A DNA stretch of 64,000 nucleotides from positions 1 through 64,000 of IMG/VR virus record IMGVR_UViG_3300005713_000004. The stretch is one strand, 5' to 3'. The notes beneath the pieces are model-generated. The model had not been told where the DNA came from. It saw only the letters and a program-made list of their open reading frames with translations, and searched no databases. Shown in pieces: positions 1 to 64,000 of the stretch. Each line of letters begins with the position of its first letter. Position 1 is the stretch's first letter. The position numbers and the translations under genes are program-made. The DNA is from a virus. Lineage: Duplodnaviria; Caudoviricetes.

Positions 1-128
1 GTCTGCCAAAGTAGGGGGGGTCACGATGGGTGACGGCCCCCCTCCCCTCGCCCCTCACGGTGCGTGACCTAGATCGGGTTCACGCTGCGTGATCGGCCTC
101 CGCGTGGCGCTCGCAGTCATCCGAGACG

Positions 129-470
129 TCACGATCCGTTCGATGCATCGATGTTGCATCGCGCGTGCTCGGCGCCAGCATGGGGGGGAGGGGCCCCACC
201 GGGGGGGCGGGGGGCGTGGCCCAGGTGCCACGCTTCATCAGGTCCGATGACCCGCCCGCAGCGCCAGCAGTCGACCTCGCCAGCAGCGACGGCCGGGGCG
301 AGGCTGGCTCGCAGGGCCTGATGGGCGGCGCCGTACCCCCGCTGTGTCGAGGTCCCCCGCTGGGCGTCCTGCCTGCGCTGAGCGCGGCGACGGTGAGGGG
401 TGGCGCAGTCCGGGCACCTCGTCCCGATGGTGAACTCCCCGCAGTCGAGGCAGGGCCTAGCCGGAGGCAC
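129..470 (-). CDS. HNH endonuclease, probable packaging-associated
   Basis: CxxC-CxxC N-terminus, QRGYG, CWRCG...WHLGH...HARCN; last gene before window end. Confidence 0.8.
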   Translation of the reverse strand: MPPARPCLDCGEFTIGTRCPDCATPHRRRAQRRQDAQRGTSTQRGYGAAHQALRASLAPAVAAGEVDCWRCGRVIGPDEAWHLGHAPRPPGGAPPPHAGAEHARCNIDASNGS

Positions 471-1215
471 AGGTCACCCCTCGCGCGCCCGATGATCGAT
501 GACCATCGCCCACCGTGTCAAGCCGCCCCCCTTCGATCGGGACGTCACAGCCCGGGGGAGGGCAGGGTCCCGGGTGCCCGGACGGGGCCTCGCACGCCGG
601 GTTGCTGCACGTGTCCTGCCGCTGCTGGTCGAGCACGGCGGCGAGGTGGACGAGGTGGGCCGGGGACCAGCGGGCAGGGCAGGCGAGGCAGCGGGCCCAC
701 CCGGTCGAGCGATCCACTTCGAGGGCGGGCCTGCGGACCCGCTCGCCCCCGTCCTCGACGTGGACCACCGCGACCCGGCAGGCTGGGCAGGGGGCGGCGA
801 GGCGCATCGGGCGGGGGGGCTCCACCACCTCGCGGGCACGGGCCACCCACACGGCGAGCGTGTCCACGGCGTCGGGGTCTGCTGTGTGGGCGTGGACCCA
901 GCGCCACACCCGGCGGACCAGCCACGAGCGGGGGCCTCGACCCACGACGTCCTCGACCTCGCCGAGCAGGTCCGCCGCCGACAGCCCGATCGGGGAACGG
1001 CTCGTTCCCCTGCTGCTGCGGTGGCCCGTGCCGGTGCTGGACTCGACGGCGTCGCAGACGAGGTCGAGCAGGGCGGGCACGCGGGCCGTGTGGGGTGGGG
1101 TCTCCCGCAGGAGGTCCACGTCCCGGGGGAGCAGCAGGGCGCGGGCGTGGTCGAGCAGGGTAGGCGGCCGGTCGATCGGGGTCACCGTCACCGCCACATG
1201 GTAGGGCGTGGACAC
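457..1215 (-). CDS. Zn-binding hypothetical protein in the late-regulator position
   Basis: CPAC...CLAC..W motif; directly upstream of HNH; GTG start lies inside a CGTGGACACG motif. Confidence 0.65.
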   Translation of the reverse strand: MSTPYHVAVTVTPIDRPPTLLDHARALLLPRDVDLLRETPPHTARVPALLDLVCDAVESSTGTGHRSSRGTSRSPIGLSAADLLGEVEDVVGRGPRSWLVRRVWRWVHAHTADPDAVDTLAVWVARAREVVEPPRPMRLAAPCPACRVAVVHVEDGGERVRRPALEVDRSTGWARCLACPARWSPAHLVHLAAVLDQQRQDTCSNPACEAPSGHPGPCPPPGCDVPIEGGRLDTVGDGHRSSGARGVTCASG

Positions 1216-1291
1216 GCCGCAGGCCCGGACCGTGATGGTCCGGGCCTGCGATGTCCCCTCGAACGCGGCGCGCGATCGTCAAGCGGCCATC

Positions 1292-1480
1292 TTACGGCGG
1301 GTCGTCCGGCTGAGTGTCGTCGGGCCGCAGGATCCACGCTTCGAGGGCTCCGGCGAGTTCGATCGGCACCCGGTGCTGCCACTTCCCGCCGGAGGCGATC
1401 AGCCGGGTAGCCGCGTCCAGCGCAGCACACCGGGCCTCGACGGTGAGGCGGATCCGGTCGGACGGGTATAGGTCGCTCAC
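1292..1480 (-). CDS. hypothetical protein
   Basis: GTG start (MSDLYPSDRIRL...), protein-like helical sequence. Confidence 0.5.
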   Translation of the reverse strand: MSDLYPSDRIRLTVEARCAALDAATRLIASGGKWQHRVPIELAGALEAWILRPDDTQPDDPP

Positions 1481-1533
1481 CCGTACCCGGCCGAAGTCGG
1501 CGGAGTACGTCTCGTGGCCACCGTCGAGGATGC

Positions 1534-1728
1534 TCACTGCGGGGGTCCTGCGTACGCGAGCAGCCCCACCGCCGTGAGGGCGACCGCAGCAGCGAACACG
1601 CCTCCGGTAGGGACCGCGATCTCCCGTCGGGACGCCCCACGGTCGCGGGCCGCCCACACCATGCGGACCTGCGCGAGCAGGACCACGGCGGCGAGGACGA
1701 AGAACAGCCACGGGGCGAACGGGCTCAC
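1534..1728 (-). CDS. small two-TM membrane protein
   Basis: Two hydrophobic segments; overlapping stop/start junction with upstream gene. Confidence 0.65.
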   Translation of the reverse strand: MSPFAPWLFFVLAAVVLLAQVRMVWAARDRGASRREIAVPTGGVFAAAVALTAVGLLAYAGPPQ

Positions 1729-1904
1729 CCGGGCTCACCCTGCGACAGCCGGGCGATCAGGGCGACGCGTTCGGCCGTATCGAGATCCACTAGGGCATCA
1801 TCACACCCCGGGCCTTCGATACGCAGCCTCACCCGGCCGTCTGCCCGGTCCTCGACCCGCAGCGACGAGGGTCGCGAGCCGAAGAACACGTTCCGCTCGC
1901 TCAC
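1725..1904 (-). CDS. hypothetical protein
   Basis: MSERNVFFGSRP...; coupled to neighbours by 4-nt overlaps. Confidence 0.6.
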   Translation of the reverse strand: MSERNVFFGSRPSSLRVEDRADGRVRLRIEGPGCDDALVDLDTAERVALIARLSQGEPG

Positions 1905-2158
1905 GTGCCGGACGGGATCGGCTCGTCCCCGCCACACTCCGGGACGCCGTAGAACATGCCCTCGATCTCGTCGCCCTTGTCGGAGCGGTCCGCGTAGAAC
2001 ACGAGGACGTTCCCGATGCAGCCCTGCCACACACCCTCGAAGCCGGGGACGGGGTGGGCGCCGTTGACGGTCGCGTCGAAGTCCCGGCCGCAGCCGGACA
2101 GCGCGAGCAGCCCCACGGCGGCGAGGGCGGCGAGCAGGTAGCGCGAGCGGTTGCGCAT
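1901..2158 (-). CDS. lipoprotein
   Basis: Basic N-terminus, hydrophobic core, LSGC lipobox. Confidence 0.75.
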   Translation of the reverse strand: MRNRSRYLLAALAAVGLLALSGCGRDFDATVNGAHPVPGFEGVWQGCIGNVLVFYADRSDKGDEIEGMFYGVPECGGDEPIPSGT

Positions 2159-2180
2159 GGTGGGTGCTCCTCCTGTGGTG

Positions 2181-2528
2181 TTACGCGGACTGGCGGTCGC
2201 CTGCCCGGACGTTGGGGGCCGCGATGGTGGGGTTGACGAGGATCTCGATCCCGTCGTCCCGGACGCGGACCATGTCGATGGGAAGGCCGTCGATCAGGAT
2301 CTCGAAGAGGTGCCCGGCGAGGCGCCCACGGACGCGGAGCGGCTCGCGGGAGTGAGCCACGGGCTCCGCGAGCCGGGGGGCGGCTACGGGGGTCATGGGG
2401 CAGCGGGGGTAGTGCTCGAAGCGAGCGGGGAGCACGGTGGGGCCGCTGAGCGAGGTAACGAGGGTGTCCGCCTCGAAGGGGCGGGAGCAGCGGGCACAGG
2501 TACCGGCTGCGCGAGCGGGGAACGGCAT
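2181..2528 (-). CDS. hypothetical protein (CxxC)
   Basis: ATG start MPFPARAAGTCARC. Confidence 0.55.
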   Translation of the reverse strand: MPFPARAAGTCARCSRPFEADTLVTSLSGPTVLPARFEHYPRCPMTPVAAPRLAEPVAHSREPLRVRGRLAGHLFEILIDGLPIDMVRVRDDGIEILVNPTIAAPNVRAGDRQSA

Positions 2529-2569
2529 GATCCCTACGGTAAGCGGGGTGTTTCGTGTGTGCAGCGCGA

Positions 2570-2662
2570 TCAAGGCCACACGGCGAGTAGTACGACCGTG
2601 GACACGGCCAGCCCGGCGACGAGGGCGAGCAGGACGAGCCGATCCCGCGCCTTCGGGCTCAT
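2570..2662 (-). CDS. small TM peptide
   Basis: MSPKARDRLVLLALVAGLAVSTVVLLAVWP; overlaps stop of upstream gene. Confidence 0.5.
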   Translation of the reverse strand: MSPKARDRLVLLALVAGLAVSTVVLLAVWP

Positions 2663-2853
2663 TTCCACGCCTCGACGGCCGCCCAGTCCAGCCCGGCCGG
2701 GTACAACTCGTGGACACGACCTGCGGCGCGGGCCACCTCGATATCGGGGTCCGGCTCCGACGACCAGCGCGGGCAGACTCGGCAGCGGGAGCGCCATCCT
2801 CGGTTCGAGGGCGCGGCGAGGTACACACGGTACGTGTCGTGCCGCTCGTCCAC
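2659..2853 (-). CDS. hypothetical protein (CxxC...H)
   Basis: ORF with RCRVC and RVHE motifs. Confidence 0.55.
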   Translation of the reverse strand: MDERHDTYRVYLAAPSNRGWRSRCRVCPRWSSEPDPDIEVARAAGRVHELYPAGLDWAAVEAWK

Positions 2854-2875
2854 CCGCCCACGGTAGCCGTGGGCC

Positions 2876-3427
2876 TCACGTGAGCCACAGATAAGCCCCG
2901 TACCCGTGGGCTTCGCGGTGGGCCTCGTAGATCGCCCACGAGATCGAGCAGTCGTTCACGGGGACCCAGTAGCCCGCGAGGATGTCCGAGCAGGCGGCGC
3001 AGACCTCGCCGGGCGTGGTGTGCGTCCGGGTTCCGTCCGGCTCGTGGGTGCCGATCTGGGCTGGGTAGTGCTCCGTGGGGAAGAGCCCGTTCGTGGGGAC
3101 GCTGGTCGCGATGACGGACCCGTCGAGCCCTTCGACGTGGACGCAGGTCCCGCCTTCGGGCGCGACGATAGCCACGGTGACCCACCGGTCGAGGTGGGCG
3201 CTGTAGAGCCGCGAACCGGGCTCCGGCTGCTCGTCCACTGCTGCTCCGTCCTCGTGGTGGGCGACGGGAAGCGGCCCGGGGGTTCGTAGCCTCCGCTGAG
3301 CGGGCTTGCGAGTCCCCCGGGCCGCCATGACCTCCGTCGAGGTCCGCCCCGTCGGGCGCCTTCCCGGACTTACCCTCGCGGTGGCTCTCTCGGCATGGTC
3401 CCCGTCGGGCCTTCGCTTCGATCCCAC
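2876..3427 (-). CDS. hypothetical protein
   Basis: First gene after the promoter at 3462-3491; start uncertain. Confidence 0.55.
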   Translation of the reverse strand: MGSKRRPDGDHAERATARVSPGRRPTGRTSTEVMAARGTRKPAQRRLRTPGPLPVAHHEDGAAVDEQPEPGSRLYSAHLDRWVTVAIVAPEGGTCVHVEGLDGSVIATSVPTNGLFPTEHYPAQIGTHEPDGTRTHTTPGEVCAACSDILAGYWVPVNDCSISWAIYEAHREAHGYGAYLWLT

Positions 3428-3461
3428 CGACCGGGTTCTAACTGCCGGGCCAGTGAGTAAG

Positions 3462-3491
3462 ACTCTACACGTCCTCCGTGGGACATGTCAA
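3462..3491 (-). promoter_or_regulatory. sigma70-type promoter TTGACA-18-TAGAGT
   Basis: Member of the repeated promoter family. Confidence 0.75.
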
Positions 3492-4040
3492 CCCGGGGGG
3501 CGGAAGAGGGCCCTCCGCGCCGCCGAGTAGCTCATCCCGGACGAGGTCGTCCACCAAATCCGCGTGCTCCGCCTCCGTGAGGCACGCAGGCCACTCGCAG
3601 CGCTTCGTGCCCTCCGGGCAGACGTGGTCGAGCACGATGCACCCCTTGTGACACCCACACTCGTCCCGCTTGTCCTTCACGAGGGCCTCATGTCGTGGTA
3701 GCGCGACATGAGAGCGTGCCAGCGTTCCCCGGACAGCGGGATCACCCCGTGGACACGCCGTACCGCCCAGCACGGCCACCACACCGGCGCCTCGCCCGCC
3801 CACAGGCTCCGATCCGTCCGCAGCCGCAGCGACGCGACCCACGGGCCCTCGACACGGGCGACGAGGACCGCGTCCCGCACGCACGGATGCTCGACCTCGC
3901 GGCTCACCACGAGCCCGGACCGTCGCCCGGCGTCCGACACTCCGGACAGCGGCCGTCGCGGCGCCACACGTACCGCAGGACAGCGGAGGTCACCACCCCG
4001 CGCAGCACGAAGCCGACCAGCGCGGCCACCGCGAGCCCGG

Positions 4041-5054
4041 TCACGCTTGCCACCGGACCGGGGCGAAGCGGGCCGCCTGCGGGCGCCGGTCGGACAGGTC
4101 GATCGTGTCGCCGCGCCGGAGCGCCTCGACGAGGGTCGTGTCCACGTCCAGCGGCGCGGAGATCCGGACCACCGGGTCCACGTCCACCACGACCGCGTCC
4201 GGGCGCTCGAACGACGCTTCGAGGCGCGGGCCGCGCTGCGCGAGCGCGTCGACTACCCGCGCCACCGGCGGCGCCTCGCACGTCCACTCGTGGACCTCGT
4301 CGATCACCACGAATCGGGGCGAAGCGCCACGAATGTAGGGGTTGACACCGGCCAGGATTCCGGTAGGGCGCCACCGGGACAGGTCGTCGGCGAAGCGGGC
4401 GAGCGCCTCCCCCGCAGCAGCGAACGCGGCGACGATCCCGTCCACCGACGAGCCCAGCGACGCGAACACGGCCGCCACCTCCCCTTCGGAGGGGATCCAC
4501 GAGGGCCGGGCCGGAGGGAACGCCCACTCGTCCGGGACGAGCGGCATCGTGCCCTCCGCATAGACCGGGGAGTGGGCCTCGACGTCCTCGCGGTCGTACC
4601 CGTGCGCGATCGCGTCCGTGATCGCGTTCTCGTCGACCAGCATCGGGGCAGGCGCGCCCCACTCGAACGGCCACGCGAGGTCGTCGTTCCGCTCGTCCCC
4701 GGCCGCTGCGAGGGCGCCAGCAGCCGCGTACGCGCTCCGGGAAGCGTCGGAGGACAGGTGGGGCGCTCCGGGGCCCTGCGGCGTCGCAGCGGCGGCGAGC
4801 CGGGCCGCAGCATCGGTCACGGCCGGATCCGGGGCCCCGGAGATGCCCTCCGCGATCCCGTCGGCCCACAGCCCGGCGATAAGCCGGGCCTCATGGGCGG
4901 AGATCGCCCCGCCCTCGTTCTGCCGCAGTAGCGCAGCCTCGACGGCGAGCAGGTCCACCATGGTCATGCCCTCGCTCCGCGCCGCGTGGAACCGACGAGG
5001 ACGAGCCGGGTCGTCCGGGTTGGACGCCTCGAAGCGGCGCGGTCCGGTGCACAT
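4041..5054 (-). CDS. hypothetical protein
   Basis: Acidic protein-like sequence; start coupled to stop of the DUF1353 gene. Confidence 0.6.
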   Translation of the reverse strand: MCTGPRRFEASNPDDPARPRRFHAARSEGMTMVDLLAVEAALLRQNEGGAISAHEARLIAGLWADGIAEGISGAPDPAVTDAAARLAAAATPQGPGAPHLSSDASRSAYAAAGALAAAGDERNDDLAWPFEWGAPAPMLVDENAITDAIAHGYDREDVEAHSPVYAEGTMPLVPDEWAFPPARPSWIPSEGEVAAVFASLGSSVDGIVAAFAAAGEALARFADDLSRWRPTGILAGVNPYIRGASPRFVVIDEVHEWTCEAPPVARVVDALAQRGPRLEASFERPDAVVVDVDPVVRISAPLDVDTTLVEALRRGDTIDLSDRRPQAARFAPVRWQA

Positions 5055-5833
5055 CACGGCTTCCCTTCGCGGTCGGCGAGGTCTTCGAGCGCGACGAGGT
5101 CCACGGGTTCGCTGTGGGCGCCTTCGCGGCCCCACCACAGGACGTCCCCGTCCCACCACGTCGTCCCGCCCAGCCGGAGCGCAGCAGCAGCGGCGCGGCT
5201 CTCGCGGTCGTCGCGCTGGACGATCTCCGCCCGGCGCTGTCGAGCCGCCTCCGCGCGCAGTGCTTCGAGGTCGAGTAGCGGGACCGGCTCGCCGGTGGGC
5301 AGGACGACCCCGGATGCGGGGGACGGCTCCGGGGGGCTGGCCTTCGCCGGGGAGAACCACTCCGCCACGAACAGCGGGGCGGAGCCCAGCGCGACGCCCA
5401 GCGCGCCCACGGCCATCCCGGGGAGCGCGGCGAGGCTGATCGCGAGGACGGGGAGCGCGGTCCGCCACCACTCCGACGCCCGGCCGCCGACGAGGGCGCC
5501 CCACCGGACACCGGCCCACATCAGCCACCGGCGGGGCGTGGACACGCCCAGCTCGCGGAGGATGCGGCGGAACACCCCGTCCGCGTCGATCGAGCAGATA
5601 CGGCCTGCGGGGAGTTCCTCCGTGAGCAGGTAGTCGTGCACGATCGCGGCCCGCGTCCAGCGGCCGTAGGTGGGGATGAGCCACGCGGCGATCGGGGGTA
5701 CGGAGGCGTAGTCGGTGACGTAGCCCTTCGGGATGGTCCACGTGTCGTGCGAGCCCTTGTAGACGAGCGGCTCCGCGAGCCGCCACGTCCGATCCGCAGC
5801 GGGGGTGACCAGTAGGCGCGTGGTGAACGGCAT
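5054..5833 (-). CDS. DUF1353-family protein with C-terminal TM segment
   Basis: GYVTDYASVP...AAIVHDYL...AD..F motifs; TATAAT 6 nt upstream of ATG suggests a leaderless mRNA. Confidence 0.85.
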   Translation of the reverse strand: MPFTTRLLVTPAADRTWRLAEPLVYKGSHDTWTIPKGYVTDYASVPPIAAWLIPTYGRWTRAAIVHDYLLTEELPAGRICSIDADGVFRRILRELGVSTPRRWLMWAGVRWGALVGGRASEWWRTALPVLAISLAALPGMAVGALGVALGSAPLFVAEWFSPAKASPPEPSPASGVVLPTGEPVPLLDLEALRAEAARQRRAEIVQRDDRESRAAAAALRLGGTTWWDGDVLWWGREGAHSEPVDLVALEDLADREGKP

Positions 5834-5907
5834 CCGTGGATTATAGGGTGCCGGGGGCCGTCCTTCCGCCCGCTCCGCGACGACAGCCGCCCCCGGCGAG
5901 GCGCACG

Positions 5908-6330
5908 CTACTGGGCCTCGTCGAGCGCCTTCACGAGCCGATCGCAGTAGCCCCGGAGGATGGCGCGAGTCCGCCACGACATCCGCCGAACGTCGGGCAG
6001 GCTGTCCGCCGACAGGATGTACGTGACGACGTCGCCGGGGACGACCTCGACGAGGTACAGCGACGGGTACGCCCCGGAGCCGTTCGCGTCGAGTTCCACC
6101 CGGACGGTCTCCACGGGCAGGTCTAGCGGCTGCCACGGCTCAGCGTGGTTCTTCCCGACGTGGCACGCGCAGGCGATGAACCCGTCGCCACGGGCGTCGG
6201 CTTGCCAGTGGGTGCCGGGCGCCTGCGGGGGCGGGGGCCAGTGGGGGCCGTCGATGCCGGGGACGCGGCCGTCCTCGTCGAGGTGGACGGTCACGTCCCC
6301 GGGCTGCGGCCCGAACGGGTTCCGGTTCAC
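5908..6330 (-). CDS. hypothetical protein
   Basis: 140 aa ORF with overlapping junctions. Confidence 0.6.
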   Translation of the reverse strand: MNRNPFGPQPGDVTVHLDEDGRVPGIDGPHWPPPPQAPGTHWQADARGDGFIACACHVGKNHAEPWQPLDLPVETVRVELDANGSGAYPSLYLVEVVPGDVVTYILSADSLPDVRRMSWRTRAILRGYCDRLVKALDEAQ

Positions 6331-6617
6331 CGCTGCGTCTCCGGGTCGAGCGCGGCTGTCCAGCCGGTACAGCGGAGCAGGATCGCCCCGACGGGGATGG
6401 GGGTCGTGGGGTCCCAGTCGACGACGTCAAGGCCCAGATCGGCGGACTCGTCGACGAGGTAGGCCACCCACGACGCGCGAACCTCGAAGTAGCCGGGGTT
6501 CGTCTGCTCCGCGACGGCGCGCAGGACGTCGCCGGTGATGGACTGGGCGGCGGCGATCGAGCCGCCCCGGGCCAGTAGCAGCGCGCCGGGGACGACCTCG
6601 ACGCGGTGAGTGATCAC
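6327..6617 (-). CDS. hypothetical protein
   Basis: GTG start MITHRVEV; overlapping junctions. Confidence 0.6.
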   Translation of the reverse strand: MITHRVEVVPGALLLARGGSIAAAQSITGDVLRAVAEQTNPGYFEVRASWVAYLVDESADLGLDVVDWDPTTPIPVGAILLRCTGWTAALDPETQR

Positions 6618-6856
6618 GAGTCCGCGCCGGGGAGGTCCACGCGGCTGCGGAAGACGAGGGCTCCCCGGGCGCCGGTCGAGCGGCGCCACTCGTCGACCGA
6701 AGCGGCGTCGAGGGCCACGCTGTCGGAGCCGGACACCTCATCGAACACGAGGACGAACGCGGGCTCTGCCATGCGGTAGGTGACGGTCGAGCCGTCCCCG
6801 GGGCCGGAGTCGACGGGGACGGGCGAGGTGGGCAGTTCGAGGACGCGAAGGCGCAT
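6614..6856 (-). CDS. hypothetical protein
   Basis: TAGAAT 7 nt upstream of ATG (leaderless). Confidence 0.6.
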   Translation of the reverse strand: MRLRVLELPTSPVPVDSGPGDGSTVTYRMAEPAFVLVFDEVSGSDSVALDAASVDEWRRSTGARGALVFRSRVDLPGADS

Positions 6857-7022
6857 CCCGTGATTCTACCCGGCGAGCCGGGGTTAGCCGGGGCAGCAGG
6901 GGCGGTCCGGGGCCGCCCCCCTGCTGCTCCCGCCACGCCATACCCCGGACCGGGCGCGGGACGACTCCCGGAGGTGATCATACGAGAGCGCCCCCGCCAG
7001 GTAGGCGGGGGCGCTGCTCGTG

Positions 7023-7178
7023 TTACCGCTCGTCCCACTCGACCTCGTCGAGCCACTCGCCGGGGAACTCCGGGAGGTCGTCGGCTTCGCATTCGTGGGT
7101 GTCAACGACGGACAGTGGGGCGGTGAGCCCGCAGCAGTCGGCGGTGACGACGATCGAGGCGCGCAGCGTGTCGGACAT
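7023..7178 (-). CDS. small acidic protein (51 aa; not in the ORF track)
   Basis: MSDTLRASIVVTADCCG...; follows promoter at 7236-7265, boxA-like leader and RBS. Confidence 0.65.
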   Translation of the reverse strand: MSDTLRASIVVTADCCGLTAPLSVVDTHECEADDLPEFPGEWLDEVEWDER

Positions 7179-7190
7179 CGTGTGACCTGC

Positions 7191-7265
7191 TCTCTGTTGA
7201 GTTGTCCCGCCGGGGTGTTCCCCCCGACATGACAGACTCTACACGGTCGCCGTAGGTCTCCACAA
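7191..7265 (-). promoter_or_regulatory. promoter (TTGTGG-18-TAGAGT) plus hairpin and boxA-like leader GGGACAACTCAACAGAGA
   Basis: Repeat-family match. Confidence 0.7.
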
Positions 7266-7271
7266 GGGGGG

Positions 7272-7613
7272 TCATCCGACGAGTTCGTACCCGCCCTCGT
7301 CGTCGAGCAGTACCAGCCCCACCGCGAGCCGGACCGGGACCGTGGACACGTCCTCGACCTGCCAGCCCACCGCCCAGCCGTTCGCCTCCGCTTCGGTCCG
7401 GTCGCCCTCAATCCGGCCGTGACACCCCGACGTGTTCCCCATCCCGCACACCGCGAGCAGCCACGCAGGCGAGTGGATCGCCCGTCGGGTCCCGCCCATC
7501 CCCCGGCCGCGCCGGTGGTGGACGTTCGAGGCGGGAGCGGCTCCACAGACCTCGCACATGCCGCCCGCGCGGTCGAGGACGATCCGCCAGTCCCGCGCGC
7601 TCACCGAAGCCAC
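7272..7613 (-). CDS. HNH endonuclease
   Basis: CEVC...HHRRGRGMGG...C...CHG.IE. Confidence 0.85.
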   Translation of the reverse strand: MASVSARDWRIVLDRAGGMCEVCGAAPASNVHHRRGRGMGGTRRAIHSPAWLLAVCGMGNTSGCHGRIEGDRTEAEANGWAVGWQVEDVSTVPVRLAVGLVLLDDEGGYELVG

Positions 7614-7819
7614 GAGGACAGCCTACGGGCTCCGTGGGACAGCGGCCGGGGGTCTGACCGACCCCCGGCCGGGTGCAAGCGCCGACGAGCGCTCCGATCC
7701 CGACCGAGGGGTGGGAGCAGGTCGTCTCGCGCGCTCACCCCGCACTGCTCGCGTCCTCGCCCACCCGTCACGGCGGCTACTCCGCGAGATGGTGAGCAGC
7801 GTACGCCCGGACACGACGA

Positions 7820-7846
7820 AGCCCCCCGCCGGATGGGCGGGGGGCT
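7820..7846 (-). terminator. GC-rich hairpin, probable terminator
   Basis: 11-bp stem just after the stop of 7852-8223. Confidence 0.6.
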
Positions 7847-7851
7847 GGTCG

Positions 7852-8223
7852 TTAGCAGGTGCAGCCGGGGAGAGCCTCCGCGACCGTCATCTCCGCCCGG
7901 ACCTCGTCCGCGTGCTGGCAGGCGGGGAGTTCGGCGAGGATCCGGGTCGTGATCCGGTTGAGCCGGTCGGCTTCCTCGACCACGTAGGCGGCGAGGTTGC
8001 GGGCCCGGAACTCGCTCCGGCGGGTGGCGACCCGCTCCGCGTCGCGGCGCAGGTTGCCGTGCCACGTGTGGAGGTTGTAGACCCGGTGGCTCCGGAGACA
8101 CGCCCAGTCGCGGTTCATGTCGCCGGTCTCTGCGTCTCCGGCGGGCCCGCACATCAGTGGGAGCGCGAGGAGGCTCGCAACGGCGGCGGCGGCGCGGGTG
8201 GCGTGCTCGGCGATGGTGTCCAT
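7852..8223 (-). CDS. hypothetical protein
   Basis: Own promoter, leader and downstream hairpin. Confidence 0.75.
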   Translation of the reverse strand: MDTIAEHATRAAAAVASLLALPLMCGPAGDAETGDMNRDWACLRSHRVYNLHTWHGNLRRDAERVATRRSEFRARNLAAYVVEEADRLNRITTRILAELPACQHADEVRAEMTVAEALPGCTC

Positions 8224-8233
8224 CGTGTGTGCC

Positions 8234-8312
8234 TCTCTGTTGAGTTTTCAACCCCGGGAGGAGTTCCCCTCCCGACATGAGAGACATTACCCGCCTCGCC
8301 GTGGGTTGTCAA
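8234..8312 (-). promoter_or_regulatory. promoter TTGACA-17-TAATGT plus hairpin and boxA-like TTGAAAACTCAACAGAGA
   Basis: Repeat-family match. Confidence 0.8.
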
Positions 8313-8333
8313 CCCGACGAGGTCACGAGATCG

Positions 8334-8573
8334 TCACGGCGCCCAGCACGCCCGGCACATCTCCCCCCGAAGCGCCTTGAGCGCCGTCGCCCACGGCCGG
8401 ACGACCGGGGACAGCGGCGAGGCGGTCCCGGAGCCCAGCGCCCCACAGGCGGCTCGCCACGAGGTCGTGGTGATGCCGTTCGGGTGGGTCGTCGAGGTCG
8501 AGTCCTCGCAGCGGTGGAGCGGGTAGCCGACGACCTGCGCGCCGGTGTGATTGAACGCGGGATGACGGGCCAC
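8334..8573 (-). CDS. hypothetical protein (Cys/His-rich)
   Basis: GGAGG RBS upstream. Confidence 0.55.
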   Translation of the reverse strand: MARHPAFNHTGAQVVGYPLHRCEDSTSTTHPNGITTTSWRAACGALGSGTASPLSPVVRPWATALKALRGEMCRACWAP

Positions 8574-8672
8574 GAGGGCACCTCCGAACGAAGCGGGGGC
8601 CCGGAGCCGCTCCCCCGTGGCTCCGGGCCCCCTGGTGAGCAGCAGCGGCCCCCCGGCCCACTGCTGCGAGGT

Positions 8673-8873
8673 CTACGTGTGGTCGCTGGTGAACTGCGTG
8701 CAGCGGCAGTTCACCGGCCGGACCCAGCGCCGACCGTCGAGGTCGTATCGCTGGTGGGTCCGCGCGTCCTGTGCGTCGGAGTCCTCCACCGGCCCTTCGG
8801 TCGGGCCGTCGCGCTTCGGCGGCTCCGGCTCGCCCTCGTGTCCGAACTGAATCCAGCGGTTCCGCCAGCCCAT
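8673..8873 (-). CDS. small hypothetical protein
   Basis: GGGAGG RBS; downstream of promoter at 8922-8949. Confidence 0.55.
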   Translation of the reverse strand: MGWRNRWIQFGHEGEPEPPKRDGPTEGPVEDSDAQDARTHQRYDLDGRRWVRPVNCRCTQFTSDHT

Positions 8874-8921
8874 CGGTGCCTCCCGTGGTGGGTGGGGGGC
8901 TCGTTCCCCCCGACACCAGTA

Positions 8922-8964
8922 ACCTTACACGGTCCCCGGGGAATGTCAACCCCGGGGACCGTGT
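8922..8964 (-). promoter_or_regulatory. promoter TTGACA-16-TAAGGT inside a 15-bp inverted repeat
   Basis: Arms 8927-8941 and 8950-8964 are perfectly complementary. Confidence 0.8.
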
Positions 8965-9068
8965 CGGCTACTTCGGCCGGGTGTCCACCTTCCGGCCCGT
9001 CTTGTCCCGGGGCGGGGTGCAGATGCACACCCGCCCTTGCGGCGAGCAGCGCCCGCAGGTCGAGGCGC

Positions 9069-9221
9069 TCACTTCGACTTCCTCGACGGGTCCACATAGT
9101 CGGTGTCCGGCTTGACCGGCTCCGGCCACCCGCTCTTCTTGTCCGACCGCTGGTCGTCACGCGGACACGTGCACGTCACGCCCCGCGATGCGCAGTCCCT
9201 TACGCAGGCCACGAAGGGCAC
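9069..9221 (-). CDS. small Cys-containing peptide
   Basis: MPFVACVRDCASRG...; preceded by hairpin and boxA-like ACCAACCCAACAGAGAG. Confidence 0.5.
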   Translation of the reverse strand: MPFVACVRDCASRGVTCTCPRDDQRSDKKSGWPEPVKPDTDYVDPSRKSK

Positions 9222-9430
9222 CGCCTCTCTGTTGGGTTGGTCCCCGGGGCCGCTGGTCGCGACCCCGGGGAGGTGGGCGCTAGTCCTCGCCCTGCTCGCG
9301 CTCCCGCTGGTCGCGGTCGTCGCTGTCGACCTTGTCGGGGGTTCGCTGGTCGCCCCCGCTGGGCTTCGGGTCGGTGATGGTCTCGCTCCCTTCGTGTGGT
9401 GGCGCCGGGCCTCTCGGCCCGACAGGAGTA

Positions 9431-9472
9431 ACCTTACACGACCTCCGGGGCTTGTCAACCCCGGAGGTCGTG
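9431..9472 (-). promoter_or_regulatory. promoter TTGACA-16-TAAGGT inside a 14-bp inverted repeat
   Basis: Arms 9437-9450 and 9459-9472. Confidence 0.8.
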
Positions 9473-9476
9473 CCGG

Positions 9477-9635
9477 TCACCGCGTCGGCTGCGGCGGGCC
9501 CTTCGGCTCCGACGTGCCCAACGGGGTCCCGCTGGGCAGGCTGCCCCGGTCCGCCTCCGTGCGGTGGCGGCCGGTCCCCGTCTCGACCTGCGGGATGGGG
9601 TGCCTACCCGTGGCCTCCGGCGTGTGTCGCGCCAT
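9477..9635 (-). CDS. small disordered peptide
   Basis: AGGAGG RBS then MARHTPEATGRH...; end at the ORF-track stop, start approximate. Confidence 0.45.
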   Translation of the reverse strand: MARHTPEATGRHPIPQVETGTGRHRTEADRGSLPSGTPLGTSEPKGPPQPTR

Positions 9636-9925
9636 CGGTCTACCTCCTGTGCGTGGTGGTTGTGGTGGCTCCACCTCGACCCCCTGCACCGGCGAGCGGT
9701 GGTCTGTGGGGGTCGAGGTGGGGGGAGTGCCCTCCGGGCCGGTCGCCGCTCCCCGCGACGCTCACTCCCATCCCGGGACACCGACCGTCCATGCCCCGAA
9801 GGGGTCTCGGCCGGATCCTCCGTGAGCGGAGGTTGCCGGGCTCGTCCCCGGCTGCCACCGTCCCGTAGGACACCCCGGGTCCGTGCCCCTGTGGGGGTCA
9901 CCCGGAGATCCTCCCGGTGGGGGAG

Positions 9926-10047
9926 GTTATTGAGTTATCAAGGGGCGGAGCCCCGGGGGGCTTCCGTCCCCCTCATGAGAACTACTTTACACGGTTTCCG
10001 GGGAGAGTCAAGCCGAATCCGTAGGCCGATCGGGTGACTTCCCACGG
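9926..10047 (-). promoter_or_regulatory. promoter TTGACT-16-TAAAGT with upstream GTCACCCGATCGG box and boxA-like leader TTGATAACTCAATAAC
   Basis: Repeat-family match. Confidence 0.8.
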
Positions 10048-10349
10048 CGAGCCCGGCTGCGAGCGACCCGCGCCGCCACGATCACCACCACGTACCAGCC
10101 CACGGCCAGCGGCCGTAGCAGCGCCAGCAGCAGCGACAGGACCGCCACGACCAGCGCGAACGGGCCCCGGTGCTGCTCGCGGAACGCCCGGAAGCCGTCG
10201 AGGATCCCGGCCGCTTCGTCCACTCCCGGCTGTCCCGCGTCCCGCTCCGGGAGGTGGTCCCACCCGCCGGTCAGGATGTGGAACGCGAGAGCCGCGACGA
10301 GCAGCCCCACGACCACGTACGCGAGGGCCACGATGTCGCCCGCGCTCAC
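10008..10349 (-). CDS. membrane protein
   Basis: Two to three hydrophobic segments. Confidence 0.65.
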   Translation of the reverse strand: MSAGDIVALAYVVVGLLVAALAFHILTGGWDHLPERDAGQPGVDEAAGILDGFRAFREQHRGPFALVVAVLSLLLALLRPLAVGWYVVVIVAARVARSRARRGKSPDRPTDSA

Positions 10350-10609
10350 CGCCACGACCTCGTCCGCAGGCGCCTGCGGATCCCGTTCACGAGCGGGATC
10401 GGCCACGCGACGATCGTCATCACGCAGACGACCGCGATGACGATCGCGGCCACCCGGTGGTCCTCGTGGCGGATGCCCTCGACGATCCGGCGCCGCGCCG
10501 GGTTCGTGGCCCGGTGGTCGGCCCGCCCGGACACGAGGTCGAGCAGGGACGCGGCCATGGCCAGCCCGCAGACGAGGTAGCCGACGATGGCGAGTTCGAG
10601 CCCGGTCAC
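10346..10609 (-). CDS. membrane protein
   Basis: Two TM segments; resembles its neighbours. Confidence 0.65.
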   Translation of the reverse strand: MTGLELAIVGYLVCGLAMAASLLDLVSGRADHRATNPARRRIVEGIRHEDHRVAAIVIAVVCVMTIVAWPIPLVNGIRRRLRTRSWR

Positions 10610-10827
10610 CGCTGCGCCCACCGGACGACGACGACCCCGACCAGCAGGACCGCGAACACGGGCCACGCGATGACCCACAACAGGCAGGCGCCCAGCGTAG
10701 CGCCGCCCGCCTCGACGAGGGCGCGCCCGCCGTCCGTGGCGCCGAAGATGAGCCGGGCCATCGCGGCGGCTCCGGCGAGGTAGACGACGAAGGGCAGCAG
10801 CGGGGCGAGGCTCGCGAGCGTGGACAC
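10606..10827 (-). CDS. membrane protein
   Basis: Two TM segments; start codon inside a CGTGGACACG motif. Confidence 0.65.
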   Translation of the reverse strand: MSTLASLAPLLPFVVYLAGAAAMARLIFGATDGGRALVEAGGATLGACLLWVIAWPVFAVLLVGVVVVRWAQR

Positions 10828-10829
10828 GG

Positions 10830-11135
10830 TCAGCCCACCTCGACCCAGCGGCCGACGCAGGCGAGGACGTCGCCGTACGAGCCGGAGTCCATGACCTCCG
10901 CGCGGAACGCCTTGACGGCTGCGGCGTCGGCTCCGGCGCGGCCCAGCGCGCGGGCGACGCGGCCCATGATGGCGCCCACGTTCCCGTCCTCGCCGGAGAG
11001 CTGAGCGAAGGCGTCGGGGTAGTACGGGCGCTCCGGGTCGCGGTCGGGCCAGTGGATCGGGTGGGCGCAGGTGGTGGACTCCGCCTGCGTGGCGGGGTGG
11101 TCGGCGATGGGGCAGGTCTGTTCGGCCGTGGACAC
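10830..11135 (-). CDS. conserved phage hypothetical protein
   Basis: QLSGEDGNVGAIMGRV...SGSYGDVL motif typical of a widespread small phage protein. Confidence 0.7.
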   Translation of the reverse strand: MSTAEQTCPIADHPATQAESTTCAHPIHWPDRDPERPYYPDAFAQLSGEDGNVGAIMGRVARALGRAGADAAAVKAFRAEVMDSGSYGDVLACVGRWVEVG

Positions 11136-11199
11136 GGCTTCCTCCTGTGGAACAAGGTCCGCCCCCGCCGGGTGGCGGGGGCGGAGGGTGGGCGGTCGG

Positions 11200-11406
11200 T
11201 CAGTCCTGCTCGAAGAGGTGGGGGGCGACGGTGAGGCGCTTGCCCTTGCGGGACCAGCCGCCGACGCCTCCGGTGAGGGTCTCGACGAGCAAGCGGCCGT
11301 GGCTGTAGCCGATGAGGACCACGGGGGCCCACAGGGTGGCGGAGTGGGTGACAACCCCGGTGATCTCTGCGTCGCGGGCGGTGGCGGCTGCGGTGGTGGT
11401 GTTCAT
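11200..11406 (-). CDS. hypothetical protein, leaderless
   Basis: ATG 7 nt after the -10 element. Confidence 0.7.
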   Translation of the reverse strand: MNTTTAAATARDAEITGVVTHSATLWAPVVLIGYSHGRLLVETLTGGVGGWSRKGKRLTVAPHLFEQD

Positions 11407-11413
11407 GAGGTAG

Positions 11414-11455
11414 ACACTACACGACCCCCGGGGGATGTCAACCCCGGGGGTCGTG
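11414..11455 (-). promoter_or_regulatory. promoter TTGACA-16-TAGTGT inside a 14-bp inverted repeat
   Basis: Arms 11420-11433 and 11442-11455. Confidence 0.8.
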
Positions 11456-11473
11456 AGTTTCCAACCGGCCCGA

Positions 11474-11740
11474 TCAGGCAGGGCTACCCCCGTCGATCGG
11501 ACGGCCCCACATCGGGTCCCATCGCGGGAGCCGGGTCGTGTGCACGAAGTTGAACTCGCACACGTACACCCGCGCCAGCCCCCACCGGTCAGCGTTCACC
11601 TGCGCCTCCGCCTTGCTCCCGAAGATCGCCTTCCCGCACTCGCAGCGCGGCCGACGCTCCCGCGCCTTCCGGCGCTTCCGGCGAGCGTGGTGGTTCGGCG
11701 GAGCGTTCCCGGTCATGCGGAGGTGAGTGTGTCTCCCCAC
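11474..11740 (-). CDS. small Zn-finger-like protein
   Basis: CECGK..F....A....Y.C...HTT motif common in actinophages. Confidence 0.65.
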   Translation of the reverse strand: MGRHTHLRMTGNAPPNHHARRKRRKARERRPRCECGKAIFGSKAEAQVNADRWGLARVYVCEFNFVHTTRLPRWDPMWGRPIDGGSPA

Positions 11741-11759
11741 CGCTGGTCCTCCCTTCCTC

Positions 11760-12110
11760 CTACGCCACGGGCTCGTCCCACGGCGTCCACTCGTAGAACG
11801 CGAGCCACGTCCGGAACGTCACGGGCCGCGCGTCCTCGTCCTGTCCCGCCACCTCGATACGGCGGATGTCCGCATCCTGTGCGAGCCGGAAGCCCTCGAC
11901 CATCTCGCAGTGCCGACAGTTCCCGCTGTGCCGGTTTCGTGAGGCGAGGCGCTTCGCACAGCGGGTCGAGCAGGTCCGCGCCCGCGCCCACGGCTGCTCG
12001 TCCCGGTCGAGGACGAAGGGGTCCCCGCAGGACGCGCAGAGCCCAGCAGCGAACCGGACCCCCGCTCGTGGGCGGTGGCCCGGCGCTGCTGGGCTGCGAC
12101 GCGTGGACAC
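11760..12110 (-). CDS. Cys-rich hypothetical protein
   Basis: CASC, CSTRC, CRHC; start inside a CGTGGACACG motif. Confidence 0.6.
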   Translation of the reverse strand: MSTRRSPAAPGHRPRAGVRFAAGLCASCGDPFVLDRDEQPWARARTCSTRCAKRLASRNRHSGNCRHCEMVEGFRLAQDADIRRIEVAGQDEDARPVTFRTWLAFYEWTPWDEPVA

Positions 12111-12112
12111 GG

Positions 12113-12352
12113 TCAGTCCTCGACCTGCTCGCGCGGCTGCGCGTGACGCCCGGCGCGGCAGTTCTCCACGACCGCGCGGGACTGCCGGGCGATCAGGTCG
12201 TAATGGTCGCGGACGCGGGCGCGTCGGGCCTGCTCGACCAGCCACGGGGACGAGTCGCCGACCGTGTGGATCCGGATGCCACCCGGGGTCATCGGGGCGT
12301 CGGCCCAGCGGAGGAAGAGGTCCCGGCACGGAGGGCACAGGGGCGGGTTCAT
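12113..12352 (-). CDS. hypothetical protein
   Basis: MNPPLCPPC... Confidence 0.55.
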   Translation of the reverse strand: MNPPLCPPCRDLFLRWADAPMTPGGIRIHTVGDSSPWLVEQARRARVRDHYDLIARQSRAVVENCRAGRHAQPREQVED

Positions 12353-12354
12353 GG

Positions 12355-12657
12355 TCACCTCAGCCACGCGAGGACAGCGGCGCGCTTCCCCCGGCTGCGG
12401 CTGCTGTGGACCTCGCGGACGGTCCACGTCCCGCCCATGTCCATGAGGGCGGAGCCCTGCTCGTCGGCGACGCGGCGGTCCGCGTAGCTCACGCGGCCGG
12501 TGGGGGTCCAGTCGACGGAGATCGCGGTGTCGCCCTTGACGAAGCGGGAGCGGAGGTCTCCGCCGCGCCGCTGGACGTCCCATCCGGCTTCGCGGGCGGC
12601 GGCAATGATCGCTGCGGCGGCCCCGGTGGTGGTCCGGTCTGCGGTGGTGGTGGTCAT
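12355..12657 (-). CDS. hypothetical protein, leaderless
   Basis: ATG 7 nt after the -10 element. Confidence 0.7.
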   Translation of the reverse strand: MTTTTADRTTTGAAAAIIAAAREAGWDVQRRGGDLRSRFVKGDTAISVDWTPTGRVSYADRRVADEQGSALMDMGGTWTVREVHSSRSRGKRAAVLAWLR

Positions 12658-12664
12658 GGTGTAG

Positions 12665-12705
12665 ATACTACACGGCCCCCGCAGGTTGTCAACCTGCGGG
12701 GGCCG
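12665..12705 (-). promoter_or_regulatory. promoter TTGACA-16-TAGTAT inside a perfect 15-bp inverted repeat (3-nt loop)
   Basis: Arms 12673-12687 and 12691-12705. Confidence 0.85.
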
Positions 12706-12719
12706 ATGGGAGCGGACAG

Positions 12720-13019
12720 TCAGGAGATGATCCCCGCCTCGAAGACGACCAGCGTCTCCCCGAACTCGTCGGTCACGACGGAGGAGAACTCGCCCTCCGT
12801 GCGGGCGGCGAGGTCGAGGACCACGGCGAGCATCTCGTCCCGGCCGTTGACGTCGCCCATGGCGAGCGGCCACATGTCGTCGAGGTGGACGCCGACGCCC
12901 CACCGGTCGCCGCGCTCGTCCGGCACGACCTCCGGAACGGCGTAGGTGGCGAGGGACTGGTACGCCATCAGGGCAACGGCGTGGCGGGGGGCGAGGGCGG
13001 GGCGGTCGGTGTTCGTCAT
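12720..13019 (-). CDS. hypothetical protein, leaderless
   Basis: ATG 7 nt after the -10 element. Confidence 0.7.
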   Translation of the reverse strand: MTNTDRPALAPRHAVALMAYQSLATYAVPEVVPDERGDRWGVGVHLDDMWPLAMGDVNGRDEMLAVVLDLAARTEGEFSSVVTDEFGETLVVFEAGIIS

Positions 13020-13026
13020 GAGGTAG

Positions 13027-13068
13027 ACATTACACGACCCCCCGGGGATGTCAACACCCGGGGGGTCG
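13027..13068 (-). promoter_or_regulatory. promoter TTGACA-16-TAATGT inside an inverted repeat
   Basis: Arms 13035-13047 and 13055-13068 (one bulge). Confidence 0.8.
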
Positions 13069-13078
13069 GTGGTCTCGA

Positions 13079-13330
13079 TCAGACGAGCGCCGAGACGAGG
13101 TCCCGCGCCATCGCGGGGGCCGCCTCGCGCGGGATCGCCGCGACGTCGCCGGTCCACAGGATGTGCCGCCCGTCGCGGCGGCTACTGCGGCTCCACACGG
13201 TCCGGCGCAGGACGAGCGTCGCCGGGTCGTCGGCGACCCAGTCCATCTCGACGAGCACGTCCGGCGTGGAGACGAGCGTCGTCGCGTGGCGCTCGTCCCA
13301 CCGGGGGTAGTCGGCGGCGGTGTCGGTCAT
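13079..13330 (-). CDS. hypothetical protein
   Basis: MTDTAADYPRWDERH... Confidence 0.6.
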   Translation of the reverse strand: MTDTAADYPRWDERHATTLVSTPDVLVEMDWVADDPATLVLRRTVWSRSSRRDGRHILWTGDVAAIPREAAPAMARDLVSALV

Positions 13331-13334
13331 GATC

Positions 13335-13544
13335 TCAGCCCTTCGGGTGGACGGCGTCGCGGACGTCGAGGATCTTGCCGAGCACGCCCGCCCACTCCTG
13401 CGCCTCCGGGCCGCCGTAGCGGACCATGCGCTCACGGAAGGTCTCGACGCGTGCGACGAGGTCCGCGAGGTTCTCGGCGCGCTCGCGCTCCGCCTGCTGG
13501 CCTCGCAGGGCCGCGTCCAGGGCGCGGGATCCGGTGCTCGCCAT
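13335..13544 (-). CDS. small coiled-coil protein
   Basis: AGGAGG RBS. Confidence 0.7.
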   Translation of the reverse strand: MASTGSRALDAALRGQQAERERAENLADLVARVETFRERMVRYGGPEAQEWAGVLGKILDVRDAVHPKG

Positions 13545-13581
13545 CGTGGGTTCCTCCTGTGGTGGTGGGGTGTTGAGATAG

Positions 13582-13621
13582 AGACTACACGGCCCCCGTG
13601 GGATGTCAACCCACGGGGGCC
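13582..13621 (-). promoter_or_regulatory. promoter TTGACA-16-TAGTCT inside a 12-bp inverted repeat
   Basis: Arms 13591-13602 and 13610-13621. Confidence 0.8.
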
Positions 13622-13639
13622 CTGTACGTGCTCCCGCTA

Positions 13640-13897
13640 TTACGTGCCCTTGCCCCACTTCGTCCGTGGCGCCGGAGGCGCAGGCGGCGGCGTCTTCGGG
13701 CGGGGCGGGAGTGGGGCGCTCCGGGCCTCCCGCTGCTCGTACAGCAGCCGCGCCCGCGCGTTGTCCGCCTCCGCCCGCGCCATCGACCGGCGCGCCTCCG
13801 TGAGCCGGTCAGCCACCCCCACGACCGCGCAGACGACGAGCAGCGCGAGGAAGAACGCGGACACCGGGTTCGCGGCGGCGAAGTCGAGGACGCTCAC
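13640..13897 (-). CDS. membrane protein with coiled-coil tail
   Basis: N-terminal TM segment. Confidence 0.65.
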   Translation of the reverse strand: MSVLDFAAANPVSAFFLALLVVCAVVGVADRLTEARRSMARAEADNARARLLYEQREARSAPLPPRPKTPPPAPPAPRTKWGKGT

Positions 13898-14088
13898 CGT
13901 GGCCTACCCAGCAGACCCAGCAGCCCCCACCCCGCGAGCCACCACACGACCGCCGGGGTCGGGATCCCACCGGCGAGGATCTCCCACCCGGCGACCCACA
14001 GCAGCGACAGCGCGGACACCGCGAGGATCCCCGACGAGGTCCCCCGGTTCTGCGCCCGCTGCTCGGCGGCCGGGCCCTGCGCGATCAC
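13894..14088 (-). CDS. small two-TM protein
   Basis: Hydrophobic segments; overlapping junctions. Confidence 0.6.
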   Translation of the reverse strand: MIAQGPAAEQRAQNRGTSSGILAVSALSLLWVAGWEILAGGIPTPAVVWWLAGWGLLGLLGRPR

Positions 14089-14103
14089 ACGCCGTCCCGG
14101 CGG

Positions 14104-14796
14104 TCACGGGCGAGCGAGTGGAGCAGCGCCCGGAGGTCCGACTTCGTCGCCTGCGGGTTGTCCAGCCGGAGCAGGTGGAGCCGCTCCGCTCGCGTCACCC
14201 GACCCGCCTTCCGGGTCGACGCCTGCGCCCGGCGCTCCGTCGCCGCCGCCACCTGCTCCGGGGTCACCGGTCGGCCCCGGTCCATCGGAGGGAAGGGGGA
14301 CGGGGCCGCTGCTGCTGCTCGGACCCGGGCCGGGGGTCGCTGTCGGAGCAGGGTCGCGAGTCGCTGGGCTCGTCGGTGGCTGCGCGGTCCGCGCGGGTGG
14401 GTCGGTGGGGTCTGCTCCCGCTCCGGGTCGAGCGCCACCGCTTCCCGGTGTCGCTGGTCCTGCTGCTGTCGTGGGGTTGGCACTGGTGGTGTCCTCCGTG
14501 ATGTAGGGCAGGAGGACCGGGACCTCTCGGACCACGGTCTCCGGGGGTGGTGGCGGGATCGTGACGACCAGCGTGGTTGCGGGCACGTCGGGCGGGAACT
14601 GCGGGACGGTGATCGGGGCGCCTTCGCCCCGGAGCAGGGCGCGGACGTCGTCGAAGGCGGAGAGCGGGCCCGCGAGGTGGGAGAGCCATCCTCCCCCGGC
14701 GAGGGCTACCGCTGCGGCGGTGAGGTAGCAGGGCCACCGGTACGCGTCGAGGTCGAGGCGCCTCCGGGGGACCTGCTCGATCTGCTGCGTGTCCAC
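14104..14796 (-). CDS. membrane-anchored Pro/Thr/Gly-rich protein
   Basis: TM segment then low-complexity tail; divergent from the transfer operon; start inside a CGTGTCCACG motif. Confidence 0.55.
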   Translation of the reverse strand: MDTQQIEQVPRRRLDLDAYRWPCYLTAAAVALAGGGWLSHLAGPLSAFDDVRALLRGEGAPITVPQFPPDVPATTLVVTIPPPPPETVVREVPVLLPYITEDTTSANPTTAAGPATPGSGGARPGAGADPTDPPARTAQPPTSPATRDPAPTATPGPGPSSSSGPVPLPSDGPGPTGDPGAGGGGDGAPGAGVDPEGGSGDASGAAPPAPAGQPAGDEVGPPGAAPLARP

Positions 14797-14901
14797 GCCC
14801 CCCATCCTGCTCCGATCCACGGTACCCAGGTATTGTATCGGCAGGCGTTCCACTTCGGAACGCGGGAGGAGTTCGGGGCATGGACCAGACGGGGAGGCCC
14901 G

Positions 14902-15117
14902 GTGGCGGAACCGGTAGTACCGCTGCTCGCGGAACTGCGAGCGCTGCGGGAAGCGAGGGACCGGTGGCACAGCCGGGCGCCGGAGATCGTCCGGCTGCTG
15001 CGGGAACAGGGGGTGAGCCTGCCCGCGATCCGGGAGGCGACCGGGGTCGCGCAGGCGACCGCGCATCGGCTCGCGTCCTCCACGTCGCGCAACTCACGCT
15101 CGCCGGACCCCCGGTGA
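14902..15117 (+). CDS. small HTH DNA-binding protein (candidate transfer-operon regulator)
   Basis: GGGGAGG RBS; GVSLPAIREATGVAQATAHRL helix-turn-helix pattern. Confidence 0.7.
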   Translation: MAEPVVPLLAELRALREARDRWHSRAPEIVRLLREQGVSLPAIREATGVAQATAHRLASSTSRNSRSPDPR

Positions 15118-15223
15118 ACGTGTGCGACGAGCGGCCGTGGCAGGCGGCGGAGGCGGACGCGGAGCAGTGCCGCGCCTGCCAGACGAAGCAGTGGGTTCGG
15201 GCCGGGCGACAGGGAGAGACCCG

Positions 15224-15418
15224 ATGATCGCGGCGGCTGCGCTCGCCGTGATCCTGCTGGGCGTCCTGCTGTTCCGGGGCGACGCCGGGCGCGTCGGGAT
15301 CCTCGTCGCGTTCGCCTGCGGCTCCGTGCTGTCCGGCGCGGCGATGCTGTGGGGTCTCGGATACGACCTGCTCGGCGTGGTCGTACAGGTGGCGTCGAGC
15401 GTGGCAGGGATCGGCTGA
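15224..15418 (+). CDS. small two-TM membrane protein
   Basis: Hydrophobic; stop overlaps start of next gene. Confidence 0.65.
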   Translation: MIAAAALAVILLGVLLFRGDAGRVGILVAFACGSVLSGAAMLWGLGYDLLGVVVQVASSVAGIG

Positions 15419-17031
15419 TGGCCACGTCCTCGACGAGTCGCCGCGCGGACGCGACCCCGGCGGCTCCGCCCACCCCCCCGGCTTCGCGTCCGGCGCAGGG
15501 TCGGCCGCAGCGGACCGACGCCCCCGGCGCCGACGAGGGCGTGGACACGAAGCGGCCCGGCCTGCCGGTGTGGGTCCTCGCGGTGCCCGCCGTGCTGGCC
15601 GTGGCGATGTGGATCGGGTGGGCGTTCGGGTGGGGGTGGGGTGTCGCGTTCGCGGTGGCCGCGCTGCTCGCCCTGCTCGTGTGGCGGCTGCTGGTCGCCC
15701 GGAAGGCCCGCGACGCGAAGAGCACGAAGGACGGGAAGGGCAGCCGGTCGGCCGCCCGGAGGGAGCGCAGGTGGAACAGGCGGACGACGGACGGGTCTAC
15801 CCGTTCGGGACAGCCGGGGTCGGCTCGTGGTCTTCGGGGGCTGGCACAGCGGCTGCGTGCGAGGGCTGCGGGGAACCCGTTCCGTGGCGGTACCTCCGGT
15901 GGGGGCCGGTCGAGCGGGACGGGCGGGTCGTCGTCGAGCGGCTCGAACCGGCGTGGCACCCGGCGTGCGGGCGGCGGGCCGCGTGGCAAGGGCTCCGGGC
16001 TGATGTCGCGACGGCGCGGGATGCGGTCGTCCTCGTCGGGGAAGGGCTCGCCCGGCTCGTCCCGCCGATCGTCGGGGCCGTCGGGCCCGTCCTCGAAGCG
16101 GGGGTCCCGATCGTCGTCGAGCGGTTCGGGGTGGTGGTCGCGACTGCGCGGGAAGTCGGGCGCGTCCACCTCGTCCAGGCGCGGCGGGGGCTCCGGTGGG
16201 TCCGGGTCGACCGGGTCGGGCGGGCGGCCGGGCGGTGGGTCGGGGGGCTCGTCGTCCGGGTGGACGCGGCGCGGCAGGAGTGGGCGCGCGGGGTGGGCTA
16301 CACCCGGGCGTGGCGGCGGGCACTCGACGGGGACGACGAGGTGGGTCCCGTGGTGGCGGCGCCGGGGTGGCGCGGGTGGGACGTCCTCCCCGGGGGGGAG
16401 CGGTTCCGGCCGCTCGCGCCGGGGGAGTTCGAGCGGTGGGGGTTCCGGTGGGACGGGCGGCACGCCTCCGTCATCCGGCGGGACCCGGCCGCAGGGGAAG
16501 CGGGCCCGGCTTCGGGGGCGGGGGTCCTCGACGCCTTCCGGCGGTTCGACGGGATCGGGCCCAGCGGGCACGGGGACGTGGACACGCCGTCGCAGCAGCG
16601 GCGGCGCCGACAGGGCCGCAGGCCCGGACAGGAGTAGCGACATGCCGAAGAGCAGCAGCGCGCCGCGTGGGCGGCGGGGGACCGGGGCCGGGCCGTGGGG
16701 CCCGATGGTGGACGCGGCGGCGAACGTCGCCCGCGCGTTCTCCGACCCGGTGGCCATGGAGGGCGTGAACGCGCTCGACACGGCCGGGGACGCGTGGGAG
16801 CAGATGGGCCGGTCCGTCAAGGTTGTGGGCGCCACGATCGCCGACGAGATCGATTGGGACCCGCGCGTGGCCCGGTTCTTCGAGGTGATGGGGGACGTCC
16901 TCATCCGGGCTGCGAAGCCCGCCCGCGACGGTGCCGCCGCTGTCCGGCGCGCGGAGCACGAGCGGATCAACAACGTGGAGGAGGGCGGCTCGCGCCGTCG
17001 CCGGTGGGATATCAGCGCCCACGACAACTAG
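15418..17031 (+). CDS. TraA-like accessory transfer protein (TM, long Gly/Ser/Arg linker, helical C-terminal domain)
   Basis: C-terminus AEHERINNVEEG...RWDISAHDN resembles proteins encoded just upstream of traB on actinomycete plasmids; position. Confidence 0.55.
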   Translation: MATSSTSRRADATPAAPPTPPASRPAQGRPQRTDAPGADEGVDTKRPGLPVWVLAVPAVLAVAMWIGWAFGWGWGVAFAVAALLALLVWRLLVARKARDAKSTKDGKGSRSAARRERRWNRRTTDGSTRSGQPGSARGLRGLAQRLRARAAGNPFRGGTSGGGRSSGTGGSSSSGSNRRGTRRAGGGPRGKGSGLMSRRRGMRSSSSGKGSPGSSRRSSGPSGPSSKRGSRSSSSGSGWWSRLRGKSGASTSSRRGGGSGGSGSTGSGGRPGGGSGGSSSGWTRRGRSGRAGWATPGRGGGHSTGTTRWVPWWRRRGGAGGTSSPGGSGSGRSRRGSSSGGGSGGTGGTPPSSGGTRPQGKRARLRGRGSSTPSGGSTGSGPAGTGTWTRRRSSGGADRAAGPDRSSDMPKSSSAPRGRRGTGAGPWGPMVDAAANVARAFSDPVAMEGVNALDTAGDAWEQMGRSVKVVGATIADEIDWDPRVARFFEVMGDVLIRAAKPARDGAAAVRRAEHERINNVEEGGSRRRRWDISAHDN

Positions 17032-17076
17032 GCCGCAGGGCCTAGGCAGTACCAACCACCACCACAGGAGGACCAC

Positions 17077-19377
17077 GTGTCGGAGACGCCTACCCGGATC
17101 ACGATCCCGCCCGCGCTGGGCTACCCGGTGTTGGGCGTCCTCGTCGTGTTCATCGCCGGGTGGCTCTACACGTTCGCCGGGGCGGAGCACTTCGCGCCGT
17201 GGTGGCTCCTGCTCGCCGTGCCGGTGCTGGGCTTCCTCGGCGCCGCGCTCGCCCGGACCTTGTGGGCGGACGTCGCGTACGGGGTCGCCCAGCAGCGGGC
17301 GGCGGTGTGGTTCGCGTGGGTCGCGGCGGCCGGGGCGGGGGCGTGGCTCACGTGGGCCGGGCTCGTCACCCCGGGCGCCGCGCTCCCGCTGCTCGTGTTG
17401 GGCGCCCTGCCGTTGTGGGGGTGGTTCGCGATCCTGTGCCTGCGGGCGCCGAAGGCCCACGCCCGGCAGGTCGAGCGCCGGGAGGAAGGGCGGCAGATCG
17501 TCCAAGAACGGTCGTGGCGGACGATCCTCGACCGGTCGGGGTCGGAGGACGTGGTGATCACGGAGGTCCGAGAGCACCGGGCCGGGATGGTCCTCACGGT
17601 CGAGCCGGACCCGGACGCGGCGAAGTTCCCGACGTACGACGAGTTCGCGGGCCGGGCGCCGTCGATGGCGACGCAGGCGGCGATGCACTACCGGCGGACC
17701 TCGAACACGCGGCTTCCGAAGAACTGCGTCCGGACGGAGCCGGGCCGCGACGACGCAGAGTTCCTCGTCCACATCACGATGCGGGACGTGTTCGGGGCCT
17801 CGACGTGGTACCAGCCGGACGAGGTCCCGGGGGACATCGCGGACCCGGTGGATCTGGGCGAGTACGAGGACGCGGCACGGCTGCTGCTCCCGCTGGACGC
17901 GAACACGAAGATCGTGGGGGCGACGGGGGCGGGGAAGTCCAACCTCGTGAACAACATCATCGGGCGGATCACCGGCACCATGAACGCGCTCGTGTGGGTC
18001 GCGGCCACGGACAAGTTGGTCCCGCTCGTGTGGCCGTGGCTGCGGGCGTGGCTGTCGGGGAAGACGAGCCGCCCGATCCTCGACTACGTCGCTGGGCAGG
18101 ACATCGACTCCGTGTTGCGGCTGCTGCGGGCGACGTACCGGCTCGTCTGCGAGCGCAACGCCCGACTTGAGGACGAGTCGAAGATCCGGCCGACGGCGGA
18201 CCTGCCGGTGGTGTTCGTGATCCTCGAAGAGGTGTCCCACCTCACCGACTTCCCGGACACCATCCGGACCCACGACGGGATCGACTGCACGGCTTCGGAC
18301 CTGCTCAAGATGATTGCGCAGGCGGACCGGTCGGCGGGGGTCCGGCTGTTCATGCTGTCGCAGTACGGGATCAACGCGGCTCTCGGCGACCGGGCGTCGG
18401 AGTTGATCCGCAACATCACGTGCAGGATCTGCCTTCGGACCATGGAATCCCACGACGGGTTCCGGACCCTGCCGGGTCTGCCGTCGACCGTGGACACGAC
18501 CTCGCTCGCAAACTTCACGATGTACGTGCAGCCGAACACCGAAGAGGCGCGGGCGTTCCCGGCGAAGGCGCCGGAACTGGACGGCGCCGAGCAGGTCGAG
18601 CCGGTCGCGATCGGGAACACCCGGTGGCGCCCGGCCGGGGTCGAGCCGGAGGTGGCCGCGCTGCTCGGCCTCGACTACGAGCGGCGGTGGGCGTCCTCGC
18701 GCCTGCCGATCCTGGCGGCCCCGGTGGCGAGGCGCGGGTGGGAGTGGCCCGGCGAGCAGGTGGCGCCGGTCCCGGTCCCGGCGGCGCCGGTCGACGAGGT
18801 GGACGAGGGGTCGCCCGTGGCGGGCGGCCCGAACGATGGGGGGGACAGCGTGGATACGACCATGAGTCCGGAGGACGAGGACGCGTTCCGGCGGCTGCTC
18901 GGCGGCGACGAGCCGGAGCAGCGGCAGGGACCGGCTGCGGCTGCGTCGGTCGCGGTCGACCGGGACGAGGACACGAGCGGGCGCGCGGCGCCGTTCGAGG
19001 TCCCCGACTTCGGCGCGGAGATGGCGGAGATGGAGGCGCTCGCGGCGGACATCGCGGCGAACCCGTTCGTCCCGGGTCGCGATCAGGACGCGACCCGGGA
19101 GGCTGGTCCGGGTCGCCCGGTCCCCGACCCGCTCGACCGGGTCGTCCGGTGGCTGGACTCCGTCCCGGTCGACGAGGACGCGTGGGTCCGGACGGAGGAA
19201 CTCGTGTTCCGGATCGGGTGGGACCGGGACGCGGCGGCTCTCGGTCGGGCGCTCGCGAAGTTCCCGGGCGTCCGGTCGGACAACCTGCCCCGGCAGTTCG
19301 ACCCGCAGCAGCGGAAGGGCTACCCGGTCCGGATGCTTCGGGAGGCGGCGACCCGGTACCGGTTCGGGTCGCCGTAG
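17077..19377 (+). CDS. traB: TraB-type FtsK/SpoIIIE DNA translocase (actinomycete conjugation ATPase)
   Basis: N-terminal TM helices, Walker A GATGAGKS, Walker B VFVILEE, DRSAGVRLFMLSQ arginine-finger region, acidic linker, C-terminal winged-helix-like domain. Confidence 0.88.
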   Translation: MSETPTRITIPPALGYPVLGVLVVFIAGWLYTFAGAEHFAPWWLLLAVPVLGFLGAALARTLWADVAYGVAQQRAAVWFAWVAAAGAGAWLTWAGLVTPGAALPLLVLGALPLWGWFAILCLRAPKAHARQVERREEGRQIVQERSWRTILDRSGSEDVVITEVREHRAGMVLTVEPDPDAAKFPTYDEFAGRAPSMATQAAMHYRRTSNTRLPKNCVRTEPGRDDAEFLVHITMRDVFGASTWYQPDEVPGDIADPVDLGEYEDAARLLLPLDANTKIVGATGAGKSNLVNNIIGRITGTMNALVWVAATDKLVPLVWPWLRAWLSGKTSRPILDYVAGQDIDSVLRLLRATYRLVCERNARLEDESKIRPTADLPVVFVILEEVSHLTDFPDTIRTHDGIDCTASDLLKMIAQADRSAGVRLFMLSQYGINAALGDRASELIRNITCRICLRTMESHDGFRTLPGLPSTVDTTSLANFTMYVQPNTEEARAFPAKAPELDGAEQVEPVAIGNTRWRPAGVEPEVAALLGLDYERRWASSRLPILAAPVARRGWEWPGEQVAPVPVPAAPVDEVDEGSPVAGGPNDGGDSVDTTMSPEDEDAFRRLLGGDEPEQRQGPAAAASVAVDRDEDTSGRAAPFEVPDFGAEMAEMEALAADIAANPFVPGRDQDATREAGPGRPVPDPLDRVVRWLDSVPVDEDAWVRTEELVFRIGWDRDAAALGRALAKFPGVRSDNLPRQFDPQQRKGYPVRMLREAATRYRFGSP

Positions 19378-19567
19378 GCTGTCCGGGTCGTCCCGTCCTG
19401 CTACGCGACCCGCTACGTGGGTCGGGGCGACCCGGACAGCCACCGGCGCGCGGCGAGCCGGAGCGGGTCGCCGGACCGGGGTGGACGACCCGGGAGAACC
19501 TGCTCCACGCGAGAGGCCCGGCCCCGACGGGGGCCGGGCCTCTCTGCTGTCCCGGGTTAGCGACCCG
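19071..19567. repeat. clt-like cluster of CGACCCG repeats (about 15 copies)
   Basis: Counted in the traB 3' end and downstream intergenic DNA; resembles the GACCCGGA TraB recognition repeat of pSVH1. Confidence 0.65.
19511..19544. terminator. bidirectional hairpin between convergent units
   Basis: Perfect 15-bp stem, 4-nt loop. Confidence 0.75.
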
Positions 19568-19898
19568 CGAGCCAATCGTTGAACCGGTCGCGAGCCTCTT
19601 CCTCGGACCCGGCGTAGTAGCCGCCGCCGGGGCCTTCCTCGAAGTAGCGTTCCGCCGCGCGCTCCGCCGCGATCTCCGCCCGGTGCTCGGCCTCCCATTC
19701 CTGCTGAATCGCCCAGCAGTGTCGGACGTGGGCAACGGTGGCGTGGCGGACGATCGCGTCCGGCCCGGTGACGCCGTAGCCCCGTTCGGTGTCGGAGCAG
19801 GATCCGCAGCGGACGCCGTCCGCTGTGCGCTCCGGGAGGCGGTAGTACTCGATCTCGTCGATCGGGCGGGCGGTGGCGGCCGTGGTGAGGGTCGACAT
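19557..19898 (-). CDS. hypothetical protein (CxxC, HxxxC)
   Basis: GGAGG RBS after boxA-like leader. Confidence 0.7.
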   Translation of the reverse strand: MSTLTTAATARPIDEIEYYRLPERTADGVRCGSCSDTERGYGVTGPDAIVRHATVAHVRHCWAIQQEWEAEHRAEIAAERAAERYFEEGPGGGYYAGSEEEARDRFNDWLAGR

Positions 19899-19916
19899 CG
19901 TGTCCTCCGGTGAGGG

Positions 19917-19990
19917 TCTCTGTTGAGTTTTCAACCGGACCCGGTGGGCCCGACACGAGAGACATTACACGGCGACCCACGACCACGCAA
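19917..19990 (-). promoter_or_regulatory. promoter TTGCGT-17-TAATGT plus hairpin and boxA-like TTGAAAACTCAACAGAGA
   Basis: Repeat-family match. Confidence 0.75.
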
Positions 19991-20034
19991 GCCCCCTGCG
20001 CGACCCGTTGCAGATCGAGACCCCACCGTGACCC

Positions 20035-20157
20035 GCAACGGTTGCGCAACCGTTGCGCCCAGCCGTGGACACGGCCAAAGCCCCCTCCCCACCTGCGAAA
20101 ACACCGCGAGGGGGGAGAGGGCTCCGCGTGCAACGGTTACAGCCGCAACGGTTACAG
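20035..20157. repeat. GCAACGGTT palindrome and direct repeats
   Basis: 22-bp perfect palindrome at 20035-20056; GCAACGGTTACAG twice (20130, 20145). Confidence 0.7.
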
Positions 20158-20721
20158 GACCAGCAATGCGACCCCCACCCACGACATCACCGACACCGGG
20201 AAGTACAGCCACGCGAGGCGGCTCGCTTCGACCTCGGACCCCGTCGAGAACACCCGCCCGATCCGCAGCCGCCCATCCCGAACCGCCGTGTAGTACCCCC
20301 GGTCGCGGCCGGGCCACGGGATCCCCGACATCGTCCGAGCGTCCCCCCACAGGTGGACGCAGCAGCCCACGAACACGCAGGCCCACCACCACACCGCCAT
20401 GACCGGGCCGCCCAGCGGCGCCGGGACCAGCAGCGCCAGCAGCGCCACCGGGAGCCCGAACACCGCCGCTGCGGACCTCGTGTGCGTCCACCCCCTGTGC
20501 TCCACGAACAGGCACAGCAGCCACGACACGAGCCGCGTCGCCGGTCCGAGCGAGTGGGTCACCGTCGAGCCCGGGTGGTCGAGGTCCGGCAGGAGAGCGG
20601 AGTACCCGACGAGGATCCCGCCGAGCACGGCCGCCGGGAGCGGGACGCCCAGCCCGTGACCCGCCCCGGCGACCCACGACCCGGCGGCGAGCCCGGTCGT
20701 GAGGTGGCTCCGGGCCATCAT
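20152..20721 (-). CDS. YdjM-family membrane metal-dependent hydrolase
   Basis: RSH...ALLPDLDH...HRGWTH...HLWGDA motifs. Confidence 0.85.
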   Translation of the reverse strand: MMARSHLTTGLAAGSWVAGAGHGLGVPLPAAVLGGILVGYSALLPDLDHPGSTVTHSLGPATRLVSWLLCLFVEHRGWTHTRSAAAVFGLPVALLALLVPAPLGGPVMAVWWWACVFVGCCVHLWGDARTMSGIPWPGRDRGYYTAVRDGRLRIGRVFSTGSEVEASRLAWLYFPVSVMSWVGVALLVL

Positions 20722-21644
20722 GACGCGGACTCCGCGTCCTGCTCGACCGGAGCCGGGACGGGTCGCACAGCGGGTCGCGCGTCCCGGGCCTGCGCGAGCA
20801 GCCGGGTTGCCTTCGACCCGCCGCAACCCGCGTGCTCCCGGACCGCCTTCGCGGTCGGCGGGCGGCCGACCCGGTCCCACTCCGACCCGATCCACGCGAC
20901 CGTCGCCGGGTCGTCCGGGTCGCCGACCCGGGTTGACCCGGCGGGTCGTGCCGGGTTGCGGGTCGCCGGGACCCGGGTCGGGGCCTTCCGGTCGGGACGG
21001 GTCGCCGGGTCGGCGACGGCCGGGACGGGTCGCGAGACGACCTGCTCGACCCGGGTCGTCGGGCGGGCGGCGAGCGCGGCGCCTACGGCGTCCCGGATCG
21101 CGTCCCGCTGCTCGACCCGGATCGCGTCCCGGATGCGCTCCGGGTCGGCGGAGACCGGGATGCCGACGAGGTGGGTCACGGGCCACGTCGTGTCCACGTC
21201 CGCGCGCATCCGGGCGACGTAGTCGCGGACGCGGCCCAGCATGACGGCGACGAGTTCGAGGGTGACCGCGAACGAGATCGGGGCCCACACGGCGGCGGCG
21301 AGGCGGCCGACGCCCTCGCCGACGGACGGGGCGCCGAACGCGTCGGCGCTCGCGAGGTTCGCGGCGATGGTGCCGATGAACCCGACCCCGAACGCGAGCC
21401 ACGGGACGAAGCCGATCGGCTGCTGCGCCCAGCGGCGGGAGTACATCACCACGAGCGCGGCGATCAACATCCCGTCGGTGGTGAGCGGGAGCCACGCGGC
21501 GCGGGACTCCGCCTCGCCGTAGGTCCGGAACACCTCGTACGCGTGGTGGTAGGAAGCGACGGCGGCGGGCCCGCCGACGGACGCGAGGATCGCGGCGATA
21601 CCGAGCAGCATCGCGGCGACCGCGAGAGCGGTTCGGGTGGTCAC
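20718..21644 (-). CDS. DUF2637-family spread-type membrane protein with C-terminal HTH
   Basis: ASYHH...GE...AWLPLTTDG, four TM helices, PPTAKAVREHAGCGGSKATRLL winged helix. Confidence 0.8.
   Translation of the reverse strand: MTTRTALAVAAMLLGIAAILASVGGPAAVASYHHAYEVFRTYGEAESRAAWLPLTTDGMLIAALVVMYSRRWAQQPIGFVPWLAFGVGFIGTIAANLASADAFGAPSVGEGVGRLAAAVWAPISFAVTLELVAVMLGRVRDYVARMRADVDTTWPVTHLVGIPVSADPERIRDAIRVEQRDAIRDAVGAALAARPTTRVEQVVSRPVPAVADPATRPDRKAPTRVPATRNPARPAGSTRVGDPDDPATVAWIGSEWDRVGRPPTAKAVREHAGCGGSKATRLLAQARDARPAVRPVPAPVEQDAESAS
20759..21147. repeat. second CGACCCG cluster (about 20 copies) inside the DUF2637 gene
   Basis: Encodes ATRP/DP-rich linker; mostly direct repeats on the coding strand. 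Confidence 0.7.
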
Positions 21645-22084
21645 GGGAGGATCTCCAGTCGGACGGAGCGGGTGATGTCGTGGCCGTTGTCGTCGAGCAG
21701 CGCGACCGGCTCCGCGCGAACCTCGATCAGGTCCGACGGCGGGCGGCGCGTGGTGGTGGCGGTGGCGCGCATGAGGGTCATGTGGTGGGCGACGGCGACC
21801 GCGTCGGCCGGGTCTTCGGCGATGTGGACCCCGACGACCTGCTCGTCCGCGTAGTGGCCGACGAGCAAGATGTACGCCTGCGTGCGCGGCTGCTCCGGGT
21901 CGGTGGCGCCCAGCCGCTCCGCTTCGCGGGCGACGGCTTCGCGGTAGGCGTGTCCGGTGTCGCGGACGATCAGGCAGGCGGCGCGGTGACGGAGCCCGGC
22001 GCCGGTGAGCCCGGCGCCGATCGGGCAGGTCATCTCACAGTCGTCGCGGGCCTCGAAGTAGTTCGCGGGGGTGAGGGTGTCCAT
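21641..22084 (-). CDS. hypothetical protein
   Basis: AGGAG RBS; coupled to the DUF2637 gene. Confidence 0.65.
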   Translation of the reverse strand: MDTLTPANYFEARDDCEMTCPIGAGLTGAGLRHRAACLIVRDTGHAYREAVAREAERLGATDPEQPRTQAYILLVGHYADEQVVGVHIAEDPADAVAVAHHMTLMRATATTTRRPPSDLIEVRAEPVALLDDNGHDITRSVRLEILP

Positions 22085-22139
22085 CGGGGTTCTCCTGTAG
22101 TGGGGCCCCGGCCCCCGGGGTGGGGGCCGGGTCCGGCGG

Positions 22140-22268
22140 TCAGTTCTGCGCTCGCCACGCGGCGGCGTCGGCGCAGGTCTCGCAGTGCCCGTCGCACTGC
22201 GGGTCGCCGCAACCGGCGGGGGAGGTGTCGGGGCGGGGGATGTAGATCCGGTGGCCGCTGCTGCTCAT
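22140..22268 (-). CDS. small Cys-rich peptide
   Basis: GAAGGA RBS; CGDPQCDGHCETC. Confidence 0.55.
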   Translation of the reverse strand: MSSSGHRIYIPRPDTSPAGCGDPQCDGHCETCADAAAWRAQN

Positions 22269-22314
22269 CTGTCCGGTCCTTCCGTTGGGGCCGCTGTCCG
22301 GCCCGACACGACAG

Positions 22315-22378
22315 ACATTACACGCCCCCCGTGGGTCACGCAACCCCCTTGCGTGAACCCACGGCAGGCGTGTAACGT
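22315..22378. promoter_or_regulatory. back-to-back divergent promoters (TTGCGT-17-TAATGT leftward; TTGCGT-18-TAACGT rightward)
   Basis: -35 boxes form CACGCAA-N5-TTGCGTG; gene orientation switches here. Confidence 0.8.
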
Positions 22379-22385
22379 CTGCGGC

Positions 22386-22724
22386 ATGACGACACGGACA
22401 GCACAGCCCCCCGCCCCACCGAAGCCGGTCCACCTCACCCCCGGCGAGACCCGGGGCACGTGGACGGCCGTTGACGGCCGGTTCACGATCACGACCTACC
22501 GTGCCGGGCGAGGCGCCACCGCCGACGAGCGGGAGCAACAGGCCGCCGGAGCGCTCGACATCGTGGACACGGCGCGGCGCAACATCCTCGGACACGTGGG
22601 TACCGACACCGCCCGCGTCTACGACCGCGAGGACGCCGTGGGCGCCATCACCCGCGTCCTACGGATCGAGCACCGGGACGCGGTCCGCCTCGCCGAACTC
22701 CGCGTCGCCCGGCGGGTGATCTGA
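22386..22724 (+). CDS. hypothetical protein, leaderless
   Basis: ATG 7 nt after the -10 element. Confidence 0.7.
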   Translation: MTTRTAQPPAPPKPVHLTPGETRGTWTAVDGRFTITTYRAGRGATADEREQQAAGALDIVDTARRNILGHVGTDTARVYDREDAVGAITRVLRIEHRDAVRLAELRVARRVI

Positions 22725-22726
22725 TC

Positions 22727-22954
22727 ATGTGCTCGAACACGAAGCGGCACTTCCGCGACGAGGGCCCTGCGCTCGCCGCGATGCACCGGATGATCCTCAA
22801 CCCGCAGAACCGGCGCCACCACAACCCGTGCCGGGTCATCCCCTGCGACCGGCACTGCGGGGAGTACGTGCTCACCTCGTCCCCACAGCGGGCGACGAGC
22901 GGGCGAGGCAGGACGAACGGCGGGAAGGGCTCCCGCCGGAGCGGACGGAGGTAA
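22727..22954 (+). CDS. small Cys/His protein
   Basis: C..KRHF...PC..HCG.Y.LTS, similar in pattern to 11474-11740. Confidence 0.6.
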   Translation: MCSNTKRHFRDEGPALAAMHRMILNPQNRRHHNPCRVIPCDRHCGEYVLTSSPQRATSGRGRTNGGKGSRRSGRR

Positions 22955-22959
22955 CGACG

Positions 22960-23319
22960 ATGGGCCACACGATCGGGCAGGCCGGGACCCGCGAAGAGCA
23001 GCGGGTGTTCATGGTCGCCACGCTGGACGAGGACGCGACAGTCCTCGTCTCCGGATACCACCGCAAGCAGGAGTGGCGCCCGACCCGGGTGGCCGCGACG
23101 TTCGAGCGGGACCGCCCGAACACCACCGGGCCGTGGAACTCGTGGACGATGATGTCCGCGCACGTGAGCGGGTTCAACCTCCGGAAGGACGGGTCCGCAG
23201 GCGCGGACCACCGCGAGCGGCTGTACAGCAACGACCGGGGCGGCCCCGACGTGGCCGCCGCGCTCGCCGACATGGCCCGGCTCGTCGAGGCCCACGGCGT
23301 CGACCAGCCCGAAGCCTGA
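22960..23319 (+). CDS. hypothetical protein
   Basis: GGAGG RBS; hairpin downstream. Confidence 0.7.
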   Translation: MGHTIGQAGTREEQRVFMVATLDEDATVLVSGYHRKQEWRPTRVAATFERDRPNTTGPWNSWTMMSAHVSGFNLRKDGSAGADHRERLYSNDRGGPDVAAALADMARLVEAHGVDQPEA

Positions 23320-23330
23320 CCGGAACGACC

Positions 23331-23364
23331 AGCAGCCCCCGGACCACATGGTCCGGGGGCTGCT
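23331..23364. terminator. bidirectional hairpin
   Basis: Perfect 15-bp stem. Confidence 0.7.
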
Positions 23365-23369
23365 TCGTG

Positions 23370-23451
23370 TCGCGGCGGTGGGACTCGAACCCACGACCTC
23401 CGGGGCCTCCCCCGGCGCGCTGCTCGTGATCCGCTGGTCGTACGCCCGGCG
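23370..23451 (-). pseudogene. tRNA-like element (intact T-arm, degenerate remainder)
   Basis: AGGTC variable loop and GTGGG-TTCGAGT-CCCAC T-arm; 5-bp anticodon stem with non-canonical 6-nt loop; acceptor stem only partly paired. Confidence 0.45.
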
Positions 23452-23508
23452 GGCGAGGCTTCCGGCTGCGCCACACCGCGAGCCCCCACAGTAGCCGTGG
23501 ACACGGCC

Positions 23509-24396
23509 TCACGACCAGACGAGCCCCACGACGTTGACGTAGCCGCCTCCGGTCCCGAGGACGAGCGGGGCGGTCATCGTGATGGTGCAGCCGGTCGCGG
23601 TGAGCGTCCCCGACTTGAGGACCATCGTGATCGAGCCCAGCGTCCCGCCTCCGGGCTCGCGCAGGATCGCGATCGAGGTCGGGACGGCGCCTGCGCTGGT
23701 CCACGTGACCGCGACGTCGGTCGGGGTATTCAGCGCGAGCGCAGGCACCGCGACGCGGCCGTGGACGAGCCGGGGCCGGAGCGCTTCGAGCGCGGTCACG
23801 CGGGTGGTGAGCGCGGCGACCGCAGCGGCTGCGGCGTCGGCGGTGGTCTTCGCTCCGGCCGCTGTCGCGCCCGCTGCGGTCGCGGTCGACTGGGCGGCGG
23901 CTGCGTCCGTCTTCGCGGTGTTCGCCGTGGACTGGGCGGCGGAGGCTGCGGTACCGGCTGCGGTGGCGGTGGTCTGTGCTGCGGCGGCTGCGGTCGAGGC
24001 TGCGGCGGCTGCGGCGGTCGCCTCCGTGGCGCTCGTCTTCGCGCTGTCCCCGGTGGCCTTCGCGGTGTCGGCGGCCGTCTTCGCCGCAGCAGCGGCGGTC
24101 GAAGCGAGCGCGGCGGCTGCGCTCGCGGACTGGGCGGCGGTCGAGGCGGCTCCGGCTGCGGTGGTCGCGTCGGCGGCTGCGGTCCCGGCGGCGGTGGCCA
24201 TGGTCCGGGCGTTGCTGGCCATGGTCCGGGCGCTGTCCCCGGTGGCCTGCGCGCTGTCGGCGGATGCCTGTGCCGCAGCAGCAGCGGCGGCGGCTTGAGC
24301 AGCGGCGTAGGACCGACGCTCAAGCTCGATCAGACGTTCGGTGACCGGGCCGGTGATCTGGCGCACGCTCGACCTCCCGTCGGCGCGGGCGGACAC
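23509..24396 (-). CDS. Ala/Thr-rich coiled-coil protein with C-terminal beta domain (tail-fibre-like)
   Basis: About 170 aa of A/T/S heptad-like repeats ending LTTRVTALEAL, then a beta-rich domain; start uncertain. Confidence 0.6.
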   Translation of the reverse strand: MSARADGRSSVRQITGPVTERLIELERRSYAAAQAAAAAAAAQASADSAQATGDSARTMASNARTMATAAGTAAADATTAAGAASTAAQSASAAAALASTAAAAAKTAADTAKATGDSAKTSATEATAAAAAASTAAAAAQTTATAAGTAASAAQSTANTAKTDAAAAQSTATAAGATAAGAKTTADAAAAAVAALTTRVTALEALRPRLVHGRVAVPALALNTPTDVAVTWTSAGAVPTSIAILREPGGGTLGSITMVLKSGTLTATGCTITMTAPLVLGTGGGYVNVVGLVWS

Positions 24397-24525
24397 GAGG
24401 ACAGGGTAGGGCGGGGCGCCGGGCGACGCACCTTCCCCACCGTGGATTACCTTGCCAAACCTTCCGTGGATTGTCAACCCGCCTGGTCCGATCGGGTGAC
24501 AATCCACGGAATCCACGCAGGGGGC

Positions 24526-24555
24526 TTGCGCGTGTCCACGCCTTGCGGGTAATGT
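24526..24555 (+). promoter_or_regulatory. promoter TTGCGC-18-TAATGT with CGTGTCCACG overlapping the -35/spacer
   Basis: Repeat-family match. Confidence 0.75.
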
Positions 24556-24595
24556 CTCTCATGTCAGGCAAGCCCCCCCCGCCACGGAGGACACG

Positions 24596-25288
24596 ATGAG
24601 CGACAACGACACCACCACCGGCCCCACCTACCGACTCACCCGCGAGGACTGGTTGCACCGGGCGACCGACATCCTCCGCCCGATGTTCGAGCAGGTGGGC
24701 GCCACCCTCCCCGACGTGATCCACCTGTCCGTCGGCTTCGGCGGCTCCGGCGCCGGGAAGTACGAGCGGTTCGTAGAGGGCGTCACGTGGTTCCGCGCGG
24801 CCGACGCCTGCGGCCACAACCACGTGTTCATCTCCCCGACGCTGGGCGACACCGCCCACGTCCTCGAAGTCCTCGTTCACGAACTGTGCCACGTTGCCAC
24901 GGACAACGTGGGTGGTCACGGGGGCGAGTTCGCGGAGTTCATGACCCGGCTAGGCATGACCGGGCGGATGACCACCGCGCAGGCGGACGTGCCGTTCATG
25001 GCGGAGCTGATGGTCATCGCGGCGGAGTTGGGCGACTACCCCCACGGGGCGCTCGACATGGCGCCCGTCAAGGTCGAGGCGCCGGTGGGCCCGGACGGGA
25101 TCGAGATCCCGGTCGGGCGGCCGACCAGCGGCCCGAAGGCGCAGACAAACCGGTGGATCTCGTTCTCCTGCCCCGTCCACGACGCGCCGGTCCGGATGTC
25201 GCGGACGAAGGCGGCTCTCGGCGCCCCGTACTGCGGCCACCGGGACGAGCAGGGCGTCCCGTGCCTCACGGAGATGGTGGCGCGGTAG
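24596..25288 (+). CDS. SprT-like zinc metalloprotease with C-terminal Zn ribbon
   Basis: VLVHELCH...HGGEF; CP.H...PYC. Confidence 0.8.
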   Translation: MSDNDTTTGPTYRLTREDWLHRATDILRPMFEQVGATLPDVIHLSVGFGGSGAGKYERFVEGVTWFRAADACGHNHVFISPTLGDTAHVLEVLVHELCHVATDNVGGHGGEFAEFMTRLGMTGRMTTAQADVPFMAELMVIAAELGDYPHGALDMAPVKVEAPVGPDGIEIPVGRPTSGPKAQTNRWISFSCPVHDAPVRMSRTKAALGAPYCGHRDEQGVPCLTEMVAR

Positions 25289-25298
25289 GCGGGTGGAC

Positions 25299-25328
25299 AC
25301 GGCCCCCCGGCTGCGGCCGGGGGGCCGT
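25299..25328 (+). terminator. hairpin
   Basis: 13-bp stem after the SprT-like gene stop. Confidence 0.65.
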
Positions 25329-25384
25329 TCTGCGTCCTCGACCTGCCGCAGGTCGTGTCCACGGTCACGAGTCGGTCACGGGGC

Positions 25385-25413
25385 TTGCACTTCCCACGGT
25401 CGCCGGGTAATGT
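25385..25413 (+). promoter_or_regulatory. promoter TTGCAC-17-TAATGT
   Basis: Repeat-family match. Confidence 0.75.
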
Positions 25414-25460
25414 CTCTCATGTCGGGGGGAACAGCCCCCCACCACCACCCGGAGGTCCCG

Positions 25461-25850
25461 ATGATCGCCACCACCGCCACCACCACCCCCTACGCCCCGG
25501 CGAAGTTCGCCCGGGTCGTTGCCGCCCTGGTCCGGCAGTTCGCCGGGCTGGTCGTCGGCGCCGAGTGGGTCTCCGGGCTCGCGCTGGGCTGGGATGTCGA
25601 GATGTGGGCGCCGAAGGCGGACCACCTCTCGCTCGCGCTGTGCCCGGTCGAGGAGGACGGGTCCACCGGCGCAGCCGTGCGCCGGGCGACGATCGTCCCG
25701 GGCCAGTACCGGGCGTGGGAGGTCGTGGCCGACGGGATCGTGCTGGGCGAGTTCCACGGCCTCGACGCGGCGGTGAGCCACGCGCTCGACCACGTCGCGG
25801 TGCCGTGCTGGGCGCCGGTCCAGCATGACCACGACGCGTTCGCCGTGTAG
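25461..25850 (+). CDS. hypothetical protein
   Basis: GGAGG RBS; own cassette. Confidence 0.7.
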   Translation: MIATTATTTPYAPAKFARVVAALVRQFAGLVVGAEWVSGLALGWDVEMWAPKADHLSLALCPVEEDGSTGAAVRRATIVPGQYRAWEVVADGIVLGEFHGLDAAVSHALDHVAVPCWAPVQHDHDAFAV

Positions 25851-25879
25851 GCGAGCCGGGCCCCGGCTCCGGCCGGGGC

Positions 25880-25989
25880 CCGTGGGTTGTCACCCGATCG
25901 GACCACCTCCCCGGCTTGACTTCCCCCGGGTCGCCGTGTAATGTCTCTCTTGTCGGACACGGAGCCCGGCGGGACAACTCAACAGAGGG
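25880..25989 (+). promoter_or_regulatory. GTCACCCGATCGG box, TTGACT-17-TAATGT promoter and boxA-like leader
   Basis: Repeat-family match. Confidence 0.8.
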
Positions 25990-25997
25990 AGTCAGGG

Positions 25998-26243
25998 ATG
26001 AGCGAGTTCACCCCCACCGGCCGCATGATCGTCTACGTTGAGTGGGACGTCCGGGCCGGGAAGCACGGGGCCTCCACCGGCGACGTGTGGGCGCGAGCGG
26101 ACCTGATCGGCGGCGGGAAGGCGGAGTTCGCCGGGACCGACCAGCAGGTCACGGACTGGGCGCTCAACGTCATGACCGCAGCCGGAGCGCGCGGGATCGC
26201 CTGCGAGATCCGGGACGGTCGGGGGCTGGTGACGCAGGACTGA
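25998..26243 (+). CDS. hypothetical protein
   Basis: Own cassette. Confidence 0.7.
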   Translation: MSEFTPTGRMIVYVEWDVRAGKHGASTGDVWARADLIGGGKAEFAGTDQQVTDWALNVMTAAGARGIACEIRDGRGLVTQD

Positions 26244-26249
26244 CCGGGC

Positions 26250-26285
26250 GCGAGAGCCCCACTGCTTCGGCGGTGGGGCTCTCGC
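26250..26285 (+). terminator. hairpin with cUUCGg tetraloop
   Basis: 16-bp stem (one G-U pair). Confidence 0.7.
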
Positions 26286-26397
26286 CGTGTCCGGGCCCGT
26301 GCGACCGGCTGAGCGGGCCGGTGCCGGGCGCAGCGGGCGCGGCTGGGCTCCGGGCCCACCGAAGCGGTCGCGGGCCGCAGGAGACCTCTCACGGCCT

Positions 26398-26506
26398 CCG
26401 TGGAATGTCACCCGATCGGACCATGGTCCGGGCTGGACAACCCACGGTCGACCGGGTAATGTCCCTCGTGTCGGGCCGGTCGGCCCGGCGGGACAACTCA
26501 AGAGAG
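26398..26506 (+). promoter_or_regulatory. box, TGGACA-17-TAATGT promoter and boxA-like leader
   Basis: Repeat-family match. Confidence 0.75.
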
Positions 26507-26517
26507 ATGGTGCAGAG

Positions 26518-26670
26518 ATGATCGAGGTCACCGTGGTTACCCTGCTCCGCCTGATCGCCGCTCGCGCGGACGGTCGGATCGCGGGCCCCACCGTTGACGC
26601 GAAGATCGCCGAACTCACCGCCCGGTTCACCGCCTCCGGCGAGATCGTCGCGGTCCTGAGCGCCGAGTGA
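26518..26670 (+). CDS. small hypothetical protein
   Basis: First gene after the leader. Confidence 0.6.
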   Translation: MIEVTVVTLLRLIAARADGRIAGPTVDAKIAELTARFTASGEIVAVLSAE

Positions 26671-27164
26671 TCGAGCAGCCGCCCCGCTCCGGCGGGGCGG
26701 CTGCCCCTCTCCACCACCTCGACCAGCAGGAGGACATGATGGGCACGTTGATCGACAACCCGGACATCGGCTCGTGGCGGCAGCGGCTCGCAGGTCTGCT
26801 CGCCGGGTACGACCTCGCCGACCCGCGCGAGCGGCAGGCGGCCCACGAGGTCGTCGCGGAGGCCGCTGCCCAGACGTCCATGCGGGGTCTTCGGGACCTC
26901 ACGTTCCGGTTGGGGTACCGGGGCTACTCGCCCCGGAGCCGGGGCGAGGCGGTCGCGAAGATCGTCGCCCGGTGGGCGGACCTGCCTGCCGAGCAGCGCC
27001 GGGCGCCCGACGCCACGGACGCGGATGTCGTGGACACGCTGCGGCAGGTGGCGGACCTCGCAGCCGAAGCGGCGGCCGACTTCGAGGTCACCGCCGAGCA
27101 GGTGACCCGGCTCGCGCGGCTGGTCCGGTACCTCGTGGACGTCACGCCCGGGGCGCAGCGGTGA
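26667..27164 (+). CDS. hypothetical protein
   Basis: Overlapping junctions; internal AGGAGG may mark a later start. Confidence 0.6.
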   Translation: MIEQPPRSGGAAAPLHHLDQQEDMMGTLIDNPDIGSWRQRLAGLLAGYDLADPRERQAAHEVVAEAAAQTSMRGLRDLTFRLGYRGYSPRSRGEAVAKIVARWADLPAEQRRAPDATDADVVDTLRQVADLAAEAAADFEVTAEQVTRLARLVRYLVDVTPGAQR

Positions 27165-27376
27165 GGGCGCAGCGGTGGGCGGACCGGCTGCTCGACGTCG
27201 CGGCCGACGAGGTGGCGGGGTCGCCGGTGTTTAGGCAGGTCCGCCGCGACATCGTGGCCGCGTACGCCCCGCAGGTCCGGGCGTCGGTGCTGCGGGAGGT
27301 GGGGACCCTGCTCCCCCGGACGAGCCTTCACCGGGCCGGGTGGGCGGGCGAGATCGCCCGGGACCTCGCCCGGTAG
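27161..27376 (+). CDS. hypothetical protein
   Basis: Overlapping junction. Confidence 0.55.
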   Translation: MRAQRWADRLLDVAADEVAGSPVFRQVRRDIVAAYAPQVRASVLREVGTLLPRTSLHRAGWAGEIARDLAR

Positions 27377-27518
27377 CGGCTGGTCGAGCAGCGGAGCCCC
27401 CGGCGTGTCGCGCGCCGGGGGCTCCGGCGTGTCGCGGGGCGGCGAGGCTGTGACCTGCGAGAACCCGGGGAGGCGACACGCCCGGGTGCACAACACGCCG
27501 CGTCCACGCCCCCGGGTG

Positions 27519-27546
27519 TTGACATCCCACGGCGACCGTGTAGAGT
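27519..27546 (+). promoter_or_regulatory. promoter TTGACA-16-TAGAGT
   Basis: Leaderless ATG 7 nt downstream. Confidence 0.8.
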
Positions 27547-27553
27547 CTCCCTC

Positions 27554-27958
27554 ATGAACAACGCAGCCGCCGCCCCCGCCCCCCTCGCCCCCACCGCCCC
27601 GGCGACCGTCGCCGGTGCTTCGACCCAGGAGGTCACCATGTCCGCTCTCACCGCCGCCCGCGCCGCCGTCGAGGCGATCGAGGCTGAGGTCCACGACCTC
27701 ATGGCCTGCGACGACACCGCGTTTGACGCGGACCTCGCCGACCGCCACGAGCGGGCCCTTGCCGCCCTCCGGGCTGCGGAAGCGCAGGTCACGGCGCCGC
27801 AGGCGGTCCGGTGGGTCGTCGAGGGTCGGCGGCTCGCGACCCGGCGGGTGCTCCGCTGGGCGGGCGAGGCGACCAGCCGGGCCGACGCGGTGGCGCAGGC
27901 ACAGGCGAAGTGGGGCGCGGGCGCGCTGGTCGACGCGGCGGGCGAGGTGATCCGCTAG
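27554..27958 (+). CDS. hypothetical protein, leaderless
   Basis: Own cassette. Confidence 0.7.
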   Translation: MNNAAAAPAPLAPTAPATVAGASTQEVTMSALTAARAAVEAIEAEVHDLMACDDTAFDADLADRHERALAALRAAEAQVTAPQAVRWVVEGRRLATRRVLRWAGEATSRADAVAQAQAKWGAGALVDAAGEVIR

Positions 27959-28038
27959 GGGCCCGGGGGTCCGGCTTCGGCCGGGCCCCACCCCCTCCGA
28001 CCTGCGACGATGCGGCGAGCCCGGCGGCTGCGACGCAC

Positions 28039-28093
28039 GTCACCCGATCGGCCCACCCCCGGGGGTTGACTTCCCACGGCCACCGTGTAGAGT
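28039..28093 (+). promoter_or_regulatory. box plus TTGACT-16-TAGAGT promoter
   Basis: Repeat-family match. Confidence 0.8.
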
Positions 28094-28100
28094 CATTCCC

Positions 28101-28466
28101 ATGACGAACACCACCGCCCCCGCCGCCCTCCCCGCCCGCCCGGCTCGCGCCCCCCGGGGCTTCGTTGCCGCCGACCGCTGCGGGACCTGCGACGGGCGCG
28201 GCGCCCACCTCGTCCCGGCCGTGGACGGGGACGGTGAGTTCGTCCTCGACGGGGAGGGCTTCGAGGTCGAGGTCCCCACCACCTGCGAGGACTGCGAGGG
28301 CCGGGGCTGGGCGCGGGACGAGCGGACCCCGGAGCAGGTCCGCGCGGAGGCGGAGGCGGCGAAGGCGGAGCGCATCGCCGATCACCTCGCCTTCGTGGCG
28401 GAGTTCGGGTACACCCCGGGTCGGGCCCCGTCCTGCGGGGGGAACTACTGCCGCTGCGAGCGGTGA
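28101..28466 (+). CDS. DnaJ-type Zn-finger-like protein, leaderless
   Basis: CGTCDGRG...CEDCEGRG. Confidence 0.7.
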   Translation: MTNTTAPAALPARPARAPRGFVAADRCGTCDGRGAHLVPAVDGDGEFVLDGEGFEVEVPTTCEDCEGRGWARDERTPEQVRAEAEAAKAERIADHLAFVAEFGYTPGRAPSCGGNYCRCER

Positions 28467-28544
28467 GGTGGGGCGGTGACCAGGGGAAACCCTGGTCACC
28501 GACACGCCCGGCCGGGCGACACGCCGGGGATCCCCCTCCGGGGG

Positions 28545-28572
28545 TTGACATCCCACGGCGACCGTGTAGAGT
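28545..28572 (+). promoter_or_regulatory. promoter TTGACA-16-TAGAGT
   Basis: Nearly identical to 27519-27546. Confidence 0.8.
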
Positions 28573-28579
28573 TACACCC

Positions 28580-28843
28580 ATGACGAACACCGGAACCCCC
28601 GCCCCCGCCGCCCCCGCCTACACCGACGCGGAGGCCCTCGACGAGTCGGTCCTGATGATGCTCCGCAAGGCCCGCCGGGTCGGCGTGCTGGACCAGGTCC
28701 GGGCCCTGCTCGGCGACGACGTGTGGGACACCCTCTGCGCCGCCGAGACCCGGGCCGACGCCCTCCGCTTCGCCGACGAGCGGCGCGGCATCCCCCTCTG
28801 CTCCCGCCCCTTCCCCGTTGCCGACGAGGACGAGGACGCCTGA
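28580..28843 (+). CDS. hypothetical protein, leaderless
   Basis: Own cassette. Confidence 0.7.
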   Translation: MTNTGTPAPAAPAYTDAEALDESVLMMLRKARRVGVLDQVRALLGDDVWDTLCAAETRADALRFADERRGIPLCSRPFPVADEDEDA

Positions 28844-29181
28844 CCGGGCGGGGGCTGCGGCCCCCACCTGCGGCCCCCGGTGCTCCGGCTCCGGGGGCCG
28901 CTTCGTGTCCACGGCCCGGAGGCGCTGAGCGACCCTGTGCGGCCCGCTGCGGGGCGGGCGGGCGGGAGGGACCGGCGAGGGCTGAGAGGCCCGCAGCGGG
29001 CCTCTCACGGCTCGCGTGGGGTGTCTCCGCTGGGCGGCCGGAGCGGGCGGCAGGCGGGCCGCGCGTACGCGGTGACGGGCCCCCGGCGCGTGCCCGCTCC
29101 GGCCGCTGGCCAGGGTACCCGCCGGGCGGGATCGAGGTCGGTTACCTGTAGACGATGCCACATCCGGACATCCCACGTCAA

Positions 29182-29246
29182 CCGTGGGATGTCACCCGAT
29201 CGTACGAACTTCCGGGCTTGACTTCCCACGGTCGGCCGGGTAATGT
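29182..29246 (+). promoter_or_regulatory. box plus TTGACT-17-TAATGT promoter
   Basis: Repeat-family match. Confidence 0.8.
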
Positions 29247-29293
29247 CTTTCATGTCAGGGGGGAACGGCCCCCCGGGAAGATCGGAGAACATC

Positions 29294-29521
29294 ATGAACG
29301 CCGCCACCGCCGCCGCCCTCACCGCCACCCTCACCGCCGCCGGGGCGACCGACATCCACGAGGTCTCCACCACCCGCCGCACGATCGTCGCCTTCACCGC
29401 CGCCGGTGACTCGATCTTCCCGATCATGGACGCCCTGCTCGTCGCCTCCGCCGCCGACCGGCACGCCGCGATCTTCACCCACGCCGACACCTCGACCGGC
29501 CGCTACCACGTGCAGGGCTGA
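29294..29521 (+). CDS. hypothetical protein
   Basis: GGAG RBS; hairpin at 29535-29558 downstream. Confidence 0.7.
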   Translation: MNAATAAALTATLTAAGATDIHEVSTTRRTIVAFTAAGDSIFPIMDALLVASAADRHAAIFTHADTSTGRYHVQG

Positions 29522-29579
29522 GCCCTCCGGGCTGGCCCCCGCCCTCCGGGGCGGGGGCTTCCTGCTGGTCCCGGCAGGG

Positions 29580-29632
29580 TTGACAACACCACGCCGATCG
29601 TGTATCGTCTACAGGTAACCGTGCTCGACCCC
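29580..29632 (+). ncRNA. promoter TTGACA-17-TATCGT plus candidate small RNA (CTACAGGTAACCG..CTCGA)
   Basis: No ORF before the next promoter; leader repeated at 30064 and inverted at 29128. Confidence 0.35.
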
Positions 29633-29643
29633 GCGACCCGGCT

Positions 29644-29708
29644 CCGTGGGACGTCACCCGATCGGACCATGGTTCGGGGTTGACTTCCCACGGCGTGCCG
29701 GGTAATGT
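29644..29708 (+). promoter_or_regulatory. box plus TTGACT-17-TAATGT promoter
   Basis: Repeat-family match. Confidence 0.8.
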
Positions 29709-29746
29709 CTCTCTTGTCAGCAGGGAACGAACACCAGGAGGACACG

Positions 29747-29983
29747 ATGTCGAACACCACCGCCGCCCAGGTCACCACCACCGGCCGCATCGCCGCCGCC
29801 ATCCGGGCCGCCGGGTTCACCATCTCCTACCTGCCGCTTCCCTCCGGCCGGACCGTGGTCCGGGTTGACGTCCCCACCCTCGACCCCCGGGTCTTCGACC
29901 TGATGACCGCCGTGGCGGACTTCGGGGTCACGGTCTTCCCGGCGGGCGACGGCGAGCGCTGGACGAACGTCGCGGCCATCTGA
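29747..29983 (+). CDS. hypothetical protein
   Basis: AGGAGG RBS; hairpin at 29998-30019 downstream. Confidence 0.7.
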   Translation: MSNTTAAQVTTTGRIAAAIRAAGFTISYLPLPSGRTVVRVDVPTLDPRVFDLMTAVADFGVTVFPAGDGERWTNVAAI

Positions 29984-30040
29984 GCCTGCGGGCTCCGGCC
30001 CCCGCCTCCGGGCGGGGGCTTTCCCGTGCGCCGAGTGGGC

Positions 30041-30093
30041 TTGACTTCCCAACGGCGACCGTGTATCGTCTACAGGTAACCGGGCTCGATTCC
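30041..30093 (+). ncRNA. promoter TTGACT-17-TATCGT plus candidate small RNA, further copy
   Basis: Same 5' sequence as 29603. Confidence 0.35.
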
Positions 30094-30114
30094 GGCAGGT
30101 CGTCGCCGGGACCT

Positions 30115-30228
30115 CCGTGGGATGTCACCCGATCGGCCAACCCTTCGGGGTTGACAACCCACGGCGACCCACGTAATGTCTACATCACCGGGAGGGACAC
30201 CCCGCCCGGACAACTCAACAGAGGGAGG
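30115..30228 (+). promoter_or_regulatory. box, TTGACA-17-TAATGT promoter, hairpin and boxA-like leader
   Basis: Repeat-family match. Confidence 0.8.
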
Positions 30229-30233
30229 TTCCG

Positions 30234-30389
30234 ATGGGATCCGGAAACGGTGATCAGGAGGACATCACGGAGGACGGGACGTGGTCCTGTCCCATGTGCG
30301 GCGAGAGCGGCACATGCGTGACGGGTGACGAGGGCGCAGCCCTCACGGCCCACGTTGCGTTCGGGTGTCCGGCGGCGCAGGCCGACTGA
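30234..30389 (+). CDS. small Zn-finger peptide (51 aa; not in the ORF track)
   Basis: GGGAGG RBS; WSCPMCG...H...C. Confidence 0.65.
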   Translation: MGSGNGDQEDITEDGTWSCPMCGESGTCVTGDEGAALTAHVAFGCPAAQAD

Positions 30390-30466
30390 TCACCACCCGC
30401 CCCCGGCTTCGGCCGGGGGCGGGACCGGGTCCCGGATCCACCCTCGCCACGAAGGGAGGGCCGGTC

Positions 30467-31039
30467 ATGGACTGGCGGCACGGCGCCCACTGCCGGGGCG
30501 CGAGCGAGCCGGAGGTGTGGTTCCCGGTCGACGAGGACCAGGGCCACGACGCGCCGGGTGTGGTTCGGGCGCGCCTCGCCTGCGCGCCGTGCCCGGTCCG
30601 GGCGGAGTGCCTGTCATGGGCCTTCGAGTCCGGGCAGACGGCCGGTGTGTGGGGCGGGATGTCGACGCCGGAGCGCCGGGCCCTGCGCGCCCCGGAGCGG
30701 CTCCGTGTGGCCGCTGCTGCGGCGTCGGACCGGCGAGCCCGGGAGGACGCACAGCGGGACGCACAGGAGGACGCAGGCGCCAGCACGGAGGGCGGGGCGG
30801 GGGACACCCTGCCTCGCCCTCGTCGGCGGCGGGGTGGCCAGCCGCCGGGGACGACGCGGGCCCACCGGTCCGGGTCGGTCGGCCGCTGCGCCACCTGCTC
30901 GAAGCGCCTCGACCTGCGCGCGGACGGGCGAGTCGTCCGGCACGACCGGGTGTTGGACGGGAAGCGTGGGCACTGCCCCGGCTCCGGCGAGGTGTCGGCG
31001 GTCGAGGCGCTTCCCGGGTCGGGGCGTGTCCACGGGTAG
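30467..31039 (+). CDS. whiB: WhiB-family Fe-S transcription regulator with C-terminal extension
   Basis: C...WFP...CAPCPVRAECL...GVWGG...ERR. Confidence 0.9.
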   Translation: MDWRHGAHCRGASEPEVWFPVDEDQGHDAPGVVRARLACAPCPVRAECLSWAFESGQTAGVWGGMSTPERRALRAPERLRVAAAAASDRRAREDAQRDAQEDAGASTEGGAGDTLPRPRRRRGGQPPGTTRAHRSGSVGRCATCSKRLDLRADGRVVRHDRVLDGKRGHCPGSGEVSAVEALPGSGRVHG

Positions 31040-31066
31040 CCGTGACATACTCCGCATGGCGGGGGG

Positions 31067-31095
31067 TTGCGTAACCCCCGGCGAGCGTGTAGTGT
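31067..31095 (+). promoter_or_regulatory. promoter TTGCGT-17-TAGTGT; -35 flanked by GGGGG/CCCCC
   Basis: Repeat-family match. Confidence 0.7.
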
Positions 31096-31151
31096 CATCT
31101 ATGGTGGGAGAGGGTCTCTCGCCAGAACGAGACGAGAGGGAGGGGACAGCA

Positions 31152-31529
31152 GTGGCAAAGCGCAAGGAACCGATGGCGCCGATCAGCTACAAGACGGCGG
31201 GCGCGGAGTGGGGCAACGCGGCTGCGGCTGCGGCCCTGTGCGTGGGCAGCGACGGCAAGGCGATCTCCGCCGACACGTTCCAGTGGTACGTGCGAACCGC
31301 CGACCCGAACGGCGACAACCCCCCGCCGAAGGCGGAGCGGGTGGACCCGCACACCCGGCAGAGCATGTACCGGCTCAAGCGGGTACGGGAGTGGCACGCG
31401 AAGCGGCCCGGCCGTGGGAATTGGGGCGGCATCGGCGCCCGCGCCCGCCTGCCGAAGGACCAGCAGGGCGAGCCCGTGGACACGCCCGCCCCGGAGGCGG
31501 GCGCGGAGCCCGCCTCGCAGGACGCGTGA
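31152..31529 (+). CDS. AlpA/excisionase-like HTH protein
   Basis: ISADTFQWY...PPP...MYRLKRVREWHAKRPGRG. Confidence 0.65.
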   Translation: MAKRKEPMAPISYKTAGAEWGNAAAAAALCVGSDGKAISADTFQWYVRTADPNGDNPPPKAERVDPHTRQSMYRLKRVREWHAKRPGRGNWGGIGARARLPKDQQGEPVDTPAPEAGAEPASQDA

Positions 31530-31780
31530 CCAGCATGCACGGGGCCCTCTCCTCGCCGGTGATCCTGCCGGTCGTGGGGAGGGCTCCGCTGTATCGGGAT
31601 GCGGTCGCGTGGCTCGAAGCGCTGCGGGACGTCGCCGACGCGAACGGCCACGGGCAGGCGGCCCGGTACGCGGTCGCCGTGCTCGACCTCGTCGCCGCTG
31701 CGCACGACGCGGCCGACGCCGGGTACGGTCCGCCGGACCTGCTCGCCGCGCTGCTGCCCTTCCCCCGGTCCGCGCTGTGA
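31526..31780 (+). CDS. hypothetical protein
   Basis: Overlapping junction. Confidence 0.55.
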   Translation: MTSMHGALSSPVILPVVGRAPLYRDAVAWLEALRDVADANGHGQAARYAVAVLDLVAAAHDAADAGYGPPDLLAALLPFPRSAL

Positions 31781-32150
31781 CCCGCTCGTGGTCGCACGCG
31801 GCGAGGACCATCGACGCGGTCCCGCTGTACCGGCTGCGGATCGAGGCGGCGCAGGTGGACCCGCTGCGTCACCTCGCCCTGCCGGGGCAGCGGGCCGGGT
31901 ACCTCGAAGGGGTCGCCGCCGTGCACCTCGAACCGGACGACTTCGGGTCGCCTGCCCATCGGGTCGAGTGGCGGGAGCAGCGGGGCGGCTCGTGGTTCAC
32001 CATCGGGTACGCGGCCGACGAGCCGGGCGGCGAGCAGGATCCGGCGGCGGACCCGCGCGTCGAGGACGTGATGCGGCGCCTCGACCGGGGGCGGGTCGGG
32101 GTGCTGACCGGGGACCCGGTGTCGCTGCTCGCGGCGGAGGTCCGGCGTCT

Positions 32151-32266
32151 CCGTGGATTGTCACCCGATCGGCCCACCTCCGGGGTTTGACAACCCACGG
32201 CTAGCCGGGTAATGTCTCTCTCATCGGGCGGGGCGCTCCCCCTCCCGGGTTGATAACTCAACAGAG
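32151..32266 (+). promoter_or_regulatory. box, TTGACA-17-TAATGT promoter, hairpin and boxA-like TTGATAACTCAACAGAG
   Basis: Repeat-family match. Confidence 0.8.
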
Positions 32267-32277
32267 ATGAGGCGCAG

Positions 32278-32685
32278 ATGAGCAACACCGCGACGTACCG
32301 GATCCTCGGCACCACCGACGAGGTCACCCGCTGCGAGCACTGCGGCCGGGACGACCTCCGGTCCACCGTCGTCCTCGCCGCCCTTGACGACGAGGGCAAC
32401 GACGACGGCGGCCGGGTGTACCTCGGCTCCACCTGCGGCGCGAAGGCCGCAGGCTGGACCAGCCCCCGGAAGTTCCGCGAGGACGCAGCCGCCGCCGACC
32501 GCGGGAAGGGCGCGGCGGTCCGCAAGGCCCGCGACGCTCGGTTCGCCGAGTGGGTCCAGCGGACCTACGGCCTCACGGTCACCGGCCCCCGCGATCTCTA
32601 CGGGATCCGGAACCGGGAGGTCACCGGAGCGGAGCCCACCGACGTTCTCGCCCGGTACCGGGCAGAGACCGGAGAGACCGCCTGA
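32278..32685 (+). CDS. hypothetical Zn-binding protein
   Basis: CEHCGR..L...Y.GSTC. Confidence 0.75.
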   Translation: MSNTATYRILGTTDEVTRCEHCGRDDLRSTVVLAALDDEGNDDGGRVYLGSTCGAKAAGWTSPRKFREDAAAADRGKGAAVRKARDARFAEWVQRTYGLTVTGPRDLYGIRNREVTGAEPTDVLARYRAETGETA

Positions 32686-32687
32686 CA

Positions 32688-32725
32688 GCAAGCAACCCCC
32701 CGGCTCCGGCCGGGGGGTTGCTTGC
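32688..32725 (+). terminator. hairpin with cUCCGg tetraloop
   Basis: Perfect 17-bp stem. Confidence 0.75.
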
Positions 32726-32769
32726 GTTACGGCGTGTCCACGGGGTACCCCTGCCGGGAGGTGATGGAC

Positions 32770-32943
32770 ATGGTGTCCAGCAGGGGCGGGAAGTACGGCT
32801 TCGTCTACCGCGACGAGCAGGACCGGTATCGGGCCCTGCTCCGACAGCCGGGGATGACGAAGGCGAAGGCGGCGGCGATCTCGAACGCGGCCCACAACGG
32901 GACCCTCAAGCGGGGCGGCCGGAAGCGGCGACGCCGCCGGTGA
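32770..32943 (+). CDS. small basic protein (Y.AL...GMTKAKAAAISNA type)
   Basis: GGGAGG RBS; poly-Arg tail. Confidence 0.6.
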   Translation: MVSSRGGKYGFVYRDEQDRYRALLRQPGMTKAKAAAISNAAHNGTLKRGGRKRRRRR

Positions 32944-33406
32944 CGACCAGCGGCCGGAGCGCAGCAGCCGGGACGAACCACGCCCGGCGGTGGCCGTGCG
33001 GGTTCCGCTCCCACTCCGGCCGCTTCGCCGCCCTCCCGAGGATCGAGCCCCGGACCGTCATCGTCGGCGGCTCGCCCGTCACGAGGTAGAACCACCGGTC
33101 GTCCGCGTCGTTGTCCCGCACGATCAGGCACCCGTCCGCGCGGGCGGTGGAGCGGACCTCGACGTTCGAGCCCATGTCCGCGAGCGCGTGGAACGTGCCC
33201 ACCGACGGGGACCAGAACCGGCCGACCGCCTTGCACAGGGCCATCTCACCGCAGGCGCCCACGACCTCCTGTGCCATCCGTTCGAGGTAGCCGCGCTGGT
33301 ACGTGGACGCGTGGTCGTGTCCACGCTCCGACGACTCGACGAAGCGTGCCATGCCCACCCCGGCGGCCGTCGCGAACTCGCGCGGGGTGAGCACAACCAG
33401 CGTCAC
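32906..33406 (-). CDS. hypothetical protein, possible PD-(D/E)XK-like fold
   Basis: GACGEMA...ADMGSNVEVRST. Confidence 0.6.
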   Translation of the reverse strand: MTLVVLTPREFATAAGVGMARFVESSERGHDHASTYQRGYLERMAQEVVGACGEMALCKAVGRFWSPSVGTFHALADMGSNVEVRSTARADGCLIVRDNDADDRWFYLVTGEPPTMTVRGSILGRAAKRPEWERNPHGHRRAWFVPAAALRPLVVTGGVAASGRPA

Positions 33407-33939
33407 GCCGGGACCGGCTGCGCCTTCGGGGCGTACCGCGTCGGCCCGGTCTCCCCGGTCACGAGGTCCCGCCACTGCGGGCCGTCGAACAGCGCCCCGC
33501 CCCACAGCCCGTCGTACCCCCGGTCGAGCGCGGTCGCCCGGCACAGGTCCCGCACGGGGCACGCGGCGCACAGCCCCCGCGCGGCGCGGCTGCGCGCGTC
33601 CCGCTGCTCCGCCCGCTGCTGCTCGTCCACCTCGTCGTCGGGGTCCGGCTCCGGCTCGAACGCGGACGGCGGGAGCGGGACCAGCACGCAGCGGAGGTCC
33701 CCTCGCCGTCGCCACGCAGGCTCGTCCTCCGGGCGCTCCGCCGGGACCTGCTCGGCGACGTTGCCCCGGCGGGCGCGCGGGTCGGCGCCGCCGTTGCGGG
33801 CCCGCCACGACACGCAGGTGTCGCAGGCGCCCGGCTCGCGGTCGGCGGCGGTGGACAGGAGACCCGTCTTCCCGCCGCCGCTGGACCACGTCGCGCGGAG
33901 GCAGTACCGGCACAGACCGGCGTACGTCGGGAGGCTCAT
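33403..33939 (-). CDS. whiB: WhiB-like protein with N-terminal Zn finger
   Basis: CRYC...CDTC then LRC...CAACPVRDLC...GLWGG. Confidence 0.75.
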   Translation of the reverse strand: MSLPTYAGLCRYCLRATWSSGGGKTGLLSTAADREPGACDTCVSWRARNGGADPRARRGNVAEQVPAERPEDEPAWRRRGDLRCVLVPLPPSAFEPEPDPDDEVDEQQRAEQRDARSRAARGLCAACPVRDLCRATALDRGYDGLWGGALFDGPQWRDLVTGETGPTRYAPKAQPVPA

Positions 33940-34346
33940 CCGGGGAACAGCCCTTCGGGTGGTGGGGGTGGTGTCGGGTCGGGGCGGCGCCGGATCCCGG
34001 TGGGCTGCGGCCGGGTCGCCTTCGGCCCGCGCTGCCACTGCTCGGCGCGTGGACACGACACGGCGTGGTGCTCGAACAGCAGCCACCCATCGGCGCGCAT
34101 CCCCGCCGCGCGGCGGGCGTCACGACCTCGTGTCGGGAGGACGTCGCACACCAGCAGCCGGGGATCATCCGGCGCCGGGTAGGCGAGGACGTTCCCCCGC
34201 TCCGACGGCTCCGCGTCGAGCGGCATCCACTCCGTCCGCCCGGACGCGTTCGTCTTCGCCCACATGATGCGGCGCCCGCAGCCTGCGGGGCGGCGGCACT
34301 CCCGCTCGAATAGCTCGAAGTCGGCGAGGACCGGGCGGGCCGTCAT
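33936..34346 (-). CDS. conserved actinophage Zn-binding protein
   Basis: CGRRIMWA...MPLDAEP..GNV...HAVSCP.A..W. Confidence 0.7.
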   Translation of the reverse strand: MTARPVLADFELFERECRRPAGCGRRIMWAKTNASGRTEWMPLDAEPSERGNVLAYPAPDDPRLLVCDVLPTRGRDARRAAGMRADGWLLFEHHAVSCPRAEQWQRGPKATRPQPTGIRRRPDPTPPPPPEGLFPG

Positions 34347-34720
34347 CGGCGGGCGGGGTCGGCGAGGTGGGACCGGAGCCGGTCGGCGAACCGGACCGCC
34401 TCCCACAGCAGCAGCGTAGGGACGTCGTCCGGTCGGGCCTGCGTGCGCTCGACCTCTGCGCCCAGGTAGGCGACCGCGTCTAGCGCTTCCTCGTAGGCGT
34501 CGGCGACGTGGTCGCGGGGCGAGTCGACTTGCAGCGTCTGCTTGTACTTGCGCAGCCCGTACGCGGCTCGCTCCCGCAGGTCCGCCGCGAGGGCGTCGAG
34601 CCCGATCGAGTCGAGTTCGACGGCGACGATCTCGTGGACGGACGCGGCGCCCGGCGTGTCCACGGGCGGGGGCTGCGCAGTCCGGGGCCGGTCGTCCCGG
34701 TCGGTGTCGAGGTGGCCCAT
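34343..34720 (-). CDS. MazG-like all-alpha NTP pyrophosphatase
   Basis: R...G.RKY...L...RD...AYEEALDAVAYL. Confidence 0.55.
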   Translation of the reverse strand: MGHLDTDRDDRPRTAQPPPVDTPGAASVHEIVAVELDSIGLDALAADLRERAAYGLRKYKQTLQVDSPRDHVADAYEEALDAVAYLGAEVERTQARPDDVPTLLLWEAVRFADRLRSHLADPARR

Positions 34721-34992
34721 CAGCGGGACGCGCGGGGGTAGGCGAGGGAGATTCGGTTCATCGCCCGATCGGCCGCTTCGGAGATCGCGGCGGCCACCTG
34801 CTCGGCGGTGTCCGGCTGCGGGTCCTCGACGTCGCGGGTCCGGTCGGCGGCGAAGCACATCCGGTGGTGGTCGTCTTCGGTGAGCGGCGAGCCGCGCCGG
34901 TCGGTGATGCGGACGATGACCTCGACCTCGACGTCCGGGCGGTCGTCCACGGAGCGGACGGCGCGGAGTCGTGGGTTCGTGTCGCTGTGCAT
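34720..34992 (-). CDS. hypothetical protein
   Basis: GGAGG RBS. Confidence 0.6.
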   Translation of the reverse strand: MHSDTNPRLRAVRSVDDRPDVEVEVIVRITDRRGSPLTEDDHHRMCFAADRTRDVEDPQPDTAEQVAAAISEAADRAMNRISLAYPRASR

Positions 34993-35013
34993 GATGCTGG
35001 TCCTCCGTGGTGG

Positions 35014-35262
35014 TTACGCGGGCGGCGGCCCGGCAACGGCGTCGGGTCCGAGTAGGTCCGCGACGTAGGCGCGCGGCAGGTCGTGGCGGGCGGCGGCCCG
35101 GTGGATGTCGGCGAGCGCGTCCGCGTTGCGGGCCGCGTCGGTGAGCCGGAGCCGGGCGAACTCGAAGCCGGGTCCGACGAGGTGGCGCCCGGCTGCGTCG
35201 AGGTTGCCCGCGAGGGCGTCGAACGTGCGGGCGGCGGAGGCGTGGTCCATGAGGTCTCCCAA
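35014..35262 (-). CDS. hypothetical protein
   Basis: GGAG RBS. Confidence 0.6.
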   Translation of the reverse strand: MGDLMDHASAARTFDALAGNLDAAGRHLVGPGFEFARLRLTDAARNADALADIHRAAARHDLPRAYVADLLGPDAVAGPPPA

Positions 35263-35311
35263 CGGGAAGGCCCGCCCCCGCCGTGTCCATCGGCGGGGGC
35301 GGGCGGGTCGG

Positions 35312-35932
35312 TCAGCCCCGGACGATCTCCGCGCGGAGCGGCTTGATCGTCTCGGCGAGGGCGGCGCGGGCCTGCGGTGGCAGACCGGCGGCGGCGAGGA
35401 CGTCGACGAGCGTCCCGATCACGGCGTCGTACACGTCACCGGTGATCGGCTTCCCGTCGGGGGTGGTGATGGTGCCGTGCTTGCGGCGGAGGAAGTCGAT
35501 CGTCCCGGCGGTGAGGCCCTTGCTCGCGACGAGGTCGAGCGCCCGGAGGAAGTGGCCCTCTTGCCGGTTCCGGTCGGTCCGGTAGAAGTACGCGGCCACG
35601 GCCGGGACGCCGAGACCTCGCGTGTAGAACTCCCGGACGACGTCCGCCCACACGTTGTCCCGGTCGGGGTTGAGGTGGACGAGCATGTCCCGGACGTTGA
35701 TGCCGTCGACCTCCGGGGCGGGGGTGACCTGATCGGTCGGGTGGTACCAGCGGTCACCGACGCGGATCATCGGCCGCTGCTCCCGGCGGGGCGCGGCGGG
35801 CCGGGCGCGGGACGCGGCGCGGACCTGCTCGGCGAGCCGGTTCTGTCGGACGAGCAGGATCACGACCCCGATCGCGGCGGCGATAGCGGAGCCGTTCCCG
35901 ATGCCGTCGAGGAACAGGAGGAACGTGGTCAC
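35312..35932 (-). CDS. membrane-anchored group I truncated (2/2) haemoglobin
   Basis: VVREFYTR (B10 Tyr), AYFYRTD (CD1 Phe), RQ..HF (E7 Gln), LRRKH (F8 His), IT...YDAVIGTLVDVL, PLRAEIV; N-terminal TM helix. Confidence 0.8.
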   Translation of the reverse strand: MTTFLLFLDGIGNGSAIAAAIGVVILLVRQNRLAEQVRAASRARPAAPRREQRPMIRVGDRWYHPTDQVTPAPEVDGINVRDMLVHLNPDRDNVWADVVREFYTRGLGVPAVAAYFYRTDRNRQEGHFLRALDLVASKGLTAGTIDFLRRKHGTITTPDGKPITGDVYDAVIGTLVDVLAAAGLPPQARAALAETIKPLRAEIVRG

Positions 35933-36531
35933 TCGCCGCCCCCGCCGGAGGACGAGCCGCCGCCGGAGTCGGAGCCGCCGGAGTAGCCGCCGCCGCTGGA
36001 CCCGCTGTCGTGGCTGCTGTGCCCGGACGAGTAGCCGCCGCCGGAGTAGCCGCCCCACGACGAGGACGAGCCGGAGTCCGTCGAGGGGTCGGGGGTCGAG
36101 TGCCGCTCCGGCGGCGTGTCCACGGCGCCGCCCATGTAGTACGGGGACGCGGGGTTCGTCCAGCCCAGCGGCTCGACCGGCGGCGGGACGTCCGCCGCGC
36201 GGGCCGCCTGCGAGCGGGTGGTGTGGCGGCCGGTCGAGGACCCGCCGCCGAACACGCCGTCGGAGCGGATCGGCCGCCGCTCGCGCTCGTACATCCCGGG
36301 GTGGTACGGGAGGCCCTCCCGGGCGGCGCGCTCCCGGAGCGGCTGGTCCGTGTAGATCCCGGACGGCGGGTGGGGCATCGGGTCCCCGTCCTCGTAGCCG
36401 GGGCCGTCGGGGGTGGGGCCGGTCGTGTCCACGCTCTCGTCGGCCCGGCGGGACCGGACGACGAAGAACGCGACGACCGCGACGACGAGCAGTACGCCCG
36501 CCGCGAGGGTGATCGTCCATGCGGTGTTCAC
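35929..36531 (-). CDS. membrane-anchored protein with Gly/Ser-rich tail
   Basis: N-terminal TM; SSGGYS repeats. Confidence 0.7.
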   Translation of the reverse strand: MNTAWTITLAAGVLLVVAVVAFFVVRSRRADESVDTTGPTPDGPGYEDGDPMPHPPSGIYTDQPLRERAAREGLPYHPGMYERERRPIRSDGVFGGGSSTGRHTTRSQAARAADVPPPVEPLGWTNPASPYYMGGAVDTPPERHSTPDPSTDSGSSSSWGGYSGGGYSSGHSSHDSGSSGGGYSGGSDSGGGSSSGGGGE

Positions 36532-36588
36532 GGTGGTGATGTTCCCTTCGTGGTGATCCTCGCGCCCGCCGAAAGCGGGTGCGGGAGT

Positions 36589-37308
36589 TTAGGTGGCGAC
36601 GGCCAGCGGGCGCAGTAGCTCCGCCTCGACCTCGTCGCCGACGAGCCCGTGAGCGTCGAGGTACATCCGGGCGCTTCCGCCCTGCGCGCCCCGGCGGGCC
36701 GCCTCCCGCAGCAGCAGGAACGCCCGACCGCCGGAGGTGACGTCCCCGTCCGCGCTGTGGTCTCCGACCGGGATGCCGCAGTACGTGGCGACGGCGCGGG
36801 CGGACAGGCTCGTGGTGCCCGGCTCGACCCCGATCACCCCGGCCGCGTACGCGCCCAGATCGATCGGGTGATGGTGCCACTCCGCCGTCTTCGCGTGGGC
36901 GGGGTCGGAGAACTTGTGGCGGACGAACAGCCGCCGGAGGAACCCCTCGTCGAACGAGGGCTTGGACCCGACGAGCACGGGAAGCGGGAGCGCGTCCATC
37001 TCCGCGCGGGTCCCGACCCGGCCGCCGGACAGCACCTCGCGGAACGCCTCGATCTGCGAGGTCGTCTCCCGGTAGGTGGGGCACGGCCCGTCGAGGGGGT
37101 ACCGGTCGAGGAACCGGTTCACCCGCAGCGCCTTCGGGTCGGAGCGGGCGAGGAACGTGGACATGTCGGGGATGTCCGCGAAGAACTGGATGCGGTGCCC
37201 GGTGGTGAGGTTCCACGCGGCGACGTCCCACGCGTCATGCATCCGGTCGTCGAGCCCGTTCGTCTCCGTGTCCACGAACACGATGTCCCGGATCGGCTGG
37301 TCGTTCAC
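36589..37308 (-). CDS. DnaQ-like DEDDh 3'-5' exonuclease
   Basis: VFVDTETNG, GSKPSFD, HSADGD. Confidence 0.88.
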   Translation of the reverse strand: MNDQPIRDIVFVDTETNGLDDRMHDAWDVAAWNLTTGHRIQFFADIPDMSTFLARSDPKALRVNRFLDRYPLDGPCPTYRETTSQIEAFREVLSGGRVGTRAEMDALPLPVLVGSKPSFDEGFLRRLFVRHKFSDPAHAKTAEWHHHPIDLGAYAAGVIGVEPGTTSLSARAVATYCGIPVGDHSADGDVTSGGRAFLLLREAARRGAQGGSARMYLDAHGLVGDEVEAELLRPLAVAT

Positions 37309-37562
37309 TGCGGCGGCTCCGGCTTCCGGTGGCGGCAGGCGTCGAGGACGCTCACGAGGTGGGTCGTGGTGGTGGTGATCGTGAGGATGGTCCCGTTCGC
37401 GACGGCGGACACGACCTGCTCCGCCGCCTCACGGATCGCGGACTCGCGGGCGTGGCAGCCGTCGCGGCGGGCGATGCGGTCGAGCAGCCGGGCCGCGTCG
37501 GCGGGCGGGACCGGGGACCCGGTGGCGACGAGCGCGCGGACGACGTCCTCGACGTCGGTCAT
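37305..37562 (-). CDS. hypothetical protein
   Basis: Overlapping junctions. Confidence 0.55.
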   Translation of the reverse strand: MTDVEDVVRALVATGSPVPPADAARLLDRIARRDGCHARESAIREAAEQVVSAVANGTILTITTTTTHLVSVLDACRHRKPEPPQ

Positions 37563-37912
37563 CACTGCGGGCTTCCCTTCGGGCAGTGCTCGTGTTCGGC
37601 GGCGTAGGTGTAGATCGCGGCCATCGCGCCGGACGCGGCGATCGAAGCGGGCGACCCCATCCCGGCGCGGGCGATCTCCGCGAGCGCCAGCCGGGACAGG
37701 ACCGCGAGCGCGGCGTCCACCGTGGGCAGGTTCCCGCCGCCGGGGCGGAGCGAGGACGGGATGGGGTCCGGCTCCGCGTCGAGGATCTCGCGCAGGCGAC
37801 GGCAGTCGTCGAGGTCGAGGAACTCCGGGCGGTGGTCGAGGTCGAGCCGGGCGGCGGCGGCGGCCACCTGCGCCCGCCACTCGCACAGCGCGGCGGAGTG
37901 GGGGGCGGTCAC
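37562..37912 (-). CDS. hypothetical protein
   Basis: Overlapping junctions. Confidence 0.55.
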   Translation of the reverse strand: MTAPHSAALCEWRAQVAAAAARLDLDHRPEFLDLDDCRRLREILDAEPDPIPSSLRPGGGNLPTVDAALAVLSRLALAEIARAGMGSPASIAASGAMAAIYTYAAEHEHCPKGSPQ

Positions 37913-38091
37913 GACGTCACGCCTTCGATGACCCATTCGATCACGCGGGGGCCCAGCCACGCGGCGAGCGCGGCGGCGATCACGGCGAGGGTGATCGCGG
38001 GTCCGTCGGCGAGTTCGAGCAGGACCGTGCAGCCGCCGTAGGTGATGCCTCCGGCGAGGACCGCGAGGAGGAAGCGAAGCGCGGCGGTCAC
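37909..38091 (-). CDS. small two-TM protein
   Basis: Hydrophobic. Confidence 0.6.
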   Translation of the reverse strand: MTAALRFLLAVLAGGITYGGCTVLLELADGPAITLAVIAAALAAWLGPRVIEWVIEGVTS

Positions 38092-38723
38092 GCGTCCACC
38101 GCGCAGCACTCGTCGCGGGTCGCTTCGACCTGCTCGACCAGGACGAACGGGACAGTGATGGCGCCGCCGGTGACGATGCCCGCGTAGTCCCACAGGTCCG
38201 CGAGGGTGTTCGACGCGGCGAACATGTACACGATGTCGTCGGGTGCGACACCCCCGAACGGGGGCCGGTCGAGCAGGGCGCCCACGGCCACCTCGCGGAT
38301 CGTGACCCGGCGGCCGTCGAGTTCGAGCGCGGCCACCTCGCGGGACTCGACGCCGGAATCGTAGTGGATCACGAACGGGTCGTACACCGGTCGGGCGTTC
38401 GGCTGGGCGAAGTGGGCGAGCCACCCGGCGACGCAGCGGAACGTGCCGCAGTGGGCGGCGACCGCGTCGGAGTCCGAGTCGGGTAGCGGGTAGCGCACGG
38501 CCATCCATGTGCCCTGGTCGTGGCGCAGGGTTCCGATGGTGATGCCCGCGAGGACATCGAAGAGCAGCAGGACCGCGCGCTCCGTGGCGACGAGCGGGTT
38601 CCCGTGGGCCCAGCCCCGTTCGATGCGGGTCGTCACCTCCGCGCGGTGGTCGAGGATGGCGACCGCGAGCGGGGGGTCCGTCGTGGCGAGGTTGTCCAGC
38701 GCCTTGATCGTTGCGTCTCGCAT
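38088..38723 (-). CDS. hypothetical protein
   Basis: GGAGG RBS; promoter at 38809-38838. Confidence 0.7.
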   Translation of the reverse strand: MRDATIKALDNLATTDPPLAVAILDHRAEVTTRIERGWAHGNPLVATERAVLLLFDVLAGITIGTLRHDQGTWMAVRYPLPDSDSDAVAAHCGTFRCVAGWLAHFAQPNARPVYDPFVIHYDSGVESREVAALELDGRRVTIREVAVGALLDRPPFGGVAPDDIVYMFAASNTLADLWDYAGIVTGGAITVPFVLVEQVEATRDECCAVDA

Positions 38724-38808
38724 GGTGTTGTGTTTCCTCCGTGTGGTGGACGGGGGTCCGGGGTGGGACTACGCGTTCCTCATGTCCCCGTGCCCCGGAC
38801 CGAATGTG

Positions 38809-38838
38809 ATGCTACACGGTTTCCGTGGGAAGCGTCAA
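38809..38838 (-). promoter_or_regulatory. promoter TTGACG-18-TAGCAT
   Basis: Same CCCACGG...CGTG spacer pattern. Confidence 0.65.
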
Positions 38839-39338
38839 GCGGGGTCGAGCCCGAACAGCATCCGCTCAGACGCCAGCCTCGACGGGTGCACGAACCCCGG
38901 CACGAACCGACCACGCGGCGGACGGCACGCCAGCCCCGGCGCCATCCCGCAGCCGCCCACCGGAACCCCCGCCGGACCCGGTTCCCCATCGCACCCGACG
39001 TGCCGACCGCGCGGGTCGAACCCCCCGCCCAGCCGCTCGAACATCGACGGGAGCGGCGCGACGTGGACACGACGCGCGGCGGCGAAGTGGTCGGCCCGCT
39101 GCTGCTGCTCGTCGAGGGACAGCGGGGTCCGCCGGTACTCCTCCGGCTCCGCTGCGACGAGGTCGTCGGGGATCTCCTCCGCGCGGATCGGCTGCGGGTC
39201 CCACGGCTCCGGCTCCGGCTCGTCCTCGCCGACCCACCCGCAGGCGGACCCGCCCCGGCAATCCTCCGCGCCGGAGCACATCGACCGCAGGCACGGCCAC
39301 GACGGGTCGAGGTCCGGCGGCTGCTCGACCGCCGTCAC
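38835..39338 (-). CDS. hypothetical protein (Cys-containing)
   Basis: ORF in operon frame. Confidence 0.5.
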   Translation of the reverse strand: MTAVEQPPDLDPSWPCLRSMCSGAEDCRGGSACGWVGEDEPEPEPWDPQPIRAEEIPDDLVAAEPEEYRRTPLSLDEQQQRADHFAAARRVHVAPLPSMFERLGGGFDPRGRHVGCDGEPGPAGVPVGGCGMAPGLACRPPRGRFVPGFVHPSRLASERMLFGLDPA

Positions 39339-39544
39339 TGCTCGCCCCTGTGTCCGGCCATCCGCTCGCGCAGCCGGTCGAGGTACAGCGTGTGGCGGTG
39401 AGCGCTCCGCTTCGTCGCATCGTCCGCAGCGGCGAGAACCTCCCGCAGCACGGCGACCGCCTGCGTCACGCGAGGCGGTTCCGTGTCGCGGCCGACGAGA
39501 TCGAGTTCTGCTCGGATCACGTCGAGCGCGTCCGCCGCCGTCAC
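39335..39544 (-). CDS. hypothetical protein
   Basis: Overlapping junctions. Confidence 0.55.
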   Translation of the reverse strand: MTAADALDVIRAELDLVGRDTEPPRVTQAVAVLREVLAAADDATKRSAHRHTLYLDRLRERMAGHRGEQ

Positions 39545-39984
39545 GCGAACACCGCCGGGCGGTGGGCCTCGACGAGCGCGCCGTCCGGGCCGTAGACCAT
39601 CAGCCCGATCCGGGCGCGGCGAGCGCGGCGGATGGTGTACCACGTGCCGGACCGCTGCTCCTCCACCCACGTACGCGGGCACGCGATCAGCACGGCCGAC
39701 ACCTCGACGATCCGGCGGTCCCGGTCGAGGTAGGGCAGCGGCGCGTCCGACTCGTCCGACGGGAACCACGCCCGGAAGCGCGGGTTCGTCGGCGGGTGCC
39801 CGATCACGCGGAGACCCAACTTGCGGGCGACCGCCGCCGCTGCTGCGTCCGCCTCGACGCAGTCGCCGTGATGGAACTCGTCGGCGCCGTGGTCGTCGCG
39901 CAGCATCCGCAGCCGGGACGCGACCACGCCGATCTGTGCCGGGGTGATCCGGTGGCGCGAGCCGGTGAACCCGACGGCGATCAT
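39541..39984 (-). CDS. SLOG-superfamily (YspA/DUF2493-like) protein
   Basis: VGFTGSR, FHHGDCVEAD, RD..IV, SGTWYTIRRA. Confidence 0.82.
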   Translation of the reverse strand: MIAVGFTGSRHRITPAQIGVVASRLRMLRDDHGADEFHHGDCVEADAAAAAVARKLGLRVIGHPPTNPRFRAWFPSDESDAPLPYLDRDRRIVEVSAVLIACPRTWVEEQRSGTWYTIRRARRARIGLMVYGPDGALVEAHRPAVFA

Positions 39985-40220
39985 CGACGGGCCTCCGCCC
40001 ACTCCACGAGGGCGACCCTCTCCCGACGCGTGGTGGCCGCCGCGTCCGAGTGGCCCACCTCGACGAGGAACATCCGGAAGGACGCCCACGTCTCCGCAAG
40101 CATCGCGGCCACCGGGTCGTCCGGGTGCTGCTCGCGGGCGTCGAGCAGGTCCGCCCGCGCCATCGCCCACTCCGGGTCGCTCTCGTACTCGTCCCGCGTG
40201 AGGCGGCTCGCCCCGCTCAC
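39981..40220 (-). CDS. hypothetical protein
   Basis: Overlapping junctions. Confidence 0.55.
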   Translation of the reverse strand: MSGASRLTRDEYESDPEWAMARADLLDAREQHPDDPVAAMLAETWASFRMFLVEVGHSDAAATTRRERVALVEWAEARR

Positions 40221-40708
40221 GCGCGCTTCGCCATCGTCCGGGTCATGCTCGCTTCGAGCGCGGGGCGCACGTGCTCCGGCGCCTGCGCGAGGATCTCGCC
40301 CAGTCGGGCCGGGCCGCCCTGCTCGATCCCGGCGGGGCGCGGCTCCGCCCCGGTCTCCGCCCAGTGGTGCAGGACGCCCGCGACGTGGCGGGCCATCTGC
40401 TCGCGGTACCACTCCGGGTAGGTCATCCCGTCCGGGAGAGCGCCCGGGATGACGGGGTCCTCGAACGAGTCGGCCGCCTTCCGGCGGATCTCGCGGAGCC
40501 GGTCGGAGATCGCGGCCGGGGAGATCCGGGGGCGGGCCGCGTCGCGGGAGTAGTGCTCCACGATGACGCGGGTCACGGCGGCGCCGTCGTCCCACCGCTC
40601 CGCCTGCGCGACCATCTGCCACGCCTTGACGTCAATCTCCGAAACCTTGCGCTGGTCGAACGTGGCGGCGAGCGCCACGAGATCGACCATGTCGTCCCAC
40701 TCGATCAC
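40217..40708 (-). CDS. helicase loader/inhibitor-like protein
   Basis: AATFDQRKV...AW...V.EHY; directly downstream of the initiator. Confidence 0.65.
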   Translation of the reverse strand: MIEWDDMVDLVALAATFDQRKVSEIDVKAWQMVAQAERWDDGAAVTRVIVEHYSRDAARPRISPAAISDRLREIRRKAADSFEDPVIPGALPDGMTYPEWYREQMARHVAGVLHHWAETGAEPRPAGIEQGGPARLGEILAQAPEHVRPALEASMTRTMAKRA

Positions 40709-41640
40709 TATCCGGTCCTGCCTTCCGTGGTGGATCCCCCGCGCTTGAGCGCGAGGACAGCGGAGACGCGCTCCGCCGTGGTGCCTTCGCCGAGACCACC
40801 GTTGACCGTGCGGTCCGGGCCTCGACGGGCCGGGGCGAGGGAGGGGGGCGGGTCGGAGTACCGGCCCTCGTTTAGCCACCGCGACGGGTGGACGATGAAC
40901 CGCTCTTCCGTCCGGGCCGCCTGCCAGTACCGGGCGTACACCTCCATGCGTCGGGTCATCGTCGCGGCGTCGAGGTCACTCCGCTTGAGCGCCTTCGTGA
41001 ACGCCTTCGCTGCGGCTTCCTTGCCCACCTTGCGGGGGCACGCTTCCCAGAACGCGGCGAACTCCGGGGAGTAGCGCACGTGCGGCGTCGAGCGCGGAGC
41101 GCTTGACGAAGTGTTTTCCGTAGTTGTTGGGATGGGGAGGGGAGGGGAGGGGAGGGGTCGGTGTGACTCCCCTGTGACTCCGGCGTCCGTCACATCGTCG
41201 TCACGTGTGACATTCTCGTCGGTCACGCGTGACCCGAACGTGACACCTCCGCCGGGTCCATCGTCGTCCGGGGGGCCGAACGTCCCGTTCGCCTGCCGCG
41301 CCCGCTCCCGGCTGCGCCGCTTGCGCTCCGCTCCGTCGGCCCGCGCCGCCTCGACCTGCTCGCGGGTCTTGTTCGACCCGGCCCAGTCGTGGAACCGGTA
41401 CCCCTCGTCCTCGTCCGTCTTGTCCTCGACCCACAGCCCCACGCGGACCAGCGCCCGCGCCATGTCGAGCGTCGGGTCCCACGACATCACGATGTAGTCG
41501 GGGACGAACCCGTCGGTGAGGTGGGCGCTCGCCCACGACCCGGCCGTGACCCACAGCCCGGAGGCGGCGAGGCGGTCGGCGCCCAACTTCGCGAACTTCC
41601 GGTGGCTGTGCATCTGATCATCTACCGCCATCCATGGCAC
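40708..41640 (-). CDS. phage replication initiator (lambda O-like)
   Basis: MPW..VDD..HSH.K, TDGFVP, GYRFHDW; C-terminal F..FW.A.PRKVGK...HPSRWLNEGRY. Confidence 0.85.
   Translation of the reverse strand: MPWMAVDDQMHSHRKFAKLGADRLAASGLWVTAGSWASAHLTDGFVPDYIVMSWDPTLDMARALVRVGLWVEDKTDEDEGYRFHDWAGSNKTREQVEAARADGAERKRRSRERARQANGTFGPPDDDGPGGGVTFGSRVTDENVTRDDDVTDAGVTGESHRPLPSPPLPIPTTTENTSSSAPRSTPHVRYSPEFAAFWEACPRKVGKEAAAKAFTKALKRSDLDAATMTRRMEVYARYWQAARTEERFIVHPSRWLNEGRYSDPPPSLAPARRGPDRTVNGGLGEGTTAERVSAVLALKRGGSTTEGRTG
41104..41245. other. candidate replication origin inside the initiator gene
   Basis: Clustered GTGAC/GTCAC repeats, two GTCAC-NN-GTGAC palindromes, adjacent AT-richer tract. Confidence 0.55.
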
Positions 41641-41643
41641 GGG

Positions 41644-41886
41644 TCATGCTCCGATCGCGGTCGAGGTGGGACGTCCGCCGACGCCGCGCCCCTCGTGGGC
41701 CTCGCCCGTGAACTGCGCTTCGACCCACGCGATGACGTCGGAGGTCTGGTACATCACGCGGCGTCCGACGTTCGTCCACTTCGGTCCGGGGCGCCCCGGC
41801 TGTCGGCGCCAGTACTTGAGCGTCTCGATCGGAACGCCGGACAGCCGGGACGCCTCCCGGGCGTCGATCATCAGGGGGGTGGTCAC
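41644..41886 (-). CDS. AlpA/MerR-like HTH (excisionase-like)
   Basis: ASRLSGVPIETLKYWR..GPKW..VGRRVMY...VIAW. Confidence 0.8.
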   Translation of the reverse strand: MTTPLMIDAREASRLSGVPIETLKYWRRQPGRPGPKWTNVGRRVMYQTSDVIAWVEAQFTGEAHEGRGVGGRPTSTAIGA

Positions 41887-41940
41887 GGCGGGGAACCTAC
41901 CTCATGGGTGGTCGGGTGTCTACGGGTGGGGGAGGGGGTG

Positions 41941-42189
41941 TCAGGCGGCGAGGATGCGGCGGACCGTGTATTCCGTCGTGCGTGTCCACGCCCCGATCTC
42001 TGCGGGGGTGAGACCGTGCGCACGCAGGCTACGGAAGAGGGCCGCACGGTGGACGCTGGGCAGGCTTTCGGCCGGTTCCTGCCCGGCCCACACCCGCGCC
42101 CACAGGACGAGCGTGGGACCGCGCCAACGGGGCGGCTCCGGGATCCGGATCGTGAACTCGCGGACGAGCGGTTCGGGCGTGGTCGTCAT
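41941..42189 (-). CDS. small HTH protein
   Basis: GLTPAEIGAWTRTTEYTVRRI. Confidence 0.65.
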   Translation of the reverse strand: MTTTPEPLVREFTIRIPEPPRWRGPTLVLWARVWAGQEPAESLPSVHRAALFRSLRAHGLTPAEIGAWTRTTEYTVRRILAA

Positions 42190-42258
42190 CGGGCCTCCGA
42201 ACGGGACGAGCCCCCGCGCCGGGGAAGGGCGCGGGGGCTCGTCGGTGGTGGTGGTCGA

Positions 42259-43149
42259 TCAGCGGCGGTGGCGGCTGTACGGCTCCGGCGCCGGACCGGA
42301 GAACACCGGCGCCTCACCGGTCCCGGCGTCGATCTGCTCGACCACCGACCGGAACGCGGTGTCGATGGCCTCCGCCTTGCGGATGATCCGGAAGCCCAGC
42401 CGTACCCCGTCCTGCGCGGGCTTGACCCGCAGGCGCGCGGTGAACACCACGGGCTCCGTGCCCTCCCACACGGGGACGCGGAACGCGAACTCCTGCGGGA
42501 TGTCGATCGAGGACTTCCCGCGCCCGGCCCGCTGCACGGTCTCCTGCTCCACGGAGAACGACATGTCGCCGTTGTCCAGTCGGGTCCGCGACGAGTAGTC
42601 GAGGGTCGTCTTCGCGGTGAGCGTGGTCGCGATCTCCAGCATGGTTGCCCCGTCGGGGGTCTCCATGGTGTGGGCGAGCGCCTCGACGAGTTCGCCGAAC
42701 CCCTGTTGCGTGAACGTCTCCCGGTCGGCCCGCGCCCACTCCGCCCAGTCGTCGGCGAGGACGAGGTCCAGCACGGCGCGGTGGTCCGCGTACCCGGCCG
42801 TCTGGTTCTCGGACGGGAGGTCGGTCTCCGCGATGGGGTCGCCGTTGAACACCGCGACGAAGCGGCCGTTTCGCTTCGACCCAAAGATCACCGTCTCCGG
42901 AGTGGTGTTGCGCTGGACGAACCGGACGAACGACTCCGGGTCGTCGAGGTTCGTCGTGCCCAGCGTGCGGGCCGGGCGGTCGAGCGCGTCGGACCAGTCG
43001 ACCCGGTGGCCGCCGGGGTAGACCGCGAGTCCGCGCCGCTCGTCGAGGTGGATCGGGGTCGCGGACAGCGCGGCCACGGCTTCGGTGAGTTCGGCGGCGA
43101 GCGCGGCTCCGGCGCCGGGGGTGTCGCGGTAGTTGCTGATGATGTCCAT
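42259..43149 (-). CDS. DUF2303 (YfdQ-like) protein
   Basis: L.DPESF..F, AVFN, DHRA.L, W..W, Q..F, PDGATMLEIATTL, VPVWEG. Confidence 0.8.
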   Translation of the reverse strand: MDIISNYRDTPGAGAALAAELTEAVAALSATPIHLDERRGLAVYPGGHRVDWSDALDRPARTLGTTNLDDPESFVRFVQRNTTPETVIFGSKRNGRFVAVFNGDPIAETDLPSENQTAGYADHRAVLDLVLADDWAEWARADRETFTQQGFGELVEALAHTMETPDGATMLEIATTLTAKTTLDYSSRTRLDNGDMSFSVEQETVQRAGRGKSSIDIPQEFAFRVPVWEGTEPVVFTARLRVKPAQDGVRLGFRIIRKAEAIDTAFRSVVEQIDAGTGEAPVFSGPAPEPYSRHRR

Positions 43150-43181
43150 GGGTGTGAGTGGTTCTCCTGTCGGGTGGGTGA

Positions 43182-43550
43182 TCAGTCGCGGTCGCGGAAC
43201 GCGTCGTCGCGGTGGGGGTCGTCGCGGGTGATGCCGCGCAGCCCGTCCGCGTAGAAGATCGACGCGGCCCGCTCGAAGCGGGGGCACTTCGCCTCGACCT
43301 TCCCGGAGATGAGGAGGACGCCGGTGTCCGCGTGGGTCTTCGGGTCCTGCGGCTCGACCTCGACCGTGAGGATCACCTTGCCCTTGCCGCTGGTCCGGCC
43401 GACCCATTCGATCACGTCCGCGAGCGCGGTCGTGGCGTCGTCGTGGACCTTGCCCCGGTCGAGGTCGAGCAGCGCGGCGGAGAACTCCCGCTCGTCCTGC
43501 TTCGCCTTCGGGGGGGTCTGCTGCGGGGTGTTGTCGGGCACGGGGCCCAC
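43182..43550 (-). CDS. YfdP-like partner of DUF2303
   Basis: L..G..HD...L..V...GKGKV.LTVEV...IFYAD..G.TR.DP. Confidence 0.7.
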   Translation of the reverse strand: MGPVPDNTPQQTPPKAKQDEREFSAALLDLDRGKVHDDATTALADVIEWVGRTSGKGKVILTVEVEPQDPKTHADTGVLLISGKVEAKCPRFERAASIFYADGLRGITRDDPHRDDAFRDRD

Positions 43551-43717
43551 TCCCTTTCCGGTCTGCCGTCGCCGGGGTGGCGAGCGGTCACCCGCCCCCC
43601 GCCGGGCGGTCCCGGCGAGGGGCGGGGCGGATCACCGTATCATACACGGTTTCCGTAGATCATGTACATCTGCTGTGCACTTGCCCTGCTCCGCGAGCCC
43701 ACGGCTCGCGTGGAACA

Positions 43718-44602
43718 TCAGAGCTTACGGGCGTGCTTGTCCACCGCCGACCGGAACCCGACCAGCGGGACCAGCACCCCCCACAACTCCCGGGACCAGT
43801 CCGCCGCCACCTCCGGCGGGACCTCGCCCAGCGACGCGGCCCCGTGCTCCACCTGCTTGCCCAGCGCGGCGAGCGCCTCGATCAGCGGCGGCACGACCTC
43901 CGCGAGATCCACCGCCACCGGCGGCACGTCCGGCTGCGGCAGGACCACCCCGCCGCGCTCCGCGAGATCCACGACGTACCGCTCCGTCACGCCCAGCGTC
44001 GCCGCCGACTCCGCCACCGACATGCCCTGCGCGATCAGCCGGGCCAGCGTCTGCCACTGCTGCCGCACAGCGGTCGGAGTGTCGTTCGCCCGCAGGGCCG
44101 TGTAGACCGTGACGACGTCCATCGCCCCGGCCGCCCGCGCCGCCAGCAGCGCAGCCGCGAACTCCTCGTCGTTCGCGTCGGCCATCGCGGCGCAGCGGCG
44201 TCGGACCTGCGTGTCGAGGCCCAGCGCCTCCGTCGCCGCCACCTCATCGAGGCGGGCGACGAGCCCGGTCACTCGCTCCGCCACCCGGACCGCCTGTTCC
44301 GCCGACGCGGCCGGGAGCCCCCGCGCGCTGAGCAGGTCCGCGACCGTGGCGACCCCGCGCCGGAGCGCGGCCACGTCCTCGAACGCGGACGCCGGGACCT
44401 GTCCCGCCTCGACGCACGGGCGGACCTGCTCGCGGTACGCCTCGACGTCCGCGAGCAGCGCGGCGCCCAGCGCAGCCGCCCCGGCCGCGCCCTCCCGGGG
44501 AACCGCCGTCCCGGCCGGGACCGTGGACAGCGGACCGGGCCACACCGCAGCCGTGGACACGGCCTCCGGGGTTTTCTGCTCCGGGGTCTCCTGCTCGTTC
44601 AC
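43718..44602 (-). CDS. hypothetical protein with C-terminal HTH
   Basis: GMSVAESAATLGVTERYV. Confidence 0.6.
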   Translation of the reverse strand: MNEQETPEQKTPEAVSTAAVWPGPLSTVPAGTAVPREGAAGAAALGAALLADVEAYREQVRPCVEAGQVPASAFEDVAALRRGVATVADLLSARGLPAASAEQAVRVAERVTGLVARLDEVAATEALGLDTQVRRRCAAMADANDEEFAAALLAARAAGAMDVVTVYTALRANDTPTAVRQQWQTLARLIAQGMSVAESAATLGVTERYVVDLAERGGVVLPQPDVPPVAVDLAEVVPPLIEALAALGKQVEHGAASLGEVPPEVAADWSRELWGVLVPLVGFRSAVDKHARKL

Positions 44603-45408
44603 GCCTTCGCTCCGCTCTTCCTCGCCGGGGGCTCGTACCAGTAGAGGCCCTTCCGGGCCGCCGGGGTGTCGCGGGTCGCGCCACCCTTGATCTTGCCTGC
44701 CTTGACGAGGTCTCGGCAGGCGCCGCCGATCTCCGACGGCTGCCAGTCCTCCGGCAGGTCGTCGCCGATGTTCCCCGCGAGCCCGGCCGGGTTCATCCGC
44801 GTACCGGGGTGGGCGGTGAACCACGCGAGGGCGGCCCGCCGGATCACCTCCGCCCGGGACAGCGGCTTCGCCTTCGGCTTCGCGACCGGGCCCGCGCTGC
44901 GCAGGTGGCGGACCTCCGCGCGAACCTCGTCCAGCGCGGCGCCCTGATCGGCGATCGTCTCCGCCTGCGCGATGACCCGGCGGTCCGCTTCGGCCAGCAT
45001 CCCGGCGAGCGCGTCGCAGGTCTCGGACACCTTGCGGACCATCTCCCGGAGTTCGGCGCCCTCGCGCCGGGTCATCGCGGGGGAGATGTCGGGGACTCTC
45101 TCGGCCGTCATGGTGGTGGGGTCCTCCTGCTGCTTCGGGGGGCCGGGCTTCGGGGTCGGCTTCGTGCGCTCCGCGAGGATCGCCCGGACGTCGATCCCGG
45201 CGCGGCGAAGATCGGATATCTTGTTCGCCATCCCGGACGAGGTCCGGAGTCTGATCGACGAGAAGAACACCGGGGACGTTCCACGGTTGGGCGGGTACAC
45301 CCGGTACGTGGTGCCGTCGAGTTCGACGCGGCACCCCTCGACGGAGCGGCAGATGTCCGCGAGTTCGTCCGGGGACAGGACCGGGACCGCGGCCACAGCG
45401 GCACTCAC
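44599..45408 (-). CDS. hypothetical protein (coiled coil plus winged-helix-like C-terminus)
   Basis: Overlapping junctions. Confidence 0.6.
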   Translation of the reverse strand: MSAAVAAVPVLSPDELADICRSVEGCRVELDGTTYRVYPPNRGTSPVFFSSIRLRTSSGMANKISDLRRAGIDVRAILAERTKPTPKPGPPKQQEDPTTMTAERVPDISPAMTRREGAELREMVRKVSETCDALAGMLAEADRRVIAQAETIADQGAALDEVRAEVRHLRSAGPVAKPKAKPLSRAEVIRRAALAWFTAHPGTRMNPAGLAGNIGDDLPEDWQPSEIGGACRDLVKAGKIKGGATRDTPAARKGLYWYEPPARKSGAKA

Positions 45409-46526
45409 TCCCCACCGTCCGACGGCTCGACCAGCGCGGCGAGCGTCTCCGCCGTGGCGGCGGCGAGGTACTCCCGGACGATCTCCGCCTCCGTGGTGGT
45501 GATGTCGTTCGTCGACCCGATGACCGGCTCGTCCGGGTTGCGGTCCACGATCGCCCGGAGGATCGCGAGCCTGCGGTCCCGGACGTCCGCGCCCCGGCCG
45601 GACACGCCCAACTCGCCCAGTCGCGCGAGGATCCCGTTGACCGCCTGCCGCGACGCGGGCGGCTCGCCCGTGGACACGGCCTCGCCCTCGACCGTGTCGG
45701 GCCGCTGGTCCGCGTTGAGCGTGTTCATGATGTCCGTCGTCGAGCGCGGCTGCGGCTTCCGCTCGAACTCGTCTTCGAGGGAGGACTCACCGATCCGGAT
45801 GGACTGCCCGATCACGGTCAGCGTCGCGAGATCGACTTCCGTCCACGAGTCGACCGGCGCCCCGATCCGGCGGATGAGTTCCTCCCGCCGCGCCCCGATC
45901 GCCTCGAACGTCTCGACCATCTGCCGCCGCCGGTCCTCGATCGGCTTCCCGCCGCCCTGCTTCGCGATGGTCTCGGCACACCACCCCTTGCCCATCTCCA
46001 CGAACCACGGCGGGAGCGCGGCTAGGATCTGCTGCCGCTCGACCCGCGACCCGGCGGACTGGTTGTTCTCCCGGACGTCGCGGACCGCGACCAGCGTCCG
46101 CGCCGGACGGGGTCGTCCGTCCTCGCCCTGCTCCGGCGTGTCGGTGTATCCGGAGTGGGGGGACACGAACGTCGTCCGCCGTGTGAAGTTCGTTTCGAGG
46201 TCCCACGCGAACGCGACCACCGTCGACTGTCCAGGCCGCCGCTCGATCTCCGCGCTCCCGGAGGTCATGTTCCCCCAGCAGCGGGCCGCCTCGATCGCGA
46301 AGCGGATCGTCACGTCGGTGAGTCGCTTCCCGCCGCGCGGGTAGTTGTAGAACGCCCGCTGCGCGAACTCCATCCGGACGCACGACCGCTTGAATCGGGC
46401 GATGGCGAGGTCTTCGTCCCGGGGTCGCTCCGCAGCAGCGAAGACGGACGCGGCCACCTCCGCGACCGCGCGGGCCTGTTCGACCTGCGTCGCCTGCGTC
46501 GCGTTCTCGGTCATGTTCATGGTCAC
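45405..46526 (-). CDS. putative single-strand annealing recombinase
   Basis: PRDE...AFYNYPRGG...TIRFA.EAARCWGNM; next to the RecE-like gene. Confidence 0.65.
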   Translation of the reverse strand: MTMNMTENATQATQVEQARAVAEVAASVFAAAERPRDEDLAIARFKRSCVRMEFAQRAFYNYPRGGKRLTDVTIRFAIEAARCWGNMTSGSAEIERRPGQSTVVAFAWDLETNFTRRTTFVSPHSGYTDTPEQGEDGRPRPARTLVAVRDVRENNQSAGSRVERQQILAALPPWFVEMGKGWCAETIAKQGGGKPIEDRRRQMVETFEAIGARREELIRRIGAPVDSWTEVDLATLTVIGQSIRIGESSLEDEFERKPQPRSTTDIMNTLNADQRPDTVEGEAVSTGEPPASRQAVNGILARLGELGVSGRGADVRDRRLAILRAIVDRNPDEPVIGSTNDITTTEAEIVREYLAAATAETLAALVEPSDGGE

Positions 46527-46816
46527 TGCTCGATCTCCTCGTATGTGGCGCGGTACCGCTCGTCGGACAGGATCCGGACGGTGGACGCGCGGGGGTCGAA
46601 CACGACCCACGATCCGGGCTCGACCCACAGGTCCCGGCCCAGTGCTTCGATGACGAGGACGGAGCGGCTACCGGTGCCCTCGCCCAGGTGGGATCCGAAC
46701 CGGACGCGGATCTCCAGCCACGCGAGCATCCGGCCCACGTTCGCCATGTCGGTGTCCGGCGTCCACCGCATGGCCTCGAACTCCGGCCGCCGCTCGACCA
46801 CGATCCGGGCGGTCAC
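46523..46816 (-). CDS. hypothetical protein
   Basis: Overlapping junctions. Confidence 0.55.
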   Translation of the reverse strand: MTARIVVERRPEFEAMRWTPDTDMANVGRMLAWLEIRVRFGSHLGEGTGSRSVLVIEALGRDLWVEPGSWVVFDPRASTVRILSDERYRATYEEIEQ

Positions 46817-47856
46817 CGGATGTCCAGCGCGCCGGATGCCCACTGGTCCTCCAGCGCTCGCGTCGACCAGCGCGGCAGACCTACCCGCATCGGCTCCCCG
46901 ACGGCGAGCCCTTCGAGGCCCATGTGGTCGGGCCACTCCCCGGTGCCGACGCAGCGGGCGTAGCGGTCGAGCGCCTCGCGGACCTTGAGTCGTCCCCACT
47001 GCTGCGCTTCGTCGTCCATCTCCACGACGGTGACGAGGTAGGGGTACCGGGTCTCTTGGAACACGAACAGGAACACGGGGTCCTGCTCGTCGTCGAGCAG
47101 CGCCCGAACACCATCCCGATAATACGCGTCCTGCGTGTAGTACCAGAAATCCCACAGCGCCTTCGCGATCCCCTCGCGATTGACCTGCGACCCCCGGGAC
47201 TTCACGTCCACGATGGCGAGGCGGCCGTCCGCGAGTCGGCACGTCCAATCCAACTTCGCCCGGCGCCAGACCCCGAACTCCTCGTCGTACCAGAACATCG
47301 CGCGCTCCGGGGTCCCGCGCTCCCGCTCGAACAGGTGGCCCGTCCGGGGGTTCGAGCGGATCGCCTTCGCCATCCCCCGCGCCTTCGCGTCCTCGCGTTC
47401 GAGGATCGGCACGCGACCCGCCTCACGGGCGGCGGCCCGCTGCTGCTGCGCCGCCTTCCCCCGCCAGTCCTTCGCGTGAACGACCTCGATCTCCGCGCCG
47501 ACGCCCAGCACGTAGAAGTGCACGGCGTGACCCAGGTCGAACGCGTCTTTCGGCTCGCGCGGGTGGGTCCCGTCCAGCGACGCCCGGTAGAACGCGGGCG
47601 AGTCGGTCATGAGGGTCTTCATCCCGGAGTGGGACAGGCTCCCCGCCTTGACGGGGTCCCGGTGGTACACCTCGTCGGACATGCCGTCCACGACGCAGGG
47701 CTCCGTGATGATGTTCGAGCCGATGCCCTGAATCGCGGCGATCACCACGTCCGGCGCGTCGGCTACAGTGGGCCCCGGTGTCGCTTCGGCGCGCTCCATC
47801 GTGGTGGATGGTTGGACGGAGCCCTCGTCGCCTTCGGGTGTCGGGGGCTTCGTCAT
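46813..47856 (-). CDS. exonuclease VIII / RecE-like PD-(D/E)XK nuclease (DUF3799)
   Basis: YH.D...LS.SG.K, GHAVH..VL, RAKLDW, IVDVKS, Y.TQDAYY. Confidence 0.88.
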   Translation of the reverse strand: MTKPPTPEGDEGSVQPSTTMERAEATPGPTVADAPDVVIAAIQGIGSNIITEPCVVDGMSDEVYHRDPVKAGSLSHSGMKTLMTDSPAFYRASLDGTHPREPKDAFDLGHAVHFYVLGVGAEIEVVHAKDWRGKAAQQQRAAAREAGRVPILEREDAKARGMAKAIRSNPRTGHLFERERGTPERAMFWYDEEFGVWRRAKLDWTCRLADGRLAIVDVKSRGSQVNREGIAKALWDFWYYTQDAYYRDGVRALLDDEQDPVFLFVFQETRYPYLVTVVEMDDEAQQWGRLKVREALDRYARCVGTGEWPDHMGLEGLAVGEPMRVGLPRWSTRALEDQWASGALDIR

Positions 47857-48212
47857 GCCGGAGGCGGGAAGTCGGAGCCGTGGACGAGGTCCACCCGGGA
47901 CGGGTGCTCGGCGGCCGGGACGGGCGGGAGCGCGTCGGGGTTGAGCGCCCCGGGCGGCGGCGCCTTCGAGATCCCGGGGAGCCACACGATCTCCTCGATC
48001 GCGAGCCCGGGGATCTGCTCGTGGATGCGCCGGGCGACGGCGGCCGTGGTGGGCGCCCCGGCGAGCATCCGGCCGACGGTCGACTCGTGGACGCCGACGC
48101 GTCGCCCGAACTCTGCCTTCGACCAGCCGAGCACGCGGCGGGCGAAGTTGAGGACGGGGCCGTTCACGAGGTACGACGCGCCGTCGGGGGCGGACTCGAA
48201 TGCCGCCGTCAT
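47853..48212 (-). CDS. XRE/Cro-like HTH regulator
   Basis: LGWSKAEFGRRVGVHESTVGRMLAG; first gene of the leftward operon. Confidence 0.82.
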   Translation of the reverse strand: MTAAFESAPDGASYLVNGPVLNFARRVLGWSKAEFGRRVGVHESTVGRMLAGAPTTAAVARRIHEQIPGLAIEEIVWLPGISKAPPPGALNPDALPPVPAAEHPSRVDLVHGSDFPPPA

Positions 48213-48255
48213 GGGGCACCTCCGGGGGTCGGGGTAAGTCTCGATCACGGCACCG

Positions 48256-48319
48256 ACAATACCCGGCGCAAGCGGGTTGCGCAAGCCGCTTGCGCGACAC
48301 CACGGCGGCCGGGTATCGT
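48256..48319. promoter_or_regulatory. divergent promoters (TTGCGC-17-TATTGT leftward; TTGCGC-18-TATCGT rightward) overlapping a 30-bp near-palindrome
   Basis: GCGCAAGCGG-GTTGCGCAAG-CCGCTTGCGC at about 48266-48295. Confidence 0.75.
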
Positions 48320-48326
48320 CTCCGCC

Positions 48327-48749
48327 ATGCCCCACACCACGATGCGCCGGGACGCCGCGCGGACGCTGGTCGTCGCCGCGCTCGCGCTGCTCGTCCTCAT
48401 CTCCGCGTGCTCCGGCGGCGAGCGCCCGCGCCTGTCCACCTGCGGATCCGCCGACACCCCGCCGATCGCCCTCGACCGCGCCGCCTGCGACGGCCACCCC
48501 GCCACCGGCCGGTGGTACAGCGGATGGGCCGACGACCTCGACGAGCCGGACGAGCGACCCGTCACCGGCGAGCCGCTGGACGAGGACTGGTGGGACCCCA
48601 TCGCGCAAGCGGACCTCGACGATCCCGGCCACCGCGTGTCCACGCCCCGCGCCACCGCGCCACCCCGGGTGACCACCGCCCCGAAGCCGACGCCCGCGCC
48701 GCGCGCCACCGCAACCCGGGCGCCCCGCACGACGAGCAGCAGCCGATGA
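48327..48749 (+). CDS. lipoprotein, leaderless
   Basis: ISAC lipobox. Confidence 0.75.
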   Translation: MPHTTMRRDAARTLVVAALALLVLISACSGGERPRLSTCGSADTPPIALDRAACDGHPATGRWYSGWADDLDEPDERPVTGEPLDEDWWDPIAQADLDDPGHRVSTPRATAPPRVTTAPKPTPAPRATATRAPRTTSSSR

Positions 48750-48931
48750 CCGGCCGCGAGGACGAGGACCGACCCCGCCGCGTCCGGCTGTCCCTGCGCG
48801 TCCGCGTCGGGATCACCATCGCCGCCCTGCTGCTCGGCGGCCTCGCCTTCGCCGCCGTCGTCCCCGACGACGATGACGACGACGACCGCGAGCAGCAGAC
48901 GGAGCAGGTCGTCTACGAGGACGAGGACTAA
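48746..48931 (+). CDS. small membrane protein with acidic tail
   Basis: One TM segment, poly-Asp. Confidence 0.65.
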   Translation: MTGREDEDRPRRVRLSLRVRVGITIAALLLGGLAFAAVVPDDDDDDDREQQTEQVVYEDED

Positions 48932-48935
48932 CGCC

Positions 48936-49205
48936 GTGGCCGAGACCCTCACCGACATATACGACCGGCTGCGGAAGATCCGGCGCCCGAAGCGCCCGGT
49001 CCGCATCGCCGCCGTGGTCGCCCTCGTCGTCGCGCTCGCCGGATGCTCGACCGGGCAGGCGGAGTCCGTCGGCCGCGCGCCCGACGGGTGGCAGTGGACG
49101 AACGTCTCCTACCTCATGGAATCGTGCACATCCCACGGCGACCGTGTGTACGCCTACTACTCGACCGGCGCGCTCGCGGTCGTCGCCGGGGGGTGCAAGT
49201 CGTGA
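48936..49205 (+). CDS. lipoprotein
   Basis: LAGC lipobox. Confidence 0.65.
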   Translation: MAETLTDIYDRLRKIRRPKRPVRIAAVVALVVALAGCSTGQAESVGRAPDGWQWTNVSYLMESCTSHGDRVYAYYSTGALAVVAGGCKS

Positions 49206-49654
49206 CCGTCGAGATCACCCCCGTCCTGCGCCACGCGTGGCAGGGGCAGGCGCCCGGCATCACCGACGACGAGATCCGGCTACTCCTCCCGATCGTCCAG
49301 TCCGGCGGCTCGTGGGTCCTGCGGCTGCTCCGCGCCTACCGGGCCGGGGTCGCCGTCCACGACCCGGCGCAGCAGCCGGACACCGTGAGCGGCGACGGCT
49401 GCCCGGTGTGCGGCTCGACCTCCGCGCGGTCCCTGCTGTGGCAGGTCGTCCAGCGGGACGAGCGGGTGGCGCTGCTCGCCGGGGTCGCCCCGTACGCGGT
49501 GATGTGGACCCGCTGCGCCGCCTGTGACGCCGTGTACCGCGCCGCGACCGGCGAGGTCTGGCCCCGACCGGTGGACGGCCTGCTCGAAACGGAGCCGACC
49601 GCCCAGCCCACCACCGACGAGATCGTCCGACCCCTCCCGGAGGGCCCAGTATGA
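49202..49654 (+). CDS. Zn-ribbon hypothetical protein
   Basis: CPVC...CAAC. Confidence 0.6.
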   Translation: MTVEITPVLRHAWQGQAPGITDDEIRLLLPIVQSGGSWVLRLLRAYRAGVAVHDPAQQPDTVSGDGCPVCGSTSARSLLWQVVQRDERVALLAGVAPYAVMWTRCAACDAVYRAATGEVWPRPVDGLLETEPTAQPTTDEIVRPLPEGPV

Positions 49655-49805
49655 GCGACACCACCACCGCCGCAGACGCGGCCCTTGACCGCCTCGACCA
49701 GATCGACCGGCCGTGGACCACCGAAGAGGCGGAGTTGGCAGCCGCCGCCCGCCGCGCCGGTGGGGGCCGGTGACCCTGCTCCGCCGACCCGTCGAAGGGC
49801 TGACC

Positions 49806-50171
49806 GTGTCCACGACCTGCGTCACCGACACCCGTACCCGGATCATCAGCAGCGACAGCCTCCCGTGGGCGGACATCCCCACCCCGGCCGCCGCGTTCGC
49901 GCCGGAGCGGGTCGCCGCCACCTACCACGGGGCCGTGGCCCCGGACGGCCGGATCGCGTGGATCGTCAACGCCCACGTCACCGGCCGCCGCCGGGGGAAG
50001 ACGGGCCGCAAGGTGGGCGAGGTGCAGACCGTCTGGTACCTCGCCACCCCCGACAACCACGACGAGCGCGCGACGTGGCCCGTGTGGCTCGTCGCGTGGT
50101 TGGAGAAGTACCACCCCGACCGGCCCGGCGGATGGCTCGCCGACGAGGACCCGCACGGGGGCTACCTGTGA
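49806..50171 (+). CDS. hypothetical protein
   Basis: Start inside a CGTGTCCACG motif. Confidence 0.6.
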   Translation: MSTTCVTDTRTRIISSDSLPWADIPTPAAAFAPERVAATYHGAVAPDGRIAWIVNAHVTGRRRGKTGRKVGEVQTVWYLATPDNHDERATWPVWLVAWLEKYHPDRPGGWLADEDPHGGYL

Positions 50172-50389
50172 TCGACCACCACGACGAGGACGAGGAACAC
50201 ACCGCCATGCGCAAGTTCGGACTGTCCCTGCCCACCGACGACGAGCCGGACGCCCGGGGCACCGTGCACGGCTCCCGCTCCGACGCGCTCGCCGCCGCCC
50301 GCGCGCTGGACGAGCGGACCGGACGCCACCACCTCGTCCAGCCGGACGGCGCCGTCGTCGCGCCCGCCCCCGGCACCCACAGCCGATGA
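50168..50389 (+). CDS. hypothetical protein
   Basis: Overlapping junctions. Confidence 0.5.
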   Translation: MIDHHDEDEEHTAMRKFGLSLPTDDEPDARGTVHGSRSDALAAARALDERTGRHHLVQPDGAVVAPAPGTHSR

Positions 50390-50565
50390 CCCCGCAGGGC
50401 TACCCGCTCACCTGCCGCACAGCGGACGGGTGGTTCTTCGTCATCGGGTGGGAGGCGACCCCGAACGGGAAGTACACGCCCGTCGGGGTCCCGATGAACG
50501 GCGGCGGCGAGCCGGTCGCGCTGCCCCGGAGCGAGATCACCGAATGGGACGAGGTCATGCCGTGA
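50386..50565 (+). CDS. hypothetical protein (59 aa; not in the ORF track)
   Basis: ATGA/GTGA coupling on both sides. Confidence 0.55.
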   Translation: MTPQGYPLTCRTADGWFFVIGWEATPNGKYTPVGVPMNGGGEPVALPRSEITEWDEVMP

Positions 50566-51074
50566 CCCCGGACGAAGCGCTCGCGGAGATCGTGCGGATC
50601 TTCGACCTCGAACCGATGGGGACCCAGCCGGACGGGAAGGCGACGTGGGACGACGCGGTCGCCTACGTCGCGAAGCGGGCCGGGACCGCGCGGTCCGCGC
50701 TCGACACCATCGCCCGCCGGAACGAGTGGCTCGCCGAAGCGCTGGGCGTCCCCGCCGACACGCCGTACCGGACGATGGTCGAGCGGGTCCGGCTGTACCG
50801 GACGAACGTCACGCTCGGCGGTCCGCCCCCGGCGATCGACTCGACGTGGGGGAACCGGGCCGACCCCGGCCCGCCGCCCAGCGCCGGGGACGCGGCACCC
50901 GAAGCGCTCCGCCAGGTGATGCGCTGCCCGGCGCCGCCGCAGGGCTGCGGCCACATGTTCAACCGCCACGACCCGGACGGGCAGGGGTGTCACGTCCGGA
51001 TCGAGGTCAACCACGTGGACGGGGTCGCGCAGGGCTTCGACCTGTGCGGCTGCACGGAGAGGCGGCCGAGATGA
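50562..51074 (+). CDS. hypothetical protein with C-terminal C..CGH...H...C...C.C motif
   Basis: Overlapping junctions. Confidence 0.6.
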   Translation: MTPDEALAEIVRIFDLEPMGTQPDGKATWDDAVAYVAKRAGTARSALDTIARRNEWLAEALGVPADTPYRTMVERVRLYRTNVTLGGPPPAIDSTWGNRADPGPPPSAGDAAPEALRQVMRCPAPPQGCGHMFNRHDPDGQGCHVRIEVNHVDGVAQGFDLCGCTERRPR

Positions 51075-51946
51075 TGTGGGACGAGCCCCCGGACTACCAC
51101 ACGGTTCCCGGGTTCCGGACGACGACGTTCCACGCGGAGATCATGGCGGGCCGGATGCCGATCTCCCGTGACCTGCTGGACGATCCCCGGACGTCGCGGT
51201 TCCGCCACGAGATCATGGCTCGCGGCCGGGAACAGGCCATGATGGTCGTCGAGCGGGAGGTGTGGAAAGCGCGCCTCCCCACCGGGACGCAGACGATCCC
51301 CGTCGAGGTCGAGGTCCCGTACTCCGTGGCCGTGCCGATGACGTGGCCCCGGACATGGTGGCAGCGGATGCTCGGACGCCCCCGCCGCGTCGAGGTCGTC
51401 GAGGTGGGCGGGACGGTGACCGCGCGAGCCACGGTCCGCGTGGATCTCGAGGCGGAGTTCCGGTACCCGGACGCGAACGAGCGTCTCGGACCCGCGATCC
51501 CCACGGGGCAGGCGAGCGCCCGGCCGGGACGGGCGCTCGTCGAGGTGGTGTCCACCTATCCCGGGTTCGGCCCGCACGCGGCCGTGTCCACGGCCCGGCT
51601 CCGCTGCCCGGACGACGGGACCGGCTGCGGTCATCACGTCCTGTCTCACATCCGGCCCGACGTGTTCGAGCACGGCGGGTGCACCATCGACGGCTGCGAC
51701 TGCCGCCGCTACTTCGAGGACCACGGCGCCCCGGTCGTCCGCGCGTCGTGGGCGGCCGACCCGGAGCCTGTCCCCGGACACTGCACGGCCCGGCTCGACC
51801 ACAACCACGGGGTCACCCGCTGCGGCGAGGTGGGCCCCCACGACGAGCATCGCGGGCTCTGCGCCGCGTGCCTCGAAGACGACCCCGCCGACGCGTGGCT
51901 TACCTGGCGCGGCGCCGGACTCACCAGGATGGACGAGGTGGACTGA
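51071..51946 (+). CDS. hypothetical protein with Cys/His-rich C-terminus
   Basis: Overlapping junction. Confidence 0.6.
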   Translation: MMWDEPPDYHTVPGFRTTTFHAEIMAGRMPISRDLLDDPRTSRFRHEIMARGREQAMMVVEREVWKARLPTGTQTIPVEVEVPYSVAVPMTWPRTWWQRMLGRPRRVEVVEVGGTVTARATVRVDLEAEFRYPDANERLGPAIPTGQASARPGRALVEVVSTYPGFGPHAAVSTARLRCPDDGTGCGHHVLSHIRPDVFEHGGCTIDGCDCRRYFEDHGAPVVRASWAADPEPVPGHCTARLDHNHGVTRCGEVGPHDEHRGLCAACLEDDPADAWLTWRGAGLTRMDEVD

Positions 51947-51948
51947 TC

Positions 51949-52635
51949 ATGCCGACCATGCACCCGCACACGAAGTGGCGCGCCATCGCGCGGGACGCCG
52001 GGATCCCTCGCCACCTGTCCGACCCGCCGTCCGACTCCCCGATCGGCCAGTGGCTCGCCGCCCTGTCCCTCTTCATCGGGGCCCCGGACTCGACCCTCGA
52101 CGTCCTCGCCGGGTACATCATCGAGCGCTTCGAGCAGGACCGGCAGGGTCCCCACCCGAAGGGCGTCGGGCAGCGCGAGGACCCCTGCGTCCTGTGCCCG
52201 CATGTGCGGTGGGACCACGGCTCGCACACCGGCTGCTCCCGCTGCGACTGCCGGGGCGGGACCCGGGACCAGCCGTTCGGGCAGATGCAGATCCGGCGGC
52301 CGGAGGCGGCCGACAACCCGGGCGACGCGCTCGTGATGATGCAGCAGATGTACGACCGGCTCGCGCCGCTGCTCGACTTCGTCGGCGGGTCGGTCGATCG
52401 GGACGACCTGCTCGCCGCGCTGGGCGTCGTCGCGCACGGCGGGAGCATGGTGTACCTCGCGAGCGCGCAGGACCGGGAGTCCGGGGATCGCGTGATCCTG
52501 GGCGTGTCCACGACCGGCGAGGGCGCGACCGCGTACATCGGGGCTGCGTGGCTCCGCGACCGGGGAGAGCTGATCAACCCGGAGGTTCTCGCCCTCGAAC
52601 TCGACGACCCCACGGGGAAGGTGGTCAAGCAGTGA
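51949..52635 (+). CDS. hypothetical protein with internal C..C.H...H...C..C.C motif
   Basis: Protein-like sequence in operon. Confidence 0.6.
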   Translation: MPTMHPHTKWRAIARDAGIPRHLSDPPSDSPIGQWLAALSLFIGAPDSTLDVLAGYIIERFEQDRQGPHPKGVGQREDPCVLCPHVRWDHGSHTGCSRCDCRGGTRDQPFGQMQIRRPEAADNPGDALVMMQQMYDRLAPLLDFVGGSVDRDDLLAALGVVAHGGSMVYLASAQDRESGDRVILGVSTTGEGATAYIGAAWLRDRGELINPEVLALELDDPTGKVVKQ

Positions 52636-53000
52636 GGTACGACCAGACGAGCGAGGCTCTCGACGACCTCGACGAGCCGCCGCCGATCGAGCGCCGGGAC
52701 TGGCGCGAGCCGGACCCGGACCGGCTGCGGGAGCTACAGGACAAGCAGCGCCGCACGGTCCGGATGGCCTCGATCGAGGCGGGCGAACTCGCGGACCTGC
52801 TCGCCGGGGCGACCGTCCGCCGGGACCTGCTCGCGCTCCGCCGCCGCGTCGAGGGGTGGGCGATCGACTGGATCGCGAACCACGGCGAGGACCCGGGCCG
52901 GGGCGAGGACGGGGACGCGATCATCATCATGCGCGACATCGTGACCGCGCTGGACGAGCGGCTCTCCGACCGGGGCGCGATCGAGCGGGGGACCCGATGA
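52632..53000 (+). CDS. hypothetical protein
   Basis: Overlapping junctions. Confidence 0.6.
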   Translation: MRYDQTSEALDDLDEPPPIERRDWREPDPDRLRELQDKQRRTVRMASIEAGELADLLAGATVRRDLLALRRRVEGWAIDWIANHGEDPGRGEDGDAIIIMRDIVTALDERLSDRGAIERGTR

Positions 53001-53383
53001 GCGCCGGGCGCTCGTTCGACGAGCAGGTCCGCCAGCAGCGCGACGACCTCCGGGATCGGCTCGCCGCGCTCGACTACGTCGCGGAGCAGAACGCGCAGGC
53101 GGAGAAGGATCCGGGGAACGCGAAGGCCCGCGAGCGCGGCGGGATGGTCCTCGACCCGGTGGACCCGACCCGCGCGATCGTGCCGCTCGTGTGGCTGCGG
53201 ACGCTGCTCGTGTCCGCGCGGATGGGCGGGTACGGGGCGCTCGCGAACGACGCGACCACGGTCGCGCTGGTCGCCGAGTGGAACGCGAACTACGGCGGCA
53301 AGACGGGCGACGAGTTCGAGCCGCTCCACCGGGAACACCCCGAACTCGCCGACGCCCTCCGCGCGTTCATGGGGATTCTGTGA
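52997..53383 (+). CDS. hypothetical protein
   Basis: Overlapping junctions. Confidence 0.6.
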   Translation: MSAGRSFDEQVRQQRDDLRDRLAALDYVAEQNAQAEKDPGNAKARERGGMVLDPVDPTRAIVPLVWLRTLLVSARMGGYGALANDATTVALVAEWNANYGGKTGDEFEPLHREHPELADALRAFMGIL

Positions 53384-53592
53384 CCGGCGGCGAGGTGGAC
53401 GAGGTCACGGCGGGGGAACTCGCGACGCTCACGTTCTGGCCTGCCGCGATGATGTTCTACCTCCTGCCTCCGTCGGCGGGGATGGTTCCGACGATGCTGA
53501 CCGGGGTGGTCATGATGGGCTGCGCGTCGCGGCTCGCTCCGGCTGTGCTCGATCGGATCTTCCGGAAGGCGCCGAGTCTGCCGCCCCGGTGA
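53380..53592 (+). CDS. small membrane protein
   Basis: Hydrophobic core. Confidence 0.55.
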   Translation: MTGGEVDEVTAGELATLTFWPAAMMFYLLPPSAGMVPTMLTGVVMMGCASRLAPAVLDRIFRKAPSLPPR

Positions 53593-53597
53593 ACGAC

Positions 53598-53633
53598 GAA
53601 GCGGCCCCCACCTCGTGAGGTGGGGGCCGCTTC
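53598..53633. terminator. bidirectional hairpin between the early block and the lysis operon
   Basis: Perfect 17-bp inverted repeat. Confidence 0.8.
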
Positions 53634-53700
53634 ACGCGTCGACCGGCTATGCCGCTCAGCGGGTGCCGGGTGGTCGCCCGGCAGACGATCATCCGCTCAG

Positions 53701-54528
53701 CTATGCTACCACACGGTATCCGTGGGTCTCCAACTTCGCCCACGTCGCCGGGCCCACCACGGCGTCCGCGTCCAGCCCGGTCCGCCGCTGGAACTCGCGG
53801 ACCGCCGCAGCGGTCGCCGGACCGAAGTCGCCATCGACGACCAGCCCGCCCGCGTACGACGGGAACACCCGGCGCATGAACGACTGGAGAGCCGACACCG
53901 CCGCGCCGGTCGAGCCCTCCCGCAGCAGCGGGCGCCCGCCCGTCGAGGTCCCCGGCGTGGACACGCCCAGCGCTGCGACCCGGGCCCGGCGCCACCCCAT
54001 GTCGTACCGGGGATCCGACTTCCGACCGGGCGCCCACTCCCGATGCCCGACCACGTTCGCCGACCCCACCCGACACACGTCCAGCACGGCCCGGAACAGC
54101 ACATCGTGCGCCCGGTGAGCCGCGTCCGTGTAGGGCTCCGACACGCCGTCGTTCGCGGCCTCCGCCCCGTAGAGCCACGAGTTCCCGGAGTCCTTCGGGG
54201 CGCCCAGCAGCGGCCCGCCCTTCCCGGCGTGGTTCGCCCGCCCGGCCGCGACGACCGCGACCCGTGGGCGGCCGTCGAGGCAGCGGCCGATCTGGAACTG
54301 CGCGAGCGGTCCCGACACGTCCGGGCGCCCGTCGCGGATGATGCCCAGCGCGCCCCACTCCCCCGACTTCCGGGTGGACGCGTCGTGGTGGTCGACGATC
54401 CCCCGGGGGACCCTCGTCCAGTCCGCGCCGCGCGTCGCCCAGCCGGGGACTTCGAGCACCTCGACCCCACCCGCGCGCAGGCGGGCGATGATGTCGCGCA
54501 TCCGCGCGACGTCCGCGCTACTCGCCAT
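53701..54528 (-). CDS. endolysin: N-acetylmuramoyl-L-alanine amidase plus peptidoglycan-binding domain
   Basis: VDHHDAS, ANHAGKG, YGAEAAN, VGHREWAPGRKSDP; LLREGSTG...LQ...DGDFGPAT..AVREFQ. Confidence 0.93.
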   Translation of the reverse strand: MASSADVARMRDIIARLRAGGVEVLEVPGWATRGADWTRVPRGIVDHHDASTRKSGEWGALGIIRDGRPDVSGPLAQFQIGRCLDGRPRVAVVAAGRANHAGKGGPLLGAPKDSGNSWLYGAEAANDGVSEPYTDAAHRAHDVLFRAVLDVCRVGSANVVGHREWAPGRKSDPRYDMGWRRARVAALGVSTPGTSTGGRPLLREGSTGAAVSALQSFMRRVFPSYAGGLVVDGDFGPATAAAVREFQRRTGLDADAVVGPATWAKLETHGYRVVA

Positions 54529-54775
54529 CGGGGAGGGTCCCGTCCCACTGCCCGGCGAGCGGCGCCACGTCGTGGGCGTCGCCGCCCGTGCGGGCCGGAG
54601 CGCCCGGCGACCAGACGTAGGTCATCTGCCGGGCGATCTCGTCCACCTGCTCCGGGTCGCCGCAGTCCCCGACGAGGTCGAGCGTGAGCCGCTCGTGGGC
54701 GTCGCGCCATTCCTCGTCGGTCACGGTCGCGAGGTCACCCGCGAGGTAGTCGGCTCCGATGGGGGTCGCCATCAC
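54518..54775 (-). CDS. hypothetical protein
   Basis: Between lysis genes. Confidence 0.6.
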   Translation of the reverse strand: MMATPIGADYLAGDLATVTDEEWRDAHERLTLDLVGDCGDPEQVDEIARQMTYVWSPGAPARTGGDAHDVAPLAGQWDGTLPDGE

Positions 54776-55188
54776 GTCTCCTGTTCAAGTCCGGGCGGGG
54801 GCGGCGGGTACGGGATCTCGTGGTCGGCGAGGATCCGCAGCAACTGCCGCGCGTACGACGTGAGTTCCCGGATCCGGGCCCGGTCGCGCTCCCGGCCGTC
54901 TTCGAGTTCGTCCACGCGAGCCCTCAACTCCTGCGCTGTCCGCCGCTGCCTCTCAGCGTCCTCACGCAGGTCTGCCAACTGCTCGCGCAGCGAATCGACG
55001 TGCTCGTCCCACGTCTGCCGCGCGCTCTCGTACGCCTGCGCGTCCACCTTCGTGCGTTCGAGCGCGGCCGTCCGCTCCGCTGCGGCGCGGGTCGCGCGCT
55101 GCGTGAACCGTACCCCCATGAGGGTAAACAGCGCGGCGAGGACAACCCCGCCCGCCGTGATCAGTGCCGTGATGATCGTCGGATCCAC
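54772..55188 (-). CDS. holin-like/lysis membrane protein (1 TM plus coiled coil)
   Basis: N-terminal TM, long coiled coil, position. Confidence 0.65.
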   Translation of the reverse strand: MDPTIITALITAGGVVLAALFTLMGVRFTQRATRAAAERTAALERTKVDAQAYESARQTWDEHVDSLREQLADLREDAERQRRTAQELRARVDELEDGRERDRARIRELTSYARQLLRILADHEIPYPPPPPGLEQET

Positions 55189-55194
55189 GGGGCC

Positions 55195-55647
55195 TCACTT
55201 CCTCGTGGCGACGTCCGGGTCTGCGTCCGGCCATCCACTGATCAGGGTGACGACGAGCCACACGAGCGCCCACACGGCCGCGCCGGAGATCGAGTTGATC
55301 CGGCCCGTGTCCCCGGCCGTCGCGACGTAGGACACCACGGACGTAGCGTAGAAGATCGACCACACCCCGGGGGGGATGAGCAGGGCCACGAACCCCGGTG
55401 CATCGGCACGGGACCGGATCCGAAGCGCGCCGTTCACCGTGGCGACCAGCCCACCCACGATCCACATCAGCCCCCACGCCGGATCGTCGAGGATCGGGCC
55501 GATGACCGGGATCGCCGTGAACCGCTGCGAGCGCAGCGACAGGTACGAGACCCCGATGGCCACGTACACCAGCCCGAACATCATCAGGAACACGCCCCGG
55601 CGCCCGAACATCCGGATAAGCGGGCCCGGTGTCCCGTCGAGGCGCAT
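55195..55647 (-). CDS. four-TM membrane protein, putative holin
   Basis: Hydrophobic; position upstream of the endolysin. Confidence 0.7.
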   Translation of the reverse strand: MRLDGTPGPLIRMFGRRGVFLMMFGLVYVAIGVSYLSLRSQRFTAIPVIGPILDDPAWGLMWIVGGLVATVNGALRIRSRADAPGFVALLIPPGVWSIFYATSVVSYVATAGDTGRINSISGAAVWALVWLVVTLISGWPDADPDVATRK

Positions 55648-55817
55648 CACGCCACCGGCGGCGGAGCGAAGCGGACGCCCAGCGTCTCCAGTTCCGCGTC
55701 TACCTCCGCGAGCCGCTCGACCTCGTCGGGCATGACCCCGCCGTCGCTGTCGATGATCCGGGTCCGCTCGTGGGTGAGCGCGCGGATCCGTGCTCGGACC
55801 TCGCCCTCGTCGTCCAT
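55647..55817 (-). CDS. small hypothetical protein (56 aa)
   Basis: MDDEGEVRARIRAL...; stop overlaps next ATG. Confidence 0.55.
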   Translation of the reverse strand: MDDEGEVRARIRALTHERTRIIDSDGGVMPDEVERLAEVDAELETLGVRFAPPPVA

Positions 55818-55874
55818 GCGCCCTGCCCTTCGTAGTGGTCCGCCGTGGACACGATGTCACCTCCGGCGGAGGTT

Positions 55875-57056
55875 TCAGGCGGGTACGCCTGCGCGCCACC
55901 CCGGAGACGTGGACACGTCCCCGGCGGACCAGCCTGCCGACACGACCGGGGTACCCGCCCGCAGCGGGCGCACGAACTCCGGCGGCGGCGGCTCCGACTG
56001 CGTCGCCACGAGCGTGCCCACTGCGGACGGCGCTGTCCCGGACAGCGCGCCGGGGAACCCCGCCGTTGCGACGAGCGTCCCGACCGCCCGGGGCGCGGAC
56101 CCGGCGAACTCCGCGAGGTTGTCGTCCGTCTCCTCGACGTCGCCCGTGAGCGCGCCGACCGCGCGGGGCGCCGACCCGGCGAGAGCGGCCGGGGTCGTCT
56201 GCGTCGCGGCGAGCGAGCCGGTCGCGCGAGGGCTCGAACCGGCGAGCGCGCCCGGGTCGGTCTGCGTCGCCGCGAGCGAGCCGGTCGCGCGGGGCGCCGC
56301 TCCGGCGACCGCGCCGGTCGTGGTCTGCGTGGCCGCGAGCGCGCCCGTCGCCCGGGGCGCCTGCCCAGCCACGACCCCATCGTTCGACGGGATCGTCCGC
56401 GCGAACACCGTCATGACGCCGGTGTGCTGGTCCGCCGTGCCGCCCGCCCGGTCGAACGTCACGGACACCGTGTCGCCCTTCGTGACCGGCGCCGTCGCGA
56501 TCCACAGACCCGCCTGTCCACCGCCGGATGCGGTGGCCCGGCGGGCGGTGAACGTGTGCCCGGTCGACGAGGTCCACGACACGGTTCCCTGCGTGTTCAC
56601 GGAGTCCGCCGCGACGGCCGCGATCGCGAGCCCGGTCTCCGTGGCGACCAGCCCGGTGAGCGCCACGGAGGTCACGTCGGAGCCGGTGGTCTCGTTCGTG
56701 ACGGAGCCCCACCGGGCCCACGCCCCGGTCCCGACGTCGTCGGTGAGTTCGGCGACCCAGACCTGACACCCGGCGGTGTTCGAGGTGATCGACCCGGAGA
56801 TCACGGTCTCCCCGCCGTCCGCTGTCCCGTAGGCGAGCGCGAACGTGACTTGATCGGCGGGGGAGCCGGTGCCCTTGAGCAGGTAGGGGAGGTTCGGGGT
56901 GTCGGTGGGCTGCGTGACCGTCCCGGAGTTCTTGTCGCCGCCCAGGATCCACAGCAGCGCGTTCGGGGACGTCGCCCCGGCCGACAGCGTCGCGGCCATG
57001 GTGAGGTTCGCCGCCCCCGGCGAAGCGGTCGCCGTCTGGACGATCGACACGGTCAC
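55875..57056 (-). CDS. minor tail protein
   Basis: Thr/Gly/Ala-rich beta sequence with internal GAAPRATG repeats; tail operon. Confidence 0.75.
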   Translation of the reverse strand: MTVSIVQTATASPGAANLTMAATLSAGATSPNALLWILGGDKNSGTVTQPTDTPNLPYLLKGTGSPADQVTFALAYGTADGGETVISGSITSNTAGCQVWVAELTDDVGTGAWARWGSVTNETTGSDVTSVALTGLVATETGLAIAAVAADSVNTQGTVSWTSSTGHTFTARRATASGGGQAGLWIATAPVTKGDTVSVTFDRAGGTADQHTGVMTVFARTIPSNDGVVAGQAPRATGALAATQTTTGAVAGAAPRATGSLAATQTDPGALAGSSPRATGSLAATQTTPAALAGSAPRAVGALTGDVEETDDNLAEFAGSAPRAVGTLVATAGFPGALSGTAPSAVGTLVATQSEPPPPEFVRPLRAGTPVVSAGWSAGDVSTSPGWRAGVPA

Positions 57057-57112
57057 GTTAAATCACCTCCCCCGATGTAAAGCCCTGCCCGGTCAGACGT
57101 TAAAAGCCCAGG

Positions 57113-57526
57113 TCAGGGGGTGCCCTGCGGGACGGTGATCGTGCCGCCGGTGATGTCGACCGTGGTCCCCGACACGACGGACGTCGAGGCGAGGGTGAGG
57201 TCCCCACCGCCGCCGGTCGCGGTGACGCTCCCGTCGAAGCACGCGGCGCCGTTCGAGTCGAGCGCCCGGAACCACGACGCGGTCCCGGTCGCAGCAGCGG
57301 TCACCCCGGCCGGGTCGGAGATCGTCGCGGCCCCGGACGACGCGGCCCCGAACGCCGGGTCGGCGCACGTGACCGTGGCGAGCAGGGTCCCGGTCGCGGT
57401 GGTCGCCGGGTCGGCGGGCCGCGTGCCGCTGCGGATCTGGATCGTCCCGGCGCCGGACCCGGCGTCGAGGCTGTCGACGATGATGTCCGTCATCGCGTTG
57501 CGGATGGCGGTCGTGAGCGTGAGCAT
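57113..57526 (-). CDS. minor virion protein
   Basis: I.IRSGTRPA.P....GTLLAT...A..AS.F R..D pattern. Confidence 0.75.
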   Translation of the reverse strand: MLTLTTAIRNAMTDIIVDSLDAGSGAGTIQIRSGTRPADPATTATGTLLATVTCADPAFGAASSGAATISDPAGVTAAATGTASWFRALDSNGAACFDGSVTATGGGGDLTLASTSVVSGTTVDITGGTITVPQGTP

Positions 57527-57539
57527 GTCCGGTCTCCTC

Positions 57540-57950
57540 CTACCTCGTGACCTCGTGAATGAGGGTGATCGTCCCCGGCCGGGTGATCTGGTGGGGCTCG
57601 CCGGTCGTGTCCACGACCTCGACGTCCCACCAGACCACGCCCTCCCCGAACGAGCCGGGCCAGGTGACCCGCCAGTCGGAGGTCTCCGCGCTGGTCGCCC
57701 AGATCCGGAGCGCCCCGGTCGCGCCGCCTTCGAGCGCAGCGTTTGGGGGGTCCGCCTCCGTGTCGAAGACGAACAGGATGTCCGGGGAGTCCACCGACGG
57801 CCGGACGTGGACACGCCCACGGAGCAGGTCGTCCACGTCCACCGCCGCCCCGGTCCCGTCGAGGATCGGGACCGTGACCTCGAACGGCTGCCCCGCCAGG
57901 TGGGTGATGTTCCACCGGTCGGGGACGGATCCGATCTCGCGGGTCGCCAT
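57540..57950 (-). CDS. minor tail/baseplate-associated protein
   Basis: Tail-operon position; beta-rich. Confidence 0.65.
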   Translation of the reverse strand: MATREIGSVPDRWNITHLAGQPFEVTVPILDGTGAAVDVDDLLRGRVHVRPSVDSPDILFVFDTEADPPNAALEGGATGALRIWATSAETSDWRVTWPGSFGEGVVWWDVEVVDTTGEPHQITRPGTITLIHEVTR

Positions 57951-57953
57951 CGC

Positions 57954-58649
57954 TCACCCCACCATGAACAGGTCGAGGTTCGCCCACTCGCCGGAGTTCG
58001 GCTCCACGACCCGCTGTCCGCCGGTGCCGTTGAAGATGAACACCGCGAGCGTCGTGTTCGCCGGGAGGTAGCGGGTCCGGTTCGGCTGCAACGTCCGGGG
58101 CAGCCCCTCGCGCCTGCCGCCGTCGACCGCCACGACCGTCTCGAAGTTCGTCCCCCCGGCGAGGTCCGCCCGGATCGAGCAGGACACCTCGCCGCCGGTC
58201 GAGGTCGAGGCGATCCGGCACGACGAGCCGCACGCCCAGATCCCGCCCGCGAGCAACTGGAACTTGTGGCCTGCGCCCTGCGTGCTGCGGGTGATCAGGT
58301 CCCCGTCGTCACCGTCGGGCAGGGACAGGATGGTTCCCGGCCCGCTGGTCGTGTTTGGGATGTTCTGCGCGGACGACTGCTCGAAGTGGGCGCCGCCCGA
58401 CGTCCCCCCGCCGCCTCCGCCGAAGGGCTGCCAGACGGAGCCGTTCCAGTAGTACGGGGCGTCGAGGTCGGAGTCATAGATCAGGAAGCCTTCGGGCACG
58501 CCGACGGGGCGCCCGGCGGTCGGGTAGGACTTGAGCCGCGACAGCAGCGCGTCGACCGCCTCCGCGAGATCCTTCACGGCGTCGGGGCCGTCCGGCTGGT
58601 CGTCGAGTCCGGGGTAGGGCAGCGAATGCCGCGTGGTGAGGCCCGCCAT
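57954..58649 (-). CDS. minor tail (fibre-like) protein
   Basis: LPYP...QPDG...LAEAVD; GFLIYDSD....YWNGSVW. Confidence 0.75.
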   Translation of the reverse strand: MAGLTTRHSLPYPGLDDQPDGPDAVKDLAEAVDALLSRLKSYPTAGRPVGVPEGFLIYDSDLDAPYYWNGSVWQPFGGGGGGTSGGAHFEQSSAQNIPNTTSGPGTILSLPDGDDGDLITRSTQGAGHKFQLLAGGIWACGSSCRIASTSTGGEVSCSIRADLAGGTNFETVVAVDGGRREGLPRTLQPNRTRYLPANTTLAVFIFNGTGGQRVVEPNSGEWANLDLFMVG

Positions 58650-59026
58650 CACGAAGCCAACGGGTAGCGGATGATGTACGCCCCGGCCGGGAGTTCCCAG
58701 TCGTCGCCGGAGATGACCGGGCTCGCGGTGATGAGCCCGGAGATCCGGAACGTCCCGCCGCTCGACAGCGTCCAGAACGATGCGTGGGTGTAGTCCTCGG
58801 ACCCGGCGACACCGGGCCACGAGAGGTCGTTCGTGTGGGTCATCTCGACCGCGACCCCGACGAGGGCCGGGGTGTCCCACGTGACGGACTTCCGGTCCGT
58901 CTCGGCCGCGATGTTCGCGGTTCCGTTGGGGCCGGGTGCCCCGATGTGCAGTTGCATGTAGAGCGCGCGGGTCGCGAGGTCTTCGAGCAGGTCGATGGCC
59001 TCCGCCTGCGACAGTCCTTCCGCCAT
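58649..59026 (-). CDS. minor tail protein
   Basis: YMQLHIGAPG.NGTAN motif. Confidence 0.7.
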   Translation of the reverse strand: MAEGLSQAEAIDLLEDLATRALYMQLHIGAPGPNGTANIAAETDRKSVTWDTPALVGVAVEMTHTNDLSWPGVAGSEDYTHASFWTLSSGGTFRISGLITASPVISGDDWELPAGAYIIRYPLAS

Positions 59027-59043
59027 GCGGTCCCCCTCCCTTC

Positions 59044-59322
59044 CTATCCGGGCTTCGTGATGCGTCCGAGGATGATCGGAGCGCCGGGTGTGATCAAGAG
59101 CAGGACGCGGCCGACCGCGAGCGCGGCGGGGTCGCCGACGAACGCGAGGTTCACGAACTCCTGCGTCCCGGAGAACAGGACGCGGTTCGCGCCGGTGAGC
59201 GGGTCCCACTCGGACATGTAGCCGGGCATGATCTGCTGCTCCCCGCCGCCCGGCTGTCCGGCGAGGTACTGGCCCAGTCGCTGCCCCATCAGGCGTTCGG
59301 CTTCGTGTAGACGCGAACCCAC
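59044..59322 (-). CDS. minor tail protein
   Basis: OB-like beta pattern ending ILGRI. Confidence 0.65.
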   Translation of the reverse strand: MGSRLHEAERLMGQRLGQYLAGQPGGGEQQIMPGYMSEWDPLTGANRVLFSGTQEFVNLAFVGDPAALAVGRVLLLITPGAPIILGRITKPG

Positions 59323-61205
59323 GCCATGTCGAACTTGCAGCGGCGCGGCTTCCCGCCGAAGTGGTCGAGTTGGAACGTGAGGTGCATCGACCCGGGGGCC
59401 TCCGCGACCCGGCCGCGTCCGTCGTAAACCAACTTCCCGTCACACCACGTCTTGAGCGTGCGAGCCTTCGGGTTCCACTCGCACGCCATGTTGAACCACT
59501 TCGTGATATCCACAGGGAACGTGTAGTGATCCTGTCGATATGGCGTGTGGTTCGGGAGGTGCATAAAGCCACCACCCTTGTTGTCACCCTCGTCGCACTC
59601 CAGGAAATCGTATTCCGCGCCTTCGGGCCACTCGTCGGAGTCGGGCCACAGGATGAGCACGGGGTGATAGTTGTCCGTCCGACCAGGGGATTCACCGTCG
59701 CGGTACACCCGGACCCGGCACTCTACACGGTAGCCGTAGGACTTGTACCGGAACGCGGCGCCGCCGGACTGGTTGTTATTGTCCCCCGTGATCGTGAGCA
59801 TTCCATCGTGCTGCGAGAACGCAGCCGGACGCCGCGTCCCGTTCCCGGAGTGACCCGGACCGTTATAGAGACCCCACTTCGAGGTGTCGATCGTGTTGCC
59901 CACGAACTCGTCGGAGGCGGACAACTTCGTCCCCCACCCGTTGAGAATCGCCGCTTGGATCCCGTCCTCCGCCGCGCCGCCGCCCGTCCCCGGACCAGGG
60001 CCCGGATCGGGGTCCGGGCCGGGGCCCGGCTCCGGCTCCGGCTGCGGGTCCGTGGTGATGTCGTCGACCGGGTTCAACGTCCGCGTCTTGAGCGCGAGTT
60101 CCCCGCCGCCGACGAGCGGGACCGCCACCTCGTCGAGGACCCACGTCCCGAACCCGTTCGAGGTCGGGGCGCTCACCACGTCCAGCGGCTGCAACGCCGG
60201 GTTCGGCACGACCCACAACCCGGTCTCCTCCGGGAGCCCGGTCGAGCGCGCGAGGATCGTCTCCGCCGCCGCGTCCGCCTGTTCGCTCGTCTCCAGCAGC
60301 GGCGAGGCGTAGTAGCGGACCCGGGGCCCGATCGGGCCGTTCCATCGCAGCGGCGAGGACGGGGCTTCGTTGTACGCCAGCCGGTAGCCCGTCTGGAACG
60401 CCGGGTCTGACCCGGTCGCCCGCACGATGTTGTAGACGCCCTTCCGGCTGACCTTCCGGGAGCGGCGGACCAGCGTCCCCGTCTTCCCGGCCCGGAGCGC
60501 GTAGACCGCCGGGGCGTCGAGCGGCGGGTCCCTGCGCACGACCGCGAGTTCCCCGGTCGGCAGGAACCGCAGTTGCGCGCCCTGCGCGTCGACCAACTTC
60601 GCGAGGAAGTCGTACGCGGACCCGTCGACCACCTGCTGTCCGCCGACGAGCGTGGTGTCCGGGTTGTACCCGGCGTTCGTCCAGATGATCGGGACCTGCG
60701 GGCCGCCCTGCGCCGCGTACATCCCGTACGTGCCGGAGCCCGTGGACACGCCGTTGACGAGAGCGTTCACCACCGTGCGATGGCTGGTCCCGTCCGGGAT
60801 CTGCCACGGGTAGACGACCCTCGTGTCCACGAGCCGGAGCGTCCGGTCGTCGGAGGTGATCGTGATCGGGCCGTACGGGGCGTCCGGCTGCTCCGGCTCG
60901 TCGATGGGGAAGTAACCCAGCGGGACGAGTTCGGTCCGGCCGTCCCCGAAGGCAACGCCCCGGGCGGCGAAGAACTCGTACCCGTAGGGCTGGACCTCGT
61001 CCCACCAGTCCCCGGGGATCGATGCGCTGAGCTGCGCCTTGACGTCCGCCGTCCCGTAGAGGGTCACGGCCGACCCTTCGAGCATCGGGACCTCGTCGCC
61101 CTCCGGGTTGGGCCCGAACTGGACGGACTTGCACAGGACCAGCCGGGCCACCGCCCGGTGGCTTCCGGTCACGACGTCGAGGAACTCGTCCGACACGTCC
61201 CACAT
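59289..61205 (-). CDS. tail hub/Tal-like protein with C-terminal GH16-like glycoside hydrolase domain
   Basis: DUF5047-like N-terminus; (EP)n/(GP)n linker; DEF.G..IDTSKW, E.RV, LILWP....P...EYDFLE. Confidence 0.8.
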   Translation of the reverse strand: MWDVSDEFLDVVTGSHRAVARLVLCKSVQFGPNPEGDEVPMLEGSAVTLYGTADVKAQLSASIPGDWWDEVQPYGYEFFAARGVAFGDGRTELVPLGYFPIDEPEQPDAPYGPITITSDDRTLRLVDTRVVYPWQIPDGTSHRTVVNALVNGVSTGSGTYGMYAAQGGPQVPIIWTNAGYNPDTTLVGGQQVVDGSAYDFLAKLVDAQGAQLRFLPTGELAVVRRDPPLDAPAVYALRAGKTGTLVRRSRKVSRKGVYNIVRATGSDPAFQTGYRLAYNEAPSSPLRWNGPIGPRVRYYASPLLETSEQADAAAETILARSTGLPEETGLWVVPNPALQPLDVVSAPTSNGFGTWVLDEVAVPLVGGGELALKTRTLNPVDDITTDPQPEPEPGPGPDPDPGPGPGTGGGAAEDGIQAAILNGWGTKLSASDEFVGNTIDTSKWGLYNGPGHSGNGTRRPAAFSQHDGMLTITGDNNNQSGGAAFRYKSYGYRVECRVRVYRDGESPGRTDNYHPVLILWPDSDEWPEGAEYDFLECDEGDNKGGGFMHLPNHTPYRQDHYTFPVDITKWFNMACEWNPKARTLKTWCDGKLVYDGRGRVAEAPGSMHLTFQLDHFGGKPRRCKFDMAWVRVYTKPNA

Positions 61206-62680
61206 CAGCCGATCACCTCCCCCCACGTCTCGAACGCTTCGAGCACCTCGCCCCACGTCTCGTACTGTTCGAGCAGGATCGCCCACGTCATCCCGGACCC
61301 CACGACCGACGGCGGCGGCGGCGCAACCTCCGTGACCTGGACCTCCGTGATGTAGGTCCGGCCGTTGCGCGCCTTCCCGATCCGCCGCGCCCGGATCGAG
61401 CCGATCGCGACGTACATCGACGGGAACGGCACGGACTCCGGGACTTGCAGGAACGCCGGGGCGCCCTGCGTGAGCGCCCGCTTGAGCGCGAGCCGGTCCG
61501 CCTCCGTGTGGGTGGCGAACCGGACGGTCGTGGACACGCTGTCGTGCACGTCGGTCACCACGATGGGGTCCGACCGGCCCGCGACCCGGTGGACCACGTT
61601 GCGGCTCTCCTGCGCGAGTTCGTGGAGATCGGCGATGATCTCCACCTTGAGGTTCGTGTGCGGCGCCGGGATGAACTTGAGCCACGACTGGTCGAGCGTG
61701 TCTTCGAGGTCCGCGAACGCCGTTTGCACGACCGCCTGCGGCTGCACGTTCTCCGGGCTCGACAGCGCGTCGATCCGGTATTCCACGCCTCGCCCGGCTT
61801 GCCACTCGTAGTCGTCGACCCGGCGGACCGTGGTCCCGGCGGCGACGGCCACCTTCCCGCCCCGCACGGGCCGCCACCGGGACGTCCCCTTCGCGCGGCT
61901 GTAGACGATGACCCGGATCACCTCCTGCGCGAGCCCCTGGATATCGAGCCGGATCCGGCCGCGCCGGTCGTCGTACGTCGCGGTCGCGAACAGGCCCGTC
62001 GAGGCGAACGGCGGGAGCAGGTCCGCCGCGCCGGTACCCCGGGAGGTCCGGACACCCAGCCCGAACGCTGCGGGCGTGTCCACGACCGTGAGCCCGGTCG
62101 TGGGCGGGTCGGTGTCCCACGTCGAGGTCCCCTGCCCCGGAGTCCCGTCGTCCCAGACGGCGCCCGGCGTGTCGCCGTCGAAGTAGTTCGCGCCGAGCAC
62201 GGAGTACGCGAGCGCGGCTTCCGCCTCCGGCAGGGTGTCGAACTCCTCGACCATGTAGGCGGTGACCTGCGCCTCGCCCGTGATGTCGTTGAGGGTGCCG
62301 GTCAGCCGGACCGCGTTCACCGGGGCCTGTCCGAGCACGGCGAACCGGTTCGTGGTGTTCGCCGCCTGCGAGAACGTGGGGCCCTGCGTCGAGGGGGACA
62401 GGAACACGTTCCCGCCGGTGTACCAGTCGATGTTCATCTGTCCCGACGCGCACGGGGCGATGAACCGGACGGACACGGAGACGACGTAGTACTTCCCGGC
62501 GGTCACGGCCGCGCGGGTCATGGCGATCTGCCCGCTGCTGGGCGCTGCTGCGCCCCGGAACGCGGTCGAGCGCGGCAGGCTCGCGTGAGCGCCGGTGATG
62601 CGGTCCCACGCGGACGGGAACCACGTCGTGTCATCGACGCCGAGAGCGGGGTTGATCGCGAGGTTGCGGCGGATCGTCAC
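61205..62680 (-). CDS. distal tail protein with N-terminal carbohydrate-binding-like module
   Basis: NLAINP...YFDGDT module; directly downstream of the tape measure. Confidence 0.75.
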   Translation of the reverse strand: MTIRRNLAINPALGVDDTTWFPSAWDRITGAHASLPRSTAFRGAAAPSSGQIAMTRAAVTAGKYYVVSVSVRFIAPCASGQMNIDWYTGGNVFLSPSTQGPTFSQAANTTNRFAVLGQAPVNAVRLTGTLNDITGEAQVTAYMVEEFDTLPEAEAALAYSVLGANYFDGDTPGAVWDDGTPGQGTSTWDTDPPTTGLTVVDTPAAFGLGVRTSRGTGAADLLPPFASTGLFATATYDDRRGRIRLDIQGLAQEVIRVIVYSRAKGTSRWRPVRGGKVAVAAGTTVRRVDDYEWQAGRGVEYRIDALSSPENVQPQAVVQTAFADLEDTLDQSWLKFIPAPHTNLKVEIIADLHELAQESRNVVHRVAGRSDPIVVTDVHDSVSTTVRFATHTEADRLALKRALTQGAPAFLQVPESVPFPSMYVAIGSIRARRIGKARNGRTYITEVQVTEVAPPPPSVVGSGMTWAILLEQYETWGEVLEAFETWGEVIG

Positions 62681-64000
62681 TAGTAGCTCACCCCCGGCCC
62701 GGCTCCGGCGCGCTGGATCGTTTCCCGTTCGGAGTCGTCCACCTCGATCCGGACGATGCCCCGGAGTTCGGTGTCCCCGATGTAGACCCGGACGTCGGGC
62801 GGGGGCGTGTCCACGCTGCGGCCCATGATGTCGGCGAGCGCGGCGGACCCGGCTCCGGCGGCCTGCGCCGCCTGCGCGGTGAGCGAGGCGGTCACCGGAG
62901 CGAGGTCGAGCGAGAGCCCGGTCACGGGCGCGGCCATGTTGTCGACCGCTGCCTGTCCGAGAGCGCGGGCGCTCGCGATCACGTCGCCGGTCATGTCAGT
63001 GATGCCGAGCGAGAACCCGGAGCCCACGTTCCGTCCGACCGTGAACCGCATGAGCTTGGACGGGGAGGCGATCCCGAAGAACTCTTGCATGGACTGCCAC
63101 GCCGAATTGGCGAGATCCTGGGCGGCCTGCCCGACGGCACCGATTCCGTCCTTAATTCCCTGGACGAATCCGTCGATGATTTCCTTAGCGATATCAGCGA
63201 CCTTGCCGGGCAGTTCCTTAATCCACTTAATGAACTCGTCGACGAGTTCCTGTGCTTTTTCTCCCGCCTGCCGGACGAGGTCCTGGAATCCGTTTACGGC
63301 CTGCGTGATCATGTCGTTGATCCACGTCATGACCTGTCCGGGCAGCCCGGAAATAAAGCCGATCACGCCGGTGACGAGTTCGCCCGCCTTCGCGACCGCC
63401 TGTGTCACCATGTCGGTGAACCCGGTCACCACGTCCGTGACCAGCGTCGTTACCCACTCGATCGCGCCGGTCACGAGATCGGCGAAGAACTGGATCACCT
63501 GCGGGACCCAGCCTGCCAGGCCCGTAAGAACGTTGTTGATCAAGTCGAGGAAGAACTGAATAACGGTCGTCACGAATCCCACGACCGACTCGATAACCGC
63601 CGCCGCCATTTCGACGAACACGGCGATGATCTGCGCCGCGAACTCGATTATCGGAGTGATAATTGTGATGATCGCGGTCGCAATGGAAATGATCGCCTCG
63701 ACCATAGGAATGATCGCGGGGACCACAGAAATGAACGCATCGACCAGCGGAGGAATGACGGTGGTCGCCAGATTGGAAATAATCGGAAGCAGTGGAATAA
63801 GCGCCTGGACGAGTTGCGAGAACCCATCGACGATCACCGGGACCAGCGGAGCCACCGCGTCCAGCGCCCGCGACAACTGCTCCGCCACCACCGCGGCGAT
63901 CTGCTCGATCACCGGCCGCAGCGCCACGAACAGCGGTTGCAGCGCTTCGAGCGCCCCGACGAGCAGTTGCGAGATGATCCCGGCCGCTTGCTCGATCACC
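62680..64000 (-). CDS. tape measure protein, C-terminal part (5' truncated by window)
   Basis: Amphipathic repeats; FFGIASPSKLMR...GFSLG motif; start lies outside the window. Confidence 0.9.
   Translation of the reverse strand, partial: VIEQAAGIISQLLVGALEALQPLFVALRPVIEQIAAVVAEQLSRALDAVAPLVPVIVDGFSQLVQALIPLLPIISNLATTVIPPLVDAFISVVPAIIPMVEAIISIATAIITIITPIIEFAAQIIAVFVEMAAAVIESVVGFVTTVIQFFLDLINNVLTGLAGWVPQVIQFFADLVTGAIEWVTTLVTDVVTGFTDMVTQAVAKAGELVTGVIGFISGLPGQVMTWINDMITQAVNGFQDLVRQAGEKAQELVDEFIKWIKELPGKVADIAKEIIDGFVQGIKDGIGAVGQAAQDLANSAWQSMQEFFGIASPSKLMRFTVGRNVGSGFSLGITDMTGDVIASARALGQAAVDNMAAPVTGLSLDLAPVTASLTAQAAQAAGAGSAALADIMGRSVDTPPPDVRVYIGDTELRGIVRIEVDDSERETIQRAGAGPGVSY

Follow-up and report, generated by a model that had tools for sequence, protein, structure and literature searches.

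The locus described here raises the question of why a tailed phage carries a membrane ATPase of the FtsK/SpoIIIE/TraB superfamily among membrane-protein genes and clusters of a short DNA word, and which DNA such a motor would move. A first-pass annotation took it for a TraB-type conjugation module in a phage/plasmid hybrid of a kind not yet described. The present analysis leans, by a little, towards the module being a TraB-like apparatus for transfer or spreading of the double-stranded phage genome, based on which genes are present, on fold and repeat arrays, on conservation and on how the module relates to those of phage-plasmids.

Genome and module

The window (the whole 64,000-nucleotide stretch analysed) comprises bases 1-64000 of a complete tailed-phage genome of 76.7 kb (76,733 bp). 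This actinophage genome comes from a soil metagenome and has 73% GC, spread evenly along its length. PHROGs matches place a tape measure, tail proteins and an endolysin in the same genome, and a search of the whole 76,733-bp record found neither a tyrosine nor a serine integrase, both as the first-pass annotation stated. No ParA or ParB, no recognisable repressor and no GntR TraR/KorA regulator were found in the phage genome, which does contain two WhiB genes. Two assemblies begin at the same base, as plain virion DNA from a lytic phage could also do, and this is counted against a transfer role. A promoter-like word, GTGTAATGTCT, occurs in 24 copies versus 2.3 expected and is always oriented with the downstream genes. 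The module as a whole (14.9-22.1 kb) consists of a rightward operon and convergent leftward genes.

The ATPase

17077..19377, + strand: membrane ATPase of 766 aa, FtsK/SpoIIIE/TraB superfamily (motifs, AlphaFold fold, family scores)

Motif residues and the AlphaFold model agree with the initial description of a 766-aa protein with transmembrane (TM) helices, Walker motifs and a winged-helix-like domain. Walker A (GATGAGKS) occupies residues 281-288 and Walker B (VILEE) residues 381-385. In the AF2 model (pLDDT 79), four N-terminal TM helices (residues 12-142) precede a RecA-like motor, a disordered stretch (residues 556-685) and a C-terminal domain (pLDDT 94) with a winged-helix fold (Rex Z 7.0, MarR Z ~5). 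Foldseek places FtsK motors on top (E 1.5e-13), followed by TcpA, EccC and HerA.

The label 'TraB-type' is upheld for the TraB/FtsK architecture and the clt-like arrays at the 3' end of the gene, but not for family membership: NF041214 plasmid_TraB matches with 33-34 bits (E 2e-8) against a cut-off of 800 bits, and in a control this profile gave weak matches in 9 of 14 genomes, including E. coli and B. subtilis. Pfam FtsK_SpoIIIE aligns with the P-loop only (E 0.027), the EccCa HMM with just 90 residues (E 1.5e-5) and PHROG 31069 with E 2e-15. A profile of the ATPase's own family scores 11 bits with pIJ101 Tra, 18.5 bits with pZL12.71c and 339 bits with PIS136 gp41. As judged by sequence profiles, the ATPase is distant from the curated TraB and FtsK families, which is counted against a transfer role.

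Its structure also bears on a different reading, that of an FtsK/SpoIIIE/SffA-like pump for segregation or septum clearance, with the arrays of the phage or prophage genome as its recognition sites. Copies would be pumped through closing cross-walls or sporulation septa, securing inheritance of a ParAB-less replicon with no cell-to-cell transfer. FtsK motor domains are the best structural matches, the four-TM anchor and winged helix mirror the FtsK membrane and gamma domains, and a replicon without parAB and integrase would find another inheritance device useful. Given the arrays and relatives described below, this reading is nevertheless considered unlikely.

Rightward genes upstream of the ATPase

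14902..15117, + strand: HTH protein of 71 aa, first gene of the rightward operon (weak HTH matches)
15224..15418, + strand: 2-TM protein of 64 aa with two hydrophobic, TM-like segments (translation, tblastn conservation)
15418..17031, + strand: long ORF of 537 codons, the TM-linker-CTD protein (frame open in 10 of 10 genomes)
15771..16637, + strand: ORF of 288 codons in an alternative frame, overlapping the long ORF's linker (annotator calls, tblastn)
16642..17031, + strand: C-terminal domain (CTD) of the long ORF, 129 aa (conserved in-frame Met-Pro)

The HTH protein and the small TM protein are both present as first annotated. The former matches Raf1_HTH (E 2.8e-5), HTH_IclR (E 4.7e-4) and PHROG 6831 'transcriptional regulator' (E 6e-5), and tblastn finds homologues at 40-57% identity in the relatives L001-L005. 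The latter is conserved in L001, L003, L004 and L005 (tblastn) and matched no family in family profile searches.

The long ORF corresponds to the previously noted TM plus Gly/Ser-rich protein, a description refined here by the overlapping ORF. Its Pro/Thr-rich N-terminus is followed by a hydrophobic, TM-like stretch, a Gly/Ser/Arg linker of ~300 residues and a conserved CTD ending in RRWDISAHD. Under synonymous resampling, the per-genome probability that the frame is open by chance ranges from 0.002 to 0.92, with a product of ~1e-12. The same architecture is found in pZL12.72c and in a 690-aa protein adjoining the ATPase in S. anulatus CP109520 (CTD blastp E 3e-5).

Metagenome gene callers pick the 288-codon ORF over the long ORF in every relative. 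This ORF has a conserved CxxC...HxxC (zinc-ribbon-like) motif, better codon usage than the long frame and 37-44% identity to three relatives (tblastn, E down to 5e-35). Its substitution profile is flat (0.32/0.28/0.29), compared with 0.17/0.12/0.27 for the ATPase gene. Dual coding of the two ORFs is possible. The 129-aa CTD may additionally be produced on its own: its M(P) start is kept in 10 of 10 genomes, it is 55-57% identical to genes of 136-149 aa in L001, L004 and L002, and in the ESM Atlas it has its own protein entry, with unnamed actinobacterial proteins as the nearest clusters.

Convergent leftward genes

19557..19898, - strand: gene of 113 aa (ORF and GC3 signal)
20152..20721, - strand: YdjM-family membrane protein of 189 aa (PF04307 E 1.7e-20, above cut-off)
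20718..21644, - strand: DUF2637 membrane protein of 308 aa (PF10935 E 4e-7)
21641..22084, - strand: gene of 147 aa, first of the leftward operon (49-53% identity to L001 and L005 genes)

The leftward operon runs from the 147-aa gene through DUF2637 to YdjM, with a promoter-like GTGTAATGTCT unit upstream at 22313-22323 (- strand). The 113-aa gene is poorly conserved among relatives and has its own GTGTAATGTCT unit at 19960-19970 (- strand). The YdjM-family protein, a putative metal-dependent hydrolase, is encoded in all eight relatives with sequence spanning the region and in an Actinoalloteichus phage-plasmid. The DUF2637 protein scores 30.5 bits against PF10935 (cut-off 22.8), and 1.34 kb separate the 3' end of its gene from that of the ATPase gene, in agreement with the convergent gene first reported 1.3 kb away. 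Its identity as an Spd protein is not supported; pIJ101 SpdB does not match PF10935. DUF2637 genes adjoin ATPase homologues in PIS136, S. anulatus CP109520 and Saccharothrix CP193625.

Repeat arrays and other DNA elements

19073..19567, both orientations: array 1, ~14-15 CGACCCG/CGGGTCG words (word count)
19511..19544, unstranded: perfect 15-bp GC-rich hairpin (direct sequence reading)
20005..20157, unstranded: second repeat set, 4-5 copies of GCAACGGTT (two copies form a palindrome)
20677..21147, both orientations: array 2, 19-20 CGACCCG/CGGGTCG words in 470 bp (word count)

The reported clustering of CGACCCG holds up in counts: the window has 121 copies versus 82 +/- 9 in shuffles, and 32-33 of the 144 genomic copies are packed into ~1 kb. 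Two stretches contain 14 and 18 copies per ~500 bp, where the rest has 0.74, and no other windows of the genome are as dense. Array 1 spans the final 300 bp of the ATPase gene plus the next 190 bp, with words often spaced 16-22 bp apart. Array 2, the densest cluster, sits inside the DUF2637 gene and encodes the low-complexity C-terminal half of its protein. Since its words occur in both orientations and all three codon phases, they belong to the DNA level and do not reflect amino-acid repeats.

Arrays of different words occur at or near equivalent sites in seven of nine relatives; none was seen in L004 and L006, which is counted against a transfer role. At the array-1 position, L001, L011 and L013 have arrays of CGGACCG. 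Array-2 equivalents with other words, in both orientations and all three phases, are present in L001, L005 and PIS136, and L003 and L013 also have arrays at this site. The words in the relatives are CGGACCG, CGGTACG, ACCCGGT/GGTGCAC and GACCGCTCC, with CGGAACC in PIS136. In the S. anulatus DUF2637 gene the word (CGAAGCG) keeps one orientation, yet falls in all three codon phases. Plasmid-specific clt repeats likewise differ by lineage (PMC4447253), and GACCCGG, 7 of the 8 bases of the pSVH1 TraB recognition sequence GACCCGGA (PMC5133688), is also contained in the word of this phage. The CTD of the L011 ATPase closely resembles that of this phage while its word differs, so co-variation of winged helix and word is not demonstrated, also a point against a transfer role.

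The arrangement of the words distinguishes between a loading site and a guidance system. KOPS/SRS, as expected of a segregation pump, are scattered and polar; here the words crowd into two loci and occur in either orientation, and a clt-type loading site therefore fits better. A further reading takes the arrays as regulatory binding sites and directs the module at the host or competitors instead of the phage genome, through superinfection or entry exclusion, interference with host FtsK-dependent septation or sporulation, or blocking of incoming plasmids. The PHROGs category of the module's matching families, 'moron, auxiliary metabolic gene and host takeover', points this way, as do the two WhiB genes and the link to host development that authors draw for Streptomyces phage FtsK-like and WhiB-like genes (PMC13587820). 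The category is, however, an annotation label and nothing more, and this reading leaves unexplained both the dense lineage-specific arrays beside a pump on the phage's own DNA and the conserved membrane-partner set shared with a transfer-proficient plasmid-phage. It is judged less probable still than segregation.

Two further elements lie between the genes. The hairpin separates the convergent ATPase and 113-aa genes and, from its sequence, is likely a bidirectional terminator; it is missing from the consensus terminator scan because it has no T run. The second repeat set is probably an operator or other protein-binding site; relatives keep its core CCGTTGC, mostly with A or G after it (6-12 copies of CCGTTGC(A/G) at the equivalent site in L005, L011, L012 and L013).

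Native status of the module

AICEs and plasmids typically carry TraB-type genes (PMC3218068, PMC9513070), and the module could accordingly be pictured as a once separate AICE or piece of a plasmid that entered the phage recently, a case that the first-pass annotation had named as refuting its view. Against this, the module keeps the same place and gene order in all nine relatives at just 40-62% protein identity; GC is uniform, no integrase was found and no AICE-type replication gene is seen in the module. Flanking att-like direct repeats were not found, and the leftward genes have the promoter-like unit that recurs across the phage. AICE insertion is effectively refuted by the conserved place and order and the lack of an integrase and att-like repeats, and is given next to no probability. 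Because order is kept in all nine relatives, the module is a native, conserved part of the phage genome.

Proposed mechanism

For transfer of the phage genome, the slightly favoured reading, we infer hexamer formation, the array-binding protein, which way and where to transport runs, and the phage lifestyle as follows. The 766-aa ATPase would be anchored in the membrane via its four helices and form an FtsK-type ring motor. Loading onto phage DNA would take place at the two arrays of 7-8-bp words, probably via the C-terminal winged helix, and the motor would pump the unprocessed double-stranded genome through a membrane or septum into an adjacent hyphal compartment or hypha. By analogy with TraB-Spd, the TM-linker-CTD, 2-TM, DUF2637 and YdjM-like proteins would make up the envelope-spanning part. 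If this is true, the phage genome could dispense with virions in spreading, moving between mycelia as a plasmid-like prophage, as in pZL12, or within an infected mycelium. With no GntR TraR/KorA, ParAB, integrase or recognisable repressor, a plasmid-prophage state is unproven, which also counts against the segregation pump. Also counted against transfer are a pattern scan of 185,579 species-representative genomes, which returned no relative, and the wide annotation of FtsK-like genes in Streptomyces phages without a known role (PMC11536984, PMC13587820).

Comparison with known systems

The ATPase shares its fold with chromosomal FtsK and T7SS EccC, and the four-TM anchor and winged-helix gamma domain with FtsK. 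Unlike FtsK, it has no long linker ahead of the motor, the linker instead joining motor and winged helix, and its words are locally clustered where KOPS are polar across the chromosome. Unlike EccC, it has one ATPase domain and not three.

Phage/plasmid hybrids are already known and are common in public data, so the supposed novelty of the hybrid does not stand. Replication, conjugal transfer and the plasmid/lytic-phage cycle of pZL12 (record GQ919031, Zhong et al. 2010) were characterised in 2010, according to papers that cite this work (PMC3583192, PMC4487206, PMC7157519). At least 30 Streptomyces 'plasmids' of ~85-94 kb have the pZL12-type terminase, and five of these also have this ATPase. 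As in pZL12 and such phage-plasmids (e.g. pSLE1), one replicon combines a structural and lysis set with an FtsK/TraB-like ATPase. The resemblance to a transfer module claimed at first is well founded in that the make-up equals that of the pZL12 region (homologous genes 71c-73c) that includes an experimentally defined transfer locus, with the ATPase adjoining a TM-linker-CTD protein and the latter a membrane protein. Conjugal transfer of pZL12 reportedly requires the tra gene along with two genes beside it (PMC3583192), which is a further point against a purely segregational role. ATPase identity is 24% to pZL12.71c (E 8e-6) and 26% to the S. anulatus protein. The phage differs in that its DUF2637 gene is convergent and 1.3 kb downstream, it lacks the ParA/ParB and integrase/recombinase of pZL12, no array was detected near the pZL12 genes, and it is known only from a soil metagenome whereas the pZL12 relatives are circular plasmids in isolates.

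Phage-plasmids from cultured actinomycetes also carry homologous modules: S. anulatus CP109520 (DUF2637, the 690-aa TM-linker-CTD protein, ATPase and terminase), which shares a DNA-level word array within the DUF2637 gene, Saccharothrix CP193625 (GntR, DUF2637, ATPase and tape measure) and the circular 59-kb Actinoalloteichus pGBA129-24a. In Saccharomonospora phage PIS136, gp41 belongs to the same ATPase family (32% identity, tblastn), and the DUF2637 gene beside it carries the CGGAACC array. The proteins of PIS136, Thermobifida phage P1312 and PHROG 31069 are annotated just as 'FtsK/SpoIIIE' with no role assigned in the records and papers examined, and arrays and partner genes are unannotated.

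TraB is described with a make-up similar to that of the ATPase, in which an N-terminal part and a DNA translocase are joined by a domain for clt recognition (PMC4447253). The phage module differs from TraB systems in that its ATPase is not plasmid_TraB by sequence, GntR TraR/KorA is lacking, a second, larger array lies within a membrane-protein gene, and the element is a tailed phage. It resembles those of pSVH1, pIJ101 and AICEs in having just one FtsK-like motor, membrane-associated and with its DNA-recognition domain at the C-terminus, in the 8-bp repeat cluster at the 3' end of the motor gene and in the small membrane proteins that accompany the motor (PMC4447253, PMC5133688). According to a suggestion by Thoma et al., SpdB2 homologues on actinophages might aid the spread of phage DNA (PMC4447253).

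Phage genome and setting of the module

The window comes from a single linear virus record of 76,733 bp, obtained from a soil metagenome, for which CheckV gives a completeness of 100% and in which no end repeats are found. Its GC content is uniform across the window (72-75%). PHROG searches assign the first six of the following features, and the last two are WhiB-domain genes:

62680 onward, tape measure
59289-62680, two tail proteins
53701-54528, endolysin
46813-47748, RecE-like exonuclease
40708-41613, replication initiator
within the window, DNA-polymerase exonuclease subunit
30467-31039, plus strand, WhiB-domain gene (E 1e-17)
33403-33939, minus strand, WhiB-domain gene (E 1e-8)

The two WhiB genes mark the genome as that of an actinophage. 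Past the window, on the same strand, lie ORFs that resemble large terminase, portal and capsid genes in size and placement. A match to PHROG 1158, 'tail assembly chaperone' (5054-5833, minus strand, E 3.5e-29), falls in the small-gene arm, about 50 kb from the tail genes, and an SprT-like metalloprotease-domain protein (24596-25288, plus strand; Pfam E 7e-6, PHROG 6361 E 2e-26) occupies the same place in relatives.

The first-pass annotation had reported no integrase, and the whole record indeed contains no match to PF00589 or PF00239 that would indicate a tyrosine or serine enzyme. Neither ParB nor a ParA-type ATPase is found in the genome; a replication initiator is present, so plasmid-type replication is possible. 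Among sequencing runs, phage DNA is present in the source soil sample only, and no RNA run is listed as holding the sequence. From that sample, an independent 48,853-nt Logan contig with no loose end shares its exact first base with the IMG/VR record, which is a weak hint of a defined physical DNA end.

The module begins with a rightward operon, in which the long ORF overlaps a second frame:

14902-15117, 71-aa HTH protein, first in the operon
15224-15418, 64-aa protein with two hydrophobic (TM-like) segments, second in the operon
15418-17031, long ORF
17077-19377, 766-aa ATPase with Walker A (GATGAGKS) and Walker B (VILEE) motifs

All elements listed by the first-pass annotation are present, namely the HTH and small TM genes, the ATPase motifs, the CGACCCG clusters, the DUF2637 gene and the tape measure, tail and endolysin genes. 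The HTH gene, small TM gene, overlapping pair, ATPase gene and convergent YdjM gene are arranged alike in all nine relatives whose contexts were retrieved, most of which also carry the DUF2637 gene. Full-length ATPase homologues are 40-62% identical and lie on metagenome contigs, three of them of 69-76 kb. Searched by megablast against phages and plasmids, the module has no match, and a tblastn search of the DUF2637 protein against phages returns none either. The ESM Atlas offers a 0.78 lead, and a lead only, to the 'TraA-like' Pfam family PF28214. Pattern scans of IMG/VR viral contigs and of 185,579 species-representative genomes find no relatives, which is weak evidence given the few peptide patterns used.

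The window contains 24 copies of the word GTGTAATGTCT, allowing up to two mismatches, where 2.3 are expected; they span 3460-32217, and the word precedes the leftward module genes. Copies up to 22323 are on the minus strand and those from 22370 on the plus strand, each oriented like the gene downstream of it. The word looks like the phage's own iterated promoter-like unit serving many single small genes. Between 14.2 and 22.6 kb, a scan for consensus promoters and terminators finds nothing.

These features bear on whether the module is a separate, recently inserted AICE, an alternative that the first-pass annotation had itself raised. No att-like direct repeats flank the module and no integrase is found; the module's place and layout are kept in relatives, and its leftward genes are preceded by the phage's own GTGTAATGTCT unit. 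The kept layout, the promoter-like unit and the lack of flanking repeats together rule out a recent AICE insertion, to which we assign only a minimal residual probability.

The module ATPase

The best named model for the ATPase is NF041214 (plasmid_TraB), whose match is confined to profile positions 172-288 and reaches 33.1-34.5 bits, against a curated cut-off of 800 bits. The same model gives 22 bits with the Tra protein of pZL12, a Streptomyces plasmid-phage, and weak matches in 9 of 14 control genomes, including E. coli and B. subtilis. Pfam FtsK_SpoIIIE (PF01580) reaches 14.4 bits (E 0.027; gathering threshold 24 bits) and covers only the P-loop at residues 275-295. PHROG 31069, 'FtsK/SpoIIIE-like', matches at E 2e-15, and a phmmer search against PDB sequences matches only the P-loops of ABC transporters.

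An AlphaFold (AF2) model built with 22 homologues (pLDDT 79) predicts four long hydrophobic membrane helices at residues 12-142, which are kept across the family alignment, followed by an alpha/beta domain with a RecA-like motor (159-555), a disordered, acidic stretch (556-685) and a compact C-terminal domain. Foldseek ranks FtsK motor domains first for the model (E 1.5e-13), then the conjugation coupling protein TcpA, EccC/EssC and HerA. Folded alone, the C-terminal domain is predicted with a winged-helix topology (pLDDT 94). Its VIA-align neighbours are DNA-binding winged helices, with modest scores (Rex, Z 7.0; MarR-type, Z about 5), and Foldseek returns nothing for it at E <= 0.001 (best match E 0.24).

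The faint profile scores, the predicted FtsK-type fold and the winged-helix-like C-terminus place the ATPase within the FtsK/SpoIIIE/TraB superfamily and outside the curated TraB family; as modeled, it is a divergent member with the TraB/FtsK domain plan. The first-pass identification as TraB holds in part. The motor motifs, predicted membrane helices and repeats at the 3' end of the gene agree with it, and the NF041214 score and the lack of a GntR regulator do not. For the latter, which would correspond to TraR/KorA, the kil-kor partner of traB, no GntR match is found among ten module ORFs scanned, and the operon opens with the 71-aa HTH protein in its place; a related Saccharothrix replicon does have a GntR gene.

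Identity with the T7SS protein EccC, which the first-pass annotation had proposed checking, is rejected: the ATPase has one ATPase domain against the three in tandem of EccC, and the EccCa model gives 23.9 bits over 90 residues, far below its cut-off of 509. A host- or competitor-directed function of the module is given a low probability. That the ATPase is a segregation pump, a reading to be set beside its FtsK-like motor and the missing ParA and ParB, is also unlikely, though rated a shade higher.

At E <= 1e-3 the ATPase family comprises 873 clusters at 50% identity. Some relatives are much longer, among them P0019 (940 aa), in whose motor the intein-type Pfam domain PF14890 is inserted, and P0033 (1286 aa). 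A tblastn search also finds a 32%-identical homologue in PP395638.1 ('Microcystis phage Mwe-JY05', 71 kb), for which the recorded cyanobacterial host looks odd.

Overlapping reading frames upstream of the ATPase gene

Ahead of the ATPase gene, gene callers choose an ORF of about 290 aa (15771-16637) with a conserved CxxC...HxxC motif, followed by one of about 130 aa. In another frame, 15418-17031 encodes a hydrophobic (TM-like) stretch and a Gly/Ser/Arg linker that lead into the same 130-aa domain. This is the TM plus Gly/Ser-rich protein of the first-pass annotation, and its frame is open in the phage under study and in all nine relatives. When synonymous codons are resampled with the protein of the other frame held fixed, the probability of openness is 0.002-0.92 per genome, with a product of about 1e-12. 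The same plan of TM segment, linker and C-terminal domain (CTD) is found in pZL12.72c and in a 690-aa protein adjoining the ATPase in Streptomyces anulatus CP109520, with which the CTDs align (E 3e-5). We conclude that the long ORF is genuine.

The overlapping ORF may be genuine too, in which case about 870 nt are read in two frames. Codon usage favors its zinc-ribbon frame, and divergence at codon positions 1/2/3 is all equal in the overlap (0.32/0.28/0.29) as against 0.17/0.12/0.27 in the ATPase gene. An openness test of 15771-16637 carries no weight, since that ORF itself set the limits of the region tested and the argument is circular.

Repeat arrays

CGACCCG occurs 121 times in the window against 82 +/- 9 in shuffled sequences. 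The two densest windows of the genome are the arrays at the 3' end of the ATPase gene (19073-19567, about 14-15 copies) and in the DUF2637 gene (18-19 copies), compared with 0.74 per 500 bp elsewhere. Within a low-complexity coding stretch, the word appears in both orientations and all three codon phases, so it is under selection at the DNA level and does not merely follow from amino-acid repeats. A candidate array in Saccharothrix was rejected as Lys-Pro codon repeats in one orientation and one phase, and provides a useful negative control.

The word differs among relatives. CGGACCG fills the same or nearby places in L001, L003, L005 and L011; L013 has CGGTACG plus CGGACCG, L012 has ACCCGGT/GGTGCAC and L002 has GACCGCTCC. 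In L004, L006 and pZL12 no array is found. The DUF2637 gene itself holds a CGGAACC array in phage PIS136 and a CGAAGCG array in the S. anulatus phage-plasmid. Element-specific 8-bp repeats define the clt sites of TraB proteins (PMC4447253), and the word of the present phage has GACCCGG in common with the pSVH1 recognition sequence GACCCGGA (PMC5133688). From their sequence, the arrays appear to behave like cis-acting, clt-like sites. No co-variation of the word with the C-terminal winged helix emerges: the domain of L011 is near-identical to that of the phage under study, and its word is different.

A second repeat set, GCAACGGTT/CCGTTGC(A/G), separates the YdjM gene from the small gene that follows it (20005-20157); it has 4-12 copies and recurs in L005 (~8770), L011 (~5750), L012 (~3810) and L013 (~7875). 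Its CCGTTGC core, unlike the clt-like words, is identical in distant relatives, and the set is probably an operator.

The DUF2637 protein matches PF10935 at 30.5 bits (gathering threshold 22.8). A PF10935 search of pIJ101, which carries SpdB, finds no match, and the resemblance to Spd proteins is limited to that of a multi-TM protein adjoining the motor.

Proposed function and comparison with known phage-plasmids

We judge it somewhat better than an even chance that the module works as a TraB-like pump moving the phage's own dsDNA from one hyphal compartment or hypha to another, the most likely of the functions considered. Its use could be either conjugal, with a plasmid-like prophage as the element transferred, or spread in the course of an infection, and both purposes are kept because no maintenance genes were found. 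Thoma et al. suggested that SpdB2 homologues on actinophages might assist the spreading of phage DNA (PMC4447253). A more specific and rather doubtful version is that of a non-lysogenic tailed phage whose TraB/Spd-like pump would drive its dsDNA genome, as it replicates, across hyphal cross-walls or into hyphae in contact, with no need of virions. The lineage-specific arrays in the DUF2637 gene would be the loading sites, and the two-frame stretch of about 870 nt (TM-linker-CTD protein plus overprinted zinc-ribbon ORF) would encode one partner.

Should the proposed function hold, the genomes of phages in mycelial actinomycetes could travel between compartments or hyphae as naked dsDNA in addition to travelling in particles, which would blur the boundary between phage infection and conjugation and have a bearing on gene flow in antibiotic producers. 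The non-lysogenic pump, if real, would constitute a second, virion-independent infection route in multicellular bacteria.

The first-pass annotation took a hybrid of phage and conjugative plasmid to be possibly undescribed; such hybrids are already known. Three citing papers (PMC3583192, PMC4487206, PMC7157519) present the replication, conjugal transfer and plasmid/lytic cycle of pZL12 (phage ZL12) as characterized in 2010. Its conjugal transfer is reported to depend on tra together with two neighboring genes (PMC3583192), and the annotation of pSLE1 drew on pZL12 (PMC4487206). The GenBank record of pZL12 (GQ919031) lists the FtsK-like 71c, the TM-linker-CTD protein 72c and the membrane-protein gene 73c adjoining phage structural genes. 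Terminases of its type are found in at least 30 replicons of Streptomyces, about 85-94 kb in size; five of these replicons are also among the ATPase matches. The ATPase under study is 24% identical to 71c (E 8e-6) and 26% identical to the S. anulatus protein (E 2e-18), and its family profile gives graded scores to the known proteins, as follows.

Table. Scores of the ATPase family profile (bits)
PIS136: 339
Saccharothrix: 200
Actinoalloteichus: 139
S. anulatus: 108
pZL12: 18.5
pIJ101 Tra: 11

Genes for tape measure, holin and lysin accompany the ATPase homologue on both the 92-kb Saccharothrix replicon and the circular, 59-kb Actinoalloteichus one.

The present phage differs from the pZL12-type phage-plasmids in that neither ParA nor ParB is found and in being a linear metagenome record rather than a circular plasmid in a host. 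It resembles them in combining structural and lysis genes, an FtsK/TraB-like ATPase and a TM-linker-CTD partner on one replicon. The kind already has an example in pZL12, and the module is a divergent new case. What the lineage contributes is a family that is well conserved and spread across metagenomes (873 clusters at 50% identity), together with cis sites that lend themselves to testing and whose word switches between relatives. It further adds the unusual siting of arrays within a membrane-protein (DUF2637) gene and a candidate pair of genes with a long overlap. Three of these points go further than the first-pass claim: that the arrays are lineage-specific, that they sit in that gene, and that two genes may overlap.

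Follow-up and report, generated by a model that had tools for sequence, protein, structure and literature searches.

A tailed phage of a high-GC actinomycete carries two dense arrays of the short word CGACCCG/CGGGTCG in a module that encodes a TraB/FtsK-like translocase. Array A (19073..19567, both strands, 14 sites) straddles the 3' end of the translocase gene and array B (20677..21153, both strands, 19 sites) lies in the 3' half of a convergent gene for a DUF2637 membrane protein. Array A is real and is under selection at the DNA level. From the sequence, we consider the chances about even that array A and its twin are clt-like cis recognition sites of a phage-borne TraB-type dsDNA translocation module; both the identity of the protein that would bind the arrays and the translocation of DNA are points that we infer. 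The window analysed comprises 64,000 nucleotides (positions 1 to 64,000 of IMG/VR record IMGVR_UViG_3300005713_000004). The full record, of 76.7 kb and rated 100% complete by CheckV, is that of a complete tailed phage. DNA-level searches of phage and plasmid collections returned no close record, and the best likeness to phage or plasmid records was about 32% identity in the motor domain, with nothing detected beyond it. No integrase, resolvase or ParB was found in the 76.7-kb record, and the ParB family PF02195 gave no match across its whole length. Conjugation is understood in elements that live as plasmids, a way of life that may therefore not be that of this phage.

The 14 copies in array A compare with 1.19 expected (standard deviation 1.07, maximum 7) in 2000 dinucleotide-preserving shuffles of 19073-19567. 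The first-pass annotation had reported about 15 copies; the enrichment is borne out and the number is corrected to 14. The ten copy positions that it listed are all exact matches, whereas the background that it put at under 1 per kb was measured at about 1.5-1.9 per kb on both strands. The copies share an extended consensus of approximately gCGACCCGg and are found on both strands (seven on each), in all three codon phases and also in non-coding DNA. Eight of them occupy the last 305 bp of the translocase ORF, where resampling of synonymous codons predicts 1.97 (P<1/3000), and the word is absent from the rest of this ORF. The remainder fall within 190 bp downstream, five being intergenic and one lying in the 3' end of a convergent 125-aa ORF (19557..19934, minus strand) to which no function is assigned. 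The copy at 19299 sits on conserved FDPQQ codons and is present also in relatives that use another word, so selection may not have acted on it as a site. Immediately beyond the traB stop there is an imperfect inverted repeat (19370..19448) with 29-nt arms that are 86% complementary and that each contain copies of the motif, and the region 19365-19560 has a fold z-score of -7.3. Between the convergent genes, a GC hairpin with a perfect 15-bp stem (19511..19544) is likely to be a bidirectional terminator without a T tract; it was not called by a consensus terminator scan because it has no T run.

Array B (19 CGACCCG sites, or 21 of GACCCG) is denser than array A and is more widely kept among relatives. 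Its 19 copies compare with 1.40 expected, occur in all three codon phases and span residues of about 166-295 of the DUF2637 protein, covering the linker and the helix-turn-helix (HTH) domain. Synonymous resampling of the coding sequence predicts 4.5 copies where 18 are present, a count that was reached in 0 of 3000 resamples. The two arrays are 1.1 kb apart (about 1.6 kb from start to start), are both largely within coding sequence and together hold 33 of the 144 copies of the word in the genome. Windows of 497 bp outside the arrays contain a mean of 0.74 copies and never more than three across the 76.7-kb genome, and no further CGACCCG cluster was found in the record. A genome-wide sliding count had been proposed as a check of the initial claim, and it revealed no equally dense unrelated cluster in the phage genome, the other cluster (20677-21153) being part of the same module. 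Orientation is mixed in both blocks (7+/7- in array A and 8+/13- in array B). Helical phasing is absent in that there is no periodicity in the site distances across 12 arrays, among which the only class to appear is a 5-bp overlap in CGGACCGGACCG runs. An inverted pair of the word is also present upstream at 14200/14212, where nothing interpretable was seen.

The translocase ORF (17077..19377, plus strand, 766 aa, GC3 0.95) encodes three to four N-terminal hydrophobic helices within residues 7-125, an acidic and proline-rich linker and a C-terminal winged helix. Its motor has a Walker A sequence GATGAGKS and a Walker B-like VILEE, and residues G281, G284, G286, K287, E384 and E385 are invariant in 21 of 21 homologues. 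The protein matches the PHROG FtsK/SpoIIIE-like family (E 2e-15), has atlas look-alikes among the FtsK_SpoIIIE and FtsK_gamma clusters and gives weak P-loop or FtsK matches in a sequence search of the PDB (E 0.02-0.5). It fails the NCBIfam model plasmid_TraB NF041214 (33.1 bits against a cut-off of 800) and Pfam FtsK_SpoIIIE PF01580 (14.4 bits against 24), the latter being below threshold in 16 of the 21 homologues. An AF2 model of the C-terminal 95 aa (pLDDT 92.9) matches winged-helix DNA-binding domains and regulators at modest scores (Z 5-6.6, the best being Rex at 6.6); FtsK-gamma is not among the fold matches listed for this model, and no FtsK_gamma was detected when the C-terminal domain was scanned against Pfam. 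The gene product is best described as a predicted distant FtsK/SpoIIIE-like ATPase with the layout of TraB. The name TraB given to it in the first-pass annotation is only partly upheld: the curated TraB and FtsK family cut-offs were failed, but an intact FtsK/TraB-like ORF is present. The further proposal that the module is functional rather than relic agrees with the Walker A residues being invariant across the 21 homologues, and the ORF is intact and appears functional.

Upstream of this gene are two conserved genes of 355 aa and about 129 aa (15570..17031, plus strand) that match no family; every relative has syntenic counterparts, of about 300 aa and 140 aa, and the 129-aa protein is 42-55% identical in the relatives L004 and L007. 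The slot of the convergent 125-aa ORF is variable among relatives and is filled by DUF6409, HNH or other small genes. Beyond it a minus-strand operon is headed by a 147-aa ORF without a family match (21641..22084) and continues into the genes for the DUF2637 protein (20718..21644, 308 aa, Pfam DUF2637 E 4e-07) and a YdjM-like membrane hydrolase (20152..20721, Pfam YdjM E 1.6e-19), which is syntenic in relatives and whose start overlaps the DUF2637 stop (ATGA). The DUF2637 protein begins with four long helices, which are followed by a disordered linker and, at the C-terminus, by an HTH-like domain of three helices; AF2 models the protein as helices at 3-149, low confidence at 194-241 and helices at 246-289 with pLDDT 85-90. 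In overall layout it resembles SpdB2. Between arrays A and B lies a third array (20005..20150) of seven GTTGC(A)/GCAAC(GG) copies accompanied by a DnaA-box-like GTGGACACG and a G/C hairpin. The word of this third array is common to six relatives at the same place, and the array could be an operator or an origin.

Arrays A and B are kept, in some cases weakly, by most of the syntenic metagenomic relatives that have the DUF2637 gene. Within a genome the top enriched 7-mer at the traB 3' end is also the top 7-mer in the 3' half of the DUF2637 gene. Between genomes the words differ (CGACCCG, CGGACCG, CGTACCG, GCACCCG). Copies at the traB end and in the DUF2637 half number 14 and 18 of CGACCCG in this phage (WIN), 16 and 21 of CGGACCG in L002, 8 and 15 of CGGACCG in L006, and 8 and 11 of CGGTACG in L011; L013 and L010 have GCACCCG-type words. 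L008 keeps array B (15 copies of CGGACCG) with about three copies at traB, L003 has weak arrays at both places, and L004 and L007 retain the winged helix and have no such arrays. At one homologous traB codon position the sequence is CGACCCG (A-T-R), CGGACCG (A-D-R) or CGGTCCG (A-V-R), and here the amino acid follows the DNA word. A word that is the same within a genome and different between genomes indicates selected protein-binding DNA written into coding sequence. Arrays of related words also occur in two distant isolated phages with a homologous ATPase: Mwe-JY05 has CGGACCG 13 and 11 times beside the ATPase gene and PIS 136 has an array of 23 CGGAACC copies near, but outside, it. Pattern scans of viral, genome and metagenome contigs yielded no usable further relatives; two matches were 2.5-kb fragments without the 3' end. 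As positive controls, the same unbiased scan found nine copies of CGTTAC beginning 4 bp downstream of the FtsK/TraB gene in plasmid pSQ10 and five copies of TGTTGC at +8 after the traB homologue of an S. mobaraensis plasmid.

These results bear on the original suggestion that array A is the cognate cis-acting transfer locus. In its favour are the selection at the DNA level (8 against 1.97), the position across the 3' end of an intact FtsK/TraB-like gene, the retention of that position in most relatives with the DUF2637 gene while the word changes, and the placing by the unbiased scan of arrays directly after the traB homologues of two actinomycete plasmids. What does not hold is the picture of a single locus of plasmid type, since array A is one of a pair and the replicon is a phage rather than a plasmid or AICE. 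According to the first-pass annotation, TraB of pSVH1 recognises the word GACCCGGA, which contains the core GACCCGG; since other words are in use among sister phages, this likeness may be fortuitous. The arrays can also be compared with FtsK KOPS and SpoIIIE SRS, words of 8 bp that an FtsK-family pump reads through its C-terminal winged-helix (gamma) domain. On the chromosome those words are scattered and strand-polarised, whereas here the word is concentrated in two blocks of mixed orientation.

Known clt or TRS loci are clusters of an element-specific word of 7-9 bp near an FtsK-like tra gene, as here. That TraB recognises 8-bp repeats (TRS), as the first-pass annotation stated, is confirmed by the literature, and binding is via a C-terminal winged helix (PMC4170104, PMC4447253, PMC12857230) that is akin to the FtsK gamma domain (PMC12857230). 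The TraB proteins of clt systems combine membrane helices with a motor and a C-terminal winged helix (PMC3583192, PMC4447253, PMC4170104), which is also the layout predicted here. The clt of pWTY27 straddles the 3' end of its tra gene and, like array A, the clt loci of pWTY27, pJV1 and pIJ101 overlap the tra 3' end, continue downstream and contain direct and inverted repeats (PMC3583192). Placement beside or overlapping the tra gene is typical rather than universal, and array A fits it. In contrast to clt, which has been described with few direct repeats, there are here two arrays instead of one, largely inside coding sequence, with 14-19 irregular sites of mixed orientation; the phage ATPase shares only about 25% identity with plasmid TraB-like proteins, and the arrays reside in a complete tailed phage in which no integrase, resolvase or ParB was found. 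A phage with conjugative-transfer genes has a published precedent in the plasmid-phage pZL12. As here, pZL12/phage ZL12 and pSLE1 combine a tailed-phage genome with actinomycete conjugative-transfer genes (PMC4487206, PMC3583192, PMC4170104), but pZL12 and pSLE1 have ParA/ParB and a plasmid life (PMC4487206), whereas no ParB or integrase was found here.

If arrays A and B are indeed docking sites of a DNA pump, a membrane-anchored FtsK-like ATPase would assemble on the phage DNA through its C-terminal winged helices on clustered gCGACCCGg, would act with the DUF2637 (SpdB2-like) and YdjM-like membrane proteins, and would pump the phage genome across hyphal cross-walls or into adjacent hyphae. 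The sites would be embedded in two convergent genes, within the codons for rapidly evolving linkers and DNA-binding domains, and in the intergenic inverted repeat after traB. Several observations sit uneasily with such clt-like docking. The pairwise identity of the TraB winged helices is not sorted by motif class, the sites are irregularly spaced and of mixed orientation, the PIS 136 array is outside the ATPase gene, L008 is nearly without an array at traB, the arrays of L003 are weak, L004 and L007 lack them despite having the winged helix, and the 766-aa protein is far from the curated TraB and FtsK models. More generally, identities of the TraB motor, the TraB winged helix, the DUF2637 membrane domain and the DUF2637 HTH did not separate the word classes in a covariation analysis. 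L013 and L010 share a word at a winged-helix identity of 48%, and this phage and L013 have a putative recognition helix in common and different words.

The main rival, which we think rather unlikely, is that the HTH domain of the DUF2637 protein binds the arrays and anchors phage DNA at a septal membrane complex. The binder would then have its binding site within its own gene, for which SpdA2/sps of pIJ101 offers a precedent, being a protein-binding word in spread-module coding sequence that shapes the peptide (PMC4170104), an embedding similar to that seen here. The sps is a 12-bp palindrome of one to three copies conserved across plasmids, as against 14-19 copies of a lineage-varying 7-8-bp word. 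The palindrome itself, CGTCACGTGACG, has no match in the record at one mismatch or fewer; at two mismatches there are three matches against 15.9 expected, none of them in the module. It is array B, in the DUF2637 gene, that is the denser and more widely kept of the two (15 copies against about 3 in L008), the PIS 136 array underlies an ORF with a sub-threshold DUF2637 match, and AF2 gives a confident three-helix C-terminal domain whose first residues of the third helix roughly track word class: ADRA in L006 and L011, Q(Q/D)RA in L013 and L010, and GSKA in this phage. However, the HTH of this phage is closest to that of L002 (48%), yet their words differ, and L002, L006 and L008 share CGGACCG at an HTH identity of only 28-40%. 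Non-specific binding to dsDNA is reported for SpdB2 of pSVH1 (PMC4447253), and no link between DUF2637 and the array-bearing ORFs of PIS 136 and Mwe-JY05 was obtained with hhalign. Binding by DUF2637 also leaves the place of array A at the end of traB unexplained.

It is improbable that the arrays are replication or segregation elements, that is, iterons or centromere-like sites flanking an origin and bound by an initiator or partition protein, instead of serving DNA transfer. Lambda-type origins typically have short-repeat arrays in the gene of the binder and phage parS cassettes typically have paired repeat blocks, and arrays A and B do flank the conserved GTTGCA-repeat region with its DnaA-box-like sequence and hairpin. 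Against this, the record rated complete by CheckV encodes no ParB-family protein, no replication protein or initiator was recognised in the neighbouring genes, and there is no AT-rich unwinding stretch between 17.5 and 23 kb, where the minimum GC per 100 bp is 0.63-0.66. The arrays, moreover, accompany the translocase module in distant phages.

There is little to commend the idea that the arrays are regulatory roadblocks, at which a repressor-like phage protein bound to the 3' ends of two convergent operons would block read-through in the manner of stoperators. Both arrays are at the ends of convergent transcription units and next to a strong hairpin, and their words are lineage-specific, as are those of actinophage repressor-stoperator systems. 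Stoperators are scattered over the whole genome and follow the direction of transcription, whereas 33 of the 144 copies here are in two 0.5-kb blocks of mixed orientation; no promoter-proximal copies stand out and no repressor gene was identified. That array A has no function and simply reflects GC-rich composition, codon usage or a repetitive linker peptide is hardly credible: the arrays do overlap low-complexity Pro/Arg/Asp-rich linkers, from whose amino-acid sequence alone 2-4.5 copies are expected, but the counts exceed all 2000 dinucleotide shuffles and all 3000 synonymous resamples, the word occurs in every codon phase, on either strand and outside coding DNA, and relatives keep the arrays with the word changed in both genes together, so that a peptide-repeat or composition artefact was rejected on codon phase, strand, shuffles and synonymous resampling.

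To return to the clt-like reading, FtsK-like genes are routinely annotated in actinophages and have been discussed as potential means of manipulating the development of the host (PMC13587820, PMC10117723), and it has been raised as speculation that phage homologues of SpdB2 help to spread phage DNA (PMC4447253). Lineage-specific cis arrays give a testable handle on this idea. With them come defined DNA probes and defined protein domains as well as natural specificity variants (CGACCCG, CGGACCG, CGTACCG, GCACCCG), and they are a clear example of putative protein-binding DNA overprinted on coding sequence, in which the DNA word dictates amino-acid changes in a domain that may itself read the word. 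A more far-reaching proposal, which we hold only tentatively and regard as doubtful, is that a family of virulent-looking tailed actinophages uses a TraB-like pump and two dual-coded arrays flanking origin-like repeats for virion-free passage of replicating phage genomes through hyphal cross-walls. The diversification of the word between lineages would then mean that the pump of each phage moves its own DNA only, and this, if true, would amount to self-recognition of a kind that can be compared with plasmid incompatibility. If the pump moves phage DNA, virion-free mycelial spread would give a new view of plaque formation, containment and host range in filamentous actinomycetes.

The interval 19073-19567, at the 3' end of a traB-like gene, matches CGACCCG or its complement exactly at 14 places, seven per strand, against an expectation of 1.19 (sd 1.07, maximum 7, in 2000 dinucleotide-preserving shuffles of the same interval). 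The first-pass annotation had described about 15 copies here; the dense cluster is borne out and every position listed was correct, the exact number being 14. The background had been put at less than one copy per kb, which was slightly too low (1.5-1.9 per kb measured, both strands). Across the entire 76,733-bp record, 497-bp windows outside this array (array A) and array B held a mean of 0.74 copies and a maximum of 3, and the genome-wide count that the annotation proposed gave a single further cluster, array B at 20677-21153 (19 copies versus 1.40 expected), in a DUF2637 gene. In array A, C precedes all 14 GACCCG cores and G or C follows most, giving an extended consensus of approximately gCGACCCGg. 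Eight sites lie in the last 305 bp of the traB-like ORF (the other 1989 bp contain none), five are intergenic and one is in the convergent gene. The intergenic part (fold z-score -7.3) can adopt a long imperfect inverted repeat with a perfect GC hairpin after it.

In both genes the word occurs on both strands and in all three codon phases. When synonymous codons were resampled 3000 times according to the phage's own usage, with the proteins held fixed, 1.97 copies were expected in the traB-like gene, which has 8, and 4.5 in the DUF2637 gene, which has 18; no resample reached either observed count. The array signal resides in the DNA rather than the peptide. An artefactual origin of the arrays is effectively excluded.

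The DUF2637 gene (20718-21644, minus strand), identified by a Pfam match, carries array B in its 3' half and is translationally coupled with a gene for a YdjM-like membrane hydrolase. The protein model begins with four long helices, continues through a disordered linker and ends in a confidently predicted three-helix domain (HTH), a layout roughly like that described for SpdB2 (PMC4447253). The protein looks mosaic when compared with those of two syntenic metagenomic loci, L013 (5785-6672) and L002 (9733-10749). Its membrane domain shares 89% identity with that of L013 but its HTH only 24% (48% with that of L002), which points to a recombinational exchange of the 3' portion bearing array B.

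Full-length homologues of the traB-like protein (31-62% identity) were found in metagenome assemblies only, several on contigs of 69-76 kb, and eleven distinct loci were compared. These share genes of ~300 and ~140 aa followed by the traB-like gene, which faces a convergent operon made up of a small gene that varies, YdjM and DUF2637, the last missing from L004 and L007. Arrays were detected by an unbiased k-mer scan for local clusters, with copies counted at the traB 3' end and the DUF2637 3' half respectively. The window has CGACCCG (14 and 18). CGGACCG is found in L002 (16 and 21), L006 (8 and 15), L008 (about 3 and 15), L005 (5 and 6, weak) and L012 (17, the contig ending before the DUF2637 3' half), and CGGTACG plus CGGACCG in L011 (8 and 11). 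L013 and L010 have a (GT)GCACCCG type at both places, L003 is weak at both without a clear word, and the scan found no such arrays in L004 and L007 (about 40% identity). The word is thus identical at both sites inside one genome and different from genome to genome, and in a cross-prediction matrix the DUF2637 word of each genome predicted enrichment at its own traB end only. At one homologous traB site in a codon alignment, the window has CGACCCG (Ala-Thr-Arg), whereas four relatives have CGGACCG (Ala-Asp-Arg) and a further one CGGTCCG (Ala-Val-Arg), so that the DNA word is what the amino acid follows. CGGACCG-type arrays, such as that at 7953-8483 of L012, include runs like CGGACCGGACCGGACCG, with overlapping sites at 5-bp spacing in linker codons, a period that is out of frame and therefore marks a repeat at the DNA level; the word CGGWCCG is nearly palindromic.

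Distant ATPase homologues in two isolated phages are also adjoined by arrays of related words, CGGAACC (23 copies) in Saccharomonospora phage PIS 136 and CGGACCG (13 and 11 copies) in phage Mwe-JY05. The latter ('Microcystis phage Mwe-JY05', PP395638.1; 74% GC, homologue 32% identical, arrays at 4424-4814 and 7283-7584) looks like an actinophage of the window's kind rather than a cyanophage, so the host assigned to it may be worth revisiting. In two positive-control plasmids the same scan recovered arrays: nine CGTTAC copies in pSQ10, starting 4 bp past its FtsK/TraB gene, and five TGTTGC copies at +8 in one from Streptomyces mobaraensis.

The traB-like ORF (17077-19377, plus strand, GC3 0.95) encodes 766 aa. 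Several hydrophobic helices at the N terminus precede a Walker A motif (GATGAGKS) and a Walker B-like VILEE, and an acidic linker leads into a C-terminal domain that is compact. Its family matches are all remote: PHROG FtsK/SpoIIIE-like at E 2e-15, NCBIfam plasmid_TraB at 33 bits (under the cut-off of 800), and Pfam FtsK_SpoIIIE sub-threshold in 16 of 21 homologues. FtsK-like proteins from actinomycete plasmids share ~25% identity with it and the PIS 136 FtsK protein 32%, and its protein-atlas look-alikes are Actinomycetota FtsK_SpoIIIE and FtsK_gamma clusters. The protein thus has the layout of TraB while lying outside the curated family. The final 95 residues have a confident predicted fold (pLDDT 92.9), best matched, with modest scores, by winged-helix DNA-binding domains (Rex, Z 6.6; MarR family; TubR); FtsK-gamma is absent from the structural matches listed.

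By analogy, the arrays could be docking sites of the TraB-like protein, equivalent to the cis-acting transfer locus (clt) of Streptomyces plasmids, the leading reading, about as likely as not. The repeat word of pSVH1 TraB is reportedly GACCCGGA. TraB of Streptomyces plasmids assembles at clt through a C-terminal winged helix on 8-bp repeats (PMC4170104, PMC4447253, PMC12857230), and direct repeats occur together with inverted ones in the clt loci described so far, that of pWTY27 overlapping the 3' end of tra (PMC3583192) as array A does the traB-like ORF. Binding by the DUF2637 HTH is a less probable alternative. In identity matrices, neither the TraB winged helix nor the DUF2637 HTH separates the word classes; the window and L013 have a putative TraB recognition helix and an ACCCG core in common while their flanking bases differ; and the sites are irregularly spaced in mixed orientation. 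For these reasons, and because of the apparent swap of the DUF2637 C-terminus, both proteins are only candidate binders. It is improbable that the arrays are origin or segregation elements. A transcriptional roadblock, at sites so mixed in orientation, is more doubtful still.

Between the arrays, 20005-20150 holds seven copies of GTTGC(A)/GCAAC(GG) and a G/C hairpin, with a DnaA-box-like GTGGACACG at about 20065-20073. GTTGCA recurs at the corresponding place in L002, L005, L006, L010, L011 and L013 and is therefore lineage-conserved, unlike the CGACCCG-type word; L004 has eleven copies of GACCGCTCC instead. This third array could be an operator or origin. Downstream of the module, at ~23820-24220, a separate local cluster contains 12 copies of CCGCAGC/GCTGCGG within 400 bp, with 29 over the whole 14.4 kb covered by the scan. 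The window makes up the opening 64 kb of one 76.7-kb virus record, whose CheckV completeness is 100% and in which no tyrosine integrase, resolvase-type recombinase or ParB was found. Among its gene products are a large terminase, portal, major head protein, tape measure and amidase endolysin, a SprT-like protein (24596-25288) and a RecT-like/PDDEXK exonuclease pair (~45.4-48.3 kb).

A plasmid-phage with transfer genes, pZL12, has been published (as cited in PMC4487206, PMC3583192, PMC4170104), and FtsK-like genes are routinely annotated in Streptomyces phages (PMC13587820, PMC10117723). Specific to this case are the dual coding of the paired arrays, four natural word variants that change jointly in the two arrays, and a phage lacking recognisable integration or partition functions. 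There is good support for a protein-binding array whose word co-varies between two sites and diverges among lineages.
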